Positions 1-64,000 of a DNA stretch of 64,000 bases are shown here, piece after piece (the first letter of the stretch is position 1; every line of letters starts with the position of its first letter). This stretch comes from Thermoanaerobaculia bacterium (GTDB taxonomy: Bacteria > Acidobacteriota > Thermoanaerobaculia > UBA5066 > DATFVB01), in contig DATFVB010000073.1 of the NCBI GenBank assembly GCA_035260525.1, positions 1,637-65,636 of the forward strand, in the 5' to 3' direction. The position numbers and the translations under genes were made by a program. Under the pieces are notes generated by a model. It had not been told where the DNA came from, did no database searches, and worked only from the letters and a program-made list of their open reading frames with translations.

Positions 1-87
1 GAGGCCCGCTGGTTCGCCCCGCACGAGCTCGCGAAGCTCGAGTTCGCGTTCGACCACGCGGAGATCGCCGCCGCCCACGTCTCGTGA
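1..87 (+). CDS. 3' end of an upstream gene; possibly a NUDIX-hydrolase-like C-terminus (partial, 5' end outside window)
   Basis: In-frame translation EARWFAPHELAKLEFAFDHAEIAAAHVS ends at TGA 85-87. This resembles NUDIX C-terminal tails. The stop overlaps the GTG start of the next gene (GTGA). Confidence 0.3.
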   Translation, partial: EARWFAPHELAKLEFAFDHAEIAAAHVS

Positions 88-956
88 CCGACTTCCCCCG
101 CTACGAGGCGATCCTCCTTCCCCACCCCCGCCTCCCCGCCACCACGGTCGTCGCCGAGTTCGCGCTGCCGACGGGCTCGTTCAAGGACCGGGGGGCCGAG
201 GCCGTCGTCGCTCACGCCTGCGCCGCGGGAGCGCGCCGGGTCTCGCTCGACTCGTCGGGCAACGCCGGCCTCGCCGTCGCGGCGGCCGCGCGCCGCGCCG
301 GCCTCGAGGCGGTCGTCCGCGTCGCGGCGGGGATCTCGCCCGCGAAAGAAGCGCTCATCGCCTCGACCGGCGCGCGCATCGAGAAGTTCGACAGCCGGGC
401 GGAGGCCGTGCGCGCGTGCGCGGCCGACCTCGACGCATACGACGCGAGCCATGTTCGGAACCCCGTCTTCCGCGAAGGGGTCGCGACACTCGCGGCGGCC
501 TGGGCGCGGAAGGCCTCCCTTCCCGACCGCGTCGTCCTCCCCCTCGGAAACGGCTCCCTCCTCCTCGGGCTCTGGGAGGGCCTCCGGCGGCTCCGCGCGG
601 AACGGACGATCGGGCGCCTGCCGCGGCTCGTCGCCGTCCAGTCCGAACGATGCGCGCCGATCGCGCGTCCTTCGGCCCCGGGCGACGGCCGGACGATGGC
701 CGACGGCTGCGCCGTCCTGGACCCGCCGCTCGCCGGCGCGATCCGCGCCGCGATCGAGGAGAGCGGGGGCCTTGCGATCGCGGTCCCGGAGAGCTCGATC
801 GCGGCGGCATGGCGGGAGGCGTGGAACGACGGTTTTCCCATCGAGCCGACGTCCGCCCTCGCGTTCGCGGCGTTCGACGCGCTGCCCGAGGCCGATGCGA
901 CCGCGGTGATCGCGACCGGATCGGGGCTGAAGCATCCTCCCGGGGCGGCGTCCTGA
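84..956 (+). CDS. PLP-dependent threonine-synthase-like enzyme (tryptophan synthase beta fold)
   Basis: GSFKDRG PLP-lysine motif, SSGNAG glycine-rich PLP loop, C-terminal TGSGLKHP. GTG start at 84. Confidence 0.7.
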   Translation: MTDFPRYEAILLPHPRLPATTVVAEFALPTGSFKDRGAEAVVAHACAAGARRVSLDSSGNAGLAVAAAARRAGLEAVVRVAAGISPAKEALIASTGARIEKFDSRAEAVRACAADLDAYDASHVRNPVFREGVATLAAAWARKASLPDRVVLPLGNGSLLLGLWEGLRRLRAERTIGRLPRLVAVQSERCAPIARPSAPGDGRTMADGCAVLDPPLAGAIRAAIEESGGLAIAVPESSIAAAWREAWNDGFPIEPTSALAFAAFDALPEADATAVIATGSGLKHPPGAAS

Positions 957-2635
957 GCCCCGGAGAGGTCGCGTCGCGGCTCGACGAGATCGGGCAGATT
1001 CTCCGGCTCGCGGGCGAGAACGAGTTCAAGTCGCGGGCCTACACGCGAGCCGCGCGGTCGCTCGAGACCTGGAAAGGCGACCTCGCGGAGGCGGTCGCGG
1101 ACGGGACGCTGCGGAACGTCCCCGGCATCGGGCCGGCGATCTTCGAGAAAATCGCGACGCTCGTCACGACGGGGACCCTCCCGTATCTCGACGACCTGCG
1201 GCAGCGGTTCCCGGCTTCCCTTTCCGCCCTCTTCCGCGTTCCCGGGCTCGGCCCGAAGAAGATCGAGATCGTCCGCGCGAAGCTCGGCGTCGCTTCCCTG
1301 TCCGAACTCGAGGCGGCGTGCCGCGACGGGCGGATCGAAGCACTCCCGGGATTCGGGCCGGCGTCGACGAGGAAGATCCTGGCCGGAATTGCGTTCGCGC
1401 GCCGGGCGGGAGCGCGGCGGCCGTACGCGCAAGCCGCGGAGCTCGCCTCGCGCCTGCGCGCCGTCGTCGCGGAGTCCGGGCTCGCGGAGAAGGTCGAGGT
1501 CGCGGGAGACGTCCGCCGCGGATGCGAGGTGACCGACGCCGCGACCATCGTCGCCGCGACGGCGCGGCCCGGCGCGGTTCTCGATCTCTTCGCCTCCCTG
1601 CCCGCCTCCGAAGGGGGGGCGACCCGGGGCGGAGACCGCTCGTCGGCGATCTTCCTCGGCGGCCTCCGGGGAGAAGTGCGCGTCTGCGGAGGCTCCGAGT
1701 TCGGGTCGACGCTCCTGCGCGAGACGGGCAATGCCGCCCATGCCGCGCGCGTCCTCGAACGGGCGGCCGGCGGCGGCGCCCGGCCCGGCGCGACCCTCTC
1801 CGAAGAAGAGCTCTACGCGGCGGCCGGACTGCCGTTCATCCCGCCCGAGCTCCGCGAGGATCGCGGCGAGATCGATGCCGCCGCCGCGGGCCGGCTCCCG
1901 CGCCTCCTCGAGCCGGAGGACCTGCGCGGGCTCTTCCACGTCCACACCACCGAATCCGACGGCGCGAACACGCTCGAGGAGATGGTCGACGCCGCCGCGG
2001 CCGCCGGATTCGAATACGTCGCGATCACGGACCATTCGAAGATCGCCGGGTACGCGCACGGACTGGACGAGAGGCGCGTCGAAGCGCAGCGCGCCGAGAT
2101 CGAGCGACTCCGGAAGAGGCGGCCCGGGATCGCGATCTTCCACGGCACGGAAGCGGACATCCTTCCCGACGGTTCGATCGACTACGGCGACGATTTCCTC
2201 GCCTCGTTCGACGTCGTCGTCGCCTCGGTCCATTCCCGGTTCGATCTTCCGGAGGAGGAGCAGACGCGGCGCCTCGTCCGGGCCGCGGAGAACCGGCGGG
2301 TTTCGATCCTGGGCCATCTGACCGGCCGGCTGCTGCTGAGGCGGGAAGGCATCACGATCGATCTTCCCCGCGTCCTCGACGCCGCGGCGGCCTCCGGATG
2401 CGCGATCGAGATCAACGGATCGCCGCGGCGCCTCGACCTCGACTGGCGCTTCCACCGGGACGCCGCCGCTCGAGGAATTCCGCTCGCCATCGGCCCGGAC
2501 GCGCACTCGATCCGCGAGCTCGACTACTTCCGCCACGCCGTGCGCGTCGCCCGCAAGGGATGGGTCGAGCCGGACCAGGTCCTGAACACCCGGCCGGCCG
2601 CTGCGATCCGGAAGTGGATCGCGGCGAGGAGATGA
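809..2635 (+). CDS. polX: DNA polymerase X family protein with C-terminal PHP phosphoesterase domain (start uncertain)
   Basis: Pol-beta-like N-terminus (LSPGEVASRLDEIGQILRLAGENEFKSRAY, HhH GIGPAIFEKI, nucleotidyltransferase segment). PHP motifs HVHTTESDG and ITDHS. The only in-frame ATG or GTG (809 or 821) overlaps the upstream gene by about 140 nt. The conserved sequence begins near 950. Confidence 0.75.
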   Translation: MAGGVERRFSHRADVRPRVRGVRRAARGRCDRGDRDRIGAEASSRGGVLSPGEVASRLDEIGQILRLAGENEFKSRAYTRAARSLETWKGDLAEAVADGTLRNVPGIGPAIFEKIATLVTTGTLPYLDDLRQRFPASLSALFRVPGLGPKKIEIVRAKLGVASLSELEAACRDGRIEALPGFGPASTRKILAGIAFARRAGARRPYAQAAELASRLRAVVAESGLAEKVEVAGDVRRGCEVTDAATIVAATARPGAVLDLFASLPASEGGATRGGDRSSAIFLGGLRGEVRVCGGSEFGSTLLRETGNAAHAARVLERAAGGGARPGATLSEEELYAAAGLPFIPPELREDRGEIDAAAAGRLPRLLEPEDLRGLFHVHTTESDGANTLEEMVDAAAAAGFEYVAITDHSKIAGYAHGLDERRVEAQRAEIERLRKRRPGIAIFHGTEADILPDGSIDYGDDFLASFDVVVASVHSRFDLPEEEQTRRLVRAAENRRVSILGHLTGRLLLRREGITIDLPRVLDAAAASGCAIEINGSPRRLDLDWRFHRDAAARGIPLAIGPDAHSIRELDYFRHAVRVARKGWVEPDQVLNTRPAAAIRKWIAARR

Positions 2636-2739
2636 GGGCGACTCGAAATCCGAATACGGAAATGTGAAGCGAATCCGAATCCCGAAGCACGAAATCCGAA
2701 ATGGCGTCTCGGATCTCGGTCCCGCCGGACCCGGGCGAC

Positions 2740-2916
2740 TCAGCCGGCGGCCGGTTTTCTCTTCTCGGGAAAGTTCTCGTGGATCCAGCGCTGCTTGTTC
2801 CGCAGCCACTCTTCCTCGGTGCGCTTGCGGTTGATCTCGGCGGCCTGCTGCCGCCGGTCGTCTTCGGTCGCCGGGGCCGGCGCGGGGCTCGCCGTCTCGT
2901 CGGGAGATTCGCTCAT
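2740..2916 (-). CDS. Small hypothetical protein (58 aa), not in the supplied ORF track
   Basis: ATG at 2916 to TGA at 2740. Translation is MSESPDETASPAPAPATEDDRRQQAAEINRKRTEEEWLRNKQRWIHENFPEKRKPAAG. Third codon positions are strongly G/C, matching the neighbours. It lies 25 nt downstream of the MFS gene on the same strand. Confidence 0.35.
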   Translation of the reverse strand: MSESPDETASPAPAPATEDDRRQQAAEINRKRTEEEWLRNKQRWIHENFPEKRKPAAG

Positions 2917-2941
2917 CGGCGGCGGATTCTAGCAGACGCGC

Positions 2942-4108
2942 TCATGCGGCGGAGAGGTCGGCCCTGCGGAGCCCGAGCACGGTCACGCCGACGAGCGCCA
3001 GGAGGACGCCGTTGACCGCGAGGACGGTGGTGACCGACGTTCGGGCGGCGACGGCGCCCGCGACGACGTTCCCGAGCGGGATCGCCCCCCGGAATGCCAG
3101 CATGTAGACCGAGCCGACGCGACCTCGCATCTCGTCGGCGACGATCGTCTGCACGAGCGACATCAGCATCGTGAAGACGACCGAGAGGGCCGCGCCGCCG
3201 AGGAACAGGAGGGCGCACGACAGCGTGAAATTCCGGGAGAGCGCGAACGCCACGATGATCGCCGCGAACACGACCTGCGCCGCGACCGCGCGGATGCCCT
3301 TGCGCGCGGAGTGGGACAGGCGGGCGGCCGCGATCGCCCCGAGCACGGCGCCGACGCCGAAGAACGTCAGGAACCGGCCGTAGGCGCGCACGTCGCGCGC
3401 GAAGATCACCTTGGCGAAGACGGGAAGGAAGGTCAGCAGCGGGAACGCGAAGAAGCTGCCCGCGAACGAGAGCAGGATGAGGGCCTTCATCGCCGGGGTC
3501 CGGCTGATGAAGGAGAGGCTTTCCCGAAGGCTCTGCAGCACCGGCGGGTGCCGCCCGGTCTTGCGGACGAACCGGGTGCGGATCAGCAGCAGCGCCGCGA
3601 TCACGACGAAGAACGAAAGCCCGTTCAACCCGAAGCACGCCGCCGCGCCGAACTTCGCGAACGCGACCGCGGCGAGCAGGGGGCCGACGACCCGCGCGAG
3701 GTTGAACTGGGTGGACTGCAGCGAGACGGCGTTCGGCACGTCCTCCTTCTCGACGAGGGTCGGGACGAGCGCCTGGTACGCCGGCCCGCCGAACGACTGC
3801 GCAACCCCCGTCAGGAACGAGAGGACGAGGATGTGCCAGATCTGGACGCGGCCGAAGAAGACGAGCCCTGCCAGGACGAAGGCGTTGGTCAGCTGCACGA
3901 CCTGCGAGCCGAGGAGGATCTTGCGCCGGTCGTAGCGGTCGGCGACGACGCCGCCCAGCAGCGAGAAGAGGATGAACGGGGCGTCTCCGAGGAAAGCGTC
4001 GAGGCCCAGCCAGAACGCCGAACGGGTCATGTCGAAGATCAGCCAGTTCTGCGCGACCTCCTGCATCCACGTCCCGCACGAGGACGTGAACGAGCCGGAC
4101 CAGAGCAT
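2942..4108 (-). CDS. MFS transporter (EntS/enterobactin-exporter-like)
   Basis: 388 aa with about 12 predicted TM segments. N-terminus LWSGSFTSSCGTWMQEVAQNWLIF is typical of this MFS subfamily. The true start may lie slightly upstream. Confidence 0.8.
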   Translation of the reverse strand: MLWSGSFTSSCGTWMQEVAQNWLIFDMTRSAFWLGLDAFLGDAPFILFSLLGGVVADRYDRRKILLGSQVVQLTNAFVLAGLVFFGRVQIWHILVLSFLTGVAQSFGGPAYQALVPTLVEKEDVPNAVSLQSTQFNLARVVGPLLAAVAFAKFGAAACFGLNGLSFFVVIAALLLIRTRFVRKTGRHPPVLQSLRESLSFISRTPAMKALILLSFAGSFFAFPLLTFLPVFAKVIFARDVRAYGRFLTFFGVGAVLGAIAAARLSHSARKGIRAVAAQVVFAAIIVAFALSRNFTLSCALLFLGGAALSVVFTMLMSLVQTIVADEMRGRVGSVYMLAFRGAIPLGNVVAGAVAARTSVTTVLAVNGVLLALVGVTVLGLRRADLSAA

Positions 4109-4281
4109 CCGGTAGTCGCGGTACGAGAAGGCGCGAAAGGTCTTTCGCCACCCGCCCGGCGGGGGGAGCGGCGCGCCGGCGGCGGACGACGCCGCGGGCG
4201 ATTCTCCGGCGGCGATCGTCCCGCCGCCGATTTCCTTATCGATTCTCTTTCGTATAACTTCCTCGCCCGGGAGAATATTAC

Positions 4282-7014
4282 GTGAAACGAACCGCCGGGT
4301 TTCTCGCCTTCTCCGTCCTCGCCGCGTCGGCGGCGACGTTCGCGCAGACTCCCGATCCCCGGGCGGATCACGGGGCCGCCGCGCTGAGGCGATCGCTCCT
4401 CGAGGCGTCCACGACGGCGTCGCTCCTGCAGGTGACCGCGCATCCGGACGACGAGGACGGCGGGCTCCTCACGATGCTCGCCCGCGGCCGCGGCGTTCGC
4501 GTCGGGCTCGTGACGCTCACGCGCGGCGAGGGTGGGCAGAACAAGATCGGACCGGAGCTCTTCGACGCTCTCGGCGTGACCCGAACGGAGGAGCTCCTCG
4601 CCTCGGACCGCTATTACGGCGTCTCCCAGTTCTTCACGCGCGCGGTCGACTACGGATTCTCGAAGACGCTCGCCGAGGCGCTCGCGAAGTGGCGTTTCGC
4701 CGACGCGGACGGCGGACCGGTCGTGGGCGATCTCGTCCGGGTGATCCGCCGTTTCCGTCCCGATGTCCTCGTCGCGCGCTTCTCCGGAACGCGGCGCGAC
4801 GGGCATGCGCACCACGAGGCCTCGTCGATCCTCGCCCGCCGCGCCTTCGAAGAGGCGGGCGACCCTTCGAAGTTCCCGGAGCAGATCCGGGAGGGTCTCC
4901 TCCCGTGGAAGCCGAAGAAGCTCTACGTCGGAATCATCCGCGCCGGCGAGGACTGGACCGTTTCCGAGGACGTCGGCGCCTACGACTCTCTGCTCGGCCT
5001 TTCTTACGCGCAGCTCGCGTGGCAGGGACTGTCGCACCAGCGCACCCAGGGCGTCGGCCAGGTCCAGCCGGATCCCGGCTCCCGGCCCGTCTACTACAAG
5101 CGGATCGACGGAACGCCCGCCGCGGCCGTGCTCGACGTTTCCGGACGCGTCGAGATCCCCTATCACGAGGGAAAAGGCGTTCCCGAGAGCGGGTTCTTCG
5201 ACGGGATCGACACGAGCCTCTCCGGAATCGCGGACCGCCTCGGCGCCGACGAGAGATCGGTGCCTTTCCTGCGGCCGGGGCTCGCCTCCCTCGCCCGCGA
5301 GGTCGGCGCGGCCTCCGGCGCCTTCGACGCGGCGCGACCGGAGAAATGCGCCGAGCCGCTCTCGCGCGCGCTCGCGGCCGCCGACCGGCTCGTCCGGGAC
5401 CTCGAGGGGTCGGCGCTCCCGCCGGCGGAGAAATCGCCGGGGCTCTTCCTCCTCGGCATCAAGCGCGACCAGCTTCGCGGCGCCCTCGACCACGCGCTGT
5501 CGCTGGCGCTCGTCGCGCGGGTCGAGCCGGAAAAGGAGCCGGGCTCCCCGTTCCCGGGCTTCCGGTTCGCCGTGGAGACCGCGCGCGTCGCCGTCCCGGG
5601 CGGAAGCTACCCGATCTCCGTATCGCTTTCGAACCGCTCGTCGGCCGACCTGAAGGTCCTCGGCGCTTCGATCGAGGCCCCGGCCGGGTGGAAGGTCGAT
5701 GCGGTCTCGCCGGCGCCCGCCGACCTTCCCTCGGGGCAGACCGCGCGCGCGCTCTTCCGGGTGACGGTCGCCGCGGACGCTTCGTTCACGGCGCCGTTCT
5801 GGCATCGGGCGTCCGTCGAGGACGCCGTCTATTCCGTCGACGACCCCGCGAAAATCGGCGATCCTCTGCCCGCGTTCCCGCTCCGCGCGCGCGTCCGCTA
5901 TTCCGTCGCCGGAGCGGAGAACGCGATCGAAACGGTCGTCGAGACCCGGACGATCGATCCCCTGCGCGGCGAGGTCGCCCGCGCGCTCGCCGTCGAACCC
6001 GCGCTTTCGATCCGAAACACGCCGCCTCTCGCCGTCGTCCCGCTCGCGCGCGTCGGCCGCGGGAGCGTCCCGCTCGACGTCGAGGTCACCGCCCAGGCGC
6101 CCGGACCGCAGAGCGGACGCGTTTCGCTCGACGTCCCGGCGGGATGGCCGAGACCGGCGGCCCGGACGTTCGCGATCGGCGGCGACGAGACTTCCGCGGC
6201 CGTGCGCTTCGCCCTCGAAGTGCCCGCGGGCACCGGGCCCGGGATCTATCGGGTGGGGGCGGCGGCCGACGGCGCGAGCCGGACGCTCGACTTCATCGAG
6301 CATCCCGACATCGGGCCTTTCTATTTCCTGAAGGCCGCCGAGACGCGCGTCGAGGTGCTCGACCTGCGGCTCCCGGACGGGCTCTCGATCGGCTACGTGC
6401 GCGGCGCCGAGGACTCGATCCCCGAATTCCTCCAGCAGCTCGGGATCCGCGTCCACCTCCTCACCGCCGAGGACCTCGAGAAAGGAAACCTCTCTTCGTA
6501 TCCGACGATCGTGACCGGCCCGCGCGCCTACGACGTCCGCGACGACCTTCGGCGGGCGAACCCGCGCCTTCTCGACTACGTTCGAGCCGGCGGCCGCCTC
6601 GTCGTCCAGTACAACAGCAACACGCGCGCGTTCGACGCGGGGAACTGGTTCCCGCATCCGGCGAAGTTCCCCGACCGGAACGAGAGGGTCACGGTCGAGG
6701 ACTCGCCGGTCGAGATGCTCTCTCCCGAGGACCCGGTCTGGAACCGGCCCAACCGGATCACGCCGCGCGACTTCGACGGCTGGGTGCAGGAGCGGGGCCT
6801 CTATTTCGTCGGCGAGTGGTCCGCCGACTGGAAGCCGCTCCTCTCGATGCACGATCCGGGCGAGCCGCCGCTGCGCGGCGGGCTGCTGACGACCACGCTC
6901 GGCAAAGGCACGTACGTCTTCACCGCGGAATCGTGGTTCCGCGAGCTCCCGGAGGGAGTGCCCGGCGCGATCCGCATCTTCGTCAACCTGATCTCGCCGG
7001 CGACGACGCGTTGA
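4282..7014 (+). CDS. Secreted PIG-L/LmbE-family N-acetylglucosaminyl deacetylase domain protein with C-terminal ThuA/class-I-GATase-like domain
   Basis: Signal peptide MKRTAGFLAFSVLAASAATFAQT. LmbE motif AHPDDE and HAHHEAS. C-terminal block YPTIVTGPRAYDVRDDLRRANPRLLDYVRAGGRLVVQYN. Confidence 0.8.
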   Translation: MKRTAGFLAFSVLAASAATFAQTPDPRADHGAAALRRSLLEASTTASLLQVTAHPDDEDGGLLTMLARGRGVRVGLVTLTRGEGGQNKIGPELFDALGVTRTEELLASDRYYGVSQFFTRAVDYGFSKTLAEALAKWRFADADGGPVVGDLVRVIRRFRPDVLVARFSGTRRDGHAHHEASSILARRAFEEAGDPSKFPEQIREGLLPWKPKKLYVGIIRAGEDWTVSEDVGAYDSLLGLSYAQLAWQGLSHQRTQGVGQVQPDPGSRPVYYKRIDGTPAAAVLDVSGRVEIPYHEGKGVPESGFFDGIDTSLSGIADRLGADERSVPFLRPGLASLAREVGAASGAFDAARPEKCAEPLSRALAAADRLVRDLEGSALPPAEKSPGLFLLGIKRDQLRGALDHALSLALVARVEPEKEPGSPFPGFRFAVETARVAVPGGSYPISVSLSNRSSADLKVLGASIEAPAGWKVDAVSPAPADLPSGQTARALFRVTVAADASFTAPFWHRASVEDAVYSVDDPAKIGDPLPAFPLRARVRYSVAGAENAIETVVETRTIDPLRGEVARALAVEPALSIRNTPPLAVVPLARVGRGSVPLDVEVTAQAPGPQSGRVSLDVPAGWPRPAARTFAIGGDETSAAVRFALEVPAGTGPGIYRVGAAADGASRTLDFIEHPDIGPFYFLKAAETRVEVLDLRLPDGLSIGYVRGAEDSIPEFLQQLGIRVHLLTAEDLEKGNLSSYPTIVTGPRAYDVRDDLRRANPRLLDYVRAGGRLVVQYNSNTRAFDAGNWFPHPAKFPDRNERVTVEDSPVEMLSPEDPVWNRPNRITPRDFDGWVQERGLYFVGEWSADWKPLLSMHDPGEPPLRGGLLTTTLGKGTYVFTAESWFRELPEGVPGAIRIFVNLISPATTR

Positions 7015-8348
7015 CCGAGCTCCGCCGCGAGATCGGCCTCTGGCGGGGGGTCGCTCTCAACATGATCGACATGGTCGGGATCGGCCCGTTCATCACGATC
7101 CCGCTGATCCTGTCGGCCATGGGAGGCGGCCGCGCGATGCTCGCGTGGCTCCTCGGCGCGCTGCTCGCGATCTCCGACGGACTCGTGACGGCCGAGCTCG
7201 CCGCCGAGCTCCCCGCCTCCGGCGGGACCTACGTCTTCCTCCGGGAGGCTTACGGGCGCGACCGCTGGGGGCGTCTGCTCTCGTTCCTCTTCCTGTTCCA
7301 GATCCTGATCTCGGCGCCGCTGTCGATGGCCTCCGGAGCGATCGGATTCGCAAAGTACCTCGTCTATCTCTTCCCGTCGATCTCCTGGCCGACGTCGGCG
7401 ATCGCCGCCGTCGCCTGCGCGGCGCTGACTCTGCTCCTGCTCCGCCGCATCGGAACCCTCGGAAAGCTCTCGATCCTCCTCTGGGCGGGGGTGCTCGCGA
7501 CCGTGGGGATCATCATCGCGGCGGGACTTCCGCATCTGAAGCTCTCGGCGTTCGCGTTCTGGCGGGCGCCGAGGCTCGACGGCGGCACGGCGTACGCCGG
7601 CCTTCTCACCGCCCTCGTCTTCGCCGTGTACGACTATCTGGGCTACTACAACATCTGCTATCTCGGAGACGAGATCCACGACCCGACGCGAACGATTCCC
7701 CGCGTGATCGTGATCTCGATCCTCGCGATCGCGGTCCTCTACGTCGTGATGAACGCCTGCCTCGTCTCGGTCCTTCCGATGCGGACGGCGATGACTTCCG
7801 AGCACGTCTTCTCCGACTACCTCGCCGTCCTCCTGGGCCCGAAGGCGGCGCGGGCCGTGACGCTCCTGATCCTCTGGACCGGACTCGCGTCCGTCTTCTC
7901 GCTGATCCTCGGCTACTCCCGGATCCTCTGGGCCGCGGGGAAAGACCGCAACTTCTTCGCCGTGTTCGGACGCCTCCATCCGACGGGAGCGTTCCCGTGG
8001 GTGGCGGTGGTCTGGCTGGGAGCCACCGGTACGATCTTCTGCCTCCTGCCGCTGCCGACCGTCATTCGTTCGATCATCACGATCCGGGCGATCATCCCGT
8101 TCTTCACCCAGGTCGTCGCCGCGGTGATCCTCCGCGTCCGGGAGCCTCGGCGGCCGCGGCCGTTCCGGATGTGGCTCTATCCCCTTCCGGCCGCCGTCGC
8201 GATGGTCCTCTGGGGCTACATCGTCGTGTCGCCCGAGAAGGGCTTCAAGCCGGCGGGAGCGCTCGTGATGGCGGCCGGGCTCGGGTTCTTCCTCGTGCGG
8301 GCCTTCGCGCGGAAACAATGGCCGTTCTCGCGGCGCGCCGCCGCCTAG
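7011..8348 (+). CDS. APC-family amino acid permease
   Basis: LWRGVALNMIDMVGIGPFITIPL N-terminus and about 12 TM segments. TTG start at 7011 overlaps the previous stop (TTGA). An alternative ATG lies at 7062. Confidence 0.8.
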   Translation: MTELRREIGLWRGVALNMIDMVGIGPFITIPLILSAMGGGRAMLAWLLGALLAISDGLVTAELAAELPASGGTYVFLREAYGRDRWGRLLSFLFLFQILISAPLSMASGAIGFAKYLVYLFPSISWPTSAIAAVACAALTLLLLRRIGTLGKLSILLWAGVLATVGIIIAAGLPHLKLSAFAFWRAPRLDGGTAYAGLLTALVFAVYDYLGYYNICYLGDEIHDPTRTIPRVIVISILAIAVLYVVMNACLVSVLPMRTAMTSEHVFSDYLAVLLGPKAARAVTLLILWTGLASVFSLILGYSRILWAAGKDRNFFAVFGRLHPTGAFPWVAVVWLGATGTIFCLLPLPTVIRSIITIRAIIPFFTQVVAAVILRVREPRRPRPFRMWLYPLPAAVAMVLWGYIVVSPEKGFKPAGALVMAAGLGFFLVRAFARKQWPFSRRAAA

Positions 8349-8782
8349 CCGCGCTCGCCTGCGCGGCGGCCGCGGCGTTGGCGCCGCCCGCCTGCCGCGG
8401 GCCGGCCGATCCCGCGGCGGAGACCGTTCGATCGCTCGTCCGGGACGCGAACCACCGCGACGCGGGCAAGATCGCCGCCGCTCTCGCGTCCGGCTTCCAG
8501 GGCTCGGGCGGCATGGGCCGCAACGACCTCGACGCCGAGCTCCGCCGCCTTTTCGCGGCGTACGCGTCGGTCGACGTGTCCGTCAGCGGCCTCGCGATCG
8601 AGCGATTCCCCGATTTCGACCTCGCGCGCTTCGAGGCCTCGTTCCACGGCTCGGCGCGGAAGATCGGCGGCCTCGAGGCGCTCCTTCCCTCGTCGGCGCG
8701 CTACCGGTTCGAGATCCGGCTCGCCCGCGACGGCGAGCGGCGGCTCGTGACGCAGGCCGTCTGGGAGGAGATCCCCGAGTGA
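8318..8782 (+). CDS. Hypothetical secreted or lipoprotein (154 aa)
   Basis: ATG at 8318. Signal-like N-terminus MAVLAARRRLAALACAAAAALAPPAC. No motif I recognise. Confidence 0.5.
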   Translation: MAVLAARRRLAALACAAAAALAPPACRGPADPAAETVRSLVRDANHRDAGKIAAALASGFQGSGGMGRNDLDAELRRLFAAYASVDVSVSGLAIERFPDFDLARFEASFHGSARKIGGLEALLPSSARYRFEIRLARDGERRLVTQAVWEEIPE

Positions 8783-8807
8783 CCGGCGAAGCCGGCACGT
8801 CTTCCGG

Positions 8808-9593
8808 TCACCCGCGCTTGAAGAACCCGCCCGGCAGCGAGATGCCGCCGTCGATCGTGAGACACGCTCCCGTGACGTAATCGGCCGAGGGGCCGCAGAG
8901 CCAGACGATCGCGCCGGCGACCTCCTCGAGCCGCGCGAGCCGCCGGGCCGGGATCGTCCGCACGAGCCTCTCCTGCGTCGAAGCGTCGGCGAACTGGAGG
9001 TTCTTCGCCGCCCCCTCGGTCGCCATGATCCCGGGAGCGACCGCGTTGACGCGAATGCCGCGGGACCCCCACTCGGCGGCGAGCGTGCGCGTGATCGCGA
9101 GGACGCCGGCCTTGGCGGCCGCCGAGTGCACGACGCCCGGCATTCCGGTTTCGGCGTAGGTCGCGACCACGTTGACCATCGTCCCCCGGCCGCGGGCGAG
9201 CATTCGCCGGCCGACCGACGAGGAGCAGAACCACGTGCCGTGGAGCACGATCTCCACGACCGCGCGGAAGCCGTTCGGCGTGAGCTCTTCCGACGGGATC
9301 AGGAAATTGCCCGCCGCGTTGTTGACGAGGACGCCGATCGGGCCGAGCTCGCGCTCGACCCGCTCGACCGCGCTTTCGACCGCCGCCGGGTCCCGAACGT
9401 CTCCCGTCACCGCGAGGGCGCGTCCCCCGCGCGACCGGATCTCGGCGGCGGCTCCTTCGACGTGCTCGGCCGACCGCGAGACGACCGCGACCGGAAATCC
9501 GGCGTCGGAAAGGGCGAGCGCGGTCGCGCGGCCGAGGCCCGTCCCTCCCCCGGTGACGAGCGCGATCTCCGCGCCCCGATCGCTTCCGCTCAT
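8808..9593 (-). CDS. SDR-family oxidoreductase, 2,4-dienoyl-CoA reductase-like
   Basis: TGGGTGLG Rossmann motif. SAAAKAG segment without the canonical Tyr (HSAAAKAG), as in the DECR subfamily. Confidence 0.85.
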   Translation of the reverse strand: MSGSDRGAEIALVTGGGTGLGRATALALSDAGFPVAVVSRSAEHVEGAAAEIRSRGGRALAVTGDVRDPAAVESAVERVERELGPIGVLVNNAAGNFLIPSEELTPNGFRAVVEIVLHGTWFCSSSVGRRMLARGRGTMVNVVATYAETGMPGVVHSAAAKAGVLAITRTLAAEWGSRGIRVNAVAPGIMATEGAAKNLQFADASTQERLVRTIPARRLARLEEVAGAIVWLCGPSADYVTGACLTIDGGISLPGGFFKRG

Positions 9594-9626
9594 GGCGCCC
9601 TCCTCGGATCCGGCCGCGAGATCATC

Positions 9627-10742
9627 TCACTCTTCGACCTTTCCTTCGGGCGGCGGCGCGAGCTCCGGCAGCCGCCCGGCGCCGATCGCGTCGCGGATCC
9701 GGCGCATCCAGGAAAGGTAGAAGTGGACGTTGTGCATCGAGATGAGCACCGGCGCCGTGATGTCGCTCAGGACGAAGAGATGGCGCAGGTAGGACCGGCT
9801 GTGCCGCCGGCAGACCGGGCAGGCGCACGACGGGTCGAGCGGGCGCCCGTCCTCCCGGAAGCGCGCGTTCTTGATCGCCACGCTCCCCGCCGACGTGTAG
9901 GCGTGCCCCATGCGTCCGTTCCTCGTGGGCAGGACGCAGTCGAAGAGATCGATCCCCGCCCGGACGGCGCCGAGGATGTCCGCCGGCGTGCCGACGCCCA
10001 TGAGGTACCGCGGGCGGCCGGCCGGAAGGCGCGCGGCGGTCGAGCGCGTGATCCGCTCGATTTCCCGCTTCTCTTCGCCGACCGCGACGCCGCCGATCGC
10101 GTAGCCCGCGAAATCGAGCGCGGCGATCTCCTCGGCGGACCTTCGCCGGAGGTCCTCGTGCGTCCCTCCCTGGACGATCCCGAAGAGCCGTCCGGGTCCC
10201 GTCCACGCGCGCCGGCAGCGCTCGGCCCAGCGCGCCGTGAGGGCCACGGCGTCTTCCACCTCCCCGCGGGGGGCCGGGAGCGCGGGGCACACGTCGAGAC
10301 ACATCGCCACGTCGGTCCCGAAAGCGGCCTGGAGCTCCATCGCGAGCTCCGGCGTGAGCATGGCAGCCGCGCCGTCGAGATGCGAGCGGAACCGCACGCC
10401 CTCTTCGGTCACGTCCCGCTGGGTCGCGAGCGACATCACCTGGAAGCCTCCCGAGTCGGTCAGGAACGCCCGCGGCCAGCCGGTGAACCGATGCAGCCCG
10501 CCCGCCCGGCGAATGCCGTCGAGGCCCGGCCGAAGCATCAGGTGGTACGTGTTCGCGAGGATGATCCGGCAGTCCCAGCTCTCGAGGAGGTCGAAGGGGA
10601 CGCCCTTGACGGCGCCGAGGGTCCCGACCGGCATGAACGCGGGCGTCTCGACGGTCGCATGGGAGAGAGAGAGCCGCCCGAGCCGCGCCGAGGAGCCCGC
10701 GTCCGAGGCGTCGATCGCGAAGAAAGTCGCGCGATTTTCCAC
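9627..10742 (-). CDS. tgt: Queuine tRNA-ribosyltransferase
   Basis: VETPAFMPVGT, DSGGFQ and LMGVGTP motifs. Zinc site CACPVCRRHSRSYLRHL. GTG start at 10742. Confidence 0.9.
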   Translation of the reverse strand: MENRATFFAIDASDAGSSARLGRLSLSHATVETPAFMPVGTLGAVKGVPFDLLESWDCRIILANTYHLMLRPGLDGIRRAGGLHRFTGWPRAFLTDSGGFQVMSLATQRDVTEEGVRFRSHLDGAAAMLTPELAMELQAAFGTDVAMCLDVCPALPAPRGEVEDAVALTARWAERCRRAWTGPGRLFGIVQGGTHEDLRRRSAEEIAALDFAGYAIGGVAVGEEKREIERITRSTAARLPAGRPRYLMGVGTPADILGAVRAGIDLFDCVLPTRNGRMGHAYTSAGSVAIKNARFREDGRPLDPSCACPVCRRHSRSYLRHLFVLSDITAPVLISMHNVHFYLSWMRRIRDAIGAGRLPELAPPPEGKVEE

Positions 10743-10838
10743 TCGCGCGGAGCGTAGCACGCGGAATTTTTTCCAAAGGATCCGCGTCCTTGACGGCCCC
10801 GGGGTCGGGTGATACGTTCGGCCCGCTTCGGGGGTGGG

Positions 10839-11159
10839 ATGCCAAATCTCGGAAAAAAATTCGAATGCTTCAATTGCCGGGCGAAGTTCTACGACCTCGG
10901 CAAACCCGAAGCCGTGTGCCCGAAGTGCGGCGCCAACCAGCGCGATGCGCGCGGCGCGGACGAATCGGCCTCGGCGGCGCCGCGGCCGCGGCGGATGGCG
11001 CCGATCGTCGTCGCGCCCGACGAGGTGAGCGATTTCGAAGACCATGGCCACGAGGAAGAGGAAGAGTCGATCGACCACGCCGGGTATCCGGAGGAAGAGT
11101 TCGAAGACGAAGAGCCTCCCCTCGAGACCCACGAACGCGAGGAAGAAGAAGACTTCTGA
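10839..11159 (+). CDS. FYDLN_acid family protein (TIGR02300-like): zinc ribbon plus acidic tail
   Basis: KKFECFNCRAKFYDLGK ... CPKCG, followed by an Asp/Glu-rich C-terminus. ATG at 10839 (the ORF track extends to GTG 10809). Confidence 0.7.
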   Translation: MPNLGKKFECFNCRAKFYDLGKPEAVCPKCGANQRDARGADESASAAPRPRRMAPIVVAPDEVSDFEDHGHEEEEESIDHAGYPEEEFEDEEPPLETHEREEEEDF

Positions 11160-11634
11160 GCGGGCGACCTTCCTCGGCCTCGGAAGCAATCTCGGGAACC
11201 GATTCGCCCACCTGCGGCTCGCCCTGCGCGAGATCGGAGCGATCGCTTCGGTGGTCCGCGTTTCCCCTTTCTTCGAGACCGAGCCCGAAGGCTACTCCGC
11301 GCAGCGCCCCTTCCTGAACGCCGTCGCCGAGATCCGGACGGCGATGCCGGCGGCCGATCTCCTTGCCGCCGTCAAGCGCGTCGAGCGTCGGGGCGGCCGA
11401 ACGCCGACCTTCCGGAACGGGCCGCGCACGATCGACATCGACCTCCTCGACGTGCGGGGCGAGGTGGCTTCCTCCCCGCAGCTCACGCTCCCCCACCCGC
11501 GGCTCCACCGGCGCCGATTCGCCCTCGAGCCGCTCGCGGCGATCGCGCCGCGCTGGCGGCACCCGCTGCTCGGGAAGACCGCCCGCCAGCTCCTGAAAGA
11601 GCTGAACGCCTCCCTCTCCCGCCGGGAGAGGTGA
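11044..11634 (+). CDS. folK: 2-amino-4-hydroxy-6-hydroxymethyldihydropteridine pyrophosphokinase (HPPK)
   Basis: FLGLGSNLGNR, VVRVSPFFETEP, TIDIDLL and LTLPHPRLHRRRFALEPL motifs. The only in-frame ATG (11044) overlaps the upstream gene by 116 nt. The conserved core starts near 11164. Confidence 0.8.
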   Translation: MATRKRKSRSTTPGIRRKSSKTKSLPSRPTNARKKKTSERATFLGLGSNLGNRFAHLRLALREIGAIASVVRVSPFFETEPEGYSAQRPFLNAVAEIRTAMPAADLLAAVKRVERRGGRTPTFRNGPRTIDIDLLDVRGEVASSPQLTLPHPRLHRRRFALEPLAAIAPRWRHPLLGKTARQLLKELNASLSRRER

Positions 11635-11681
11635 CGAGCGGGCGAACGACTGTCCAACGGTGCCTCTCGGCCGGACACGGT

Positions 11682-11801
11682 GAGGCGCGGTCAGACGCGA
11701 GCGAGACGGGATGCGGGCGGGGTCGGCGCGTCCCGAGCCGTACCGGGGCGTACGTCGAGGGCGCGGCGGCCCGGCCCGCGCACCTCTCCGCTCGATGTAT
11801 G
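11682..11801. repeat. GC-rich intergenic repeat element, copy A (about 120 bp)
   Basis: Runs from gaggcgcggtcagacgcgagcgagacgggatgcggg ... cgtaccggggcgtacgtcgagggcgcgg to gctcgatgtatg. It is about 85% identical to the reverse complement of 14428-14544. Confidence 0.7.
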
Positions 11802-11815
11802 ATCCGCGGCCGCCC

Positions 11816-12730
11816 CTACAAGGCGCCCCAGGCCTGGAGATCCCGTTGCGCATCGCCCTGCACCTTCAGGTCCTCGACGAGGTGATCCGGATGCGGCGTC
11901 GCCGCGAGAACCGCCTTCAGCAGGTCGACCGCGGGGGCGCGGTCCTCCGAGTACTCGTGGATCGCCTCGGCCAGGAACACCTTGTTCACGAGGTTGTCGG
12001 GAGCGAGGCGGACCGCCTCGCGCAGGTTCTTGATCGCCTCCTCCCGGTCGATCCACCCGGTGAAGAAGATGACCTTCGGCGAGACCGCGTGGAGGCGTCC
12101 GAGCACGCGGTAGCCTCCGGCCTCTTCGAGGTTCGGGGCGATCGCGATGACGGTTCGCGCGTCATCCCGGATCTTCGCCGCGGCCCCCTGGCGGACCGCC
12201 GACATCTTCCCGTGCACGAGCGACCACTGCCCCCACGTCACCGCGGTCCAGAAGAACGTCTCTCCCGCGGTCGCGTCTCCGGCGAGCGCCTTGCCGACGT
12301 CGGCCGGCTCCAGCGACGACGCCCGTCCGCCCGCCTTCGCGGCCGCCCGCTCGCGCTGCGCCGCGATCGCGTCATCGGCGATCGGCATCGCCCGTTCGTA
12401 CAGCGCCGCTTTCTGGGAAGCGCCGAGGCCGGTATATTCCGCCTTGAAATACGTGGCGCGGAGATATTTCCACTTCGCGTCGGCGTTGCTTCGGCTCTTC
12501 CGGATCGCCGCCGCATAGTCGTCGAGCGCCGCGTCGATCTCGCGCGGATCCGCGATTTCACCGTGCCGCCCGTCGGAGCGATGGAGGTAGTGCGCGTCCC
12601 CCGACGCCATCGAATCGGTGACCCGCATCGCCTGCATCGCGCGCTCCTGCGGAGACGGGAGGGTCGGCTGCGAAGGGGGCGTGGTCGTGTGGACCTGGGC
12701 GAGGACCATGAACAAGAGCGCGAATCCCAT
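11816..12730 (-). CDS. Secreted hypothetical protein, possibly TPR-like
   Basis: Signal peptide MGFALLFMVLAQVHT. Helical repeat-like composition. No catalytic motif recognised. Confidence 0.55.
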   Translation of the reverse strand: MGFALLFMVLAQVHTTTPPSQPTLPSPQERAMQAMRVTDSMASGDAHYLHRSDGRHGEIADPREIDAALDDYAAAIRKSRSNADAKWKYLRATYFKAEYTGLGASQKAALYERAMPIADDAIAAQRERAAAKAGGRASSLEPADVGKALAGDATAGETFFWTAVTWGQWSLVHGKMSAVRQGAAAKIRDDARTVIAIAPNLEEAGGYRVLGRLHAVSPKVIFFTGWIDREEAIKNLREAVRLAPDNLVNKVFLAEAIHEYSEDRAPAVDLLKAVLAATPHPDHLVEDLKVQGDAQRDLQAWGAL

Positions 12731-12796
12731 CGGTTTTCCTCCCGCGTCGGCCGATTATAGGCGCACGAGCCTGCTAGACTCGGGCGGGAGCTCCGC

Positions 12797-13093
12797 ATGA
12801 ACGATCAAAAACCGGTCGAGCTGAAGATGACGATCGACGAGCCGACCTCCGCGGGTCACTACGTGAACTTCGCCAACATTCTCCACAACCCGACGGAATT
12901 CGTCGTCGACTTCGGCCGGATCGTCCCCGGCCGCCCCGACGTGAAGATCCTGTCGCGGATCCTGACGACGCCCGTCCACGCCAAGCAGCTGCTCAAGGCG
13001 CTCGCGCAGAACATCGCGCTCTACGAACAGCAGTTCGGGCCGATCCCGGAGGTGGCGACTCCGATGCCGCCCGCCGACGCGCCGACCAACTAG
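12797..13093 (+). CDS. DUF3467-family small protein
   Basis: GHYVNFANILHNPTEFVVDFGR matches the DUF3467 signature. RBS-like gggag lies upstream of the ATG. Confidence 0.65.
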   Translation: MNDQKPVELKMTIDEPTSAGHYVNFANILHNPTEFVVDFGRIVPGRPDVKILSRILTTPVHAKQLLKALAQNIALYEQQFGPIPEVATPMPPADAPTN

Positions 13094-13138
13094 TGGCCCG
13101 CGCGGCGACCTGTCCCGCCGAAGCCTTGGCGAAGGCGG

Positions 13139-13325
13139 ATACATCGAGCCGGACGGGCGCGTGCCGCCCCCTCTGCAAGGCCGTTCAGTTGATGCAATGA
13201 CGAGGCGCGGCCAGACGTCTGGAAGACGGGTCCGGGGTGTCTGCCGGAGGCGAAGGCGTACTGAGACGTACGTCGAGCCGCCGGCAGGCACCCCGGACCC
13301 GTATAACGGCGCGTATGGTCCGCGC
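13139..13325. repeat. GC-rich intergenic repeat element, copy B (composite: short inverted fragment plus full direct copy with a 20-bp stem)
   Basis: atacatcgagccggacgggcgc is the inverted end. gaggcgcggccagacg ... gggtccggggtgtctgccgg ... gcgtactgagacgtacgtcgagccg ... ccggcaggcaccccggaccc is the direct copy, with a near-perfect 20-bp inverted repeat around the conserved core. Confidence 0.65.
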
Positions 13326-13328
13326 CCG

Positions 13329-14408
13329 TTAACGAGTGAGCGTTCCGCCTCCGAGCACCACATCCCCGTCGTAGAACACGGCCGCCTGCCCCGGAGCGAT
13401 CGCCGAGATCTCCTCGTGGAAGAGAATTCGCGCGCGATCCTCTCGGGCGGGCACGACGGTCGCCGCGACTTCGCGTCCCCGATGGCGAACCCGGACGGAA
13501 GCCTCGACGGGACTCTCCGGAGGGTCGATCGACGTCCATCGCACCTCGCCGACTTCCGCCTCCAGCGCCAGCAAATCCTCCCGCGACCCGAGGCGCACGT
13601 CTCCCGTCGCCGCGTCGATCGCGGTGACGTACCGGCGCTCCCCGAACGCGGCGCCGAGTCCGCGCCGCTGCCCGACCGTGAAGCGATGGACGCCGCCGTG
13701 CTCCCCGATCGCCCCGCCGCCTTCCGCGACGAACCGGCCGTGCGTCGGGAGCGCGATCCCCATCGCCGGCGCCTGCCGCTCGACGAAGGACGCGGCGCTC
13801 TGCGTGGCCGGCACGAAGCAGATCTCCATCGATTCCGCTTTTTCGGCGGTCGGAAGCCCGGCGCGGCGCGCCATGGCGCGGACCCGGTCCTTCGTGAGAT
13901 GCCCGACCGGAAAGAGTGCGCGGGAGAGCGGCTCCCGGCCCAGGTCCCAGAGGAAGTACGACTGGTCCTTCGCCGCGTCCGCGCCCCTGCGCAGCACGGG
14001 GCGGCCCGAGGAATCGATCCCGGTCCTCGCGTAGTGCCCCGTGGCGACGGCCTCGCAGCCGAACTCCGACGCCCGCCGGGCCAGAGCGGCGAACTTCACG
14101 TGGGTGTTGCAGCGCGAGCAGGGAATCGGCGTCGACCCCCGCGCGTACGAACGGACGAACGGCTCGACGACCGTGCGCCGGAACTCCTCCTCGAGGTCGA
14201 GCACGTAATGCGGAATGTCGAGCCTCCATGCGACCCGGCGCGCGTCGCCGAGGTCGTCCAGCGTGCAGCACCGCCCGCTCCTCCCCGCCTCGGAGGAGTG
14301 ATCCCAGAGCTGCATCGAGAGCCCCACCACCTCGTGCCCCGCCTCCTTCAGGAGCAGGGCGGCGACGGAGGAATCGACGCCGCCGGACATCGCCACCGCA
14401 ATCCGCAT
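13329..14408 (-). CDS. mnmA: tRNA-specific 2-thiouridylase
   Basis: ATG at 14408. [19 protein letters not shown]-loop. CxxC... and DQSYFL motifs. Confidence 0.9.
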
Positions 14409-14427
14409 TTGCCTATGGTAGCGCGGC

Positions 14428-14544
14428 CATACATCGAGCGAATACGGGCGCGGGCCCGGCCACCGCGCCGTCGACGTACGCCCCGTACGCCTCGGGACAC
14501 GGTGGCCGGGCCCGCATCCCGTCTCGCCCGCGTCTGACCGCGCC
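14428..14544. repeat. GC-rich intergenic repeat element, copy C1 (inverted relative to copy A)
   Basis: catacatcgagcg ... cgggcccggccaccg [loop with cgtcgacgtacgccccgtacg] cggtggccgggcccg ... cgtctgaccgcgcc. The internal stem is a perfect 15-bp inverted repeat. Confidence 0.7.
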
Positions 14545-14611
14545 CCGACGACCTGCGCGGGCGGGAAAACGAGAACGAGACCTGTCGTTCCGAATACCGA
14601 CGAGGCCGGGC

Positions 14612-14721
14612 GAGGCGCGAGCCCGACGGGATGTGGGCCGGTCGAGAGATCCCGAGGCATACCGGCGGCGTATGTCGCAGGGTCTCGCGGACGGCACGCG
14701 CCCGTCCGGCTCGATGCATCG
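14612..14721. repeat. GC-rich intergenic repeat element, copy C2 (direct orientation, head-to-head with C1)
   Basis: gaggcgcgagcccgacgggatgtgggccgg ... ggcggcgtatgtcgcagg ... ggctcgatgcatcg. Confidence 0.6.
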
Positions 14722-14736
14722 ATCGGCCGGCAGCTC

Positions 14737-15366
14737 CTAGGCGGACTCCGTGACGATGAGCATCAACGTGCTCCCGCCCACCTCGAACTCTCCGTACTGG
14801 TCGAGCGGTGCAGATTCGACGCGCTCCCCCCCGAAGTAGGTGCCGTTCGTGGACTCCAGGTCGAAAACCGTCACCGAGTCGTCCTCGACCTCGATCGCCG
14901 CGTGCGAGCGGGAGATCTCCGCGTCCGAGAGGACGATGTCGGACCCCGCGCGTCCGACGACGACGCGGGGTTTCTCGATCGCAAACGTCTTTCCCGCGTC
15001 GGGGCCCGAGATCACGGCGAGAGACAGTTTCTTGCCGGCGGGGAGCCGGAGAGCCGCCGGGTGCGGCGCCGCCTTCGCGTGTGCGCGGGTCGACTCTCCC
15101 GCGTGTTTCCGGTGGTCGAACGCCTCCGGACGCCGCGTGAAGGTCGTCTCGGTGCCGACGAGCGGCGGCGGGTTGATCGGCGCATCGGCGCGGAAGCCGG
15201 AGGCCGCCGCCGGCGCCGGAGACGGGGGCGGGTCCGGCGCCGCCGGGTTCGCGATTTCGAAGATCGTCTCGCATTTCGTGCAGCGGATCTTCTTCGCCGG
15301 CTTCCCCCCGAAGCGCGCTTCCTCGTAGCGGTACTTTGCCGCACACGCCGGACAGGAGACGATCAA
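14737..15366 (-). CDS. FHA-domain protein with N-terminal MJ0042-type zinc ribbon
   Basis: TTG start at 15366, preceded by GGGGGAG. N-terminus (M)[15 protein letters not shown] ... [14 protein letters not shown]-terminal FHA: [42 protein letters not shown]. Confidence 0.75.
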
Positions 15367-15440
15367 CGCGCTCCCCCGTCCCCCGAGACCTCCGGTGAAT
15401 TCATGGATGGCGCCATTTTGCCACCGGCCGGCGCCGGCGA

Positions 15441-16565
15441 TCAAGATCGATCCGTGCGGAGGATCCGTCGGAGCGCGGAAACGACGGCCTCGACCTGAGC
15501 GAGATCGTTGCCCGGGCCGAACGAAAACCGGACCGTGCTCCTCGCTTCCTCCGACGAGGCGCCGAGCGCGAGAATCGCCGCCGACGGGGCGACCGAACCG
15601 GACGAGCAGGCCGATCCGACCGAAACGGCGATTCCGTCGAGATCGAGGGCGATCGCGATCCCTTCGCCGGAGCGGCCCGGAAATGCCGCCGCGGAAGTGT
15701 TCCCGACCCGGAGCGCCGCCTTTCCCCAGATGCGCACGGCAGGCCATTCGCGCCCCAGAGCCTCCTCGAATGCGTCGCGGAGGCCGGCGACTCTCTCCCG
15801 CTCGTGGGCCGACTCCTCGCGGCACAGCCGCGCGGCTTCCCCGAAACCCGCGATCCCGGCGACGTTCTCCGTGCCGCCCCGGCGCCGGCGCTCCTGGCCG
15901 CCGCCGGGAAAGAGCGCCGGCAGCTCCACGCCCCGACGCACCCACAGCGCTCCGGTTCCTTTCGGCCCGCCGATCTTGTGAGCCGAGACCGAGATCAGGT
16001 CGGCGCCGCTCGCGGCGCCGACGTCGATCTTACCGGCCGCCGCGACCGCGTCCGTGTGGAAGAGCGCGCCGGCATTCCGCGCCCGGCCGGCGAGGATCGC
16101 GACCGGGAAGATTCCACCGTACTCGTTGTTGGCCGCCATGACCGAGACGAGCGCGACGCGGTCGTCGATCCACCGTTCTGCGGCGCCGAGGTCGATCTCA
16201 CCGGACGGAAGGACCGGCAGGACCCGGCGCTCGAAACCCTCCCGCTCGAGAGCGCGGGCGGGCTCCGAGACGGCCGGGTGCTCGACGGAGGACACGGCGA
16301 CGACGCGGCGGGCCGACGCCCGGGCCGAGTAGAGGGCGATCGCGTCGGCTTCGGTGCCCCCCGACGTGAACACGACCTCTTCCGGCTCGGAAGCCCCGAG
16401 GAGGAGGGCGACCTGCTCGCGCGCTTCCTCGACCGCCCGTCTCGCGCGGCGGCCCGCCGAGTGCACCGACGACGGATTTCCCCAGATTTCATCCAGGAAG
16501 GGCTCCATCGCGGCCTTCACCCGGGAATCGACCGGGGTCGTCGCGTTGTAGTCGGCGTAGATCAT
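15441..16565 (-). CDS. iscS: Cysteine desulfurase (class V aminotransferase, IscS/NifS family)
   Basis: MIYADYNATTP N-terminus. SAHKIGGPKG contains the PLP lysine. SVGSACSSG contains the active Cys. Confidence 0.85.
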   Translation of the reverse strand: MIYADYNATTPVDSRVKAAMEPFLDEIWGNPSSVHSAGRRARRAVEEAREQVALLLGASEPEEVVFTSGGTEADAIALYSARASARRVVAVSSVEHPAVSEPARALEREGFERRVLPVLPSGEIDLGAAERWIDDRVALVSVMAANNEYGGIFPVAILAGRARNAGALFHTDAVAAAGKIDVGAASGADLISVSAHKIGGPKGTGALWVRRGVELPALFPGGGQERRRRGGTENVAGIAGFGEAARLCREESAHERERVAGLRDAFEEALGREWPAVRIWGKAALRVGNTSAAAFPGRSGEGIAIALDLDGIAVSVGSACSSGSVAPSAAILALGASSEEARSTVRFSFGPGNDLAQVEAVVSALRRILRTDRS

Positions 16566-16669
16566 CGCGCCGATTCTAGGCCGGCTCCGCATCGGCCGAT
16601 CCGGGGATCCTGAAGAGAGGAGAAAGTCGGAATGGCCCGAGCTTCCCGGAGGTTAGGATCGATGGCAAA

Positions 16670-19600
16670 GTGAAGCGCATGAACCGGCGGAGGATCGCTC
16701 TTCTCACCCTCGCGGTCGGCGTTGCCGCCGGCGCAACGCGGGCGGTCCGCGCCGCCGAGGAGCCGCCGCGCAACGAGTCGGTGACGCCCGCTCCGATGTC
16801 GAAGGAGGAGCGCGAATGGGCGACGGAGATCGTCGCGCCGCTCCTCACGGCCGACGAGAAGAAGCTCTATCTCGGTCTGGCGAGTCCCGCCGAACGGACG
16901 TCCTTCCGCGACGAGTTCTGGGCCATCCGCGAACGGGACGGGTTGCGTCCGCCGTTCGGCCCCGGATTCAAGAATCTGTACACGGAGCGCCTCGAGGCCG
17001 CAAACGAGAAATACGGCGGCTGGAAAACCGACGCCGGGCGAATCGTCCTCGCGCTGGGAGCGCCCGCCGACGTCTACACCCTGGATTGCCCGAACGACTT
17101 CCGACCGATCGAGATCTGGACGATGGAGCCCGCCACGAGGATGGGCACTCCGGAAAAACTCGTCTTCTACCGCGACTTCGAGAGCGGCCCGCTGAAGCTC
17201 TGGTCCCCGATCCTGGGACCGGACGTCCTGCTGAGCCCGACCATCAGCCACCAGACTCCGGACGCGGCGTCCGGGAGGCGTGAGCTCGAGAGCCTCTACG
17301 GCGCACGCTGCGGGCCGCAGGCGACGATGGTGACCTGCAAGGATGAATGCAACGTCCTGTGGCCGGTCCTGATTTCGATGGAAGACCGCGGCGACCTCGG
17401 CGAGGCGCTCCGCGTCGAGAAGCTCGCCGTGTTCCCTCCGCCCCCGGAAGGAGACTGGAGCCGATGGCGCTCGCGGTTCGTCGGCTCTCCGGCGCCCACT
17501 GCCGTCCCGGCCGCCCGGGCGGAGCCCCCCGCCCCCGCCTCGCGGAAGCTCTCCCGGGCCGACCGGAAACAGCTCGAGTCGAAGCTCCCCGAGCGGTATC
17601 GGGAATGGCTCGACGATGTGAGCCTCATCATCACCGAACGGGAGCGGGACGTCTTCCTCCAGGTCGGCGACGACGTGGAGCGGGACAAGTTCATCGAGGA
17701 GTTCTGGCGGCGGCGGTCGGTCGACAAGGACGGCATCCGGACGAATTTTCGCGAAGTGTTCCGCGCGCGGGTCGAGTACGCCAAGGAGCACTTCAAGAAC
17801 CTGGGATCCGATGCCGCGAAGGTCTACATCCTGAACGGGCCTCCCGATGCCCTGATTCCGGTCAACTGCCCGGAGGTCTTCGTTCCGATCCAGATCTGGT
17901 ACTACGAGCGGCTCGAGGCGCTGAAGAACAAGGTCTACCTGGTCTTCTACAAGGCGTACGGGATGGGCGACTGGAAGCTCTGGCTGCCGATCGACGGCAT
18001 ACAGAAGCTCGGGCTGAACTCGATCGCCGTGGACATGCGCGAGGCGGAACAGAGCTGCTTCGACGCGCAGAATCTGCAGGAGGCGATCTCGTATACGACG
18101 ACCATCCTCGGCCCCGGCATATCGGGCATGGCCGAGGCGGAGAAGATGTTCGCCCGGCCGCCCGTCGAGACGGAGGGGATCGACCGCTTCCTCGGGCTCA
18201 CGACGCAGGTCTCCGCCGCCGCCGCGCCCCTCCCGATCGAGAAGAGCGTGATCTTTCCCGAAGAGCGCGACAGCAAGATCGCATGCGACGTGTCGCTCCT
18301 CCTTCCGCGGAAGGACCTCGCCCTGAGAGACCTGGGCGACCAGAAATTCTACGACGTCGACGTCGTGGGCGAGATCGTGCAGAACGACCGGATGCTCGAC
18401 AATTTCAAGTACCGGTTCGACATCCCGGTCGACGAGGTCTCGGGCGACCAGCTGCCGCTGACGCTGCGCCGCTATCTGTATCCGGGCGACTACGAGATCC
18501 GGGTGAAGGCCGCCGATGCGAACCGGAAGGCGGAAGGACGCTTCGCCGAAGCCCTCCGGGTCCCCGAGCAGCCTCAGGCGCCGCCGCCGGTCCTCGCCGC
18601 GGCCGCGGCCGCCCGCAAGAGCGAGGCACCCCCGGCCGACTTCCGCCCGTCGTCGATCTCCATCCTCCCTCCCGTCCGCGAAATCCTCACGGGTCTCCAG
18701 CGGTTCGAGACGAAAGCCGCCGAAGGGATCGTGGCCGTCGACTTCTACCTCGACGGCACGAAGATGCTGACCCGCACGAAGGGGCCGTTTCAGGCCGACC
18801 TCAACCTCGGGCCGCTCCCGCGGCGGCACGAGATCCGCGTCGTCGCCTACGACGCGGGCGGACGTTCCGTCGGCGAGGACGAGCTCCACGTCAACGAGGG
18901 AAGCGAGTCCTTCCGCGTGAAGATTCTCTCTCCGCGGCGAGGCACCAACGCTTCCGGGCCGACGGCGGTCGTCGCCGACGCGACCGCGCCCGAGGGACGC
19001 TCGATCGCGAAGATGGAGTTCTATTCGAACGAGACGAAGGTCGCGACCCTCTACCAGCCGCCGTGGCAGCAGGTGGTCCCGTTCCGGAAGAGCGGATCGC
19101 TCGGTTACGTGCGCGTCGTCGGCACGCTCGACGACGGCCTCGTGGCGGAGGACGTCCGCTACGTCAACGCGCCGCCGTACATCAGCGAGGTCAACGTCGA
19201 CGCCGTCGAGCTCTACACGACGGTCACCCAGGGGAACCGTCCGGTGGACGGCCTGACCCAGGCGAACTTCCAGATCTTCGAGGACGGGAAACCCCAGACC
19301 GTCGCTCAGTTCGAGCACGTGACGAACCTGCCGCTGACCGTCGGCGTCGCGATCGACACCTCGGCCTCGATGATCGAGAACCTTCCGGACGCCGAGAAAG
19401 CCGCCCTCGAGTTCATCGATCAGACGATCGGCGAGAAGGATCGCGGCTTCACGATGTCGTTCGACGATTCGCCCTACACGCTCTGCCGCCTCACGGGAAA
19501 CCGGGAGCGGCTGGACCGCTCCTTCGCCGGCCTCCGCGCGGAGGGATCGACCGCGCTCTACGACGCGATCGTGTACGCGCTCTACCAGTTCTCGGGCGTG

Positions 19601-19978
19601 AAGGGGAAGAAAGCCCTCGTCGTCCTCACCGACGGGAAAGACACGACCTCGAAGTACGACTTCGACACCCTCCTCGACTACGTGAAAAAGGCGGGCGTGG
19701 CGGTCTACGGGATCGGTTTGAACGTCTCGAAGGCCGAGCTCGAGGTCAAATCGAAGCTCAACCGCCTCGCCGAGGCTTCCGGCGGGACGACGTTCTACGT
19801 CGACAGCACGAAGAGTCTCAAGAGCGTCTACCAGCAGATCAACAACGAGCTGCGGACCCAGTATCTCCTGACCTACTACTCCACCAATCCGAACCCCGAC
19901 AACAAGTGGCGAAAGGTGGACGTGAAGGTCACGCCGAAGAATCTCACCGCGCGCACCATTTCGGGTTATTACAGCTAG
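16670..19978 (+). CDS. Large secreted GWxTD-domain protein with C-terminal von Willebrand factor A domain (Acidobacteria-type)
   Basis: Signal peptide. KYGGWKTDAGRIVLALGAPAD is the GWxTD motif, with a second degenerate copy. C-terminal VWA with MIDAS DTSASM and LTDGKDT. An alternative ATG lies at 16679. Confidence 0.85.
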   Translation: MKRMNRRRIALLTLAVGVAAGATRAVRAAEEPPRNESVTPAPMSKEEREWATEIVAPLLTADEKKLYLGLASPAERTSFRDEFWAIRERDGLRPPFGPGFKNLYTERLEAANEKYGGWKTDAGRIVLALGAPADVYTLDCPNDFRPIEIWTMEPATRMGTPEKLVFYRDFESGPLKLWSPILGPDVLLSPTISHQTPDAASGRRELESLYGARCGPQATMVTCKDECNVLWPVLISMEDRGDLGEALRVEKLAVFPPPPEGDWSRWRSRFVGSPAPTAVPAARAEPPAPASRKLSRADRKQLESKLPERYREWLDDVSLIITERERDVFLQVGDDVERDKFIEEFWRRRSVDKDGIRTNFREVFRARVEYAKEHFKNLGSDAAKVYILNGPPDALIPVNCPEVFVPIQIWYYERLEALKNKVYLVFYKAYGMGDWKLWLPIDGIQKLGLNSIAVDMREAEQSCFDAQNLQEAISYTTTILGPGISGMAEAEKMFARPPVETEGIDRFLGLTTQVSAAAAPLPIEKSVIFPEERDSKIACDVSLLLPRKDLALRDLGDQKFYDVDVVGEIVQNDRMLDNFKYRFDIPVDEVSGDQLPLTLRRYLYPGDYEIRVKAADANRKAEGRFAEALRVPEQPQAPPPVLAAAAAARKSEAPPADFRPSSISILPPVREILTGLQRFETKAAEGIVAVDFYLDGTKMLTRTKGPFQADLNLGPLPRRHEIRVVAYDAGGRSVGEDELHVNEGSESFRVKILSPRRGTNASGPTAVVADATAPEGRSIAKMEFYSNETKVATLYQPPWQQVVPFRKSGSLGYVRVVGTLDDGLVAEDVRYVNAPPYISEVNVDAVELYTTVTQGNRPVDGLTQANFQIFEDGKPQTVAQFEHVTNLPLTVGVAIDTSASMIENLPDAEKAALEFIDQTIGEKDRGFTMSFDDSPYTLCRLTGNRERLDRSFAGLRAEGSTALYDAIVYALYQFSGVKGKKALVVLTDGKDTTSKYDFDTLLDYVKKAGVAVYGIGLNVSKAELEVKSKLNRLAEASGGTTFYVDSTKSLKSVYQQINNELRTQYLLTYYSTNPNPDNKWRKVDVKVTPKNLTARTISGYYS

Positions 19979-20194
19979 AAGGCCGCCGTTGGAAGCGGCA
20001 GTCGCCGAGTTGAAGCGGACGCTCCGCGCCGCTTAACTCGGCGCCCAGGAATCTCACCGCGCGCACCATTTCGGGTTATTACAGCTAGAAGGCCGCCGTT
20101 GGAAGTGGCAGTCGCCGAGTTGAAGTGCTCCGCGCCGCTTAACTCGGCGACGAAGAATCCCATCGCCAGGACCATATCGGGGTACTACTCCTAA
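19940..20194. repeat. Tandem direct repeat: about 2.4 copies of a 109-bp unit containing the gene's 3' end and a hairpin
   Basis: Unit is gaatctcaccgcgcgcaccatttcgggttattacagctagaaggccgccgttggaagcggcagtcgccgagttgaagcggacgctccgcgccgcttaactcggcg. Copy 2 (20049-20152) carries a 4-bp deletion. Copy 3 (20152-20194) is diverged and ends in TAA. Confidence 0.85.
20028..20044 (+). terminator. Hairpin cgccgagttgaagcgg/ccgcttaactcggcg downstream of the GWxTD gene; no T-tract, and duplicated in the tandem repeat
   Basis: 15-bp near-perfect inverted repeat spanning 19999-20044, beginning 21 nt after the TAG stop. Confidence 0.35.
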
Positions 20195-20361
20195 CGTCGA
20201 AGGGGCGGGTTCCGGGTCTCGCGCCGCGACCGCCGGGAGGAGACTCAACTCAGCGGGTCGCGAGTCGACGAGTCGCGAAGCGGAAGGGGAACGACGCCGC
20301 CGACGGCAGATCCTTCGCTTCGCTCAGGATGACCGATGCCCTCGGCAGGAATTCGGGCCTT

Positions 20362-20505
20362 CGCATCGCGGAGAGCTTTCGCCGAAGGGTATCCAGCGCG
20401 GAGCCGAAGGCTCAGCCGCGAAGCGGCCGGCGCGCACTCCGCCGCGCGCGTCGATCGCCACGCACGCGAGTGCGCGAGCCACCGAGGCGAAAGCTCCGCG
20501 ATGCG
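20362..20505. repeat. Nested palindromic element: outer 20-bp stem, inner 8-bp stem and a small hairpin
   Basis: Outer stem cgcatcgcggagagctttcgcc (20362-20383) pairs with ggcgaaagctccgcgatgcg (20486-20505). Inner stem gcgcactc (20432-20439) pairs with gagtgcgc (20468-20475). Small hairpin gccgcgaagcggc at 20415-20427. Confidence 0.5.
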
Positions 20506-20658
20506 GGAGCGGGAGCGAGGGCGTTGCGGGGTGACGGCGGGCGCGGTCGAGCCGCTCGTTCCGCGAGCCGCGCGGCCGTCACGCGCCCCCGGTCCCCGAG
20601 CCAGCTCCCGCGCCGGGCACGCGCCCGGCCGGCTCGATGCATCGCCGCGTCTGCTCCC

Positions 20659-21567
20659 TCAGACCTCCGGGTTGACGATGCGTGAGAGAAACCCGTCGTC
20701 CTCGCGCCAGTCCTCGCGGGTGCGGACCCGGAGGTCGAGGAAGAACTTCCCCCCGAAGCGCTCCTCGCAGAGCGCCCGGGCGCGCGAGCCGATCTCGCGG
20801 ATCATGGCGCCCCCCTTTCCGACGAGAATCCCCTTCTGTCCCTCGCGCTCGACGTAGAGCGTCGCTTCGACGACGGTCAGGTCCTTTTCCTCGTCCCGGC
20901 GGAGCTCGTCGACGACGACCGCGAGCGAGAAGGGCACCTCTTCGCGCGTGAGCTCGAGCGCGGGCTCGCGAATCTGCTCGGCGATCTTCTCGGCGAGCCC
21001 TCCGGGCGCCGTCTCGCCCGCGGGAAAGAGCGGCGGCCCCTCGGGCAGGAGCCGGCCGAGCTCGTCGAGGAGCGCCTCGACTCCGTCGCCCGTGATCGCG
21101 GAGACGGGCACGAGCGCGGCGAAATCCCCCAGGCCGGAGAGCTCCTGGAGCTGCGGAAGGAGGGCGGGCTTGGCGAGCCGGTCCACCTTGTTGAGGGCGA
21201 GGACCGCCGGAACGCCCCGCGCGCGGAGCATGTCGGCGATCCGCCGGTCCCCGGGTCCGCGGCGCGCCGAGGCGTCGACGACCCACAGCACGGCGTCGCA
21301 CCCCTCGAGCGCGTCGACGGCGTCGCGGACCATCGCCGCGTTCATGCGGTGCTCGGGCCGGTGGATCCCGGGCGTGTCGACGAGCACCGCCTGGAAGCCG
21401 GGGCGGTGGACGACGCCGATCCAGCGCCGCCGCGTCGTCTGCGGTTTGTCCGAGACGATCGCGACCTTCTCTCCGACGAGGCGGTTGACGAGCGTCGACT
21501 TGCCCGCGTTCGGACGGCCGACGACCGCGACCGTCCCGGAGCGGAACGGGGCGGCCTCCCCGCTCAC
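20659..21567 (-). CDS. era: GTPase Era
   Basis: GTG start at 21567 (GTGA overlap with the upstream stop). FRSGTVAVVGRPNAGKST P-loop, DTPG, NKVD and a KH domain. Confidence 0.9.
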   Translation of the reverse strand: MSGEAAPFRSGTVAVVGRPNAGKSTLVNRLVGEKVAIVSDKPQTTRRRWIGVVHRPGFQAVLVDTPGIHRPEHRMNAAMVRDAVDALEGCDAVLWVVDASARRGPGDRRIADMLRARGVPAVLALNKVDRLAKPALLPQLQELSGLGDFAALVPVSAITGDGVEALLDELGRLLPEGPPLFPAGETAPGGLAEKIAEQIREPALELTREEVPFSLAVVVDELRRDEEKDLTVVEATLYVEREGQKGILVGKGGAMIREIGSRARALCEERFGGKFFLDLRVRTREDWREDDGFLSRIVNPEV

Positions 21568-22862
21568 CGGCGCCCGCTTCGCGCCGTCTCGCCGGGTTCG
21601 CCCGCGGGGGACGCCGGCGGACCGGCGCTCTCTTCCTCTCCTTCCGCAGTCGGCGCGACCGCCTCGACCCGGACGCGGAGCACCCGGCGGCGATCCCCTT
21701 CCTCCACGGTGAACCGCAGGCCGTCCTCCTCCCGCGTCTCGCCGACCCGCGGGACTCTTCCGAGGCGAGCCGTCAGGTAGCCGCCGAGCGTGTCGTACTC
21801 CTCCTCCTTCGGGCCGTGGCCGAAGACCTCCTCCAGGACGTCCACGTGCGCCCGGCCCGAGATCGAGTACGCCCCGTCGGCGAGCTTCAGGACGGAGTCG
21901 CGCTCGTCCTCGTGCTCGTCGGAGATCTCCCCGACGATCTCCTCGAGGAGGTCCTCGATCGTCACGAGGCCGGAGACGCTTCCGTACTCGTCCACGACGA
22001 TCGCCATCGCGAGGCGGCGGCGCTGGAATTCCCGGAGGAGCTCGGCCGTCTTCTTCGTCTCCGGGACGAACGCCACCGGGCGCGCGACCTCCGCCAGTCG
22101 GGTGCGGCCGCCGCGCCGGACCGCCTCGAAGACGTCCTTCACGTGCGCGATCCCGACGATCTGGTCGACGGTCCCGCGGTAGATCGGCAGACGCGAGTAC
22201 TTCGTGTCGATGAAGAGGTCCGCGACGCGGTCGAGCGGCGACGCTTCGTCGACCGCCGCGATGTCGGTGCGCGGCGTCATGACTTCCTTCACCATCGTGT
22301 CCCCGAAGTCCACGATCGACATCAGGAGCTTCTCCTCGTCGCGCTCGAGGATTCCCTCCTCGCGGCCCACGTCGATGTACGCCTGGATGTCCTCCTCGGA
22401 AGCCGGGCCCTCGCCGTCCGCGGCACGACGGCGAAAGAGGACGCGAATCGGCCAGGCGATCGGCGCGATCAGCCACGAGAGCGCCGAGAGGATCGGGTCG
22501 AGGCGCGTCAGCAGCGTCTCGGCGGAGGCCGCCGCCACGATCCGGAGAAGGAGAGCTTCGGCCGCGAGCCAGCCGACGAAGAAGACCGCCGCGCCCCAGA
22601 TGTACGGGGCCGGAACGGCGAGCGCGGCCAGCCCGCGGATGAGGGCCCAGAACCCGGCGAGGAGCAGGATCTGGATGACGACGCGCAGGGAGACCTTCAT
22701 CGCCGCGGCCTGCCCCTTGCCCGACAGCATCCGCAGCTTCTTCGGCTCCTCCTCGACGAGGCTGCGGAGCTTGATCGGCGAGAGCCGCTCGAGCGACTGG
22801 GCGAAGAGCTCCAGCGTGAGGAACAGCAGGAAGCAGAGGGCGGCGAGCGCGAGCGCGATCAT
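21564..22862 (-). CDS. corC: CNNM/CorC-family protein (DUF21 TM domain, CBS pair, CorC_HlyC); TlyC-like
   Basis: Four N-terminal TM helices, CBS pair (VMTPRTDI... / LAMAIVVDEYGSVSGLVTIEDLLEEIVGEI) and a C-terminal transporter-associated domain. Confidence 0.85.
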   Translation of the reverse strand: MIALALAALCFLLFLTLELFAQSLERLSPIKLRSLVEEEPKKLRMLSGKGQAAAMKVSLRVVIQILLLAGFWALIRGLAALAVPAPYIWGAAVFFVGWLAAEALLLRIVAAASAETLLTRLDPILSALSWLIAPIAWPIRVLFRRRAADGEGPASEEDIQAYIDVGREEGILERDEEKLLMSIVDFGDTMVKEVMTPRTDIAAVDEASPLDRVADLFIDTKYSRLPIYRGTVDQIVGIAHVKDVFEAVRRGGRTRLAEVARPVAFVPETKKTAELLREFQRRRLAMAIVVDEYGSVSGLVTIEDLLEEIVGEISDEHEDERDSVLKLADGAYSISGRAHVDVLEEVFGHGPKEEEYDTLGGYLTARLGRVPRVGETREEDGLRFTVEEGDRRRVLRVRVEAVAPTAEGEEESAGPPASPAGEPGETARSGRR

Positions 22863-23275
22863 GCCGGGATCGACAGCCGCCGCCGCAGCTTCGCCTCCAG
22901 GGCGTTCATCTCGCCGTGGTCCGTCTCGTGGTCGTATCCGAGCAGATGCAGGAGTCCGTGGAGGAGGAGCCTCTCGATCGCCGCGCGAAGAGGCACCCCG
23001 GATGCACGAGCCTGGCGCCGCGCCTCGGGGGCGGAGACGACCAGGTCGCCCAGGAACCCGTCCGCCGTTCCCGACGGAAACGAGAGCACGTCCGTCGTCC
23101 GGTCCTTTCCGCGGTAGCGGCGGTTCAGCCCGCGCATCCGGCCGTCGCCGCAGATCACGACGGAGATCTCCTCGGCCGTCCCGCCGGCGAGCGCGAGCGC
23201 GCGGTTGAGGAAACGCCGCGCCGCCGCGGACGGACATCCCGGCGCCCGGACGGTCGCCCGGAAATCCACGGTCAT
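22859..23275 (-). CDS. ybeY: rRNA maturation endoribonuclease YbeY
   Basis: HGLLHLLGYDH metal-binding motif. ATGA overlap with corC. Confidence 0.9.
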   Translation of the reverse strand: MTVDFRATVRAPGCPSAAARRFLNRALALAGGTAEEISVVICGDGRMRGLNRRYRGKDRTTDVLSFPSGTADGFLGDLVVSAPEARRQARASGVPLRAAIERLLLHGLLHLLGYDHETDHGEMNALEAKLRRRLSIPA

Positions 23276-25575
23276 TTCGCGTTCAGGCGGACGCCCCCGG
23301 TCGAGCGCCGCGGCCGCCCCACCTCCCCCGCCTCCCGGTTGAAGTCGAAGCCCGGGTAGTCGATGCGGTGGTGGAACATCGTCGTGACCGTCCGGACCAG
23401 CGCGTCGTTGATCGCGGACAGGTCGCGAATCGTCAGGTCGCACTCGTCGAACTGCCCGTCGCGCAGGCAGTCGTTCGAGATCGCCCGGACCATCGCCGCA
23501 ATCTTGGCCGGGGTCGGCTCCGCGATCGTGCGCGACGCCGCCTCCACGGCGTCGGCGATCATCAGGATCCCGTTCACGCGGTTCGAGGGCTTCGGCCCGG
23601 GATAGCGGTAATCCGACTCGAGGACCGACGGCGAGCCCGGCTCCACCTTCGACAGGGCTTTCTGGTAGAAGTACCGGATCAGCTTCGTCCCGTGGTGCTC
23701 CCGGATGCCGGAGAGGATCGGGCCCGGCAGGCGAGACTTGCGGGCGAGCTCGGCTCCTTCCTTCACGTGCGACGCGATGATCAGCGCGCTCATCGAAGGC
23801 TCGAGCCTGTCGTGCCGGTTGAAGCCGCGCGGCTGGTTCTCGATGAAATAATCGGGCATCCGCGTTTTCCCGATGTCGTGGTAGTACGCGCAGACCCGGG
23901 CCAGCAGCGGGTTCTCCCCGATCGCCTCCGAGGCCGCTTCCGCGAGATGTCCCACCGTCAGCGAGTGCTGGTAGGTTCCCGGCGCTTCGAACGCGAGCGT
24001 CCGGAGGAGCGGAAGGTTCTGGTTGGACAGCTCGAGCAGACGGATGTCGGTCGTGACGTGGAAGAGATTCTCGAAGACGGGGAGCAGGAACGCGACGAGG
24101 CCGGCGACGAAGAGCCCGCCGACGACGGCCGCCGCGGAATCCGCCCAGAGGCTGTTCGCGTCCGCGGCGAGCGCGTGGCCGATCCCGACGGCCGCGACGT
24201 TGGCCGCGGCCACGATCCCGCCCAGGGCGAAGAGGACGCTCCGCGACCCGAGCCGCTTCATCCCGTAGATCCCCGCGAGCGAGCCGGCGAGGGCGTAGAG
24301 CGCGAAGGGGAAGTTCATCCCCATCAGCACGCCGATCGAGGCCGCCTGCACGGCGGCGAAGAGCACCGCGGGCCCCGGCCCGGCGCCGACCACGAGAACG
24401 GCGAGAATCGGCCCCGCCGCGAAAGGAATCGCGAAGGAGTCCGACGAGAGCGCGTCGGAGGAGAAGTTCGAAGCCAGCGATTGGGTGACCGCGAACGTCC
24501 CCCGGACGATGAGCGCGAAGACGATCCCGACGGCGAGCAGCGCCAGCAGCGGCGGCGACTGGCGCCGCGAGGCGGCCAGGCGCGTCTGGCTGTCGATCCA
24601 GAACACGAACACGGCGAGGAGCTGGAGAAGAAGGACGCCCACGAGCTTCGACCACGATTCCGGCCGGGAAACCGACGGGTTGACCGCCGCGAGGATCCGC
24701 GCCGAGCGGGGGCTGATGAGGTCGCCGCGCCGGACGAGCACCTCGCCGCGCGGCACCTTGATCAGGACGCTCTCCACCTGGCTCATCGCGAGCTGGCGGC
24801 GATGGATCGATTCCGCGGCGTTGTACGTGAGATTCGGGCGCATCATCGACGCGAGGAACCCCGCCACCTCGCGCGCTTCGGCCGGCGACAGCCGGACGCC
24901 GCCGAGATCGGAGGCGATCGCCGACTTCAAGTCGTTGCCGTACTCGACCGTCGAAAAGAGGTCCACGGTCGGGCGCTCCCCTCCTCCGGTCGAGTCGCGC
25001 ACGAGAACGCCGCGGTCGCGGTGCTGGAGGAGGAGCTCCTTGTTGTCCACGACCCCGGCGCGATAGAGGCGCGTCTCGGCCGAGATCAGGCGCGATTCGA
25101 GATCGGGCGAAAAGTGGACGTTCGCCATCGCGCGCAGCGCACCGTCGCCGACCGGAACGGGGAACGCGTCACGGAGCGCGGCGGCCGGCGTCTTCCCGGG
25201 CGGAAAGTCCCGCTCGATCCCCCGCGCGCTCTCGAAGATTCGGCGAATCGCCTCTTCCAGGTGCGCGGCCGACTGGACGTCGCGATCGTAGACGGGCAGC
25301 ACCCCGGCGGCCGCCTCGGTGCGCTTCCGGTCCGTCGCCTCGGGATCCGGGAGGATGAAATCGCGGGGAGCGACGAAATCGCGGTCGGCGATCGCGCCCG
25401 CCCGCAGCTTCGCCGTCCGGAACGAGATCCCGGGCGAGAACGCGGCGGTCGTGACGAGGACGTAGAGCGCCATCCAGAGCCCGACGTGGTCCCGCCAGCT
25501 CCGCGGCTCGGCGGAGGAACGTTCGGTGCGGCGGATCAGGCGGGCGAAGAAGCCCGCGGGAGGAGGGCGGTCCAC
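23272..25575 (-). CDS. 7TM-receptor HD-domain phosphohydrolase (PgpH/YqfF-like, 7TMR-HDED plus HD)
   Basis: Extracellular N-terminal domain, seven TM helices, HD motif YYHDIGK. Conserved position upstream of ybeY. Confidence 0.85.
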   Translation of the reverse strand: MDRPPPAGFFARLIRRTERSSAEPRSWRDHVGLWMALYVLVTTAAFSPGISFRTAKLRAGAIADRDFVAPRDFILPDPEATDRKRTEAAAGVLPVYDRDVQSAAHLEEAIRRIFESARGIERDFPPGKTPAAALRDAFPVPVGDGALRAMANVHFSPDLESRLISAETRLYRAGVVDNKELLLQHRDRGVLVRDSTGGGERPTVDLFSTVEYGNDLKSAIASDLGGVRLSPAEAREVAGFLASMMRPNLTYNAAESIHRRQLAMSQVESVLIKVPRGEVLVRRGDLISPRSARILAAVNPSVSRPESWSKLVGVLLLQLLAVFVFWIDSQTRLAASRRQSPPLLALLAVGIVFALIVRGTFAVTQSLASNFSSDALSSDSFAIPFAAGPILAVLVVGAGPGPAVLFAAVQAASIGVLMGMNFPFALYALAGSLAGIYGMKRLGSRSVLFALGGIVAAANVAAVGIGHALAADANSLWADSAAAVVGGLFVAGLVAFLLPVFENLFHVTTDIRLLELSNQNLPLLRTLAFEAPGTYQHSLTVGHLAEAASEAIGENPLLARVCAYYHDIGKTRMPDYFIENQPRGFNRHDRLEPSMSALIIASHVKEGAELARKSRLPGPILSGIREHHGTKLIRYFYQKALSKVEPGSPSVLESDYRYPGPKPSNRVNGILMIADAVEAASRTIAEPTPAKIAAMVRAISNDCLRDGQFDECDLTIRDLSAINDALVRTVTTMFHHRIDYPGFDFNREAGEVGRPRRSTGGVRLNAK

Positions 25576-25576
25576 G

Positions 25577-26542
<966 letters not shown>

Positions 26543-26632
26543 GGTTTGCGAGCTTTCCGAGATTCTTCTCCTCCCGCGGACTCGTCCGCCCGGTCAAAGG
26601 CTACCATCGGCGGCCCGGCCGTGCAACGCGAA

Positions 26633-26652
26633 GGGCCCGCCGAGGCGGGCCC
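26633..26652 (-). terminator. GC hairpin gggcccgc-cgag-gcgggccc downstream of the 26672-27259 gene; weak U-tract
   Basis: Perfect 8-bp GC stem 20 nt after the stop codon. The flanking T content is poor, so an intrinsic terminator is only tentative. Confidence 0.3.
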
Positions 26653-26671
26653 TTCCGAGGCGGCAAGCGCT

Positions 26672-27259
26672 TTATTTCGAGAGTGATGCGAGGAAATGGC
26701 CGATCTCGTCCCCCGCGACGTTCTCCATCCGCCGCCGGAGCGAGTCGCTCGCCTGCGCGAGCAGCTTGTGGTGGGCGGCCACCACGACCTTGCCGGAGGG
26801 ATCCTCGATCTTGAAGTCGAACACGATCGTCCCCGAGCCGGCCGCCTGGCCGATCCAGCCGCCCCAGGAGGCGGCGGCCGACGGCGGGCGGAACTCGGTG
26901 ACCTGCCCGCGCAGCGAGTAGGAACCGGAGGTCTTCGAGAGCTTGATCGCGCCGCCGGAGCGATCGGCCGAGTTGTCGACGATCGACGACTGGATGAAGT
27001 CGGGGAGCTCCTTCCACGAGAGATCGCCTTTCTCCTTGTCCGGGCGCTCTCCCTTGAGCTCGAACGGATACACGTGGATCGTCTTGCCCGAGAGGTTGAC
27101 GCCGTCGGCCACGTACTCCTGGTCGAGGTACTTCCCCTTGTGCGTGTCGACGCCGAGGAACTCCTTGTCGGGTCCGGGGCTGTCCTTCGATTTCGCCTGG
27201 AGCGCGGCCGGGGCGGCGAGCGCCGCGACGAGAAGCGTGATCACACCCAGTTTACGCAT
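26672..27259 (-). CDS. Hypothetical secreted protein (195 aa)
   Basis: Signal peptide MRKLGVITLLVAALAAPAALQA. No recognised motif. Co-directional with, and 28 nt downstream of, the Ser/Thr kinase. Confidence 0.55.
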   Translation of the reverse strand: MRKLGVITLLVAALAAPAALQAKSKDSPGPDKEFLGVDTHKGKYLDQEYVADGVNLSGKTIHVYPFELKGERPDKEKGDLSWKELPDFIQSSIVDNSADRSGGAIKLSKTSGSYSLRGQVTEFRPPSAAASWGGWIGQAAGSGTIVFDFKIEDPSGKVVVAAHHKLLAQASDSLRRRMENVAGDEIGHFLASLSK

Positions 27260-27287
27260 GCGATTTCCTCCTTGAAAATTCGGGATG

Positions 27288-29369
27288 TCAGGAAATTTTC
27301 GCCGAGAACTTCTTCCCCTGGAGCGTCAATGTGAGCGAACGGCTGTCGCCGCCCGCGAACGTCGCCGTCAGGGGCTGATACCCTTTGATCGTCGGATCGG
27401 GCGTCGTCAGCCACACCTTCACGCTCACCGCGCCCGCCGCGACATGGATCGTGTCCGAGACGGTCCCCCCGTCCTTCTTTCCGAAGTCGAAGTTCTTCCG
27501 ATAAACGATCAAGTCGTTCACGGCCACCATCAGGTATCCCTTCGGGATCGGGCTCGCGAACGTCAGGCGCATCGTCGCGGGCCCGGCCGCCGCCGGCGCG
27601 GGCCGGGCGGCCGCTCCGGCCGCCGGCGCGCCGCCCGCGGCGCCCCGGGACTGCGGCTGGCCGGCGCGCGCGAGGGTCTGGGCCTTCTTCTTCTCCGCTT
27701 TCTTGAGCTCCGCGCGCTTGACGTTCGCGATCGAACGCCGCGCGTCTTCCGACAACTTCACCGCCTCCGGGTTCTGCGCGTCGATGTTCAACGCGGCCTC
27801 CGCTTCGGAGAGGGCGGCGTCGAAGTTCTTCTGCTCGAGCGCCGTCCGGCCGTTCTGGATGTGGGCCGCGACGAGAGCGGCCTTGGCCTGATCGGCCTTC
27901 TTCGACTCCTCGTTGCGCAGGCCCTCCTCCGCCATCTGGCTGTACTGGCGCGCGGCCTTCATCGAGGGATCCTTCTGGAGGATCGCGCGAAAGATCGCGA
28001 GGCTGTCGGCATAGCGACCCTTCTGGTACAGGTCCCGGCCCGAGGCGAACTGCTGCTCGAGCGCGAGTTGAACGCGGTTGATCTCGTCGGCCGCCTTCGC
28101 CGGCTCGGCCTTCGGGATCCGGAGCTTCAGCCCGATCACGACGGCGGCGACGGCGATCACGGCGAGACCGACGATTCCCCACCAGTATTTCGGGTTGACG
28201 GCGGCGTGCCAGACCGACGGGCCGGCCGGCGGAGCCGCGGGAGCGGGCGCCGAGAGGGCCGCAGCTTCCGCGGGGACACCCTCGGGCGGAGCGGCCGCGG
28301 CTGCCGGAGCCTCTCCGAGCGGATTCGTCTCGATCGGGACGTGCGGCGAGGAAGGGTGAGTCTCGTCGTGATCCACGCCCGGCCTCGCGCCGCCCGACGC
28401 CTCGGCCGCGCCCTGCCGGGCGACGTCCTCGAGGTTCTCGAGCTTGAGCGTCGGGAGATTCTCGGCGGAAGAGACCATCGTGCCGAGGTCCTGGAAGATC
28501 GCCTGTTCCTCGAACCGCGCCTTGGCCTGGTAGAGCGCGAGCGCGAGGTCTTTCCCTCTCTGGAAGCGGTTCCAGGGGTCCTTGGCGAGCGCCTTCGAGA
28601 GGATCGCGTCGAACTCCCCGGGGATGTTCTTCGACGGGTCGGCGATCGGCGCGTAGTTCTCGTGGACGATCTTGTAGGAAATGGTCGTCAGGTTCTCCCC
28701 GGAGAACGGCTTCTTGCGGGAGAGCATCTCGTAGAGCACGACGCCGAGGGAGAAGATGTCGCTGCGCCCGTCGACGGGCGCGCCGGTGACCTGCTCCGGC
28801 GACATGTAGTTCGGCGTGCCGAGGAACTGGCCGGTCGTCGTCAGGTTCGAAGACGCCACCTTCGCGATGCCGAAGTCGGTGATCTTCACCTTCCCGTCCG
28901 TCGTGATCATGATGTTCGCCGGCTTGACGTCGCGGTGGATGATCCCCTTGCGGTGCGCGTAGTCGAGCGCCTCGGCGACCTGCCCGATGATGTCGGCGAT
29001 CTGGTCGGGCGCGAAGCCGGCCCGGTCGACGAGGAGCGCCTTGATCGTCTTCCCCTCGATGTACTCCATCGCGATGAACGAGACGCCGCTGTCCTTGTCC
29101 TCACCGACGTCGTAGATCGTGACGATGTTCGGATGCGATAGGATCCCGGCGGTCTGCGCCTCGCGCATGAACCGCTCCCGGAATTCCCGCGACTCGGAAT
29201 CGTCCTCGTCTCCCGCGGACGCTCGGATCGTCTTGATCGCGACCAGCCGCCCGATCGAGGGGTCCTTGGCGAGGTAGACGACGCCCATGGCTCCCTTGCC
29301 GAGCTCGCTCAGGATCTCGAACCGGCCGAGACGGCTCAGCTTGGGAATGTTGTCGGCGCGTTCGCTCAT
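27288..29369 (-). CDS. Hanks-type Ser/Thr protein kinase with TM segment and extracytoplasmic C-terminal region
   Basis: GKGAMGVVYLAKD, VAIK, HRDVKPANI, DFGIA, GTPNYMSPE. One TM (WWGIVGLAVIAVAAVVIGL), a TPR-like segment and a PEGA-like C-terminal beta domain. Confidence 0.9.
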   Translation of the reverse strand: MSERADNIPKLSRLGRFEILSELGKGAMGVVYLAKDPSIGRLVAIKTIRASAGDEDDSESREFRERFMREAQTAGILSHPNIVTIYDVGEDKDSGVSFIAMEYIEGKTIKALLVDRAGFAPDQIADIIGQVAEALDYAHRKGIIHRDVKPANIMITTDGKVKITDFGIAKVASSNLTTTGQFLGTPNYMSPEQVTGAPVDGRSDIFSLGVVLYEMLSRKKPFSGENLTTISYKIVHENYAPIADPSKNIPGEFDAILSKALAKDPWNRFQRGKDLALALYQAKARFEEQAIFQDLGTMVSSAENLPTLKLENLEDVARQGAAEASGGARPGVDHDETHPSSPHVPIETNPLGEAPAAAAAPPEGVPAEAAALSAPAPAAPPAGPSVWHAAVNPKYWWGIVGLAVIAVAAVVIGLKLRIPKAEPAKAADEINRVQLALEQQFASGRDLYQKGRYADSLAIFRAILQKDPSMKAARQYSQMAEEGLRNEESKKADQAKAALVAAHIQNGRTALEQKNFDAALSEAEAALNIDAQNPEAVKLSEDARRSIANVKRAELKKAEKKKAQTLARAGQPQSRGAAGGAPAAGAAARPAPAAAGPATMRLTFASPIPKGYLMVAVNDLIVYRKNFDFGKKDGGTVSDTIHVAAGAVSVKVWLTTPDPTIKGYQPLTATFAGGDSRSLTLTLQGKKFSAKIS

Positions 29370-29486
29370 TGTCTTGTTTCCGGTTGTGGTCCTACAGGAT
29401 CCGAGAATTCTAAGAGGGGGGAACCGCGGGTGTCAACGCCGCCCGGGAGAGTGACCCGTCGTCGCTCCGCCGCGAAAGCCCGCGCC

Positions 29487-30554
29487 TCAACCGAGTTTCG
29501 GAGGAGCGGGCCGCGCGGCCGCGGCGCGCACGCGCGCGTCCTGACGCTCGAAACCCAGCTGCGCGATCCGGTCGAGCAGCTCTCCCAGGGGCACGCCGGC
29601 GCGCTCCCAGAGCTTCGGGTACATCGAGATGGACGTGAATCCGGGCAGCGTATTGAGCTCGTTCACCAGGACGCGGCCGGTCGATTTCTCCACGAAGAAG
29701 TCGGCGCGGGCGAAGCCGGAACACCCGGCGATCATGAAGGCGCGCACGGCGAGGGAGCGCACCTCCTCCGCCACGCGGGGCGGAAGGGGCGCCGGAATGA
29801 GAAGCCGGGCGCCGTCGCTCAGGTACTTGTCGTCGTAGTCGTAAAACTCCCGGCCGGGTACGATCTCGCCGCATCCCGAAGCGCCCGGTTCGTCGTTGCC
29901 GAGCACGCCGCACTCGACCTCGCGCGCGTCGATCCCCTCCTCCAGCAGGACCGTGCGGTCGTAGGCGAACGCCTCCTCGACCGCGCTTCCGAGCCCTTCC
30001 CACTCCTTCACTTTCGTCACGCCGAGCGAGGACCCTCCGGCGGACGGCTTGACGAAGACGGGAAGCGGGAGGCGCCGCGCCGCGGCCTCCGCGACCGATG
30101 ACGCGCTCCCCGACCATTCGCTCCGCTCGACGGCGATCGAGCGGGCGACCGGAAGCCCGGCGTCGCGCATCCTCGCCTTGAACGCGGCCTTGTTCATCCC
30201 GAGCGCCGATCCGGCGACGTCGGACCCCGCGTACGGAATCCCGAGCGTCTCGAAGAACCCCTGGAGGGTCCCGTCCTCGCCGGTTTCCCCGTGGACGATC
30301 GGGAACGCGAGGTCGATCCCGTCGAACCGTCCGGCGGGGAGCCGCACCGAGGCGCCCGGAGCGGCGCCGAAGCCGCCGCGGAGGATCGCCCGCGAGTCCG
30401 CGTCGTCGCGGAAGTTTCCCGAGGGGTCGATCGCGATCGGCACGGTCTCGTACCGATCGGGCGGGAATCCGGCCACGATCGTCCGCGCCGACACGATCGA
30501 CACCTCTCGCTCGGCCGAGGCGCCGCCGAAAACGACGGCGACCCGCGTCCTCAC
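29487..30554 (-). CDS. ddl: D-alanine--D-alanine ligase
   Basis: GTG start at 30554 (GTGA overlap). VAVVFGG, GEDGTLQG, ATP-grasp motifs NELNTLPGFT. Confidence 0.9.
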   Translation of the reverse strand: MRTRVAVVFGGASAEREVSIVSARTIVAGFPPDRYETVPIAIDPSGNFRDDADSRAILRGGFGAAPGASVRLPAGRFDGIDLAFPIVHGETGEDGTLQGFFETLGIPYAGSDVAGSALGMNKAAFKARMRDAGLPVARSIAVERSEWSGSASSVAEAAARRLPLPVFVKPSAGGSSLGVTKVKEWEGLGSAVEEAFAYDRTVLLEEGIDAREVECGVLGNDEPGASGCGEIVPGREFYDYDDKYLSDGARLLIPAPLPPRVAEEVRSLAVRAFMIAGCSGFARADFFVEKSTGRVLVNELNTLPGFTSISMYPKLWERAGVPLGELLDRIAQLGFERQDARVRAAAARPAPPKLG

Positions 30555-32131
30555 CACTCGACGACGCGGACCGCGCGGATCGGCCCGGCGCGCTCGAGCG
30601 CGACGACCGCGTCGGGGGGCGGGACCGTGTCGACCGACAGCACCGACACCGCGCCCCCGGCGGGTTCGCCGCGGGACAGCGCGAGCTCGCCGATGTTGAT
30701 CCCCGCTTTCCCGAGGATCGTTCCGACGAGCCCCACGACGCCCGGAACGTCGTCGTTCTCGACGTACAGCGCGACGCCGCGCGGGCGGAACTCGACCGGC
30801 CGGCCGTCCACCGAGACGAGCCGCGCGTCGCCGCGGCCGAAGATCGTCCCTTCGACGGACCGGACGCGCCCGCCGACGTCCAGGGTCACGCGGAGCAGCG
30901 CGGCGTAGTCCCCCTTCTCCTCGTGGGACGTCTCCGCGATCGATATCCCCCGGTCCCGCGCGGCCGAAAGAGCGTTGACGAGATTCACCGTCTCGGGCGA
31001 CGACCCGGAGAGGGCGCCCTTGACCGCCGCGAGCGCCGCCGGTCGGAGGAACTCGGCCGGAAGGTTCCACGCGTCCACCGCGATGCCCCGAACGAGGCCG
31101 TCGGCGATGCCCCGAAGGAACCGCGTGGCGCGTTCGGCGAGGTCCATCCAGGCCGCCGCGCCCGCGGGATCGGAGAGCTTCCGGAACGGAAGGTTGACGG
31201 CGGGGACGTAGGCCGCCCCGGCGAGGGCGTCGCGCACGGCGTCGACGGTCTGCGCGGCGACGCGCTCCTGCGCCTCCTGCGTCGAGGCGCCGAGATGCGG
31301 CGTCGCCAGGACGTTGGGCCGCTGGAAAATCGGATGCGCGACGTCCGGCGGCTCCGGGTCGAACACGTCGAGGGCCGCGCCGCCGAGCCGCCCCGCGGCG
31401 AGCGCGGCGTCGAGAGCGTCGAGGTCGACGAGGCTCCCCCGCGCCACGTTGACGAGGAAGGCTCCGGGCTTCATCGCCGCGAGCGCGCGGGCGTCGATCA
31501 TCTTCTTCGCCGACTCCGTCGCCGTCGCGTGCAGCGTCACGACGTCGGCGCGCGCCAGCAGCGTCTCGAGCTCGACGAGGTCGACGCCGATCTCGCGCGC
31601 CTTCTCGGGAGGAAGGAAGGGGTCGTAACCGACGACCGACGCGCCGAACGCCTGCGCGCGGCTCGCGACCCGCGACCCGACCTGCCCGACGCCGACGATC
31701 CCGACGACCTTTCCCTCGAGCTCCATCCCGACGAACTTCGAGCGCTCCCACTTCCCCGCCGCGAGAGACGCCGCCGCGGGGACGATGCGCCGCAGCAGCG
31801 CCAGCAGCAGGGCGAACGTGTGCTCGACGGCGGAGACGACGTTGCCGGTCGGGGAATTGATGACGAGGACGCCCCGTTTCGTCGCCGCCGGCATGTCGAC
31901 GTTGTCGACTCCCACGCCCGCGCGGCCGACGATCGAGAGCCGGGGCGCGGCGGCGAGAAGCTCGGCGTCCACTTTCGTTCCGCTCCGGACGAGCAGGACG
32001 TCCGCCTCGCCGAGCGCGGCGAGGAGCTTCACGCGCGGCCAGCCCACCGCGTCGACGATCTCGTGGCCGTCGCCGCGGAGCCGATCGATCCCGCCCGGAG
32101 AGATCTTCTCCGCGACGACGATCCGGCTCAA
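30551..32131 (-). CDS. serA: D-3-phosphoglycerate dehydrogenase with C-terminal ACT domain
   Basis: TTG start at 32131 (TTGA overlap). GIVGVGQVGSRVA NAD-binding motif. Catalytic R/E/H region (ARGSLVD ... PHLGAST). ACT domain at the C-terminus. Confidence 0.9.
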   Translation of the reverse strand: MSRIVVAEKISPGGIDRLRGDGHEIVDAVGWPRVKLLAALGEADVLLVRSGTKVDAELLAAAPRLSIVGRAGVGVDNVDMPAATKRGVLVINSPTGNVVSAVEHTFALLLALLRRIVPAAASLAAGKWERSKFVGMELEGKVVGIVGVGQVGSRVASRAQAFGASVVGYDPFLPPEKAREIGVDLVELETLLARADVVTLHATATESAKKMIDARALAAMKPGAFLVNVARGSLVDLDALDAALAAGRLGGAALDVFDPEPPDVAHPIFQRPNVLATPHLGASTQEAQERVAAQTVDAVRDALAGAAYVPAVNLPFRKLSDPAGAAAWMDLAERATRFLRGIADGLVRGIAVDAWNLPAEFLRPAALAAVKGALSGSSPETVNLVNALSAARDRGISIAETSHEEKGDYAALLRVTLDVGGRVRSVEGTIFGRGDARLVSVDGRPVEFRPRGVALYVENDDVPGVVGLVGTILGKAGINIGELALSRGEPAGGAVSVLSVDTVPPPDAVVALERAGPIRAVRVVEW

Positions 32132-33231
32132 CCGCGGCTGTCCGGCATCGCGGCGTCGATCGCCGCCAGGAGGTTTTCGAGCGAATCCGCGTCGATGTCG
32201 CCCATGTGGGCGATCCGGAACGTCTCGCTCTTGAGCTTCCCGTAGCCGCCGCCGATCGTCCACCCGGCCGCCGAGAGGTTGTTCTTGAGCTTCTCCGCGG
32301 AAACCCCGGCGGGCGGCCGCAGGCAGGAGACCGTGGGCGAACGGTCGGATTCGCGCGCGGCGAAGAACGCGCAACCGCTCTTCTGCGCCCAGCGGGCGAC
32401 CATTTCGCGGAGAGCCCGGTGGCGCTCGAACCGCGCGGCCATCGTCTCGCGCTCGAGGAAGTCGAGCTGGACGTCGAGGGCGTACAGGTGCGGGATCGAC
32501 GGCGTCGTCGGCGTGTGGTGCTTCTTCGAGAACTCCTCGTATTCCGAGAATCGGAAGTAGTGCGAGCGGACGCCGGCCGAGCGCGACCGCTCGAGGAGCC
32601 GCTTCGACACCGCGCCGACGGCGAGGCCCGGCGGGAGCGCGAGCGCCTTCTGCGAGCCCGCGAGGACGAGGTCGAGCCCCCACTCGTCGGTCCGGACCGG
32701 AGCGCCCGCGAGCGACGTGACCGCGTCGACGAGGAGAAACGCGTCCGAGTTCTCGCGTACGACGCGCGCGATCTCCGCGAGCGGGGAGATCACTCCCGTC
32801 GACGTCTCGTTGTGGACGACCGTCACCGCGTCGTACTTCTTTTCGGCGAGCGCCTTCCGGAGGCGGTCGGGGTCGGCCGCCTCGCCCCACGCGAACGCGA
32901 GCCGGTCCGCTTCGAAGCCGTTGTCGGTCGCGATCTTGTTCCAGCGCTCCGAGAACGCGCCGACGGTGACCGAGAGCACGCGCGACGGGGCCGCGTTCTG
33001 CAGGCCGGCCTCCATGAGGCCCGTCGCCGACGACGTCGCGAGCAGCACGAAGTTCGTCGTGTCGAACACCATCGGCATGCGGCGCTCGATCCGCTCCTGG
33101 AGATCGGCATACGACTTCCCGCGGTGTCCGATCATCGGTTTGGAGAGCGCCGCGAGCACCTCGGGGCGGACCCACACGGGACCGGGGAGGAAGAACCTGA
33201 TCGTCCCGGCAAACGGCGGTTTGTCGCTCAT
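32128..33231 (-). CDS. Class-V aminotransferase (phosphoserine or alanine-glyoxylate aminotransferase family), likely SerC function
   Basis: PLP fold with SQKAL containing the lysine. Immediately upstream of serA. Confidence 0.8.
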   Translation of the reverse strand: MSDKPPFAGTIRFFLPGPVWVRPEVLAALSKPMIGHRGKSYADLQERIERRMPMVFDTTNFVLLATSSATGLMEAGLQNAAPSRVLSVTVGAFSERWNKIATDNGFEADRLAFAWGEAADPDRLRKALAEKKYDAVTVVHNETSTGVISPLAEIARVVRENSDAFLLVDAVTSLAGAPVRTDEWGLDLVLAGSQKALALPPGLAVGAVSKRLLERSRSAGVRSHYFRFSEYEEFSKKHHTPTTPSIPHLYALDVQLDFLERETMAARFERHRALREMVARWAQKSGCAFFAARESDRSPTVSCLRPPAGVSAEKLKNNLSAAGWTIGGGYGKLKSETFRIAHMGDIDADSLENLLAAIDAAMPDSRG

Positions 33232-33263
33232 GGAATCGATTCTTCCTTCTGCCGCCGGTCCTG

Positions 33264-33911
33264 TCAAACGAAGCGCTCGAGCGCTCCCGGGAGCTCGTCG
33301 AGGGAGGCGATCATCGCGTCGGCCCCCGCCTCCCGCAGGTACTCCTCGGAGCGGGATCCCGTCGGAAGCACGATCGCCCGGCAACCTCCCGCCCGCGCGA
33401 AAGCGACGTCCACCTCCATGTCGCCGACGCAGACGGTCTCGGCCGCCCCGGCGCCCATGGCGGAGAGGAGCGAGCGGAGCATCGCCGGATCGGGCTTGGG
33501 CGGGTGCGCGTCGTCGGGTCCGGCGATCGCGGCGAAACACGACGCGATTCCCTTCGCCTCGAGAATCATCCGGGAGAACCGCGGCGGCTTGTTCGACGCG
33601 AGCGCGAGCGCGAACCCGGCCGCCTCGAGCCGCATGAGCGCCGCCTCGACGCCGGGAAGGAGGCGCGAGCCGCTGACGGCGACCTCCGGGTAGCGCGCGC
33701 GGAAGAGGCGGACGCCCTCGGCCGCGAGCTCCGTGCCGGCCGCCTGCTCGAGAAGGCTCTCGAGCCCGTGGCCGACCATCGCTCGAACGCTCGCGCGGCC
33801 GGGGACGGGAAGGCCGAGACCGGTCATCGCATAGCCGAGCGCGTCGTGGATCGCGTCGTAGCCGTCGATCAGGGTCCCGTCGAGGTCGAAGACGACCGCG
33901 CGAGGCTTCAA
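33264..33911 (-). CDS. HAD-family hydrolase (phosphoglycolate-phosphatase-like)
   Basis: VVFDLDGTL motif I, SNKP motif, GDMEVD motif IV. TTG start at 33911 (TTGA overlap). Confidence 0.75.
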   Translation of the reverse strand: MKPRAVVFDLDGTLIDGYDAIHDALGYAMTGLGLPVPGRASVRAMVGHGLESLLEQAAGTELAAEGVRLFRARYPEVAVSGSRLLPGVEAALMRLEAAGFALALASNKPPRFSRMILEAKGIASCFAAIAGPDDAHPPKPDPAMLRSLLSAMGAGAAETVCVGDMEVDVAFARAGGCRAIVLPTGSRSEEYLREAGADAMIASLDELPGALERFV

Positions 33912-35527
33912 GAGGCGAACCGGGCGGCCTTCATCAGCTCCCCGGCGAGCGCGCCCAGTTCGCGCGAGAAGTCCCGTCCGGCGAACTCGACCGTCCGCTC
34001 CCCGGCGCGGCCGACCTCGATCCGGAGCATCGGGAGCGACTTGTAGCCTTCGACCAGCACGAGATCGCACTCCCCGAAGTCCCGGTCGAGGATCCGCCGC
34101 AGGTCGATCGACTCGCGCCGACGGATCGTCGAAGCGGACGGGCGGACGAACGCCGCGGGATCTCCGCCCGCCGCGACATGCCTCGCCGAATCCTTTCCGG
34201 GCAGGTCGTCGTAGACCTCGTGGGGGGTGTGCTTGATGGTCCCCACGCACATCCCGCGCGCGCGGAGCAGCGGCAGGAGCTTCTCGAGAACGGTCGTCTT
34301 CCCGGAATCGTGTGCCCCCGAGATCCCGACCGCGACGGGCCACGAATCCGAGTAGAGCCGGCTCTCCGGGGAGAACGGCGCGACGTCCTGCTGCCTCGCG
34401 TAGAACGGAGCGAGGTCCTCGCGCGCCTCGAGCCGTTCCCGGAACTCGGACGATCCCGTCAGGAGGTCGATCGCGGGCCGGTCCTCGAACTCGTACGGGT
34501 CGGCCCGCCAGCGGAACTCGCGCGGCGCCTGGCGGGCGGCTTGCTCGACGATGCGGAGGCCCGTCTCGTACGGGCGGTAGACGTCCGGGTCGGTCACGTC
34601 CTGGAAGACGCCGTGGCAGGTCTCGCCGGCGTGCTTGTGGAATTGCGGCCGGAAGTGGACGGCCCGGAACCGCACGCCGGGAAGGCCGAGCTCCGACATC
34701 GCGCCGGCGAGCCGCCCTGCGTCGAGATACGGCGCTCCGACCTGCTCGAACGGGCGCGTCGTGCCGCGTCCCTCCGAGAGGTTCGTCGCCTCGAACAGGC
34801 ACCCGCCCGGGTACACGAGCGCGGTCGAAAGCGAAGGCATGTTGGGCGAAGGCGATACCCACGGCACGCCGGCCGGCCATGCCCGGCGCCTTCCCCACGC
34901 GCGCATCGGGACGACGGTCAGGTCCGCTTCCGGCCGGGCCTCGGCCTGGTACTGCCGGGCGAGCTCGCCGACGGTCCGTCCGTGCCGGACCGGCACGCGC
35001 CGCCACCCGACGAACGAAGTATGGTCGGGCGACTGCGGCTCCCCCTCCACGCGTTCCCCGATCGGGTTGGGCCGGTCGCACACGACCACGCGGACTCCCG
35101 CGCGCGCCGCGGCGTCGATCGCGAGGCAGATCGTCCAGACGAACGTGTAGTAGCGCGAGCCGACGTCCTGCAGGTCGCACACGAGAACGTCGATCCCTTC
35201 GAGGTCCGAAGGCTTCGGCGAGAGCGTCTCGAACGTCGAGCCGTAGAGAGAGCGGACCGCCAGCCCGGTGCCGGGGTGCACGGCGTCGGCGACGGCCGCC
35301 ATGTCCTGGGCGCTTCCGTCGATCCCGTGCTCCGGTCCGAAGAGGCGGACGAGCCGGGTCCCGGGGATCCGGCGAAGGACCTGCCATGAGGCCTCGCCCG
35401 TCGCGGTGACTCCCGCGGGGTGCGAGAGGAGCGCCGCGCGCGCCCCTTCGACGGCGGCGGGGTCCTCCTCGAGCGCCTCGATGCCGAAGCAGAACACGCG
35501 CGGGATGATATCCCCCCCCCGTCGCAA
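33908..35527 (-). CDS. Fusion protein: DUF1343 (NamZ-like exo-muramidase family) N-terminal domain plus C-terminal MobB-like P-loop domain
   Basis: DUF1343-like N-terminal 380 aa. C-terminal VGISGAHDSGKTTVLEKLLPLLRARGMCVGTIKHTPHE is a MobB-type Walker A region. A G9 homopolymer at 35511-35520 lies in the first codons, so the start is uncertain. Confidence 0.65.
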   Translation of the reverse strand: MRRGGDIIPRVFCFGIEALEEDPAAVEGARAALLSHPAGVTATGEASWQVLRRIPGTRLVRLFGPEHGIDGSAQDMAAVADAVHPGTGLAVRSLYGSTFETLSPKPSDLEGIDVLVCDLQDVGSRYYTFVWTICLAIDAAARAGVRVVVCDRPNPIGERVEGEPQSPDHTSFVGWRRVPVRHGRTVGELARQYQAEARPEADLTVVPMRAWGRRRAWPAGVPWVSPSPNMPSLSTALVYPGGCLFEATNLSEGRGTTRPFEQVGAPYLDAGRLAGAMSELGLPGVRFRAVHFRPQFHKHAGETCHGVFQDVTDPDVYRPYETGLRIVEQAARQAPREFRWRADPYEFEDRPAIDLLTGSSEFRERLEAREDLAPFYARQQDVAPFSPESRLYSDSWPVAVGISGAHDSGKTTVLEKLLPLLRARGMCVGTIKHTPHEVYDDLPGKDSARHVAAGGDPAAFVRPSASTIRRRESIDLRRILDRDFGECDLVLVEGYKSLPMLRIEVGRAGERTVEFAGRDFSRELGALAGELMKAARFAS

Positions 35528-35820
35528 TCGCGACGCTCGCGGAGCTCGGATCGCGATTGCTCCCGCCGCGCGGGCGTTCCGCTCGATGGCTCGCGCACTG
35601 GCGTGCGCGGCGATCGGCGCGCTCGGCGCTGACGCGCCGGCCGCTCCGCGGCCGCGACCGGCGTCGCGCGCTGGATACCCTTCACGGAACGCTCTCCGCG
35701 CGTCGACTCTCGCGGCTCGGGCTCCCGCCCTCGACCACTTCGGCGCCCCACGGGAGCCGGGTCCCGCGGGCGTCGTTCCGGCGACATGAACTCAGGGCCG
35801 ACTTTTTCGTATCCTCGGAC

Positions 35821-36978
35821 ATGCCGATCCTGCGGGAGTGGATGGCCATGGCGCGCGAAACGGCGCGTTCGCTCCGCCGCGACGAGGTCGTCGGACTCTA
35901 CTCGCGCGAGTGGAAAGGGGCGCGCCGGCAGCTCGTCTCCGAGCACCGCGAGGAGATCGAGCGGACCCGCAACGGCGTCCGGCGGTTCTTCCGCATCGTC
36001 AACGCGGTCGCGTTCGGTCTCGTCAAGCGGCTCGCTCCGCCTCGGCGCCTCGTCTTCGCCGTCGCCGGCCTGTTCCTGGTCGGCGCGCTCGTCACGGGCC
36101 TCCAGATGGCCTCGGGGCACCGGGCCGAGGCGGAATACTGGCGGCTCGCCTCCAACACCGTCGATTTCCTCCTCGCGGCGTTCCTGCTGATGACCTTCCT
36201 CCTCGCGATGGAGCTGATCGACAAGCTGCAGTTTCGCGACGAGCTCGTGCTCGCGCGCGAGCTCCAGCGCGACCTCCTCCCGAAGGCCGTCCCGAAGGTC
36301 CCGGGATTCGAGCTCTCCGCGTACAACCGGATCGCGAACATGGTCGGCGGCGACCTCTACGACTTCACCCCGCTCCCCGACGGACGGCTCGCGGTCCTCT
36401 TCGGAGACGCCTCCGGCCACGGGATGACGGCGGGCCTCGTGATGGCGGTGGCTCACGCCGCATTCCAGACGCAGCTCGAATCGGACCCGTCGCCCGCGGC
36501 GATCGTCGGCACGTTGAACCGGGTGCTTTGCCGCACCGGCGGCCCGCGGTCGTTCTTCTCCTGCGTCTACCTGCTGCTCTCGCCCGACGGGTCGTTCTCG
36601 GCGACCGTTGCCGGGCATCCGCCGGTCCTGCTCGTCGGAGACGACGGGACGGTTCGGCGGGAGGTCGGGCGGGGCGCGTATCCGCTCGGGATCAAGACCG
36701 GCCTCGACTGGCTTCCCATTCCGGGAGCGGTCGCCCCCGGAGAGCTCCTCGTGTTCTGCTCGGACGGACTGGCGGAGGCCAGGAGCGCCGCCGGAGAGGA
36801 GTTCGGCGACGCGCGGATCGCCGCGATCGTGCGCGATCACGCGGGGCGCGCCGCGTCGGACGTCGTCGAGTCCCTCGCTTCGGAAGTCGCCCGCTTCTGC
36901 GGCCGCGAAGCTCCTGAGGACGACATCTCGATCCTCGTGATCAAGCGCGCCGCCGCCCTGCGGGCGCTTCCGGCCTGA
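35821..36978 (+). CDS. PP2C-family (SpoIIE/RsbU-like) serine phosphatase with two N-terminal TM helices
   Basis: ATG at 35821. GGDLYDF, FGDASGHG, DGL.E motifs. Confidence 0.85.
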   Translation: MPILREWMAMARETARSLRRDEVVGLYSREWKGARRQLVSEHREEIERTRNGVRRFFRIVNAVAFGLVKRLAPPRRLVFAVAGLFLVGALVTGLQMASGHRAEAEYWRLASNTVDFLLAAFLLMTFLLAMELIDKLQFRDELVLARELQRDLLPKAVPKVPGFELSAYNRIANMVGGDLYDFTPLPDGRLAVLFGDASGHGMTAGLVMAVAHAAFQTQLESDPSPAAIVGTLNRVLCRTGGPRSFFSCVYLLLSPDGSFSATVAGHPPVLLVGDDGTVRREVGRGAYPLGIKTGLDWLPIPGAVAPGELLVFCSDGLAEARSAAGEEFGDARIAAIVRDHAGRAASDVVESLASEVARFCGREAPEDDISILVIKRAAALRALPA

Positions 36979-36988
36979 TTCCGCCCCC

Positions 36989-37477
36989 TCAGGCTCCCGC
37001 GAAAAGGTCGCGCCATTTTCGCTCGAGGAGCGCGCACTCGGATGCCCCCTCGGCGGGCGCCCACGACGCGAGGTCTTCCGCGACCGGCGGCGCGTACGGG
37101 CCGGCCTTCGTCTCGAAGAAGACGCTGCCGGGAGAGAGCGCGACGAGCGTGTGCCACGCCTCGGGAGGGAAATCGGCCCCGAGCGTCTCCCCGGCGGCGT
37201 CGAGCGCCCGGCGGCCGACGACCGTCCCCGCGTCGTCGAAGAAGAGGATCCCGATGCGCCCGCCGACGACGATCGCGGTTTCGCTCTTCGGCGGATGGAG
37301 GTGCCGGTGCGGGCGGACGTAGGTCCCGGGCTCCATCGCGTTCAACAGCCGGTGAACGGGGTCCTCCATCGCGTGGAGGTTGCGGTTCCGGCGGCGCCGC
37401 GGCGATTCCTTCGCCTCCCGCGAGAGCGCTTCGATCGCCTCGCGCGTGATCCACGCCGGACCACGGCGTTCGTTCAC
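36989..37477 (-). CDS. WbuC-family cupin
   Basis: SPRRRRNRNLHA ... RLLNAMEPGTYVRPHRH signature. GTG start at 37477 (GTGA overlap with the protease stop). An alternative ATG lies at 37369. Confidence 0.6.
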   Translation of the reverse strand: MNERRGPAWITREAIEALSREAKESPRRRRNRNLHAMEDPVHRLLNAMEPGTYVRPHRHLHPPKSETAIVVGGRIGILFFDDAGTVVGRRALDAAGETLGADFPPEAWHTLVALSPGSVFFETKAGPYAPPVAEDLASWAPAEGASECALLERKWRDLFAGA

Positions 37478-39933
37478 GCTCCCCCGCGGGGGACCGGGGA
37501 AACTCCGATCGGGCGCCCGGGCGGCGCCGCGGGCGCGGGACGGCGATTTCGGCGGACCTCCGGCTTCTCGAGAAACTCCGAAAGGTCCCGCCGCGCGAGA
37601 AAGAGGTGCGCCCGGCCGGCGGCGTCGGCCGCCTTCATCGCGTTCATCCGGGCTCGCAGGTCCGTCAGCGCGAGAAGCGTCCGTCCCCGGACTTCCGGCG
37701 CCGCCGTCTCGTCCGCCGCGAGATCCATCATCCGATCGAGGACGACCCGCTGCGACACGCGCCGCAGGGCCGCCAAACGCGCCGTCCGGTCCGGCGGCGC
37801 GTCCCACGTCGCGGCGACGAGAGCGCGGAGGAGCTCTTCGAGGGACGGCGCTCCGGATTCGGGGTCGAGCGTGAGGCGCGCCGCCCGCCTCGGGTCGAGG
37901 AGCGGCGCGACGACGAGGTCCGAGAGGCTGCGCGCGGCCGTCAGCGGGCTGAACGTCTCGCCCGCTTCCGACGGAAACCGCTCCCGCGTGGGGTTCTCGC
38001 CCTGCGGCGCCGCGACCAGAGCGGCGGTGATCCGGTCGGGGATGTCGAGGTTCTCGGGGCGGAGCGCCTCGAGGAGCCGTTCGATCGCTTCCTTCTGCCG
38101 CGCGGCGGCGACCCAGGCCACGGGCTTCTGGCCGTCGCCGGCGACCGCGTTGGTCTGGTACTGGCCTCCCACGAACTGCTGCGCCGTCTGGATGGCGAAA
38201 CGGTGGTACAGGTAGGCGAGCGAGAAGCGCCTCTGCAGGTCGTAGACCGGCTCACCGGGCGAGAGCTGCCCCGGTCCGAAGCGGTCGAGGATCACGCGGC
38301 GCACCCGGAGCGTCGTGTCGAGCCATCGCACCGGATCCGCCCCCCAGTCGTACTCGGCCCAGCGGGGATCGCTCTCGAGCGGATAGACGTCGCCGCGCGC
38401 GTATCCCTCCCGCACGATCGCGTCGAGCTCCCGCGGGCTCGCGTCCGCGGAGTAACCCCACCGGATCATCAGGCGGTCGTACGAGCCGATGTCGTTCGGG
38501 TAGGCGTCCGAAAAGTCGAGGCGCCCGTCCTTGAGCTGGACGTTGGCCGCGAGGTAGTCCATGACCGACCCCCACCCGAAGGTGGTCGCCGCCCAGTCGT
38601 GCATCAGCCCGAGCGTGTGGCCGACCTCGTGCGCCACCAGATAGCGGAGCCGCTCCAGGACGAGATTCTCTTCGGCGATCCCCGGATCGCCCGGACCTTC
38701 GGCGGCGAGCCAGGAGAGATCCGGCGCGTCGCCGGCGTCGCAGGCGAGCGGCGACGGCGAGCGCGTCGGCGGGAGGAAATTCCGCCACATCCGGGAGGTG
38801 GTGCGGCGGCGGTGGGAGTCGATGCGGGCGACGCCGTGGAGGATCTCTCCCGTGCGGGGATCGACCTGGATCTCGCCGAACGACCAGCTGCGGTCGACCC
38901 GGTTCACCCATTCGATGCCGGAATAGCGGGCGTCGAGGAAGGTCGCTCCTTCGGGGAGGTCCTTCAGCACGAACGCCCCGGGAAGCCCCGCCTCGGCGAA
39001 CGCGTGGTTCCACCAGAGCGCCGCCTCCTTCATCGCGCTTCGCTCGGGCTCCGGAATCCCCCGGTCGAGGTAATACACGATCGGGTGCGACGCGTCGACG
39101 CGCCAGCGGCACGCGAGATACCGCTCGATCGGCTCCGTGAACGTCGCCGTCTGGTCCCGGTAGAAGAGCGGGATGAACCCGATCCGCGGGTCGAGCGGCC
39201 GCGGCGCGTATCCGGGCGCGGGGAGCGCCAGGAACGTGTGGTGCACGCGGAGCGTCATCGTGCGCCCGTCGGGCAGCACGGACGCGACCGCCGCCGGCGG
39301 ATCGTCGGAGGCTACGGTGATCTGGGCCTCGATCTCCGTGTTCTTCGGGAACGCGCCCGTCCGTTCGAAGTTGAGGGACGAGCGCGACGGATCCGCGCGC
39401 CATTCTCCCTGCTTCGCCTCCTTGAGCCGCGCCGCGATTCCCGGGTCGCGGATCAGGAACTCGGTGGCGTCGGCGAGGACCGTGCCGCCCGTCTCGGCGA
39501 CGATCGCGAACGAGGCCACGACCGAGGTCGGAAACGACTCCGCCACCACGCGCGCCTGCTCCGGGTCGGCGCTCCCGCTCCGGTTCTCCGTCTGCTTCTG
39601 GACGAGGAGCGCGCGCGGGCCGATCCGCTCGAAGTGACAGAGCCCGAGCGACCCGATCTCCCCGCGGTCGAGCGTGGGTTCGAGGAGCCCCGCGCCCGAC
39701 GCGAGCCCGGACCCGTACAGGAAGTCCTCGTTCCAGCGGCCGATCTCGAGGAGGAGCGCGCCGCGCCGCGCGTCCCAGTAATACGGGAGGAACCCGTCGT
39801 GGCGGGCGAGCCCGGCCGCGCGCTCGGCGATTGGCGGCAGAGGCTCGAGCTTTTCCGCTGCCCGCGCCGCGGGGAGGAAGAAGAGAAATGCGGTTCCCGC
39901 CAGAAGAAGACGTCGCGTCGCGTTGTCGTGCAT
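37474..39933 (-). CDS. Secreted zinc-dependent metalloprotease (DUF4953/DUF5117-type met-zincin)
   Basis: Signal peptide. HEVGHTLGLMHD is the HExxHxxGxxH motif. Large N- and C-terminal extensions. Confidence 0.85.
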   Translation of the reverse strand: MHDNATRRLLLAGTAFLFFLPAARAAEKLEPLPPIAERAAGLARHDGFLPYYWDARRGALLLEIGRWNEDFLYGSGLASGAGLLEPTLDRGEIGSLGLCHFERIGPRALLVQKQTENRSGSADPEQARVVAESFPTSVVASFAIVAETGGTVLADATEFLIRDPGIAARLKEAKQGEWRADPSRSSLNFERTGAFPKNTEIEAQITVASDDPPAAVASVLPDGRTMTLRVHHTFLALPAPGYAPRPLDPRIGFIPLFYRDQTATFTEPIERYLACRWRVDASHPIVYYLDRGIPEPERSAMKEAALWWNHAFAEAGLPGAFVLKDLPEGATFLDARYSGIEWVNRVDRSWSFGEIQVDPRTGEILHGVARIDSHRRRTTSRMWRNFLPPTRSPSPLACDAGDAPDLSWLAAEGPGDPGIAEENLVLERLRYLVAHEVGHTLGLMHDWAATTFGWGSVMDYLAANVQLKDGRLDFSDAYPNDIGSYDRLMIRWGYSADASPRELDAIVREGYARGDVYPLESDPRWAEYDWGADPVRWLDTTLRVRRVILDRFGPGQLSPGEPVYDLQRRFSLAYLYHRFAIQTAQQFVGGQYQTNAVAGDGQKPVAWVAAARQKEAIERLLEALRPENLDIPDRITAALVAAPQGENPTRERFPSEAGETFSPLTAARSLSDLVVAPLLDPRRAARLTLDPESGAPSLEELLRALVAATWDAPPDRTARLAALRRVSQRVVLDRMMDLAADETAAPEVRGRTLLALTDLRARMNAMKAADAAGRAHLFLARRDLSEFLEKPEVRRNRRPAPAAPPGRPIGVSPVPRGGA

Positions 39934-39995
39934 GGAGCGATTTAATCACGCCGCCGCGCGGCGCTCGGACCGGCCTCGCCGGTAAGATCGCGCCG

Positions 39996-40991
39996 ATGAC
40001 CGACGCGAATTTCGGGCCGCCGCGCTGGCTGCGCAACGCGCACCTCCAGCTCGCGGGCGGCGCCCTCCTCCGGAGCCGCCGGCGCGTCGCGTATCGGCGC
40101 GAATTCCTCCCCACCCCCGACGGAGACGAGATCCTCCTCGATCATGCGGAATCCGGCCCGGAAGATCGCCCCCGCCTCCTCCTGCTCCACGGTCTCGAGG
40201 GGAGCTCGTATTCGACTTACGTCCAGGGACTCGCCGCGCTCGCGGCGGCGCGCCGATGGAACGTCACGGTGCTCAACTTCCGCTCGTGCGCGCGCGATCC
40301 GGGCCGGCTCTTTCGCCGCGTCGAGAACCGGACGGCCCGGCTCTATCACTCCGGCGAGACCGGCGACCTCGGCTTCGTCCTCGATCTCCTCGGGCGGCGC
40401 GCGCGGTCGCCGATCCTCGCCGCGGGCGCGTCGATGGGCGGCAATGTCCTCCTGAAGTGGCTCGGGGAGAACCGGGGCGCCGGGAAGATCCGCGCCGCGG
40501 CGGCGATCTCGACGCCGTACGACCTCCTCGCGTGCGCGCGACACCTCGAGCGCGGCGCCGGCCCGGTCTACACGTCGGTGTTCCTTCGGACGCTCAAGCC
40601 GAAGGCGTTCTCGGTCCTGCGCCGGTTCCCGCCGGCGGCCGAGCGCATCGACCGCGAAAAACTCGAGCGCGCCCGGACGTTTTTCGACTTCGACGACGCG
40701 GCGACCGCCCCGCTCCACGGCTTCACGGGCGCGGCGGACTACTACGCGCGATCGAGCTCCATCGGTTTCCTGCCCCGAATCGACGTCCCGACGCTCTGCG
40801 TCACGGCCCGAAACGACCCCTTCCTGCCGGAGGAGGCCGTCGAGCGCGCCCGCGCGGCGGCGTCGCCCGCGGTCGACTTCCGCGTCACCGCCTCCGGGAG
40901 CCACCTCGGCTTCCCCGAAGGCCCGCCCTGGGCCCTTCGCTCCTGGGCGGAGTCGGCGGTCGTCGCGTGGCTGGAAGCCCGACTTGGCTGA
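39996..40991 (+). CDS. Alpha/beta-fold hydrolase (YheT-like)
   Basis: LLLLHGLEGS, GASMGGN nucleophile elbow, and a C-terminal His region. Confidence 0.8.
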   Translation: MTDANFGPPRWLRNAHLQLAGGALLRSRRRVAYRREFLPTPDGDEILLDHAESGPEDRPRLLLLHGLEGSSYSTYVQGLAALAAARRWNVTVLNFRSCARDPGRLFRRVENRTARLYHSGETGDLGFVLDLLGRRARSPILAAGASMGGNVLLKWLGENRGAGKIRAAAAISTPYDLLACARHLERGAGPVYTSVFLRTLKPKAFSVLRRFPPAAERIDREKLERARTFFDFDDAATAPLHGFTGAADYYARSSSIGFLPRIDVPTLCVTARNDPFLPEEAVERARAAASPAVDFRVTASGSHLGFPEGPPWALRSWAESAVVAWLEARLG

Positions 40992-41757
40992 TCGGATCGT
41001 CCGGCGCCTCCGCTTCCTCGGACGCCTCGGCCACTTCGCGCGCGGACTCGTCTATCTCGCGATGGGGTACCTCGCCCTGCGCGCGGCGCTCGCGACGGGC
41101 GCCGGCCGCGCCGCCGGTCCGGACGACGCCCTCCGGTGGGTTCTCGGGGAGCGGCATGGGCCGCTTCTCGTCGCGCTCGCCGCGGGCGGGCTCTTCGCGG
41201 ACGCTTTGCTGCGCTTCGTCGAGGCCTTCACCCGGCGGTCGCCGGCGAGCCGCATCGCGTCCGCGGCCCGCGGCGCCGCCGCCCTCCTTCTCGGCGCCAC
41301 GGCGCTCCGCGTCGAGCATCACGTCCGGCGCTCCGCGGACGGAGCGGTCGTCCGCAGGAGCGTGGCCTGGCTCCTCGGGCGGAGCTGGGGCCCGCGCGCG
41401 CTCGTCGCGGCGGGCGCCGCCGCGGGGGTCCTCGCTCTCTTCGAGATCGCGCAGGGAGCGACGGGCCGGCTGAAGGAGCGATTCCGCCGGCGATCGATGG
41501 GGCGGCGGCAGCACGAGTGGGCGGAGACGGTCTCGCGGGCCGGGATCGCGGCGCACGGCGCCCTTCTCGGCCTGATCGGCTGGTTCCTCCTCCGGGCGGG
41601 GCTCGAAGGGGATCCCCGCAAGGTCGTCGACGCCGGCGGCGCGCTTCGCCGCGTCGAGCGCCTGCCGTTGGGTCCCGGCCTCCTCGCGGCCATCGCCGCC
41701 GGGCTCGCCGCCTACGGCCTGTCGCAGTGGCTGCTGGTGTTTTATCGGCGGGACTAA
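40984..41757 (+). CDS. DUF1206 membrane protein
   Basis: Repeated TM pairs with the YLAMGYLALRAAL pattern. Confidence 0.6.
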   Translation: MADRIVRRLRFLGRLGHFARGLVYLAMGYLALRAALATGAGRAAGPDDALRWVLGERHGPLLVALAAGGLFADALLRFVEAFTRRSPASRIASAARGAAALLLGATALRVEHHVRRSADGAVVRRSVAWLLGRSWGPRALVAAGAAAGVLALFEIAQGATGRLKERFRRRSMGRRQHEWAETVSRAGIAAHGALLGLIGWFLLRAGLEGDPRKVVDAGGALRRVERLPLGPGLLAAIAAGLAAYGLSQWLLVFYRRD

Positions 41758-41804
41758 TATCCCGGCGGGCACTCTGAACGGTCCCGCCGCAGTGACCCGC
41801 CCCG

Positions 41805-42116
41805 TCAGCGGGGCGCGGCGGGCGCGAGGGAGTCGAGCGACTCCTTCCCGAACGTCGGAAGCCAGACCTGCAGCTCGTACTGCGCGATCCCTTTCCGGAC
41901 GAACGGGTCGCCGTCGCGAATCGCGTCGAGATCCTCCCGGGGCGTCGCGTCGGAGACTCGCAGCAGCAGAGCGGCGCCGCTCCGCGGGTCGAACGGACCC
42001 GACGCGAGCACGGTCCCGCGCGCGTGGAGCACGCCGAGGTACGCGCGATGCTCGTCCAGGACCGCGAGCACCTCGTCGAGCGCGCGCCGGTAGCGAATGA
42101 TCGCGATCGCGTACAT
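41805..42116 (-). CDS. YciI-like protein (dimeric alpha/beta barrel)
   Basis: 103 aa, [10 protein letters not shown] ... GPF. Typical YciI size and motifs. Confidence 0.65.
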
Positions 42117-42149
42117 GCGGCGAGGATAGCATCGGGTACAATCGAGGAA

Positions 42150-45020
42150 ATGACCGACCCGAGCCGGGCGCCGGCGCCGGAGCGGCCCTCGACGCAAGAG
42201 ATCGTCTCCGAGCTGGAAGCCCTGCTCCAGGCGCAGAGCGATCTCGGTCAGGGCTTCTTCGTCGCCGACGGAGAGAAGCTGGTATCCGCCAACGAGGCGT
42301 TCTGCCGGCTGACCGGGTACACGGCCGATGAGCTCCTCGAGCTCCCCTCCCTTCTCGAGCTCGTGCCGGCGGAGGAGCGCCGGGGCCTGCGCCGGCAGCT
42401 CCGCCACCGGCGGGCTGCCTTCTCCTCCAAGTACACGTTCGAGACCGCGATCGTGAGCAAGTCCGGAGAACGGGTCGAGATGGAGATCGTCTTCAAGCCC
42501 TTCGGCGCGGAAGCGAGCCTCAAGCTGATCGCGGTGGTCCGCGACATCACCGCGCGCAAGAGGGACGAACAGAAGCTCCGCGAGGCGCTCTCGCTCGTGT
42601 CCGCCACGCTCGAGTCCACGGCGGACGGGCTCCTCGTCGTCGACGCCGCGGGAAAGATCGTCAGCGCGAATCGACGGTTCGTCCGGATGTGGCGGATCCC
42701 GGAGGCGGTGCTCGCGACCGGCGACGACGACGCGGCGCTGTCGGTCGTCCTCGAGCAGCTCTCCGATCCCGATGCCTTCCTGCGGAAGGTGCGGGACCTG
42801 TACTCACAGCCCGAAGCCGAGAGCTTCGACGTCCTCCATTTCCGCGATGGGCGCGTCTTCGAGCGCTACTCGATCCCCCAGCGCCTCCACGGCCGGGCGA
42901 TCGGCCGGGTCTGGAGCTTCCGCGACGTCAGCGAGCGCCACCGGGCCGAATCCGCGCTCCGCGATAGCGAGGAGCGCCACCGGGCCGTCGTGGAGACGTT
43001 GAACGAAGGCCTCCTGATCACGGACGGCGCCGACCGCATCCTCTTCTCGAACGAGCGGATGGCGGCGATGACGGGGTACGCCGTCCCGGAGATGGTCGGC
43101 CGCCCGGCGAGCGAGCTCTTCCTCGCGCCGAAGGACTGGCCGGCGATCGACGCGCGGAACCGGCGGCGGCTGCGCGGCCATTCCGAACGCTACGAGGTCG
43201 AGATGCGGCGCCAGGACGGCACGGTCTTCTTCGCCGAGGTCAACGCGATCCCGTTCCGGAACGCCGGGGGGAGCGTCGTCGGGACGCTGGGCGCGATCAC
43301 CGACATCACGGAGCGCAAGCGCGCGGAGGACTCCCTCCGCCGGTCGGCGCGCGAATACCAGGATCTCTTCGAGAGCGCCAACGACGCCATCCTCATCCTC
43401 CGTCCCGAGTCGCAGATGATCCTGGAGGCGAACCGGAAGGCCTGCGAGACGTACGGCCTGCCGCGGGACCAGATCGTCGGCATGAGCCTGAAGAACTTCA
43501 CCCGCGACGTTCCCCGGAGCGAGGAGCAGATCCGCCGGATCCTGCGCGAAGGCGCGTCGGAGAACCTCGAGACCGTTCACTTTCACCGCGACGGCACGCC
43601 GATCGACCTCCTCGTGAGCTCGTCCGTGGTCGAGTACCGGGGAGAGGGCGCGATCCTGTCGGTCTGCCGCGACATCACCGAGAGCAAGCGCGCGAAACAG
43701 GAGATCGAGCGGCTCGCCTACCACGACCCGCTCACCGACCTCCCCAACCGAGCCCGGTTCGCGGACCGGCTCGAGATCGCGCTCTCGCAGGCCCGCCGCG
43801 AGGGGTTCCCTCTCGCGATCCTCTTCCTCGACCTCGACCGCTTCAAGGTGGTCAACGACAGTCTCGGCCACAAGGTCGGCGACCTCCTCCTGCAGAAGGT
43901 GGCGCTCCGGCTCTCGCAGATGATCCGCGGCGGGGACACCCTCGCGCGGCTCGGCGGGGACGAGTTCATCATCCTGCTGTCGCGGATCGTGCAGGACGAG
44001 GACGCCGCGCGCGTCGCCCAGAACGTGCTCGCCCTCTTCCGCAAGCCATTCGTCCTCGGCGAACGGGAGCTCTTCATCACGGCGTCGATCGGGATCAGCC
44101 TCTTCCCGCGGCACGGCGAGGACCGGGAATCGCTCGTCAAGAACGCCGACATCGCGATGTACCGCGCCAAGCAGGAAGGACGCGACAACTTCCAGTTCCA
44201 CACCTCGCAGCACACGCACGACGCGATCCGGCGCCTCGCGCTCGAGACGGACCTCCGCAAGGCGCTCGACCAGGACCAGGTCGGCGTCTATTTCCAGCCC
44301 CTCGTCGACACCCGCACGGGCGCGCTCGTGGGCGCCGAGGCGCTCGCGCGGTGGGAGCATCCGCTCCGCGGTCTGCTGAGACCGTCGGAATTCATCCCGA
44401 TCGCGGAGGAGACGGGTCTCATCGTCCCGCTCGGCGCCCGGATCCTTCGTGCGGCGTGCGAGCAAATGCGCGTATGGCACGCGGCCGGCCGCCCGGAGCT
44501 GCGCCTGTCGGTGAACCTCTCCGCCCGGCAATTCCACCAGAAGGAGCTCGCCGCGCAGGTCGACCGCGTCCTGCGGGAGACCGGGCTCGCCGCCGGGATG
44601 CTCGAGCTCGAGATCACCGAGAGCATCGCGATGAAGGACGTCGCCGCGAGCGTCGTCGCGCTGCGCGCGTTGAAGGACCTCGGCGTCCGGATCACGATCG
44701 ACGACTTCGGGACCGGCTACTCCTCCCTCTCGTATCTGAAGAAGTTCCCGATCGACACGATCAAGATCGACCAGGCGTTCGTGCACGACGTCTGCTCCGA
44801 CGCCAACGACGCGGCGATCGTCCGCGCCGCGATCGTGATGGCCCACGAGCTGAAGCTCGACGTGATCGCGGAAGGCGTCGAGACCGACGACCAGGTCGCG
44901 TTCCTGCGGCGGCGCGATTGCCACGTGATGCAGGGGTATCTCTTCAGCGAGCCGGTCCCGTCCGACGCGTTCCACGCCCTGCTGCGCGCGAAGACGGTCT
45001 ACGAAGCCCCGCCCGGCTGA
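42150..45020 (+). CDS. Multi-PAS sensor diguanylate cyclase/phosphodiesterase (PAS x4, GGDEF, EAL)
   Basis: ATG at 42150 with a GAGGAAA RBS. Four PAS blocks. GGDEF in RLGGDEF, EAL in EALARWEHP. Both motifs are intact. Confidence 0.9.
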
Positions 45021-45514
45021 TCCGGGGCGGGATGCGGGGGGCGCTCGCCGCGGACGAGCGCGATCGCGTGGGGCAGGAGCGCGGCGACGGACCGAAAGCA
45101 TTCGACCGCCCCGCGCGGCGAGCCGGGAAGCGCGAGGCAGACCGTGGCGCCGGCGACGCCGGCGACCTCGCGGGAGAGGTAGGCCGCGGGGAACGCCGCT
45201 CCCGTCTCCGCGCGCATCTTCTCCGCGAGGCCGGGAATCTCGAAATCGACGGCGTCCCGGAAGGCCTCGGGGGTCCGGTCCCGGGGCGACACTCCCGTTC
45301 CGCCGGTCGCGAGGACGAGGTCGAGCCCCGCGCGGCTCCATCTCCGGATTCGCTCCGCGATCGCCGTCCGGTCGTCGGCCACCACCGCGCTCTCCTCGAC
45401 GCGGACGTCCGGCAGCGCCTCTCGGCAGGCGGCGGCGAGCGCGGGCCCCCCGCCGTCCTCCCGCTCCCCCGCCGCGACCGCGTCGGAGACGGTGAGGATC
45501 GCGACCCGGATCAT
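44999..45514 (-). CDS. mogA: Molybdopterin adenylyltransferase / MoaB-MogA family
   Basis: ILTVSD ... [14 protein letters not shown] motifs. Confidence 0.85.
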
Positions 45515-46020
45515 TCGCGCGGACGTCTCCGGGGTCCCCGGCGCGGCGGCGCGACGAAGCGTCCCGAGCGTCCGCCGCTCTTCTCGACGAGCATGATCTC
45601 CGCGATCCGGCACCCCCGGTCGATCCCTTTCACCATGTCGTAGAGCGCGAGGCACGCGGCCGCGACGGCGGTCAGCGCCTCCATTTCGACGCCGGTCTTC
45701 GCGTCGGTCGTCGCGCGCGCGGAGACGAAGACGCTCCGCGACGGGGCGTCGAGGACGAGGTCGACCGAGACCCCGTCGAGGGGCACCGGGTGGCACAGGG
45801 GCACGATCTCGGAGGTGCGCTTGGCCGCCTGGATGCCGGCAATCCGGGCGACCGCGAGCGCGTCACCCTTCGCCAGCGAGCCGGCGGCGAGGGCCTCGAA
45901 CGCCGCCGATGAGAGACGCACCTCCCCCCGAGCGACGGCCGCCCGCCGCGTGGCCGGCTTTTCACCGACATCGACCATTCGAGCCCGCCCGCGGGCGTCC
46001 ACGTGCGATTCGCGTCTCAT
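45511..46020 (-). CDS. moaC: Cyclic pyranopterin monophosphate synthase accessory protein MoaC
   Basis: SHVD ... MVDVGEK, IVPLCHP, MEALTAVAAACL motifs. Confidence 0.9.
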   Translation of the reverse strand: MRRESHVDARGRARMVDVGEKPATRRAAVARGEVRLSSAAFEALAAGSLAKGDALAVARIAGIQAAKRTSEIVPLCHPVPLDGVSVDLVLDAPSRSVFVSARATTDAKTGVEMEALTAVAAACLALYDMVKGIDRGCRIAEIMLVEKSGGRSGRFVAPPRRGPRRRPRE

Positions 46021-46055
46021 TTCGAGCGATTGTAAAGGTGAAATAATCCAAGCGC

Positions 46056-47993
46056 ATGGAGAACCCCGCCGATTTCGGGTTCGTCCGGGTGGCCGCCGCG
46101 GTCCCCGTGTGCACGCCGACGCGCCCCGACGTCAACGCGAACCGGATCGCCGCGCTCGCGGAGAAGGCCGCCGACGACGGCGCACGCGTCGTCGTCTTCC
46201 CGGAGCTCGCGATCTCGGGCTACACGTGCGGCGATCTCTTCCTCCAGAAACGGCTGGAGGAGGACGTCCGGAAGGCCGCGCAGGATCTGGCTGGCGCGCT
46301 TCCGCGGTCGGTCGTCGCCGTCGTCGGTGCCCCCTGGCGGTTCCGGGGGATGCTTTTCAATGCCGCGCTCGTCTTTTCCGGGGGGAGGCTCGCCGGCATC
46401 GTTCCGAAGACCTTCCTCCCGAACTACAAGGAGTTCTACGAGAAGCGCTGGTTCGTCTCCGGCGCGGCCACCGACGGCGGCGACTGCGTCGTCGGCCGGG
46501 AACCGGTTCCCTTCGGCCGGGACCTCCTCTTCCGGGCAGGATGGGAACGGGAGCTCCTCTTCGGGGTCGAGATCTGCGAGGACCTCTGGGTGCCGACCCC
46601 GCCCTCGTCGGCCCAGGCCCTCGCGGGGGCGCAGCTCCTGATGAACCTCTCGGCCTCCGACGAGACGATCGGAAAGAGCGACTACCGGCGCACGCACCTC
46701 GTCGCGGCGCAGTCGGCGCGGTGCCTCGCGGGGCTGATCTACGTCTCGTGCGGACCGGGCGAGTCGTCGTCGGACCTCGTCTTCGGCGGCCACACGCTGA
46801 TCGCCGAGAACGGCGCGATCCTCGCCGAGGACCGGCGCTTCCAGGAGGGCCCGACGCTGACCGTCGCGGACGTCGATCTCGACCGGCTCACCGCCGACCG
46901 CGACCGGACCGGCAGCTTCGCCGACGCCGCCGCGGCGAGCGCGGCGCGATTCCGGACCGTGACGGTCTCGGAGAAGGCGGCCGCCGCCCGGAAGTTCACC
47001 CGGCGCATCGAGCCGGCGCCCTTCGTTCCGGCCGACCCGGCGACGCTCGACGCCCGCTGCGAGGAAGTCGTCCAGATCCAGACCGGGGGACTCCAGCGCC
47101 GCCTGCGACATCTGGCAAAGCTCCGGCCGGTCATCGGCCTCTCGGGCGGCCTCGACTCGGCGCTCGCCGGCCTCGTCTGCGCGCGGACGCTCATGAAGAT
47201 GGAGGTCGCGCCGCGTGCGCTTCTCGCGGTTTCGATGCCCGGCCCCGGAACTTCGGCTCGCACCCGGGAGAACGCCCGGAAGCTCGCCGGGTCCCTCGGC
47301 GCGGAGCTGCGCGAGATTTCGATCGACGCGGCGCTCGCGCAGCACTTGAAGGACATCGCCCACTCGGGCGCGCCCGACCGGACCTTCGAGAACGCGCAGT
47401 CGCGCGAGCGCACGCAGATTCTGATGGACCTCGCCAACGCCGAAGGGGGCGTCGTCATCGGGACGGCGGACCTCTCGGAGATCGCGCTCGGCTGGTCGAC
47501 CTACGGCGGCGACCACATCTCGATGTACGACGTCAACGCCTCCGTCCCGAAGACGCTCGTGCGGCAGGTCGTGGCCTGGTTCGCGCGCGGCGGCCCTCCC
47601 GCGCTCGCGGCCGTACTCGAGGACATTCTCGGGACGCCCGTCTCCCCCGAGCTCCTGCCGATGCGGGACGGCGCGATCCACCAGAAAACGGAGGAGATCC
47701 TCGGCCCGTTCGAGCTGCACGATTTCTTCCTCTATCACTTCCTCCGCGGCGGCGACCCCCCTCGGAAGCTCCTCTTCCTCGCCGCGCGCGCGTTCGACGG
47801 CGTCTACCCGGAGGACGTCCGCGTCAAGACGCTCCGCACCTTCCTCACCCGTTTCTTCGCGAACCAGTACAAGCGCAATGCGATGCCGGACGGGCCGAAG
47901 GTCGGCACGGTCGCGCTCTCGCCGCGCGGCGACTGGCGCATGCCCGCCGACGTCTCCGCGGAGACCTGGCTGGCGGATCTACCGGAGGATTAG
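46056..47993 (+). CDS. nadE: Glutamine-dependent NAD+ synthetase (N-terminal CN-hydrolase domain plus NadE)
   Basis: E/K/C triad of the nitrilase domain (FPELAISGY, NYKEF, EICEDLW). PP-loop GLSGGLDSAL. Confidence 0.9.
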   Translation: MENPADFGFVRVAAAVPVCTPTRPDVNANRIAALAEKAADDGARVVVFPELAISGYTCGDLFLQKRLEEDVRKAAQDLAGALPRSVVAVVGAPWRFRGMLFNAALVFSGGRLAGIVPKTFLPNYKEFYEKRWFVSGAATDGGDCVVGREPVPFGRDLLFRAGWERELLFGVEICEDLWVPTPPSSAQALAGAQLLMNLSASDETIGKSDYRRTHLVAAQSARCLAGLIYVSCGPGESSSDLVFGGHTLIAENGAILAEDRRFQEGPTLTVADVDLDRLTADRDRTGSFADAAAASAARFRTVTVSEKAAAARKFTRRIEPAPFVPADPATLDARCEEVVQIQTGGLQRRLRHLAKLRPVIGLSGGLDSALAGLVCARTLMKMEVAPRALLAVSMPGPGTSARTRENARKLAGSLGAELREISIDAALAQHLKDIAHSGAPDRTFENAQSRERTQILMDLANAEGGVVIGTADLSEIALGWSTYGGDHISMYDVNASVPKTLVRQVVAWFARGGPPALAAVLEDILGTPVSPELLPMRDGAIHQKTEEILGPFELHDFFLYHFLRGGDPPRKLLFLAARAFDGVYPEDVRVKTLRTFLTRFFANQYKRNAMPDGPKVGTVALSPRGDWRMPADVSAETWLADLPED

Positions 47994-48112
47994 TCGAAAG
48001 CCACAAAGTCGAAAGTCAAAGGTCAGGAGGCGAGCGGCGGGGGCCGCGGACCTCGGCTTTTCAGACCGCCGTTTTCGACTTTTGGACTTTCGACTTTCGA
48101 CTTTCCCTGTCA
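47993..48112. repeat. Long imperfect inverted repeat built from GTCGAAAG (left) and CTTTCGAC (right) octamers around a GC hairpin plus T4
   Basis: Left arm gtcgaaagccacaaagtcgaaagtcaaaggtc. Central gcggcgggggccgcggacctcggctttt. Right arm ttttcgacttttggactttcgactttcgactttcc. Lies between the convergent nadE and lptE. Confidence 0.6.
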
Positions 48113-48661
48113 GAACCCCTCGAGCATGCTCGTCACGAGCGACTGCGCGAACCGGTCCGCCTCGGCGTCGATCGCGACGTTTTCGAGGTCGGAGTAGTTC
48201 GAGGCGCCCACACCGCCGCCGGCCGCGTCGTAGTTCTCGCGGAACGTGTAGGCGTCGTTCTTCCAGAGGACCTTTCCCGACGGAATCTCGGTGAACGCGA
48301 CCTTCGCGGTGATCTGGATCTGGTACCGGGTCGCGCGTCCGAGCGAGTCCGCCGCGACCGGATAGAGCGCGAAGCCGACGATCTCGCCGGAGAGCTCGGC
48401 GTCTCCGTCCCCCTCTTTCGGCGAGACCGAGAAGCGCCCGCGCGCGGCCAGCTCACGGACGACGGCCGACGAGAGCCTCTGCTCGAGGCCGACCCGCGGC
48501 GTCGAGTTCTTGAACGTCGGAAACGCGATCCGTTTGATCGTGTCGGGAAGAAGGCTGCCTCGCCCGACGAGCGCGTAGCCGCACCCGCCGGTCCCGGCCG
48601 CGAGCGCCAGCATCAACGCGGCGACCGCGCGCCTCAACGGACGATCCAAGCTCGTCCTCAC
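48110..48661 (-). CDS. lptE: LPS-assembly lipoprotein LptE
   Basis: Lipoprotein signal [18 protein letters not shown]. Classic position immediately downstream of leuS. Start is GTG 48661 (GTGA overlap) or TTG 48637. Confidence 0.65.
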
Positions 48662-51138
48662 CGGACGACGACGTTGACGAGTCGGTCGGGCACGAAGATG
48701 ACCTTCACCCTTTCCTTCCCCGCCATCCACTTCGCGATCGACTCCGTCCCCTCCGCCGCTCTCAGGACGTCGGCCTCCGCGGCGCCGCGCGGCAGCGTGA
48801 CCTGGCCGCGGAGGCGGCCGTTGACCTGCACCGCGAACTCGGCCAGGACTTCCCGGGCGAGGGCGGGATCGAACGCGGGCCAGCCGCTCCGGAGCAGGGT
48901 CTGGCGGCCTCCGAGCCGCTCGTTCAGCTCCTCGGTCAAGTGCGGTGCCACGGGATGCGCGAGGGCGACGAGGGTTCGCGCCGCCGCGTACTTCTCCGCG
49001 GCCGGCGCCGCCTCGTCGGCGACGAGATCCGCCACTTCCCGCACGTATTCCATCAGGTGGGCGACGGCGGTGTGGAACGAGAAGGCCTCGAAGTCCTCCG
49101 TCACCTTCCGGACGGCCGCGTGCCGCGCGCGGACCGCGGGAGAATCCGCCCGATCCTCCCCTCCGGCGGCGGGAGGCGCCGCCTGCTCCGTCAGCTTGTC
49201 GACCGTCGCCCGGAGCCGCGCGAGGAATCGTTCCGCGCCCGCGATTCCCTGGTCGCTCCACTCCGCCTCGAACTCCGCCGGCCCGAGGAAAAGCACGTAC
49301 GTCCGGACGACGTCCGCGCCCCGGGCGGCGATCAGCGGGTCGAGGGAGACCGCGTTCCCGCGCGATTTCGACATCTTCTCGATCCGTCCCGTCGGGCTGA
49401 TTCGCGTGATCATCCCCTGGTTGAAGAGGGCCGCGAAGGGCTCGTCCACGTCGACGAGGCCGAGCTTTCTCATCACCCGCGCGAAGAAGCGCGCGTAGAG
49501 GAGGTGAAGGATCGCGTGCTCGATCCCGCCGACGTACTGCGTGACCGGCGTCCAGCGGCGCGCGATCGCGGGGTCGAACGGCGCGCGCGCGTCGTGCGGG
49601 TCGAGATACCGCGCGTAGTACCAGGACGAGTCGACGAACGTGTCCATCGTGTCGGTCTCGCGGCGGGCGGGACCGCCGCATCGCGGGCAGGACGTCCGCA
49701 CGAAGGCCTCGACCTTCTCCAGCGGGTTGCCTCCCTTCCCCGTGAACGGGGCGTCGGGCGGAAGGACGACGGGGAGATCTGCGTCGGGCACGGGCACCCA
49801 GCCGTCCTTCTCGCAGCGGATCATCGGGATCGGCGTCCCCCAGTAGCGCTGCCGGGAGATCAGCCAGTCGCGGATCCGGTAGGTCACCCGGCCGCGTCCC
49901 CACCCGTTCCTCTCGAGGGTCGCGATCGCCTTGCCGACGGCCCCGGGGCCGTTCGGGGTGCCGTCCCACTCCCCCGACCGGTAGAGGAAGCCCGCGTCGG
50001 GAGACGCGGCCGTCATCGCCGCGGGATCGAGCTCCCCCCCGTCGGTGCGATAGACGGGGCGGATCGGAAGGCCGAACTTGCGCGCGAACTCGAAGTCGCG
50101 CTGGTCGTGGGCCGGGACCGCCATGATCGCGCCGGTCCCGTAGTCGGGGAGGACGAAGTTCGCGAGCCAGATGGGAAGGTTCTCGCCGTTGACGGGATTG
50201 ACCGCGAACGACCCCGTCGGGAGGCCTTCCTTCTCCGCCCCCTCGGCTTCCCGGGTGATCCGGGACTCCCGGCGGACTTTCGCGGCGAACTCCTCGATGC
50301 GCCCCGGGTCGCCGCTCGACGCCGCGAGCCGCGAGACGAGAGGATGCTCCGGGGCGAGCGCGAGGAACGTCGCGCCGTACAGCGTGTCGGGGCGCGTCGT
50401 GAACACGGTGAGCGTCTCCCCGAGCGCGGGGACGAAAAAGTTCACCTCCGCGCCGACGCTGCGTCCGATCCAGTTCCGCTGCATCGTCAGGACCTTCTCG
50501 GGCCACTTCCCCTCGAGGGCGTCGATCCCGGCGAGGAGCGACTCGGCCTCGTCGGTGATCTTGAAGAACCACTGCTCGAGCTCGCGCTGGACGACGGGGC
50601 TCTTGCAGCGGTCGCAGATCCCTCCTTCGGCCTGCTCGTTGGCGAGCACCGTCTCGCAGGAAGGACACCAGTTCACGGGAGCCTTCTTGCGGACGGCGAG
50701 ACCCCGTTCCCACATCCGGAGGAAGAACCACTGGTTCCAGCGGTAGTACTCCGGTTCGCACGTCGCGATCTCCTTGCTCCAGTCGTAGAGAACCCCCCAC
50801 GACCGGAACTGCTCCTTCATCGCGGCGATGTTGGCGAGCGTCGACTGCCGCGGCGGAATGCCGACCTGGATCGCGTAGTTCTCCGCGGGCAGGCCGAAGG
50901 CGTCCCATCCCATGGGGCAGAAGACCGTCTGTCCGCGCTGTCGCCAGAAGCGGTGCAGCGCGTCCGTCAGGAAGTAGGTCCGCGCGTGCCCGACGTGGAG
51001 GCGGTCGCCCGACGGATAGGGAAGCATGACGAGCAGGTAGACGCCCGAGACCGACGGATCGGCGGTGTCGACGAAAGCGATTCGCTCGTCCTCCCAACGC
51101 CGGCGCCATTTGACCTCGATCTCTCGCGTGTCGGACAT
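48658..51138 (-). CDS. leuS: Leucine--tRNA ligase
   Basis: HVGH, KMSKS and CP1 editing domain motifs. Confidence 0.95.
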
Positions 51139-51221
51139 GAGCGAGCCAATCTACGCGAGGAGACGCGCCGATTCAAGGCGTCGCGGGCGCGGCGATGCGT
51201 CGCGCCGATCGCGTCCGCGCG

Positions 51222-52262
51222 TCAGGGCGGGCCGCCGTCGGCGTTCAGGAGCCGCACGATCGCCTCCGGGATCTCGACGAGAGGGCGGACTTCGTCGACC
51301 GCGCCGGACAGCGCCGCCTCGCGCGGCATCCCGAACACGACCGCCGATTCTTCGGATTCGGCGATCGCCTTCCCCCCGACGCGGCGAATCTCGAGGACGC
51401 CGTCGCGTCCGTCGCTTCCCATGCCGGTGAGGACGATCGCGATCGCCCGCGGACCCGCCGCCGCCGCCGCGCTGCGGAACAGCCGGTCCACGGAGGGCGA
51501 ATACAGGTCGTTGCCGGCGCGCTCCGCCACCCGCGCGCGATACGCGGGGGCCCCGCCGACGACGTCGAGGTGCGCGCCCCCCGGCGCCACGTAGGCGCGC
51601 CCCGGCTGCAGGAGCTGGCCGTCGCGGGCCTCGAGGACCGGAAACCCCGCGACCCGCGAGAGCCGTTCGGCGAAGAGCCCGGTGAAGCCCGCGGGCATGT
51701 GCTGCGCGACGACGATCGGACAGCCGAGCACCGGCAGCGCGGGCAGGAGCGAGGAGAGCGCCGCCGGCCCTCCGGTCGACGCGCCGATGACGACGATCGC
51801 GCCGGGCCGGGCCGACCGGGGCGCCGCGCCGGGCGGCGGCACAACGGCCGGGACCGCGGACTCTCCGGGGTATCGCGCGGCCGCGGCGGCGCGGACCTTC
51901 TCGACGAGGGTCGACTCGAGCCGCTCGTACTCGAGCGACGCGTGCGCCTGCGGCTTCAGGACGAAATCCAGGGCGCCGAGGTCGAGCGCCCGGAAGACGT
52001 CGTCGCGCCCCTGCCGCGACGACACGACGATCGCCGGGATCCGCAGGTTCGCCGCGAGCCATCGCAGCACCGAGAACCCGTCGAGCCCCGGCATCTCGAG
52101 GTCGAGCGTGATCACGTCCGGCCGGTGCGCCACCGCGAGCCGGATCGCCTCCTCCCCGTTCACCGCGGTCGCCACGACCTTGAGCTCCGGGTCCTTCTGG
52201 ACCATCCGGGAAATCGTCACGCGCGAAAACGCGCTGTCGTCGACGACGAGGACGCGGATCAT
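51222..52262 (-). CDS. cheB: Chemotaxis response regulator protein-glutamate methylesterase CheB
   Basis: REC domain MIRVLVVDDS ... D. Methylesterase GASTGGP. ATGA overlap with cheR. Confidence 0.9.
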   Translation of the reverse strand: MIRVLVVDDSAFSRVTISRMVQKDPELKVVATAVNGEEAIRLAVAHRPDVITLDLEMPGLDGFSVLRWLAANLRIPAIVVSSRQGRDDVFRALDLGALDFVLKPQAHASLEYERLESTLVEKVRAAAAARYPGESAVPAVVPPPGAAPRSARPGAIVVIGASTGGPAALSSLLPALPVLGCPIVVAQHMPAGFTGLFAERLSRVAGFPVLEARDGQLLQPGRAYVAPGGAHLDVVGGAPAYRARVAERAGNDLYSPSVDRLFRSAAAAAGPRAIAIVLTGMGSDGRDGVLEIRRVGGKAIAESEESAVVFGMPREAALSGAVDEVRPLVEIPEAIVRLLNADGGPP

Positions 52263-53095
52263 TTCCGGTACGCCAGGTCGTGCGGCAGCTGGCGCAGCCG
52301 GAAGGCGGTCGAGAACGCGACGAGTGACTCGACGCGGCCGAGGAAGAGGTGTCCTCCGGGGAGCAGCCGGTCGTACAGCGACGCGACGACGGAGCGCTGG
52401 GCCCGGTCCTCGAGGTAGATCAGCACGTTTCGGCAGAAGATCACGTGAAAGCGCGGGAGCGCGGCGAGCCTCGACGCCTCGACGAGGTTGACGCGTCCGA
52501 ACGCGACGCGCCGGCGGACCTCTTCCCTCAGCCGGAACCGGCCGGCCCCCTCGGATTCGAAGAAGCGGGCCCGGCGTTCGTCGGAAGTCTGGCGGAACGC
52601 GTTCTCGCGGAAGACGGCGACGCGCGCCCGCGCGAGACTCGCCGACGACAGATCGCTCCCGAAGATTTCCACCGAGTGTCGGTCGAAGAATCCCTTCTCC
52701 TCGAGAAGCATCGCGATCGTGTAAGGCTCCTCTCCGGACGCGCACCCGGCGCTCCAGATCCGGAGCGGGCCGGGGTCCGCCTCGCGATCCCATTCCGGGA
52801 GCAGGTCTTCGGAGAAGGCGGCGAGCTGCTCGTTTTCGCGGAAGAAGTAGGTCTCCGGATTCGTGATCCGGTCGAGCAGCGCGTCGAACTCGAGCTCCTC
52901 GCCGGGACCGTAGCGCAACCGATAGAAGTACGCGCGGGGACTTTCGAGCCGGAGCTCCTCGATGCGGTGGCGGACGCGCGACTCGAGCAGGAACCGGTTC
53001 GACTCGGTGAAGTCGATCCCGCTCCGGGCCCGGATCATGTCGGCGAAGATCCGGAACAGGTCGTTCGGAAACGGCGCGCCGCCGTTGTCGGTCAC
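52259..53095 (-). CDS. cheR: Chemotaxis protein methyltransferase CheR
   Basis: GTG at 53095 (GTGA overlap). SAM-binding IWSAGCASGEEPYT. Confidence 0.9.
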   Translation of the reverse strand: MTDNGGAPFPNDLFRIFADMIRARSGIDFTESNRFLLESRVRHRIEELRLESPRAYFYRLRYGPGEELEFDALLDRITNPETYFFRENEQLAAFSEDLLPEWDREADPGPLRIWSAGCASGEEPYTIAMLLEEKGFFDRHSVEIFGSDLSSASLARARVAVFRENAFRQTSDERRARFFESEGAGRFRLREEVRRRVAFGRVNLVEASRLAALPRFHVIFCRNVLIYLEDRAQRSVVASLYDRLLPGGHLFLGRVESLVAFSTAFRLRQLPHDLAYRK

Positions 53096-55320
53096 GGCGC
53101 CGCGTCGGCCCGGAGCACCTCCGACAGGACGGCGGCGCGGCGCGGGTCGGCCTCCCTCCACGCGCGCTCGACCGCGCCCGGAAACCTCCGCCGGAACCGC
53201 AGGAGCGTCGCCGCCAGGTCCTCGGCGATCGCCTCGCGCGAGAGCGCCTCGACGACGGTGCCGACGTCCGACTCCACCGCGATCGCCTCGAGAGCCGTGA
53301 GCGCGGAGCGCGCGACGAGGTCGTCCGGGTCCTCGAGGAGGGACCGTCGGAGGATCGGCCGGCGGTCGTAGCGCGCCCGCCGGCCCATCGCCTCGAGGGC
53401 GGTGGCCCGGAGACGCCAGTCGGGGTCCGAGACGCGCCGCTCGATCGCCTTCTCCGCCTCGAACTCGCGGGAATCGGCCGCCGCCGAGAGCGCGGCCTGC
53501 CGGACCTCCGGATCGGCGTCGTCGAGCGACGCCGCGATCGCCTCCCACGCGGCGGGTCCCCCGATCGCGCCGATGGCCTCGAGCGCCGCGATTCTTTCCG
53601 GCGGCTCGCCGCGCGCCGCGATATTCCGGAGCCGCCGCGACGCTTCGTCGCCGCCGAGCGAGGCGAGACAGCGGCAGGCGGCGGCCCTTACCCAGAGATC
53701 GTCGTCGTCGAGCGACGCGAAGATCGCCTCCCGGTGCGACGCGGCCCTCCCCGACACGCAGAGGGCCTGCACGGCAACCTGCCGCACGTGCGCGCTCTCG
53801 TCGGCGAGCGCGTGCTCGAAGACGGCCGCCATCGACGGGTCGCTCTCCTTCCCCGCGATCGCGACCGCGCGGCCCCGCACGACCGCGTCCTCGTCCCGGC
53901 TCGCCGAGAGGAGCTGCGCCCGAAAGTCCTCTCCCCCGAGCCCGGCCAGCAGCGCCAGGGCATTCGCGCGGGTGAGCCCGTCGCGCGACGCGAGCGCGCG
54001 GACGAGGCGCTTCCGGAGCGGCTCGCGGGCGGCCGCGTCGTTCTTCGCCATCGACGCGAGCGCCTCGGCCGCGGCCGCGTCGACGCCCGCGTCCCCGTCG
54101 CCGAGGTGCGCGACGAGGTAGTCGATCGCGCGCGAGTCGCCGATCTTTCCGAGGAGCTCGACCGCGTCCCGCCTCACGGGCGGAGAATCGTGCTCGAGCA
54201 CGGCGAGCACCGAAAAGAGCATCGCGCGCGACGGATGCCGGCCGAGAAGGCGAATCGCGAGCTCGACCTTCTGCTCGTCTCCCGCGGGAGAGAGGAGCGC
54301 GACGAGCGCGGGGCCCGCCGCCTCCCCGAAATCCTCGAGAGCGCGCTCGGCCGCCTCCGCCGAGTCGCGCGAGAGCTCCGCGACCAGGATCGGGAGCGAC
54401 TCCGGGTCGGCAATCCAGCCGAGCGCCCGCAGGAGATCGGCCTTGCGGTCGCGCCGCTCGGTCTTCTTCAGGGCGAGCGCGAAGGCGGCCGCCGCGCCGG
54501 CAGGGGCGTTCTCGCGGAACTTCCGCCGGAGATAGTCGCGCTCCCGGCGCGCGAGAATCGCCGGCCGGGGCGCCTCGTCGAGGGCGACGAGCGCGCGCAG
54601 GAGCGGGAAATCGGGGATCGAGGAGCTCGCGAGCCGTCCCGCCAGCAGATCGATCGACCCGAACCCTCCGATCGCGCCCGCCGCCTCGAGCACCGCCTTC
54701 TTCAGAGCGGGATTCTGGTCGCAGGCGACGATCGCCGGCAGCGCCTCGACCGCGCGAAGGCGGCCGAGCGTCTCGATCGCGTGGTAATGGAGCCAGGCAT
54801 TGTCGCCGGCGAGCACGCGCATCAGCGTCGGGACCGCCTCGGGCCGCTTCATCTTTCCGAGCGCCACGATGGCGGCCGAGGCCACGTTGACGTCCTCGGA
54901 CGAAACGAGGGAGACGAGCGCGGCCGCGCTTTCCTCGGCCGGGATGTCGCCGAGGATCGTCGCGAGCGCGATGCGCCCGTCGGCGTCCGCGACCCGGCCG
55001 AGCTCGAACAGGAGGTACGGCAGCGCGCGGATGCCGAAGGCGCGAAGCGCCTCCGCCGCCGCGTTTCGCATTCCGGCGTTGCCCTGATCGTGAAGGGCCG
55101 GGATCAGGGCCTGGACGACGCCCTCCGTCGGGTTCGCCTCGAGCCCTTCGATCGCCGCCTTGCGGACGCGCCAGTCGGGGTCCCCCGCGAGCTCGACGAG
55201 CAGGTCGATCGCGTCCGGATCCGACCGCTCCATGAGGATTCGCGCGACTTTCTGCCGGACGTCCGAGCTCTCGTCCCGGGAATCGCGGCGCAGGGCCGCG
55301 ATCAGCTCATCGTCGGCCAT
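53092..55320 (-). CDS. HEAT-repeat (PBS-lyase-like) protein encoded within the che operon
   Basis: More than 15 repeats of about 30 aa, each ending in a V/A-R-xxA-AxALG pattern. Confidence 0.8.
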   Translation of the reverse strand: MADDELIAALRRDSRDESSDVRQKVARILMERSDPDAIDLLVELAGDPDWRVRKAAIEGLEANPTEGVVQALIPALHDQGNAGMRNAAAEALRAFGIRALPYLLFELGRVADADGRIALATILGDIPAEESAAALVSLVSSEDVNVASAAIVALGKMKRPEAVPTLMRVLAGDNAWLHYHAIETLGRLRAVEALPAIVACDQNPALKKAVLEAAGAIGGFGSIDLLAGRLASSSIPDFPLLRALVALDEAPRPAILARRERDYLRRKFRENAPAGAAAAFALALKKTERRDRKADLLRALGWIADPESLPILVAELSRDSAEAAERALEDFGEAAGPALVALLSPAGDEQKVELAIRLLGRHPSRAMLFSVLAVLEHDSPPVRRDAVELLGKIGDSRAIDYLVAHLGDGDAGVDAAAAEALASMAKNDAAAREPLRKRLVRALASRDGLTRANALALLAGLGGEDFRAQLLSASRDEDAVVRGRAVAIAGKESDPSMAAVFEHALADESAHVRQVAVQALCVSGRAASHREAIFASLDDDDLWVRAAACRCLASLGGDEASRRLRNIAARGEPPERIAALEAIGAIGGPAAWEAIAASLDDADPEVRQAALSAAADSREFEAEKAIERRVSDPDWRLRATALEAMGRRARYDRRPILRRSLLEDPDDLVARSALTALEAIAVESDVGTVVEALSREAIAEDLAATLLRFRRRFPGAVERAWREADPRRAAVLSEVLRADAAP

Positions 55321-55666
55321 GCGCCTCCCGGTAATCGGCGGGCCCCGGCGCTTCCGTTCGGGAGACGGCGCGGGGTCGAGTCTCGGACACGGCGAAGAAC
55401 GGCGCCGGGCCTCCGCCGACGAGAATGAAATTGACGGCGCCCGCGGCGTTTCCTCGAACCTCGTAGGCCTTTCCGCGCCAGAAGGCCACGCCGTGCGGCG
55501 AGCCGGGGAGCGGCGACACCGGCAGCGCGGGGGTGATCTCGAGGAGATCGGCGGCCGGCGCGAAGTACTCGGCCCCCTCCGAACCGAAGACGATGCCGAG
55601 GTCGTCCGGGGTCCGCCGGGGCGGTTGCCGGAAATAGCGCAGGATCGCCTCCGCGGCGGCGGTCAC
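55307..55666 (-). CDS. cheW: Short CheW-like domain protein (about 119 aa, possibly truncated or degenerate)
   Basis: IVFGSEGAEYFAPAADLLEITPALPVSPLPGSPHGVAFWRGKAYEV resembles the first CheW subdomain. It overlaps the HEAT gene start by 14 nt. Confidence 0.45.
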   Translation of the reverse strand: MTAAAEAILRYFRQPPRRTPDDLGIVFGSEGAEYFAPAADLLEITPALPVSPLPGSPHGVAFWRGKAYEVRGNAAGAVNFILVGGGPAPFFAVSETRPRAVSRTEAPGPADYREAHGRR

Positions 55667-57549
55667 GCGGCGCCCCCGCCCGCCGTCGCGGGGCGCGGCC
55701 CGCCGGCCGCCCGGACGATCCGTTTCGGGTCGAGAACCAGGATCGCGTCATCGCCGCGTCCCTGCGACGCGCCGATCAGGAACGGCGCCGCGTCGCCGGT
55801 CACGACCGGCCGGACGACGAGCATCTCCTGGCGGAGGACGCGGGCGACCGAGATCGCGCTGCGATCGGACAGGAAGACGGTCACGCGACCGGGTCCGGCG
55901 GCGGGTTCCGTCCCGGCGACAACGCGCGAGAGCGGGATCGCGGCGTCGCCGGCGCTCTCCCGCGCGACGCGCGCGATCGCCGCGAGCGGGAACGCCCAGG
56001 CGCGATCCTGTTCGAGGACGACGAGCGCGTCGAAGACCGCCTGCGCGATCGCGATCTCGATCTCGAACCGCGTTCCGCGTCCGGGCGTCGAGAGGACCCG
56101 GACCTCGCCGTGGCGCGCCGCGACCCGCTCGGCGACGAGGTCGAGGCCCACTCCGCGCCCGGAGATCTCCGAGACGGCGGACGCGGTCGAAAATCCCGGG
56201 CGGAAGAGGAAAGCGCGGGCTTCCTCCTCGGTCGGCTCGGCTTCCGGCCGGATCCATCCGAGCTCTCGAGCCCGGCGCACGACGGCCAGGGTGTCGATGC
56301 CGCGCCCGTCGTCGGCGAGCGAGATCAGGAGCCGCGAGTTCCGGGAGCGCGCCATGAGCGTCACCGTGCCGCTCTCCGGCTTGCCCGCCGCGCGGCGTTC
56401 CCCGGGGGACTCGATCCCGTGGTCGACCGCGTTGCGCACGATGTGGAGGAGCGGATCGGCGAGATCGTCCGCGAGCCCACGGTCGATCTCGGACTCCCCT
56501 CCGACGATCCGGAACTCCGCCTTCTTGCCGGAGCTTTCGAGGATCCGCTTCGCCGCCCGGCTCAGCCGGTCCCCGAGCCGCGAGATCGGAACCGTGCGGA
56601 TCCCCGCCGCCTGCCGGGCGAGCCGCTCGAGCGAACCGTCGAGGCGCAGCCGGAGACGCGCCGCGATCACCCTCTGCGAAGGGGGAAGGCCCTCCTCCAG
56701 GCGCACCATCTCGCCCGAAAGCTTCTGGAAGCGCGCCCGCGCTTCGTCCGCCTCCGCGAGGAGCGCTTCCAGCCGGGAGGCCTCGAGGCGGAGGGTGCGG
56801 ACCGCCGCCCGCTCCGTCTCTTCGGCCGCGACGCGCGGCTGCTCCGGCTCGCGGCTGACCCGCCGGAGCCCTGCGTCCTCCGGGAGACCCTCGGGCTCCC
56901 GTTCCCGGGCGACGAGGAGCTGGACCGCGACTTGCTCCGCGGAGAACCCGGCGACCTGCGGCAGGGTCGCGATCCACTCCCCGCCGTCGTTCAAGCGCGC
57001 GCCGAGATCCTTCAACGCCGCCTCGAATGCGTCGAGGGGAAACGCGACGTCGATCGTCCAGATCGCCGTGCCGGCCGCCCGATGCGCGCGCAGCCGGCTC
57101 TCCTCGTACTCGGAGAGGCACGACACCGTCCGTTCCGGCAGATCGAGCTCGGCGGACAGCGGAGCCGCGGGCGGGGTCGACGCCGGTGCGCGCGCCTCCG
57201 AGAGGAGTCCGATCGCCTCCTCCGCCGGAAAGGCCGCGTCGTCTCCCGAGGCCGCGGCGTCGATCGCCGCCTCGAACCGCAGGAAGAACCGATCGAGCGC
57301 CTCGCGCACGCGATCGGTCCACGTCACCCGCGACAGGCGGATCGCGTCGAGGAGGCTCTCCGCCTCGTGCAGCGCGCCCGCGAACCGCGAATACCCCTTC
57401 AGCCCGGCGAGCCCCTTGAGCGAATGTACCGCGCGGAAGAGCTCGTTGATCTCTCCGGCCCGGGGCGGCCGCGCGAGCGAGAGCACGCTGCGGACGGTTT
57501 CGAGCCGCTCGGCCGCCTCGGCGGAGAAATCGACCGCGTCGCCCTTCAT
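55663..57549 (-). CDS. cheA: Chemotaxis histidine kinase CheA
   Basis: HPt with HSLKG. Dimerisation and HATPase domains (GRGVGLD). C-terminal CheW-like domain. Confidence 0.9.
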   Translation of the reverse strand: MKGDAVDFSAEAAERLETVRSVLSLARPPRAGEINELFRAVHSLKGLAGLKGYSRFAGALHEAESLLDAIRLSRVTWTDRVREALDRFFLRFEAAIDAAASGDDAAFPAEEAIGLLSEARAPASTPPAAPLSAELDLPERTVSCLSEYEESRLRAHRAAGTAIWTIDVAFPLDAFEAALKDLGARLNDGGEWIATLPQVAGFSAEQVAVQLLVAREREPEGLPEDAGLRRVSREPEQPRVAAEETERAAVRTLRLEASRLEALLAEADEARARFQKLSGEMVRLEEGLPPSQRVIAARLRLRLDGSLERLARQAAGIRTVPISRLGDRLSRAAKRILESSGKKAEFRIVGGESEIDRGLADDLADPLLHIVRNAVDHGIESPGERRAAGKPESGTVTLMARSRNSRLLISLADDGRGIDTLAVVRRARELGWIRPEAEPTEEEARAFLFRPGFSTASAVSEISGRGVGLDLVAERVAARHGEVRVLSTPGRGTRFEIEIAIAQAVFDALVVLEQDRAWAFPLAAIARVARESAGDAAIPLSRVVAGTEPAAGPGRVTVFLSDRSAISVARVLRQEMLVVRPVVTGDAAPFLIGASQGRGDDAILVLDPKRIVRAAGGPRPATAGGGAA

Positions 57550-57932
57550 GTCAGCGAGGGGGGTGTAGCGAGGAGTCGGTCGACCGCCGAGCAGATCTGC
57601 TCGGCCGAAAAGGGCTTGCGGACGTAATCCTGCGATCCGAGCGCCATCGCGCGCTCGACGTCGGCCGCCGCGACCTCGGTGGACACGACGAGAATCGGGA
57701 TCGTCCGGTATTGCGGGTGGTTCTTCAGGAAGCCGATGAGCTCGAGGCCGTTGATGTCGGGCATGTTCACGTCGGTGACGATCGCGTCGAAAAGGTGCCG
57801 GGGCAGCAGCCGCAGGGCTTCGAATCCCGAGGACGCTTCGAAGACCTCCCGCCGATCCGGATCGTCGAGCGCCGCGACGATCATCGACCGCGTCGCGTCG
57901 GAATCCTCCACGACGAGGATGCGCTTGATCAC
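57546..57932 (-). CDS. cheY: CheY-like response regulator
   Basis: VVEDS..., D in IVTDVNMP, T/K residues. Receiver domain only. Confidence 0.9.
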   Translation of the reverse strand: MIKRILVVEDSDATRSMIVAALDDPDRREVFEASSGFEALRLLPRHLFDAIVTDVNMPDINGLELIGFLKNHPQYRTIPILVVSTEVAAADVERAMALGSQDYVRKPFSAEQICSAVDRLLATPPSLT

Positions 57933-57975
57933 GCCGTCTCTCCGCCGATCGCGGCCGCCGCCGGCGTCGCGCGCG

Positions 57976-58686
57976 TCATCGCGGTTCCACCGGAGCCGGC
58001 CGCGTTTCCCCGGAAACGACGGCGAGCCGAAGGTCCCCGGGACGGGTCCAGGAGCGCCGAGCGAACGCGACGTATCGGGCGTCGACCCCTCCGCCCGCCG
58101 CGAGCGGGTCCGCGAACGTCCATCCCCGATCCGGATAGAAGACCTCGACCCAGCGGTGGTAGACGCCGGAGAGCTCCGGAGCGTAGCCGGGGGTCCCCGG
58201 GTCGGTCACGAGGACGCCCTGGATCGTGGCCGCCGGAATTCCGGCGCGCCGCAGGAGGTCGACCGCGAGCTCGGCGAACCCGACGCAGTACGCGCGCCGG
58301 GAGGCGAACACCGCCGCGGGCTCCTGTGGCCGGGAACGGTCGGAATCGTACGCGACCGAGCGTCGCACCCACGCGAGCACCGCGCCGGCCGCGCCGGCCT
58401 GGAGGCGCTGGCCCGCGACGAGCGACCGCGCGAGCCGGTCGCGGTCGGGCGCCGGGGCGGGCGCGGCGCCGACGTCTTCCGGCGCCCGCGGCGCGCCGCT
58501 CGGCCGGCGAGCCGGAGACGCCCGCACGACCAGACGCAGGCCCGATCGCTCGGGGAAGGCCTCCAGCGAGTAGCCGTTCACGTCGAGCTGGTCGAAGAGC
58601 GCGGCGTCGCGGCCGCGGGCGAAGTAGACCGCGGTCGCGCCCGACGACTCGGCCGCCGCGAGGAGAGCGATGGCGAACGCCGCCAT
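57976..58686 (-). CDS. Transglutaminase-like cysteine peptidase superfamily protein (secreted)
   Basis: YCVGFAEL contains the Cys. YHRWVEVF contains the His. GWTFADP contains the Asp. Confidence 0.65.
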   Translation of the reverse strand: MAAFAIALLAAAESSGATAVYFARGRDAALFDQLDVNGYSLEAFPERSGLRLVVRASPARRPSGAPRAPEDVGAAPAPAPDRDRLARSLVAGQRLQAGAAGAVLAWVRRSVAYDSDRSRPQEPAAVFASRRAYCVGFAELAVDLLRRAGIPAATIQGVLVTDPGTPGYAPELSGVYHRWVEVFYPDRGWTFADPLAAGGGVDARYVAFARRSWTRPGDLRLAVVSGETRPAPVEPR

Positions 58687-58697
58687 CCGACCGCCCG

Positions 58698-59117
58698 TCA
58701 CGGCTCCCCGGTCTCCGCGGGCGATTTCAGGACGCCGTCGAGGATCCCGTTGATGAACTGCGACGACCTCGGGGTCGAGAAACGCTTCGCGATCTCCAGA
58801 GCCTCGTCGATGACGACGGGGGCGGGCGTGTCGGGCTCGTGGCGAATCTCGTAGAGCGCCATCCGGAGGATGTTCCGGTCGACGGCCGGCATCCGCTCGA
58901 TGCGCCAGTTGTCCGCCTGTCGGGTGATGAGGTCGTCGATCTCCGGCCGGTGCTCGAGAGTTCCGATGACGAGCCGCTTGGCGTAGTCCCGGGTCGAGTC
59001 TGCCGCGTGCCGCCACTCCTGGAAATGGTGGAACATCTCCTCGGGGGCGGCGCCCGTCAGGTCGTTCTCGAAGAGCATCTGGAGCGCGAGCTCCCGGGCG
59101 CGGCGTCGCGACCCCAT
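58698..59117 (-). CDS. nusB: Transcription antitermination factor NusB
   Basis: RRARELALQMLF ... FINGILD. Confidence 0.9.
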   Translation of the reverse strand: MGSRRRARELALQMLFENDLTGAAPEEMFHHFQEWRHAADSTRDYAKRLVIGTLEHRPEIDDLITRQADNWRIERMPAVDRNILRMALYEIRHEPDTPAPVVIDEALEIAKRFSTPRSSQFINGILDGVLKSPAETGEP

Positions 59118-59644
59118 CAGCGGACCTCCGCCCGTTTTCGCGCCCCCGGCGCTCCGGCGCGGAGGGGCCGCGGCGCTTGCCGCGCGCGTTTCCTCAGCCT
59201 CGCCATCTCGATGGCCGCCTCCGCCGCTTCGCGGCCGGCGTTTCCGGCTCGCCCCCCCGCGCGATCCATCGCCTGCGCGTGATCGTCGCAGGTGAGGACG
59301 CCGAACGCGATCGGGACGTCCTGAGCGGCGTTCAACTGCGCGAGCGCGGACGCGACCGAGCGGGAGAGCACGTCGAAGTGCGGGGTGTCGCCGCGAATCA
59401 GGCACCCGAGGGAGACGACGGCCGAACGCGCCCGGCGGACTTCCCAGCGGCACGCGGAAACGAGCTCGAACGAACCGGGCACGCGGACGACCGCGACCTC
59501 GCGGGCCCCCGCGGCCCGGAGCACCGAGAGGGCCCCGTCGAGGAGACGCTCGGTCACGTCCGCGTTCCAGCGCGCCGCAACGACCGCGAAGCTCAATCCC
59601 TTCGCGTCCAGGGGTTCGCGGTCTGGCAATGACCCTTTTCGCAT
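59117..59644 (-). CDS. ribH: 6,7-dimethyl-8-ribityllumazine synthase
   Basis: VPGSFEL, GCLIRGDTPHFD. Classic ribH-nusB arrangement. Confidence 0.9.
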   Translation of the reverse strand: MRKGSLPDREPLDAKGLSFAVVAARWNADVTERLLDGALSVLRAAGAREVAVVRVPGSFELVSACRWEVRRARSAVVSLGCLIRGDTPHFDVLSRSVASALAQLNAAQDVPIAFGVLTCDDHAQAMDRAGGRAGNAGREAAEAAIEMARLRKRARQAPRPLRAGAPGARKRAEVR

Positions 59645-59707
59645 CCGGTGCGGGAGGATTGTAGCAGGGAGGAGACGGGCGCGACAGCGGCCGCGGCGCT
59701 TAGCCAC

Positions 59708-60691
59708 TCAGGCGGCGACGGGCGAGAACAATCCGGCCAGGTCCGCTTCCCCGAAGTTCTCCCGGAACCGGCCGAGGAAGTCGTCGGGCGAAAAGCGCGG
59801 CGGCTGCGGTCCGAGAGCCTCGAGGCAATAGACCGCCGCCACACTCGCGACGCGCCCGCTCAGGTCCCACGGATAGCCGCGGAGCATCCCCTTGAGCAGG
59901 GCGCCCCGATAGGCGTCGCCGACGCCGGTGGGATCCACCGCTTCGCCGCGCAGCCGCGCCGGAGGGATCTCGTGCCGGTCGTCCGGGGTGCGGATCGTCG
60001 ATCCTTCGGAGCCATGGGTGACGATCAACGCGCCGACCTCCGCGAGGAGGTCCTCCTCGGAAAGCCCGGTCTTCTGCGAAACGATGCCGAACTCGTAATC
60101 GTTGCAGATGAGGGCGGCGGCCCCTTCGAGGCCGTCCACGAGATCCGCGCCCGACAGCCGGGCGACCTGCTGGGAGGGGTCGTAGACGAACGGCACGCCC
60201 GCTTCCCGACACTCCCGCGGATACCGCGTCATCGCTTCGGGGTCGTTCGGCGACACGATCACCCAGGCGGGTCGGGCCTGTCCGTCGCCGACGAGCGAAA
60301 GCTCGCCCGCTCGCCCCATGGCGCCCGTGTAGAACGAGGCGATCTGATTCTGGTCGCGATCGGTCGAAACGAAAAACGAGGCGGTGAAGAGGTCGTCGTG
60401 GATCCGGAGACCCGAGACGTCGATCCCCTGGGCCGCGAGCCACTCCCGGTAGTCCGCCGCGTCCCGGCCCGCCGAGGCCACGATCCGCGGCCGCTCGCCG
60501 AACTGCGCCAGTCCGTACGCGATGTTCGGAGCGCATCCTCCGCGGACGCGGCGCATCTCGTCGACGAGGAAGGACACCGAGATCCGGTTCAGGCGGTCCG
60601 GGAGGAAGTGCTCGAGGAATCTCCCGGGAAACGTCATCAGGTAGTCGTACGCGACGCTCCCCGTGACGACGACGCTCCCGCGGCGCTTCAC
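59708..60691 (-). CDS. PfkB-family carbohydrate/nucleoside kinase (adenosine-kinase-like)
   Basis: GTG at 60691 (GTGA overlap). VVTGSVAYDYLMTFPG ... DPTGVGDAY. Confidence 0.8.
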   Translation of the reverse strand: MKRRGSVVVTGSVAYDYLMTFPGRFLEHFLPDRLNRISVSFLVDEMRRVRGGCAPNIAYGLAQFGERPRIVASAGRDAADYREWLAAQGIDVSGLRIHDDLFTASFFVSTDRDQNQIASFYTGAMGRAGELSLVGDGQARPAWVIVSPNDPEAMTRYPRECREAGVPFVYDPSQQVARLSGADLVDGLEGAAALICNDYEFGIVSQKTGLSEEDLLAEVGALIVTHGSEGSTIRTPDDRHEIPPARLRGEAVDPTGVGDAYRGALLKGMLRGYPWDLSGRVASVAAVYCLEALGPQPPRFSPDDFLGRFRENFGEADLAGLFSPVAA

Positions 60692-61542
60692 GGGAAGCGC
60701 CGTCCGAGAATCGGGGCGAGGTCGGCCCGGACGCGCCCGGAGATGTGCGCCGGGTCGGTCACGATCGCGTCGCGCAGCGCGTCGCGACAGGAGCAGCCGC
60801 GGCCGGGATCGACCCGGGAAACGGCGGTGAGCAGCGCCCGCTGCGCCATCTCGGCGTTCCCGCGGAGAACCCCGAGCACCATCTCCACGGAAACTTCTTC
60901 CGTCGCCTCGCGCCAGCAGTCGTAGTCGGTGACGAGCGCCATCGTCCCGTAGCAGATCTCGGCCTCGCGCGCGAGCTTCGCCTCGGTCAAATTGGTCATC
61001 CCGACGACGCTCGCTCCCCACGAGCGGTAGAGGTTCGACTCCGCGCGCGTCGAGAAGGGAGGGCCCTCCATGCACACGTACGTCCCGCCCTCGTGCACGA
61101 CCGCGCCCGCCTTTCGAGCGGACGCGGCGAGCGCCCCGGAGACCGACGGGCACACCGGATCGGCGAGCGAGACGTGCGCGACGATTCCGTCGCGGAAGAA
61201 CGTGTCGATCCGCGACCGGGTCCGGTCGATGAACTGGTCGGGAACACAGACGTGCGAGGGCGCGAGCTCCTCCCGGAGACTTCCGACCGCGGACGCGGAG
61301 AGGATCGCGTCGCATCCGAGCGCCTTGAAGCCGAAGACGTTGGCCCGGAACGGGATCTCCGACGGCGAGAGCCGATGGCCGCGGCCGTGCCGCGCGAGGA
61401 ACGCGACGGGCACTCCGGAGAGCGCTCCCAGTACGTAAACATCCGACGGGGCGCCGAAAGGGGTCGCGACCGTACGCTCCTCGCGGCCGGCGAGGGCGGG
61501 CAGGTCGTACAGACCGCTGCCGCCGAGGATCCCGATCCGCAC
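60688..61542 (-). CDS. mtnP: S-methyl-5'-thioadenosine phosphorylase
   Basis: GTG at 61542. IGILGGSGLY, HGRGHR, GMT. Confidence 0.9.
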   Translation of the reverse strand: MRIGILGGSGLYDLPALAGREERTVATPFGAPSDVYVLGALSGVPVAFLARHGRGHRLSPSEIPFRANVFGFKALGCDAILSASAVGSLREELAPSHVCVPDQFIDRTRSRIDTFFRDGIVAHVSLADPVCPSVSGALAASARKAGAVVHEGGTYVCMEGPPFSTRAESNLYRSWGASVVGMTNLTEAKLAREAEICYGTMALVTDYDCWREATEEVSVEMVLGVLRGNAEMAQRALLTAVSRVDPGRGCSCRDALRDAIVTDPAHISGRVRADLAPILGRRFP

Positions 61543-61570
61543 CGTCAGGCGACCCCCTTTCGCGGCGGCT

Positions 61571-62539
61571 TCACGCCACGACCGCGCGGCCCGTCGCCGC
61601 CGTCCTCTGGTGCTGCTCGATCGCGGCGCGGACGTCGAGCGCCAGCGCGAGGGCCGCACGCCCTTCCGACCCCGAGACCAGAGGCGCCGCCCCGCGGCAG
61701 GCCGCGGCGAAGGAGGCGAGCTCCCGGCGCAGCGGCTCCTCCTTGGCGACCGCAATGGAGGCCGGGACGATGGCGGGCTTCCCGTCGGGACCGGGCAAAA
61801 GGCGGACCGCGCCGATCTCCTGCGTTCCCATGTCGATCGACACGTAGTGCTCCGGCGCGAAGACGCGGAACTTCCGGACCTTGTCCACTGATACGCGCGA
61901 GGCCGTGAGGTTGGCGACGCAGCCGCCCTCGAACGCGATCCGGGCGTTGGCGATGTCGATCCGGGGCGTGAGCACCGCGACCCCCGCCGCGCGGACCTCC
62001 GCGACCGGCCGCGCGACGATCGCCTGGGCGATCTGCAGGTCGTGGATCATCAGGTCCAGCACGACGTCGACGTCGAGGGATCGCGCGGTGAAAACGCCGA
62101 GCCGGTGCGTCTCGATGAAACGGGCGCCCGCCGCGAGCGGCAGGGCCGCCTCGACGGCCGGGTTGAACCGTTCGATGTGGCCGACCTGGAGGACGACGCC
62201 GCGGCGCGCCGCGCGCGCGATCAGGTCGTCCGCCTCTTCCAGCGTCGCGGTCATCGGTTTCTCGACGAGCACGTGGCGGCCCGCGTCGAGCGCCGCGGCC
62301 GCCGTGTCGCGGTGCGCGACGGTCGGCGTGGCGACGACGACCGCTTCGCAGGAATCGATCAGCGCCTCGAGGGTGGGCGCCGCGGGGATCCCGAATTCGG
62401 CCGCCACCTCGGCCGCGCGCTCGGGCCGCACGTCGTAGACTCCCGCCGCCCGCACCCCCTCGAGCCCCGCGAGCACCCGCGCGTGGTGCCGCCCGAGCGA
62501 CCCGACGCCGGCGACGCCGATCGCGATCGGAGCGCTCAC
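61571..62539 (-). CDS. Gfo/Idh/MocA-family NAD(P)-dependent oxidoreductase (GnnA-like position next to lpxA)
   Basis: GVAGVGSLG Rossmann motif, EKP motif. Overlaps the lpxA stop. Confidence 0.85.
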   Translation of the reverse strand: MSAPIAIGVAGVGSLGRHHARVLAGLEGVRAAGVYDVRPERAAEVAAEFGIPAAPTLEALIDSCEAVVVATPTVAHRDTAAAALDAGRHVLVEKPMTATLEEADDLIARAARRGVVLQVGHIERFNPAVEAALPLAAGARFIETHRLGVFTARSLDVDVVLDLMIHDLQIAQAIVARPVAEVRAAGVAVLTPRIDIANARIAFEGGCVANLTASRVSVDKVRKFRVFAPEHYVSIDMGTQEIGAVRLLPGPDGKPAIVPASIAVAKEEPLRRELASFAAACRGAAPLVSGSEGRAALALALDVRAAIEQHQRTAATGRAVVA

Positions 62540-63309
62540 TTGTGCACCCCCCGTTTCGCCGACCGGACGAACCCGGCGACGTAGGACGCGTCGGGGTCGT
62601 CGGGGAACTCCTGCTCGATCCGCCCGAGAGCCTGCGAGGTGTTGAGCCTCGGCGAGGCGAGCAGCCGGAAGATGTCCTTCAAGCGCTCGATCCGCTCGTC
62701 GGAAAATCCCTTGCGCTTCAAGCCGATCGTGTTCACGCCGTACGTGCGGACCTCGTCGGTCCCGACGGTCTTGACGAACGGGAGGACGTCCTGCGACGCG
62801 CGCGTCATCGCGCCGACGAACGCGTGCCGCCCCACGCGCGAGAACTGCTGGACCGCGCAGAACGCCTCCAGGATCGCGTCATCGCCGATCTCGACGTGGC
62901 CGGCGAGCGCGGCGTAGTTGGCGAAGATCGTCCGCGATCCCACCCGGCAGTCGTGCGCGATGTGAATGTACGCCATCAAATAGTTGTCGTCGCCGATCAC
63001 GGTGACGCCGCCGCCCCCCACGGTCCCGCGATGGACGGTCAAATACTCCCGGAAGACGTTTCGCGCGCCCACGCGGAGCTCCGTCTTCTCGTCGCGATAC
63101 TTCAGGTCCTGCGGCGCGAGGCCGAGCGCGACGTGCGGGAAGATCCGGTTCCCCTCCCCGAAGAACGCCGGTCCCTCGATCACCGCGTGCGCGCCGACGC
63201 GGCATTCCGGCGAGAGCGTCACGAATTCGCCGATGACGGCGTAAGGTCCGATCTCCACCCCGCCGGCGATCTCGGCCTTCGGCGAGACGATCGCGGTCGA
63301 GTGGATCAT
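62536..63309 (-). CDS. lpxA: Acyl-ACP--UDP-N-acetylglucosamine O-acyltransferase
   Basis: Left-handed beta-helix hexapeptide repeats. MIHSTAIVSP N-terminus, catalytic His region. ATGA overlap with fabZ. Confidence 0.9.
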   Translation of the reverse strand: MIHSTAIVSPKAEIAGGVEIGPYAVIGEFVTLSPECRVGAHAVIEGPAFFGEGNRIFPHVALGLAPQDLKYRDEKTELRVGARNVFREYLTVHRGTVGGGGVTVIGDDNYLMAYIHIAHDCRVGSRTIFANYAALAGHVEIGDDAILEAFCAVQQFSRVGRHAFVGAMTRASQDVLPFVKTVGTDEVRTYGVNTIGLKRKGFSDERIERLKDIFRLLASPRLNTSQALGRIEQEFPDDPDASYVAGFVRSAKRGVHK

Positions 63310-63752
63310 CCGCGCGGTTTCTCGACGATCGAGGAGAAGATGATCGCCTCCGCGCACAGGTGGCCGTCGACGAGCGCGCGGCCGCGGGCCTTGCAGAGCC
63401 GGAGCTTGGTCGTGATGATCTCGACCTCGAGCCGCAGCTGGTCGCCGGGCACGACGGGGCGCCGGAACTTGCACGCGTCGATGCCGGTGAAATAGGGCAC
63501 GCGCTCCTCGCGGTCGGCGACCGAGGCGAGGAGGCAGACCCCGGCGGTCTGCGCCATCGCCTCGACGACGAGCACGCCGGGCATCACCGGGTTGCCGGGA
63601 AAATGCCCCTGGAAGAACTCCTCGTTGAAGGAGACGTTCTTCAGCCCCACGGCCCGCCGGCCGGGCTCCATCTCCAGGATCCGATCGACGAGAACGAAAG
63701 GATAGCGGTGCGGAAGGATCCGAAGGATCTCGTGGATCGACAGCTCCATCAC
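63306..63752 (-). CDS. fabZ: 3-hydroxyacyl-ACP dehydratase
   Basis: LPHRYPFLLVD, HFPGNPVMPGVL. Confidence 0.95.
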   Translation of the reverse strand: MMELSIHEILRILPHRYPFVLVDRILEMEPGRRAVGLKNVSFNEEFFQGHFPGNPVMPGVLVVEAMAQTAGVCLLASVADREERVPYFTGIDACKFRRPVVPGDQLRLEVEIITTKLRLCKARGRALVDGHLCAEAIIFSSIVEKPRG

Positions 63753-64000
63753 TCCTCCTTCGAACGCGCTTCGAGCGCGCGCACCCGGTCGAACAGCTCC
63801 GGCAGCCGGTCGGCCGCCGCCTCGCGCCGGAGAAAGTCGGCGTGCGGCTCGGCGGGCATGCCCGAGACGACGGCGCCGGGCTGGACCTCGCGCATGACGC
63901 CGGCCTGCGCCGATACCGTCGCGCCGTCGCCGACGACCATCCGGTCCGCAACGCCGACCTGCCCGGCGAGCGTCACCCCGCTCCCGATCTTCGCCGAACC
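63749..64000 (-). CDS. lpxD: UDP-3-O-acylglucosamine N-acyltransferase (C-terminal part only; 5' end beyond window)
   Basis: C-terminal hexapeptide region and tail. Gene order lpxD-fabZ-lpxA. Confidence 0.8.
   Translation of the reverse strand, partial: GSAKIGSGVTLAGQVGVADRMVVGDGATVSAQAGVMREVQPGAVVSGMPAEPHADFLRREAAADRLPELFDRVRALEARSKEE

Follow-up and report, generated by a model that had tools for sequence, protein, structure and literature searches.

The 64-kb stretch of DNA analysed here, referred to as the window, comes from an uncultured member of the Acidobacteriota, the host lineage of the repeat described below, and the closest named relatives of the MnmA protein encoded in it are found in Thermoanaerobaculia. 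Between its genes a GC-rich DNA repeat of about 131 bases is present in six copies, two of them broken and four full, and each full copy folds as one hairpin. The genes and repeat copies concerned are the following, with the bounds of the four full copies taken from the covariance model:

11044-11634, plus strand: folK (HPPK), the head-side neighbour of copy A
11681-11812, plus strand: copy A, full-length hairpin element
11816-12730, minus strand: gene of 304 aa without a Pfam match, whose stop touches the tail of copy A
12797-13093, plus strand: DUF3467 gene
13116-13139, plus strand: small hairpin module CCGCCGAAGCCTTGGCGAAGGCGG, 24 nt, fused to the adjacent truncated copy
13138-13170, minus strand: tail fragment of the element, 33 nt, model positions ~86-119
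13201-13330, plus strand: copy B, full-length, of a divergent subfamily with differing lower stems
13329-14408, minus strand: mnmA (tRNA 2-thiouridylase), whose stop touches the tail of copy B and whose start lies just past the tail of copy C1
14416-14547, minus strand: copy C1, full-length
14601-14732, plus strand: copy C2, full-length
14737-15360, minus strand: FHA/zinc-ribbon gene, start approximate, whose stop touches the tail of copy C2
20606-20649, plus strand: tail fragment still able to form a short hairpin
20659-21560, minus strand: era GTPase, start approximate, its long ORF carrying MMR_HSR1 and KH_2 domains within the 300 C-terminal aa

The database gene call for MnmA of the window is a longer version of 428 aa (P0001), while orthologs of the FHA/zinc-ribbon gene are called at 204-206 aa and carry Zn_ribbon and FHA domains. 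A scan for tRNA and tmRNA genes found none. Repeats of 110 nt are also present at 19.9-20.2 kb, where TRF returned no rows.

A model derived from the four full copies recovered these at E = 4e-31 to 1e-27 and detected just two fragments in addition across the window. All copies listed in the preliminary description exist, with boundaries that are shifted by the covariance model, and the fifth fragment that it placed near era corresponds to 20606-20649, with its tail toward the era stop. The stretch 13139-13325, previously taken as one copy, turned out to be a composite, in which a tail fragment of 33 nt in inverted orientation (13138-13170), fused to the 24-nt module, precedes the full copy B; this had been overlooked, as had the strand asymmetry and the stop-adjacent orientation discussed below. 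The tail of the 33-nt fragment is oriented toward the stop of the DUF3467 gene (13091-13093), and the module CCGCCGAAGCCTTGGCGAAGGCGG substitutes for the outer arm in other copies, with fixed junctions. Copy B shares its subfamily with the copies L005:7573-7704 and L002:2929-3060. Copies C1 and C2 are arranged head-to-head, as had been proposed, with a spacer of 53 nt (14548-14600) between the model bounds.

In regard to its structure, each full copy is a single imperfect hairpin of ~54 bp. Its lower stems make up the conserved ends (GA(R)GGCGCGG...GACGGGATGCGG and CGCGCCCGT..GCTCGATGYATCGCCGCGCC), conservation extends to the apical stem-loop (GGCGTAC-loop-GTACGTC), and the middle stem is variable, falling into 28 clusters, with the pairing preserved through compensatory changes. 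The stems quoted in the preliminary description are correct, the 20-bp stem of copy B containing one G·T pair and the 15-bp stem of copy C1 being exact; the palindromic core described there is present and is better understood as the apical stem-loop of one long hairpin. The lower arms of ~35 nt represent imperfect inverted repeats, in the manner of the terminal inverted repeats of MITEs. When a self-palindromic REP unit was looked for at each end, the arms showed no more than weak internal palindromes, and the minimum-energy fold was always the single long hairpin.

Covariation, which had been suggested from the window copies alone, was found on alignments at a level far above that of the controls. 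Among 26 copies, 91.8% of the positions concerned are paired and changes on both sides occur at 35 of the 54 pairs; among 128 distinct copies the values are 92.2% and 44 of 54, matched by none of 500 shuffles, with slid controls reaching 28-45%. Pairs at the apex are almost invariant (125-127 of 128 copies), although the pattern used in the metagenome search did not require them. Covariation within a DNA palindrome can also stem from template switching between its arms or from their gene conversion, with no selection on RNA involved.

The two strands of the element do not fold equally well. For the window copies, RNA folding energies are -96, -106, -110 and -83 kcal/mol on the better strand and -77, -87, -85 and -71 kcal/mol on the other, the better strand departing from shuffled sequences by z = -4.3 to -12.1. 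In all but one of 181 distinct copies (180) the advantage lies with the same strand (mean -97.4 vs -84.2 kcal/mol), because of conserved mismatches, bulges and G·U pairs, with 593 G·U cells in the alignment as compared to 75 A·C cells. Since such asymmetry is likewise seen with DNA parameters, RNA and single-stranded DNA are not separable by folding.

The element extends well beyond the window, as would be expected of the dispersed family of REP/BIME-like or Correia-MITE-like hairpins that the preliminary description had envisaged, and which both architecture and distribution support. It is present in two Acidobacteriota MAGs at 14 loci without synteny to the window, and on at least 120 contigs from soil, rhizosphere and wetland metagenomes. 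From each MAG 56-64 kb were sampled, which contain at least 12 copies in one MAG and at least 14 in the other, at loci spread across a 3.84-Mb chromosome. Neither of the two outcomes that the preliminary description would have taken as a refutation, a lack of further copies and a lack of covariation, was thus observed. The nhmmer search gave 239 matches, 199 of them full length, and the distinct full-length copies number 181. Dispersed copies have unrelated housekeeping genes as neighbours, and subfamilies and mosaic variants exist. Copies that lie close together are paired head-to-head or in tandem, and never tail-to-tail. Truncated copies lack either the 5' or the 3' part, and a truncation bias of the retroelement type, restricted to the 5' end, was therefore rejected. 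A genome-scan match in L012 (Kapaibacterium) is due to chance and is not recovered by the covariance model. Many copies are located at contig ends, so that the element explains assembly breaks in soil metagenomes.

The position of the element relative to genes follows a rule. In 108 of 162 copies, the 3' tail lies between -10 and +25 nt from the stop codon of a gene converging on it, while the head is found beside a co-directional stop in only one of 160 (Fisher p = 5e-43 for tail vs head), and the rule is upheld in L136 by independent database gene calls. In the window, the tail of copy A stops 3 nt short of the CTA stop (11816-11818) of the converging 304-aa gene, with the folK stop (11632-11634) 46 nt distant on the head side; the final bases of copy B overlap the mnmA stop codon (TTA, 13329-13331); the tail of copy C2 stops 4 nt short of the CTA stop (14737-14739) of the converging FHA/zinc-ribbon gene; and the fragment 20606-20649 stops 9 nt before the TCA stop (20659-20661) of the converging era. 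Copy C1 breaks the rule, as it runs in the same direction as mnmA and has its tail end 7 nt upstream of the start codon of that gene (ATG, 14408-14406). Copies A and B are placed between convergent genes, and C1 and C2 between a pair of genes on the same strand. Since the tail abuts the stop of a gene reading toward the element, the better-folding strand is represented in the mRNA of that gene by its reverse complement.

The stop codon next to the element is TAG in 61% of cases, against a background of 28% (p = 2e-12). Of 47 copies beside which no gene was detected, 12 also have CTA at this offset, vs 2% by chance. On the gene strand, NTAG is found 2-5 nt ahead of the stem in 57 of 150 copies, with GTAG (25) and CTAG (17) followed by ATAG and TTAG (11 each) among the tetramers in this location. 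The last codon of the adjacent genes, in which insertion into coding sequence could have left an AT bias, does not differ from the background. Orientation according to the direction of replication was rejected, since single 8-kb loci hold both orientations.

Gene order is conserved around orthologous sites in relatives, where elements were found to be gained, lost, truncated or replaced, further cases being known besides those given here. Orthologs of copy A (L136:6416-6547, at the same gene end) and of copy C2 (L136:3765-3897) belong to other subfamilies, and L136 is devoid of copies B and C1. Copy C1 is also missing from L138, in which the C2 site holds a tail-only remnant; L138 and L139 retain tail remnants only, the arrangement of the tail fragment 13138-13170 being kept in L139, and in L140 element-free intergenic gaps of 13 and 2 nt are present. 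The near-identical strains that were compared revealed no insertion or excision of this family, the sole recent polymorphism detected involving a different repeat. The near-identical strain L119 has an insertion of 98 nt inside the tail of copy C1. The strand asymmetry, the stop-adjacent position and orientation, the enrichment of TAG and the turnover at orthologous sites are all newly found here.

Several searches were directed at features expected of mobile or regulatory sequences. No direct repeat indicating a target-site duplication was seen in the flanks of 26 to 170 copies, filled and empty sites being too diverged to show one, and no fixed insertion junction was observed. The RAYT/IS200 motif Y...NPxxxG is absent from six-frame translations of 0.91 Mb around the copies, no transposase was seen between inverted copy pairs, where the genes resemble ordinary housekeeping genes by eye, and no parent insertion sequence with matching ends was present among pairs 0.4-2.5 kb apart. 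Rfam gave no match at the gathering threshold in the whole window, and at E up to 10 (11400-15000) returned only microRNA and snoRNA matches at chance level. A canonical terminator, with a hairpin and a U-tract, was not predicted at any copy in 11000-15500, and the flanks of the copies show mild enrichment in A or T. No promoter-like site was found, and the region upstream of the head is unconserved except for a TCAGTT motif in 13% of copies. A gene for an independent small RNA, the alternative named in the preliminary description, is thus possible but has neither an Rfam match nor a conserved promoter in its favour.

Taken together, these sequences represent a new family of an already known kind of repeat, small, structured and probably mobile. 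Our favoured explanation, which we hold to be likely, is that they are non-coding hairpin repeats of ~131 nt of Acidobacteriota, similar to REPINs, REPs and MITEs, that spread as non-autonomous units and are retained as hairpins at gene ends. Under this explanation, the elements would be spreading now, or would have spread formerly, in the way of REPINs, REPs and MITEs, moved by what is probably a strand-specific enzyme, encoded elsewhere, that acts on the folded single strand. Their retention at gene ends could follow from the hairpin serving as the 3'-end structure of the gene, where it may stop transcription without a U-tract, form a barrier against 3' exonucleases, or both, while the tail end would often also provide a TAG stop in reverse complement. 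Counting against the predicted terminator or stabiliser role are the lack of a U-tract and the presence of the weaker-folding strand in the transcript of the adjacent gene, where simple selection for a hairpin in the mRNA would have favoured the other strand. It is conceivable, albeit unlikely, that the family belongs instead to an insertion system other than REP/RAYT, equally strand-specific, that homes to the few nucleotides directly behind stop codons with an orientation fixed by the gene. The hairpin would then be the substrate, bringing its own reverse-complement TAG and repeatedly overwriting copies resident at the same gene ends, and the tail half would later be domesticated as a terminator. 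If so, the better fold of the strand opposite to the mRNA and the strict junction at the stop would reflect insertion chemistry and not RNA function.

That the better fold falls on the same strand in 180 of 181 copies, and that G·U pairs are conserved at fixed positions, could alternatively point to a family of functional structured RNAs, transcribed in the direction of the 3' end of the neighbouring gene and acting as terminators or insulators that halt antisense or convergent transcription shortly before the coding region is reached, or as cis-antisense regulators. The better strand does run geneward, the hairpin terminates exactly at the stop codon, and in convergent pairs such as those around copies A and B it falls within the 3' UTR of the gene on the head side. 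We regard this as rather improbable, since the gene at the head side is on the same strand in about 60 of 139 copies, leaving no convergent transcription to stop; the unconserved head upstream region, with TCAGTT in 13% of copies and nothing resembling a promoter, the equal asymmetry under DNA parameters and the lack of an Rfam family speak in the same direction. Non-mobile hairpin-only terminators, selected for termination and both spread and kept alike by recombination and gene conversion from one gene end to another, would account for a different set of observations. Elements at orthologous sites are better conserved than the genes beside them, with 97.7% for the elements of L036 and L110 as against 84-88% for the flanking genes; those of L003 and L074 have identical lower stems, middle stems are exchanged between subfamilies at one site, recombinant copies occur (e.g., L005:231-360), and stop-adjacent tails outlive the remainder of the element. 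Gene conversion nevertheless requires a resident copy and leaves unexplained both the first arrival at dozens of unrelated gene ends and the empty orthologous sites with gaps of 2-13 nt, and a symmetric terminator would need no strict single orientation, so that this explanation also appears unlikely.

Two further possibilities carry far less weight. Integron attC-like recombination sites, which function as a folded single strand with extrahelical bases and a variable centre, are alike in form, being imperfect palindromes of ~130 nt with conserved ends and bulges, a variable centre and strand asymmetry. That the repeats are such sites is nonetheless highly improbable, given that the attC cores GTTRRRY/RYYYAAC are absent from the consensus, no integrase is found nearby, and the copies stand in both directions beside housekeeping genes, unlike a one-way cassette array. 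A local segmental duplication limited to the 3-kb region, in agreement with the location of all window copies inside 9 kb, is refuted by hundreds of copies elsewhere beside unrelated genes and can be practically dismissed.

The family adds a well-defined structured repeat to the Acidobacteriota, where none seems to have been described, with a covariance model and more than 180 copies available, and is useful for marking gene ends and for tracing how strains and lineages are related. The rules governing it, namely a single orientation, a stop-adjacent position, an excess of TAG, replacement at the same site and a tail half that outlasts the rest, are unusually clean, and it is for this reason well suited for studying the site choice of REP/REPIN-like elements and their retention by the host as terminators.

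Among known systems, IS200/IS605-derived palindrome-associated elements share with this family strand-specific hairpins, no need of terminal inverted repeats, the lack of target duplication and one end set against a short target. They differ in that their left and right ends each form a hairpin of their own, their target is a fixed tetra- or pentanucleotide and their orientation is determined by the replication fork, whereas here orientation follows the adjacent gene and both orientations occur in single 8-kb loci. ERIC/IRU (127 bp), YPAL and Correia/NEMIS-type MITEs are comparable in size, imperfect palindromy, intergenic co-transcribed location and orientation-dependent RNA structure, but the present family is found in a different phylum and has no sequence relationship to them, no target-site duplication and no recognisable parent insertion sequence. 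Likewise, REPs of the GTAG- and CGTC-tagged superfamilies lie within less than 20 bp of the 3' ends of ORFs, between genes that converge or read in the same direction, contain G-T pairs in their stems, occur predominantly as head-to-head dimers (PMC3733652), and carry a TAG-bearing tetranucleotide just outside the stem, which between a quarter and a third of the copies show here on one of the strands. REPs are, however, 20-40 nt long with stems of 5-13 bp, as opposed to a single hairpin of ~54 bp, and the GTAG-like tag of this family is inconstant and its offset not fixed. In the REPIN/RAYT system of Pseudomonas and Enterobacteria (PMC3116915), extragenic units of ~100-130 nt likewise form one long ssDNA or RNA hairpin, with two highly conserved ends, a less conserved middle or spacer showing frequent compensatory changes, many dispersed copies, long persistence at fixed sites and head-to-head clusters. 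In contrast to REPINs, this family showed no RAYT motif in the 0.91 Mb around its copies, conserves the apex as well, and has ends that are not obviously self-palindromic REPs; and while REPINs are described as random in extragenic space, the elements presented here abut stop codons in one orientation.

The four full copies of the hairpin repeat (A, B, C1 and C2) in the window, whose G+C content is 70.8%, were recovered alike by repeat finding, BLAST and a profile of the four copies (nhmmer E = 4e-31 to 1e-27), which confirms the preliminary description of the repeats. Beyond them, just two fragments matched in 64 kb by nhmmer, one being the fifth fragment already described downstream of era. 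The interval 13139-13325 had been taken for a single copy; it is composite, with full copy B coming after an inverted tail fragment to which a small hairpin of 24 nt, CCGCCGAAGCCTTGGCGAAGGCGG (13116-13139), is fused. Copies (covariance-model bounds), fragments (nhmmer matches) and neighbouring genes are:

9627-11189, minus strand, TGT
11044-11634, plus strand, folK/HPPK
11681-11812, plus strand, copy A
11816-12730, minus strand, unassigned 304-aa gene
12797-13093, plus strand, DUF3467 gene
13138-13170, minus strand, tail fragment, DUF3467 side
13201-13330, plus strand, copy B
13329-14408, minus strand, mnmA
14416-14547, minus strand, copy C1
14601-14732, plus strand, copy C2
14737 to about 15360, minus strand, FHA/zinc-ribbon gene
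20608-20646, plus strand, tail fragment, era side
stop at 20659, minus strand, era

According to folding, every copy forms one long imperfect hairpin, and the palindromic core noted earlier is its apical stem-loop, GGCGTAC-(CGGGGC)-GTACGTC, conserved in the aligned copies. Their lower stems are conserved too, down to the irregularities: a G/A mismatch, a C/C mismatch, a bulged A and G.U pairs all keep their positions. The middle stem of 16-20 bp is wholly different between copies, with pairing kept; the middle stems form 28 clusters, the two large ones having 57 and 30 members. Here, sense denotes the better-folding strand, and head and tail denote its 5′ and 3′ ends, respectively. As RNA, the sense strands of A, B, C1 and C2 reach -96.1, -105.9, -109.7 and -83.4 kcal/mol (z = -4.3 to -12.1 vs. 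shuffles), and the complementary strands -77.0, -86.5, -85.4 and -71.0. DNA folding parameters give the same asymmetry. Of 181 copies, 180 have the more stable fold on the sense strand (mean -97.4 vs. -84.2 kcal/mol). In the alignment, G.U cells on this strand number 593 vs. 75 A.C cells.

With 26 copies on the covariance model, 91.8% of cells were paired and 35 of 54 pairs had changes on both sides; for 128 distinct metagenome copies these values were 92.2% and 44 of 54. In the latter set, 872 compensatory cells were found vs. 278 expected, a value reached in 0 of 500 shuffles, and slid-alignment controls gave 28-45% pairing, all on an alignment that had been fitted to the model. The flank covariation originally reported is thus upheld, although template switching can likewise make the two arms of a DNA palindrome change together. 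Apex pairs are almost invariant (125-127 of 128), and the metagenome search pattern was built on the two lower arms only, leaving the apex free.

The alternative that the copies represent only a local segmental duplication is refuted by their dispersal in MAGs and metagenomes. A three-block pattern, run against one-genome-per-species contigs, revealed two MAGs of uncultured Acidobacteriota, OY970224.1 (a 3.84-Mb chromosome) and CAWCDE01, with 14 true loci between them. These loci hold 22 copies, often 2-3 per 8 kb, and share neither genes nor DNA with the window except for the repeat. A further hit (L012) was a chance match rejected by the covariance model. Metagenomes of soil, rhizosphere and wetland yielded at least 120 contigs with both lower arms. 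Two of these, L037 and L119, match window 9030-15454 at 99.8-100% identity, and the organism of the window therefore lives in those samples. Over all DNA collected, nhmmer gave at least 239 matches, at least 199 of them full length, with at least 181 distinct full-length sequences, so the expected copies elsewhere do exist, at many unrelated loci. Since many metagenome copies (L016-L135) lie no more than about 150 nt from a contig end, short-read assemblies of these soil Acidobacteriota seem to be interrupted at the repeat.

The tail lies at -10 to +25 nt from the stop codon of a converging ORF (high-GC3 ORFs reading toward the tail) in 108 of 162 evaluable copies, most such stops falling -2 to +4 nt from the model end, while the head is equally near a co-directional stop in 1 of 160 (Fisher p = 5e-43). 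Database gene calls, independent of our ORF finder, agree in the related contig L136, where stops 6412 and 3768 meet elements 6416-6547 and 3765-3897, respectively. In the window, A, B and C2 obey the rule, as do the two fragments: the one at era adjoins the stop directly, and at DUF3467 the small hairpin lies between fragment and stop; C1 is the exception, its tail facing the mnmA start. The head-side neighbour is a same-strand gene in about 60 copies and a convergent gene in about 79, at a median of 140-190 nt. Given such a variable head-side neighbour, the element belongs with the gene at its tail, and the mRNA of that gene bears the weaker, antisense hairpin. Copies lying close together are paired head-to-head (17 pairs within 500 nt, including C1/C2, as first described) or in tandem, and none tail-to-tail. 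Replication direction can be rejected as setting orientation, because both orientations occur inside single 8-kb loci.

TAG makes up 61% of tail-adjoining stops, compared with 28% of the stops of the remaining genes on this DNA (p = 2e-12). Offsets of TAG after the GATGYAT motif peak at +11/12, +14 and +7, with TGA and TAA spread out. CTA stands at those offsets in 12 of 47 copies where no converging gene was detected (chance, 2%), so the tail end ...CCGCGCC-NGC-TA often itself supplies TAG in reverse complement. In adjoining genes the third base of the last codon shows no AT excess over background genes.

Turnover could be followed at orthologous sites in relatives with 69-83% MnmA identity and the same gene order. 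The conserved order (window 9627-20000; L136, L138, L139, L140) is GWxTD/VWA - aminotransferase - FHA/Zn-ribbon - mnmA - DUF3467 - 304 aa - HPPK - FYDLN_acid - TGT - SDR, and named proteins at 62-65% identity come from Thermoanaerobaculia MAGs, which places the organism near that group. In L136 (MnmA 79%), sites A and C2 hold full copies of other subfamilies whose tails abut the same stops; this relative lacks B and C1. L138 (77%) keeps about 35 nt of tail only, after the FHA stop; in L139 (83%) the mnmA stop is followed by a mini-hairpin with an internal deletion, and the DUF3467 site shows the same tail-plus-small-hairpin remnant as the window; L140 (69%) carries no element, its intergenic gaps measuring 13 and 2 nt. 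At other loci, L003 and L074 share a site at which the lower stems are identical and the middle stem is swapped, elements in L036/L110 are 97.7% identical vs. 84-88% for flanks, L026 is full where L054 keeps the tail only, and L002 is empty where L130 and L069 carry the element. Gain and loss of copies therefore occur, together with erosion that starts at the head and replacement at the same site; the stop-codon-adjoining half persists longest. No recent insertion or excision of the family was caught between near-identical strains.

Recombinant copies also exist (e.g., L005:231-360). In a sizeable variant class, a module of about 50 nt ending in the small hairpin takes the place of the outer 5′ arm, and its inverse can follow the tail, making the architecture mosaic, as in BIMEs. 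The 24-nt small hairpin was also seen at L006:1-16, L008:5156-5171, L013:3289-3304 and in about 15 metagenome copies, only fused to truncated big-hairpin copies, with junctions that are fixed at |ACGGGAT (5′) and GATGYAT| (3′), and often preceded by another conserved hairpin, GCAGCAAGcaccCTTGCTGC-CTCGAT.

Other repeats are present as well. A second, unrelated family of about 140 nt occupies 20372-20520 (plus) and 35540-35690 (minus), 75-80% identical to each other. At L119:4115-4212, the C1 tail contains a 98-nt relative of this family's core, with a 3-nt AAT duplication; as L119 is elsewhere 99.95-100% identical to the window, this segment is a recent insertion/deletion polymorphism between near-identical strains. 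At 19911-20193, direct repeats recurring about every 110 nt straddle the stop (19978) of a 1102-aa GWxTD/Big_7/VWA gene; 84 nt are 96% identical between 19932-20015 and 20042-20125, a third copy is weaker, and Tandem Repeats Finder reported nothing there.

Rfam gave nothing at gathering score and only chance-level matches at E up to 10, and a tRNA scan gave none. The RAYT/IS200 motif was absent from six-frame translations of 0.91 Mb and no transposase was found; genes between inverted copy pairs resemble TrpS, CoA-transferase, NUDIX protein, PHP protein, RarA and similar. Upstream of the head, sequence is unconserved apart from TCAGTT, 16-17 nt away in 23 of 174 copies (13% vs. 0.6% background), e.g., at 13176-13181 before copy B, which may be a leader or cleavage-site-like sequence in some subfamilies. 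Neither promoter-like nor U-tract terminator sites were found at the copies in 11000-15500. Tails and mini-hairpins retained at stops, with no other terminators nearby, suggest that the host may use them as gene-end hairpins. The most interesting features are the better folding of the strand opposite the tail-side mRNA and the near-absolute orientation rule, which leave room for a strand-specific mechanism aimed at gene ends.

No constant junction was found in the copy flanks, and no target duplication either; classical MITEs are expected to show the latter, and its absence sets the family apart from them. Membership in REP/RAYT proper cannot be claimed, given a transposase search of 0.91 Mb, below genome scale, and a G before TAG in 25 of 64, with a REP-type GTAG tag being possible. 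Published hallmarks of REP/REPIN elements (PMC3733652, PMC3116915), and of ERIC-like MITEs, are the architecture and dispersal seen here, proximity to ORF 3′ ends, G-T pairing, head-to-head pairs and compensatory changes. Because these are present, we read the repeats as a new family of the REP/REPIN/ERIC-like MITE kind, in support of the initial REP/BIME- or MITE-like interpretation.

Follow-up and report, generated by a model that had tools for sequence, protein, structure and literature searches.

In an uncultured soil Acidobacteriota of the class Thermoanaerobaculia, the gene of a HEAT-repeat protein forms a conserved and integral part of a chemosensory (che) operon that encodes no methyl-accepting chemotaxis protein (MCP). 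The operon lies at 51222-57932 on the minus strand of the window, by which we mean the whole 64-kb stretch of DNA analysed, and its hallmark is the HEAT protein. Judged by gene content and order, the closest described system is the uncharacterised Che8 system of myxobacteria, rather than Che7 with its HEAT protein Cpc7. The original prediction holds in placing the HEAT protein integrally within an MCP-less operon with a plausible non-motility role, but not in describing the architecture as Che7/Cpc7-like.

Organization of the operon and its surroundings

The minus-strand order is cheY, cheA, a short cheW (mini-CheW), the HEAT gene, cheR and cheB (Table 1), as had been proposed; a GC3 frame plot supports all six genes at these coordinates, and all six are also called independently on the identical public contig. 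All five junctions overlap (by 4, 4, 14, 4 and 4 nt from cheY to cheB), in agreement with the tight packing originally described, and the six genes are translationally coupled. The cheR product matches the NCBIfam CheR model (E 5e-36), and the cheB product scores above the cutoff of the NCBIfam CheB subfamily (350.9 bits vs 293), with GASTGG, QHMP and GMGSDG motifs present in its translation.

Table 1. Genes of the che operon and the adjoining upstream gene, in window coordinates.
Gene	Product	Length (aa)	Coordinates	Strand	Support
cheB	Receiver-domain methylesterase	346	51222..52262	-	Pfam CheB_methylest E 1e-59, Response_reg E 1e-21
cheR	Protein-glutamate O-methyltransferase	278	52259..53095	-	Pfam CheR E 5e-49, CheR_N E 6e-11
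HEAT gene	HEAT/PBS-type repeat solenoid	742	53092..55320	-	Pfam HEAT_2 E 1e-71, 9 stretches
mini-cheW	Coupling protein, CheW fold without C-terminal third (predicted)	119	55307..55666	-	AlphaFold2 and Foldseek
cheA	Histidine kinase	628	55663..57549	-	Pfam Hpt and HATPase_c only
cheY	Single-domain response regulator	128	57546..57932	-	Pfam Response_reg E 3e-25
Transglutaminase-like gene	Transglut_core protein, signal-peptide-like N-terminus	236	57976..58686	-	Pfam Transglut_core E 4e-17

The dN/dS ratio is well below 1 for each operon gene, with values of 0.09-0.11 for cheY, 0.24 for cheA and 0.14-0.17 for cheR; at 0.14, purifying selection on the HEAT gene is as strong as on leuS, the comparison gene (0.11-0.13). 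The highest values in the operon are those of mini-cheW (0.25-0.41). Orthologue lengths are fixed at 118-120 aa for mini-CheW, 740-742 aa for the HEAT protein and 278 aa for CheR.

In each of the related loci examined the HEAT orthologue occupies the same place, and over 90 loci in two phyla conserve this placement. A PDB profile search with the HEAT protein matched alphaRep, CpcE, MTH187 and YibA. In all 78 loci with enough downstream sequence, cheR lies directly 3' of the HEAT gene, and the 4-nt overlap of the two genes in the window is also seen in loci L093-L095. This adjacency points to a link with the adaptation enzymes at least as much as to CheY.

The transglutaminase-like gene upstream of cheY (dN/dS 0.20-0.25) is a conserved neighbour that is probably co-transcribed with the che operon. 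Its ATG start at 58686 is favoured by a switch of GC3 frame near 58700. It is situated between nusB and cheY in L001, L006 and L093-L095, and in several of these it shares 4 nt with cheY.

No MCP was found in the 64-kb window by tblastn with a Tsr signalling-domain probe, by phmmer with three MCP seeds against all window ORFs of at least 70 aa, or by Pfam among 10 other large window ORFs; as a positive control, the same MCP probes picked up the MCPs of two other HEAT-containing loci (L010 and L012). Past the end of the window, as represented in L001 and L006, the genes are pfkB, lpxA, fabZ, lpxD, skp and bamA, again with no MCP. Some 90 Thermoanaerobaculia loci, together 1.44 Mb, likewise have none within 10 kb, although these are syntenic copies of one region and local absence is silent on the rest of the genome. 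The proposal that no MCP is encoded in or beside the operon is borne out.

The operon is surrounded by housekeeping and envelope genes, with no flagellar or pilus genes nearby. This location makes the 'alternative cellular function' suggested earlier, that is, a role other than motility, plausible.

The kinase and the coupling protein

CheA has no Pfam match to CheW or H-kinase_dim, even at E<=10. An AlphaFold2 model (pLDDT 86.7) nonetheless contains a hairpin at P3 and a P5 made up entirely of beta structure, with predicted domains P1 (Hpt, 8-120), P2-like (139-230), P3 hairpin (257-318), P4 (319-500) and CheW-like P5 (504-615). Foldseek aligns the model with the P3-P4-P5 chains 3ja6_C, 8c5v_A, 6s1k_A and 1b3q_A over 386-394 columns. 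The modelling shows a CheW fold for P5 although Pfam is silent, in support of the C-terminal CheW domain originally attributed to CheA. Alignment A3 shows no variation in the HSLKG phospho-His motif; the domains with the lowest conservation are P3 and P5.

The 119-aa ORF, in whose frame GC3 is 0.8-0.95, has a single Pfam match, to CheW at E=0.069, and a precomputed PF01584 match is present in 3 of its 24 orthologues. Its AlphaFold2 model (pLDDT 86.4) nevertheless shows a CheW fold, and the best 18 Foldseek matches are exclusively CheW or CheA-P5 structures. An hhalign comparison with canonical CheW gives a probability of 87% over 57 columns. In the alignment, the match to canonical CheW extends as far as the core strands, with the last ~50 residues missing, in agreement with the description of this protein as a truncated CheW. 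Thirty columns are invariant. Among the residues invariant in the 24 orthologues are E43, I44, R64 and G65, which align with E38/I39 and R62/G63 of E. coli CheW, positions at the receptor-binding region of canonical CheW. Given the missing C-terminal strands of mini-CheW and the low conservation of P3 and P5 relative to the rest of CheA, the kinase core may assemble with receptors in a non-canonical way.

Related loci and described systems

In other Thermoanaerobaculia the operon lies between ribH-nusB-transglutaminase and leuS-lptE, and its architecture is kept down to 32-38% CheA identity. The same context accompanies CheA proteins 72% identical on a 3.8-Mb chromosome (L006/L013), 55% identical on the contig of P0034, and 32-36% identical in L093, L094 and L095, in which P5 and CheW are Pfam-recognisable. 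L008 (CheA 38% identical) has the same gene order on a 6.7-kb contig without flanking context. Sequences bearing the operon include OY970224.1 (3.84 Mb, locus L013) and a 2.3-Mb contig of GCA_046331465.1.

About 75 further Thermoanaerobaculia species carry a larger HEAT-che variant ('clade 2'), for which we found no description in the literature searched. As in the window, it lies downstream of ribH-nusB, has no MCP and includes a HEAT (~742 aa)-CheR-CheB triad, with identities to the window proteins of 35-37% for HEAT (over its full length), 50-53% for CheB and 52-56% for CheY. It differs in having a canonical CheA, a PatA_N response regulator, an AAA_22 ATPase, a ~250-aa CheW, a Zn-ribbon response regulator, a GAF protein, a further CheY and a ~290-aa second HEAT protein, and in lacking the transglutaminase gene and an adjacent leuS. 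The HEAT-CheR-CheB triad is common to the window type, the PatA/AAA_22 type (L009) and the myxobacterial types (L011, L096), and is also present in a deltaproteobacterial type with two MCPs (L010) and in a PAS-HEAT fusion type (L012).

The Che8 reference is Myxococcus xanthus MXAN_4751-4759, with counterparts in Corallococcus (L096) and Archangium (L011), whose gene sizes agree with the M. xanthus Che8 tables (PMC3945109). Those tables place no mcp gene in the Che8 cluster, and no associated MCP is stated in PMC6194562. Like the window operon, Che8 is nusB-linked, with the order CheY-CheA-CheW-(CheW)-HEAT-CheR-CheB; the HEAT-bearing, MCP-less clusters of Archangium and Corallococcus lie directly downstream of ribH-nusB, and in Corallococcus leuS is 5.5 kb downstream. 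Homology to the window HEAT protein is detectable in both myxobacterial HEAT proteins: P0214 is 30% identical with 86% of the query covered (E 7e-26), and the match to P0224 (E 2e-24) covers only 24% of it. From the gene sizes and a gap in the published tables, MXAN_4754/4755 would encode the Che8 HEAT protein. The window differs from Che8-type clusters in having one truncated CheW rather than two full ones (~175-188 aa), a 628-aa CheA with Pfam-silent P3 and P5 rather than one of 752-862 aa with all domains, a transglutaminase-like rather than a 163-aa M17_N-like upstream gene, no second CheY after cheB, and a HEAT protein of 742 rather than ~660 aa. Compared with the canonical E. coli and Thermotoga maritima core, it shares the P1-P5 layout of CheA, the CheW fold and CheY/CheR/CheB, but lacks a local MCP and the last ~50 residues of CheW, has CheA P3 and P5 domains diverged beyond Pfam recognition, and adds the HEAT protein.

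Che7 also encodes a HEAT-repeat protein in its che cluster, and its output is a non-motility one. The Cpc7 gene, which we take to lie after cheB7 beside a desaturase gene rather than between cheW and cheR, encodes a protein of 27 helices that is smaller than the window HEAT protein. In contrast to the window, Che7 comes with a cytoplasmic receptor of its own, Mcp7 (821 aa), together with a full CheW7 (PMC3945109). The protein that Cpc7 binds is the single-domain CheY7 (PMC11514114, citing Darnell et al. 2014). In Halobacterium salinarum, the HEAT_PBS protein OE2401F binds CheD and the CheY-binding CheF (PMC2666748); it too has PBS-type repeats and is encoded in a che region, and it is required for signalling. 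It is however archaeal, acts between CheY and the archaellum, adjoins cheF and not cheR/cheB, and belongs to a system with receptors; its orthology to the window protein is not established beyond repeat type. As judged by description, the window HEAT protein resembles Cpc7 and OE2401F only in the general character of its HEAT repeats.

Possible roles of the HEAT protein

We give roughly even chances to the operon being a functional, streamlined Che8-type system with a CheA/mini-CheW core, receptors in trans and the HEAT protein as partner of CheY~P. An unlikely but credible alternative is that the HEAT solenoid is not a CheY~P target and instead tethers or organises CheR and CheB at the signalling complex or at a receptor encoded elsewhere, much as some MCPs do through their C-terminal pentapeptide. 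The invariable succession of HEAT gene and cheR, their 4-nt overlap and nearly equal dN/dS, and retention of the triad across otherwise different operon types all favour such a scaffold, but adjacency of genes is not interaction, and no case of a HEAT protein tethering CheR or CheB is known to us. Among HEAT proteins linked to che genes, the only known partners with experimental support are CheY7 (PMC11514114) and CheD/CheF (PMC2666748). It is quite improbable that the HEAT protein replaces the MCP altogether, binding mini-CheW and P5, controlling CheA and serving as CheR/CheB substrate in a pathway entirely without MCPs. The roughly 90 loci lacking a nearby MCP are in keeping with this idea, as is the absence of a plausible sensor or substrate among the other operon proteins, and the conserved mini-CheW face implies that its partner is helical. 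CheR and CheB are kept under purifying selection and a substrate must therefore exist; moreover, the HEAT gene, translationally coupled to both neighbours, sits between cheW and cheR, where an mcp gene is often located in che operons. However, an alignment of 138 HEAT sequences contains no MCP-like methylation signature, neither E/Q-alternating columns nor the motif [ASTG][ASTG]xx[EQ][EQ]xx[ASTG][ASTG], and the conserved Glu is at a standard HEAT-repeat position. HEAT and MCP genes also occur together in L010 and L012, so the HEAT protein is not generally an MCP substitute, and a single syntenic region is uninformative for the remaining genome.

That the operon is a decaying remnant of a chemotaxis cluster that lost its receptor is very unlikely. 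The truncated CheW, the CheA P3 and P5 domains unrecognised by Pfam and the elevated mini-cheW dN/dS could be read as erosion, but the genes are all intact and overlapping, dN/dS is far under 1 throughout, orthologue lengths are fixed, mini-CheW has its invariant columns, both models are confidently folded and the architecture persists down to 32-38% CheA identity. Arrival of the HEAT gene as an unrelated insertion with its own promoter and terminator, a possibility raised with the original prediction, is refuted and has a negligible probability: the gene overlaps both neighbours, has no promoter-like sites and no more terminator-like sites than shuffled controls, matches adjacent genes in GC content and GC3, and is conserved in position. 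We found no evidence for such an insertion.

For the favoured Che8-type reading, CheA (P1-P5) and the minimal CheW would form a kinase core that phosphorylates the single-domain CheY and the CheB receiver domain. The HEAT solenoid, its expression stoichiometrically coupled to that of CheW and CheR, would be the pathway's dedicated protein-interaction platform, a docking partner or effector under CheY~P control by analogy with CheY7-Cpc7. Cpc7-CheY7 (PMC11514114) and OE2401F (PMC2666748) are precedents for HEAT proteins that partner CheY or serve as a link in the pathway, and CheY7-Cpc7 is the one analogy by which the HEAT protein may be the pathway output, as originally suggested. CheR and CheB would adapt the system through methyl-accepting receptors assumed to be encoded elsewhere in the genome; orphan MCPs assigned to Che7 and Che8 by phylogeny (PMC3945109) are a precedent for receptors in trans. 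The CheY~P-HEAT interaction, receptors in trans and a non-motility output are all inferred here; the operon is most likely something other than a motility chemotaxis system.

Gene content of the chemosensory operon

The che operon lies on the minus strand in a window of ~72% G+C. The window sequence coincides exactly with that of a metagenome contig (ENA ERZ27237463, k141_494071), also present as shorter JGI copies, for which the closest named relatives are Thermoanaerobaculia (Acidobacteriota). In a per-frame GC3 plot the minus-strand frame switches are clean at each gene boundary, and the start and stop codons at the five operon junctions overlap by 4, 4, 14, 4 and 4 nt. The leuS gene starts 83 nt past cheB, and the operon as a whole is embedded in a block of housekeeping and envelope genes.

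Coordinates of the che operon, the adjacent transglutaminase-like gene and other signalling genes of the window
Feature	Coordinates	Strand	Basis or position
cheY	57546-57932	-	Pfam
cheA	55663-57549	-	Pfam Hpt and HATPase_c
mini-CheW, 119 aa	55307-55666	-	GC3, orthologues, CheW-fold model
HEAT_2/HEAT_PBS protein, 742 aa	53092-55320	-	Pfam
cheR	52259-53095	-	Pfam CheR, 167 bits
cheB	51222-52262	-	Pfam CheB_methylest, 201 bits; NCBIfam CheB above curated cutoff
Transglutaminase-like gene	57976-58686	-	between nusB (11 nt upstream) and cheY (43 nt downstream)
Multi-PAS GGDEF-EAL protein, 1074 aa	41796-45020	+	
Ser/Thr kinase with TPR	27288-29432	-	
7TMR-HD receptor-phosphohydrolase	23272-25830	-	
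SpoIIE-type phosphatase	35509-36978	+	

The mechanical ORF of the transglutaminase-like gene starts at a GTG at 59016 and is 346 aa long (57976-59016), overlapping nusB, but GC3 and public gene calls favour the ATG at 58686 (236 aa). The N-terminus of the 236-residue product (MAAFAIALLAAAESSGA) resembles a signal peptide, and the protein is thus probably exported. Spurious ORFs of up to 999 aa (48110-51109, minus strand; 48940-51594 and 55160-57568, plus strand) overlap real genes in other frames or on the opposite strand, as expected at 72% G+C, and ORF length by itself is no evidence of a gene in the window.

CheA and the shortened CheW

Pfam identifies only the Hpt (E 2e-09) and HATPase_c (E 6e-15) domains in CheA, with no CheW or H-kinase_dim match even at E≤10, and H42 of the HSLKG motif is invariant in the CheA alignment. 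Alignments were assembled from database homologues, and the structures of CheA and the 119-residue protein were then predicted. In the CheA model (pLDDT 86.7), P1 is followed by an alpha/beta domain resembling P2, a P3 hairpin of two helices (257-318), P4, and P5 (504-615), which is all beta. In Foldseek comparisons P4 reaches TM scores of up to 0.95 (target-normalised) against CheA P4 structures, and the model aligns with the P3-P4-P5 chains 3ja6_C, 8c5v_A, 6s1k_A and 1b3q_A over 386-394 columns, which is the full chain length.

The 119-residue product, referred to here as mini-CheW, scores 13.2 bits against PF01584, below the gathering cutoff of 23.5, and the match (E=0.069) covers residues 24-70 only; three orthologues with 60-61% identity have a precomputed match to the same family. 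The mini-CheW model (pLDDT 86.4) has 8 strands, and its top 18 PDB matches in Foldseek are all CheW or CheA-P5 structures with probabilities of 0.99-1.00, covering ~95 of the ~140 CheW columns. An hhalign comparison with canonical CheWs gives a probability of 87%, while a search with the mini-CheW family profile recovers only 9 clusters at E≤1e-10 and does not reach canonical CheW. In an alignment with CheWs of related operons and E. coli CheW, the match to mini-CheW begins at the first strand, takes in the 'VQEI' and 'NLRG' motifs and continues over the next strands, where the protein ends. The C-terminal ~50 residues of a canonical CheW, and with them a complete two-subdomain beta-barrel, are absent. 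Residues E43, I44, R64 and G65 align with E38/I39 and R62/G63 of E. coli CheW and are invariant across 24 orthologues, every one of which is 118-120 aa long; dN/dS is 0.25-0.41. Two other explanations of this ORF, as an artefact of high G+C or as the HEAT frame extended at its N-terminus (that frame is open to 55662), were rejected on the same evidence, namely GC3 per frame (0.8-0.95 in the mini-CheW frame), the 24 conserved orthologues and the confident CheW-fold model.

The models, the Foldseek matches and the alignment therefore uphold the original prediction of a CheA with its own C-terminal CheW domain, seen as P5 within the P3-P4-P5 alignment where Pfam is silent, and of a truncated CheW, which has the CheW fold in the model and lacks the C-terminal part. 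CheW length varies among orthologous operons, with proteins of 151 aa (L095, 12064-12519), 124 aa (L093, 11995-12369), 119 aa (the window, 55307-55666) and 103 aa (L094, 11992-12303), and they form a natural series in which the CheW fold is reduced progressively, at the C-terminus or internally. Together with the Pfam-silent P3 and P5 this series could reveal what the CheA-CheW core is able to do without.

Related operons and the absence of a local receptor

The operon was predicted to have no methyl-accepting chemotaxis protein (MCP) gene in it or beside it, and this is what we observe. With the Tsr signalling domain as probe there is no tblastn match within the 64-kb window, and this probe and the two MCPs of a deltaproteobacterial MAG (L010) give no phmmer match among window ORFs of ≥70 aa; as a positive control, the same probes found both L010 MCPs and a divergent MCP in another locus, L012. 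Ten additional large window ORFs are not MCPs, nor are the four other signalling genes in the table. To the right of the window end, in loci with the same neighbourhood (L001, L006), are pfkB, lpxA, fabZ, lpxD, skp and bamA and no MCP, and none is present within 10 kb in ~90 related Acidobacteriota loci. A local receptor is thus absent from the cluster.

A CheA search recovered a tight clade (P0001-P0039) of proteins that are 53-100% identical and for which no domains other than Hpt and HATPase_c are on record, followed by one 38% relative (P0040) and then canonical CheAs at ~33%. The neighbourhoods of P0004, which is on a 3.8-Mb chromosome, and P0034 contain bamA, skp, lpxD, fabZ, lpxA ... 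ribH, nusB, the transglutaminase-like gene, cheY, cheA, a small CheW gene, HEAT, cheR, cheB, leuS and lptE, and the short contig of P0040 (L008), which holds no flanking genes, has its che genes in the same order. A set of canonical-looking CheAs (the x-group) joins the window clade and P0040 with 96.5% bootstrap in an NJ tree, and three x-group loci (L093, L094, L095; CheA 32-36% identical) have an identical operon and neighbourhood and a CheA P5 that Pfam recognises. With their CheW lengths, these loci indicate that the window represents a rapidly evolving branch of a seven-gene unit that is widely conserved and the CheW of which is being progressively shortened.

Scanning GTDB with the HEAT alignment gave 80 loci, all in Acidobacteriota MAGs, of which 5 are of the window type and ~75 belong to a larger operon of other Thermoanaerobaculia (clade 2); no MCP is present in these 80 loci (1.44 Mb total). 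The clade 2 order is ribH, nusB, PatA_N-RR, cheY, canonical cheA, AAA_22, CheW (~250 aa), Zn-ribbon-RR, HEAT (~742 aa), cheR, cheB, GAF, cheY and a small HEAT gene. This operon (L009, 1164-18756, and ~75 further loci, L017-L092), with its AAA_22 ATPase and a second HEAT protein of ~290 aa, is widespread in Thermoanaerobaculia MAGs; no description of it was found in the searchable literature, and searches on Thermoanaerobaculia chemotaxis returned nothing relevant. The CheA and HEAT trees conflict, as the CheA tree places the window clade with the x-group, which shares window-like gene content and leuS context, whereas the HEAT tree places it with clade 2 (100% bootstrap), and CheY, CheR and CheB bit scores are higher to clade 2, in the same direction as the HEAT tree. 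The incongruence spans 51222-57932 of the window relative to L009/L047 and L093-L095 (PatA/AAA_22-type and transglutaminase/leuS-type, respectively), and may reflect either a rate artefact or a mosaic history with module exchange.

Outside the phylum the HEAT homologues are weaker (29-33% identity) and are again upstream of cheR-cheB, in L010, L012, Archangium (L011) and Corallococcus (L096). The HEAT-cheR-cheB cluster of L010 includes the two MCP genes, and L012 encodes a PAS_4-HEAT fusion beside its divergent MCP. The latter is a 680-aa ORF without a Pfam match on record (7956-9998), located between cheW and the fusion gene and matched by phmmer at 1e-69 to an L010 MCP and at 1e-15 by the Tsr probe. 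The fusion (10001-12664), directly upstream of cheR-cheB, belongs to a family of ~890-930 aa proteins (P0195, P0202, P0203, P0212, P0213) with an N-terminal PAS_4 domain and a HEAT solenoid, which suggests that some HEAT proteins of this family carry their own sensor domain.

The Corallococcus locus contains ribH, nusB, a 163-aa gene, RR (124), CheA (752), CheW (187), CheW (175), HEAT (663), CheR (290), CheB (347) and RR (128). These sizes match the Myxococcus xanthus Che8 entries of Moine et al. (PMC3945109), which are CheY8b 124, CheW8b 188, CheW8a 174, CheR8 290, CheB8 345 and CheY8a 126 aa; the tables of that paper list no Mcp8 and give no assignment to locus tags 4754-4755 between cheW8a and cheR8. 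From these gene sizes and the gap at 4754-4755 we infer that Che8 probably carries a homologous HEAT gene. Literature searches for HEAT in Che8 and for MXAN_4754/4755 found nothing relevant, HEAT is not mentioned in a paper on Geobacter che clusters (PMC2577667), and the Che8 of C. coralloides has no associated MCP (PMC6194562).

The window, Archangium and Corallococcus loci share with Che8 the lack of an mcp gene in the cluster, whereas Che7 is listed with its own cluster-encoded receptor, Mcp7 (PMC3945109). Among described systems Che8 therefore comes closest, and not Che7; the prediction of an MCP-less che operon containing a HEAT gene stands, but its likeness to Che7/Cpc7 does not. Relative to the Che8-type order CheY-CheA-CheW-CheW-HEAT-CheR-CheB(-CheY), the window keeps the succession of genes but has one truncated CheW rather than two and no trailing CheY. 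The Che8-type location directly downstream of ribH-nusB is shared: in the window nusB is followed after 11 nt by the transglutaminase-like gene, which ends 43 nt before cheY, and in Archangium and Corallococcus a small gene separates ribH-nusB from cheY. Identities to the Archangium proteins are 31-37% for CheA, 29-30% for HEAT, 39% for CheR and 45% for CheB, and in NJ trees the Archangium sequences group with deltaproteobacterial types and not specifically with the window clade. We conclude that the window contains a reduced variant of an MCP-less, HEAT-containing system, probably of Che8 type, which is conserved across Thermoanaerobaculia and shows synteny with Myxococcota.

HEAT-che operons directly 3′ of ribH-nusB occur in three Thermoanaerobaculia operon types and in Archangium and Corallococcus (window 58698-59707 and 48658-51138; L006, L009, L011, L093-L096), a cross-phylum synteny of a signalling operon with housekeeping genes. 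In Thermoanaerobaculia other than clade 2, which has no adjacent leuS, that gene is adjacent, and in Corallococcus it is 5.5 kb downstream.

The HEAT protein and its possible roles

The HEAT protein matches HEAT_2 (PF13646; 237 bits, spread over 9 stretches) and HEAT_PBS (PF03130; E 5e-14), its nearest relatives in a PDB profile search are alphaRep designs, CpcE, MTH187 and YibA, and it is predicted to be a generic PBS-type HEAT solenoid. Its dN/dS is 0.14, compared with 0.11-0.13 for LeuS, 0.24 for CheA and 0.23-0.24 for CheB, and no other large protein of the operon is as constrained. The cheR gene follows immediately in 78 of the 78 loci with enough sequence, and cheB is next in at least 49 of 71 loci by a strict positional filter that undercounts; HEAT is an obligatory partner of the che set. 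Decay of the operon is effectively excluded, and the set of CheA, mini-CheW, CheY, CheR and CheB is complete and under selection. Acquisition of the HEAT gene as an insertion is effectively excluded also. An own promoter and terminator were looked for, with no promoter-like sites found in the operon and terminator-like sites no more frequent than in shuffled controls, and the gene overlaps both neighbours, so that it is embedded in the operon as predicted.

We give an even chance to a joint mechanism in which CheA and mini-CheW would form the kinase core, input would come from MCPs encoded elsewhere, as proposed for the in trans receptors of Che8 (PMC3945109), CheY~P would act on the HEAT solenoid, and CheR and CheB would adapt the receptors acting in trans. 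The CheY step is drawn by analogy with the CheY7-Cpc7 pair, a precedent for CheY binding a HEAT protein that is cited in PMC11514114, and with a HEAT_PBS protein of haloarchaea, through which Che proteins are connected to the motor (PMC2666748). The invariant HEAT-cheR adjacency would fit a HEAT protein that serves instead as a scaffold for CheR and CheB, which we regard as rather unlikely. That HEAT is a receptor surrogate and itself the methyl acceptor would account for the retention of CheR and CheB where no local MCP exists, but is improbable: neither E/Q-alternating columns nor an MCP-type methylation motif is present in an alignment of 138 HEAT orthologues, which fails to support an MCP-like methyl acceptor, the conserved Glu residues are at the usual HEAT-repeat position, and HEAT proteins coexist with MCPs in L010 and L012. 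It is quite improbable that HEAT, not an MCP, is the regulatory scaffold, in which case it would bind mini-CheW and CheA-P5 via the conserved CheW face, gate CheA, and be methylated by CheR and demethylated by CheB.

If the joint mechanism applies, with receptors in trans and HEAT merely a target of CheY, the operon is an ordinary variant of an ACF pathway, and interest would be high only if HEAT is a methylation substrate or kinase regulator. A regulatory HEAT scaffold, if true, would make this the first chemosensory system in which the methyl-accepting protein is not an MCP, and one that would be conserved between Acidobacteriota and the myxobacterial Che8. Receptor methylation is a defining feature of chemosensory pathways; here CheR and CheB are maintained by purifying selection and their genes always adjoin the HEAT gene, yet no receptor is ever encoded in the cluster. 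Myxobacteria, a genetically tractable group, appear to have this module too, in their uncharacterised Che8 cluster, and with the comparative data this turns a 'HEAT repeat protein' annotation into three hypotheses, in which the protein would be a CheY~P effector, a CheR/CheB scaffold, or a non-MCP methyl acceptor.
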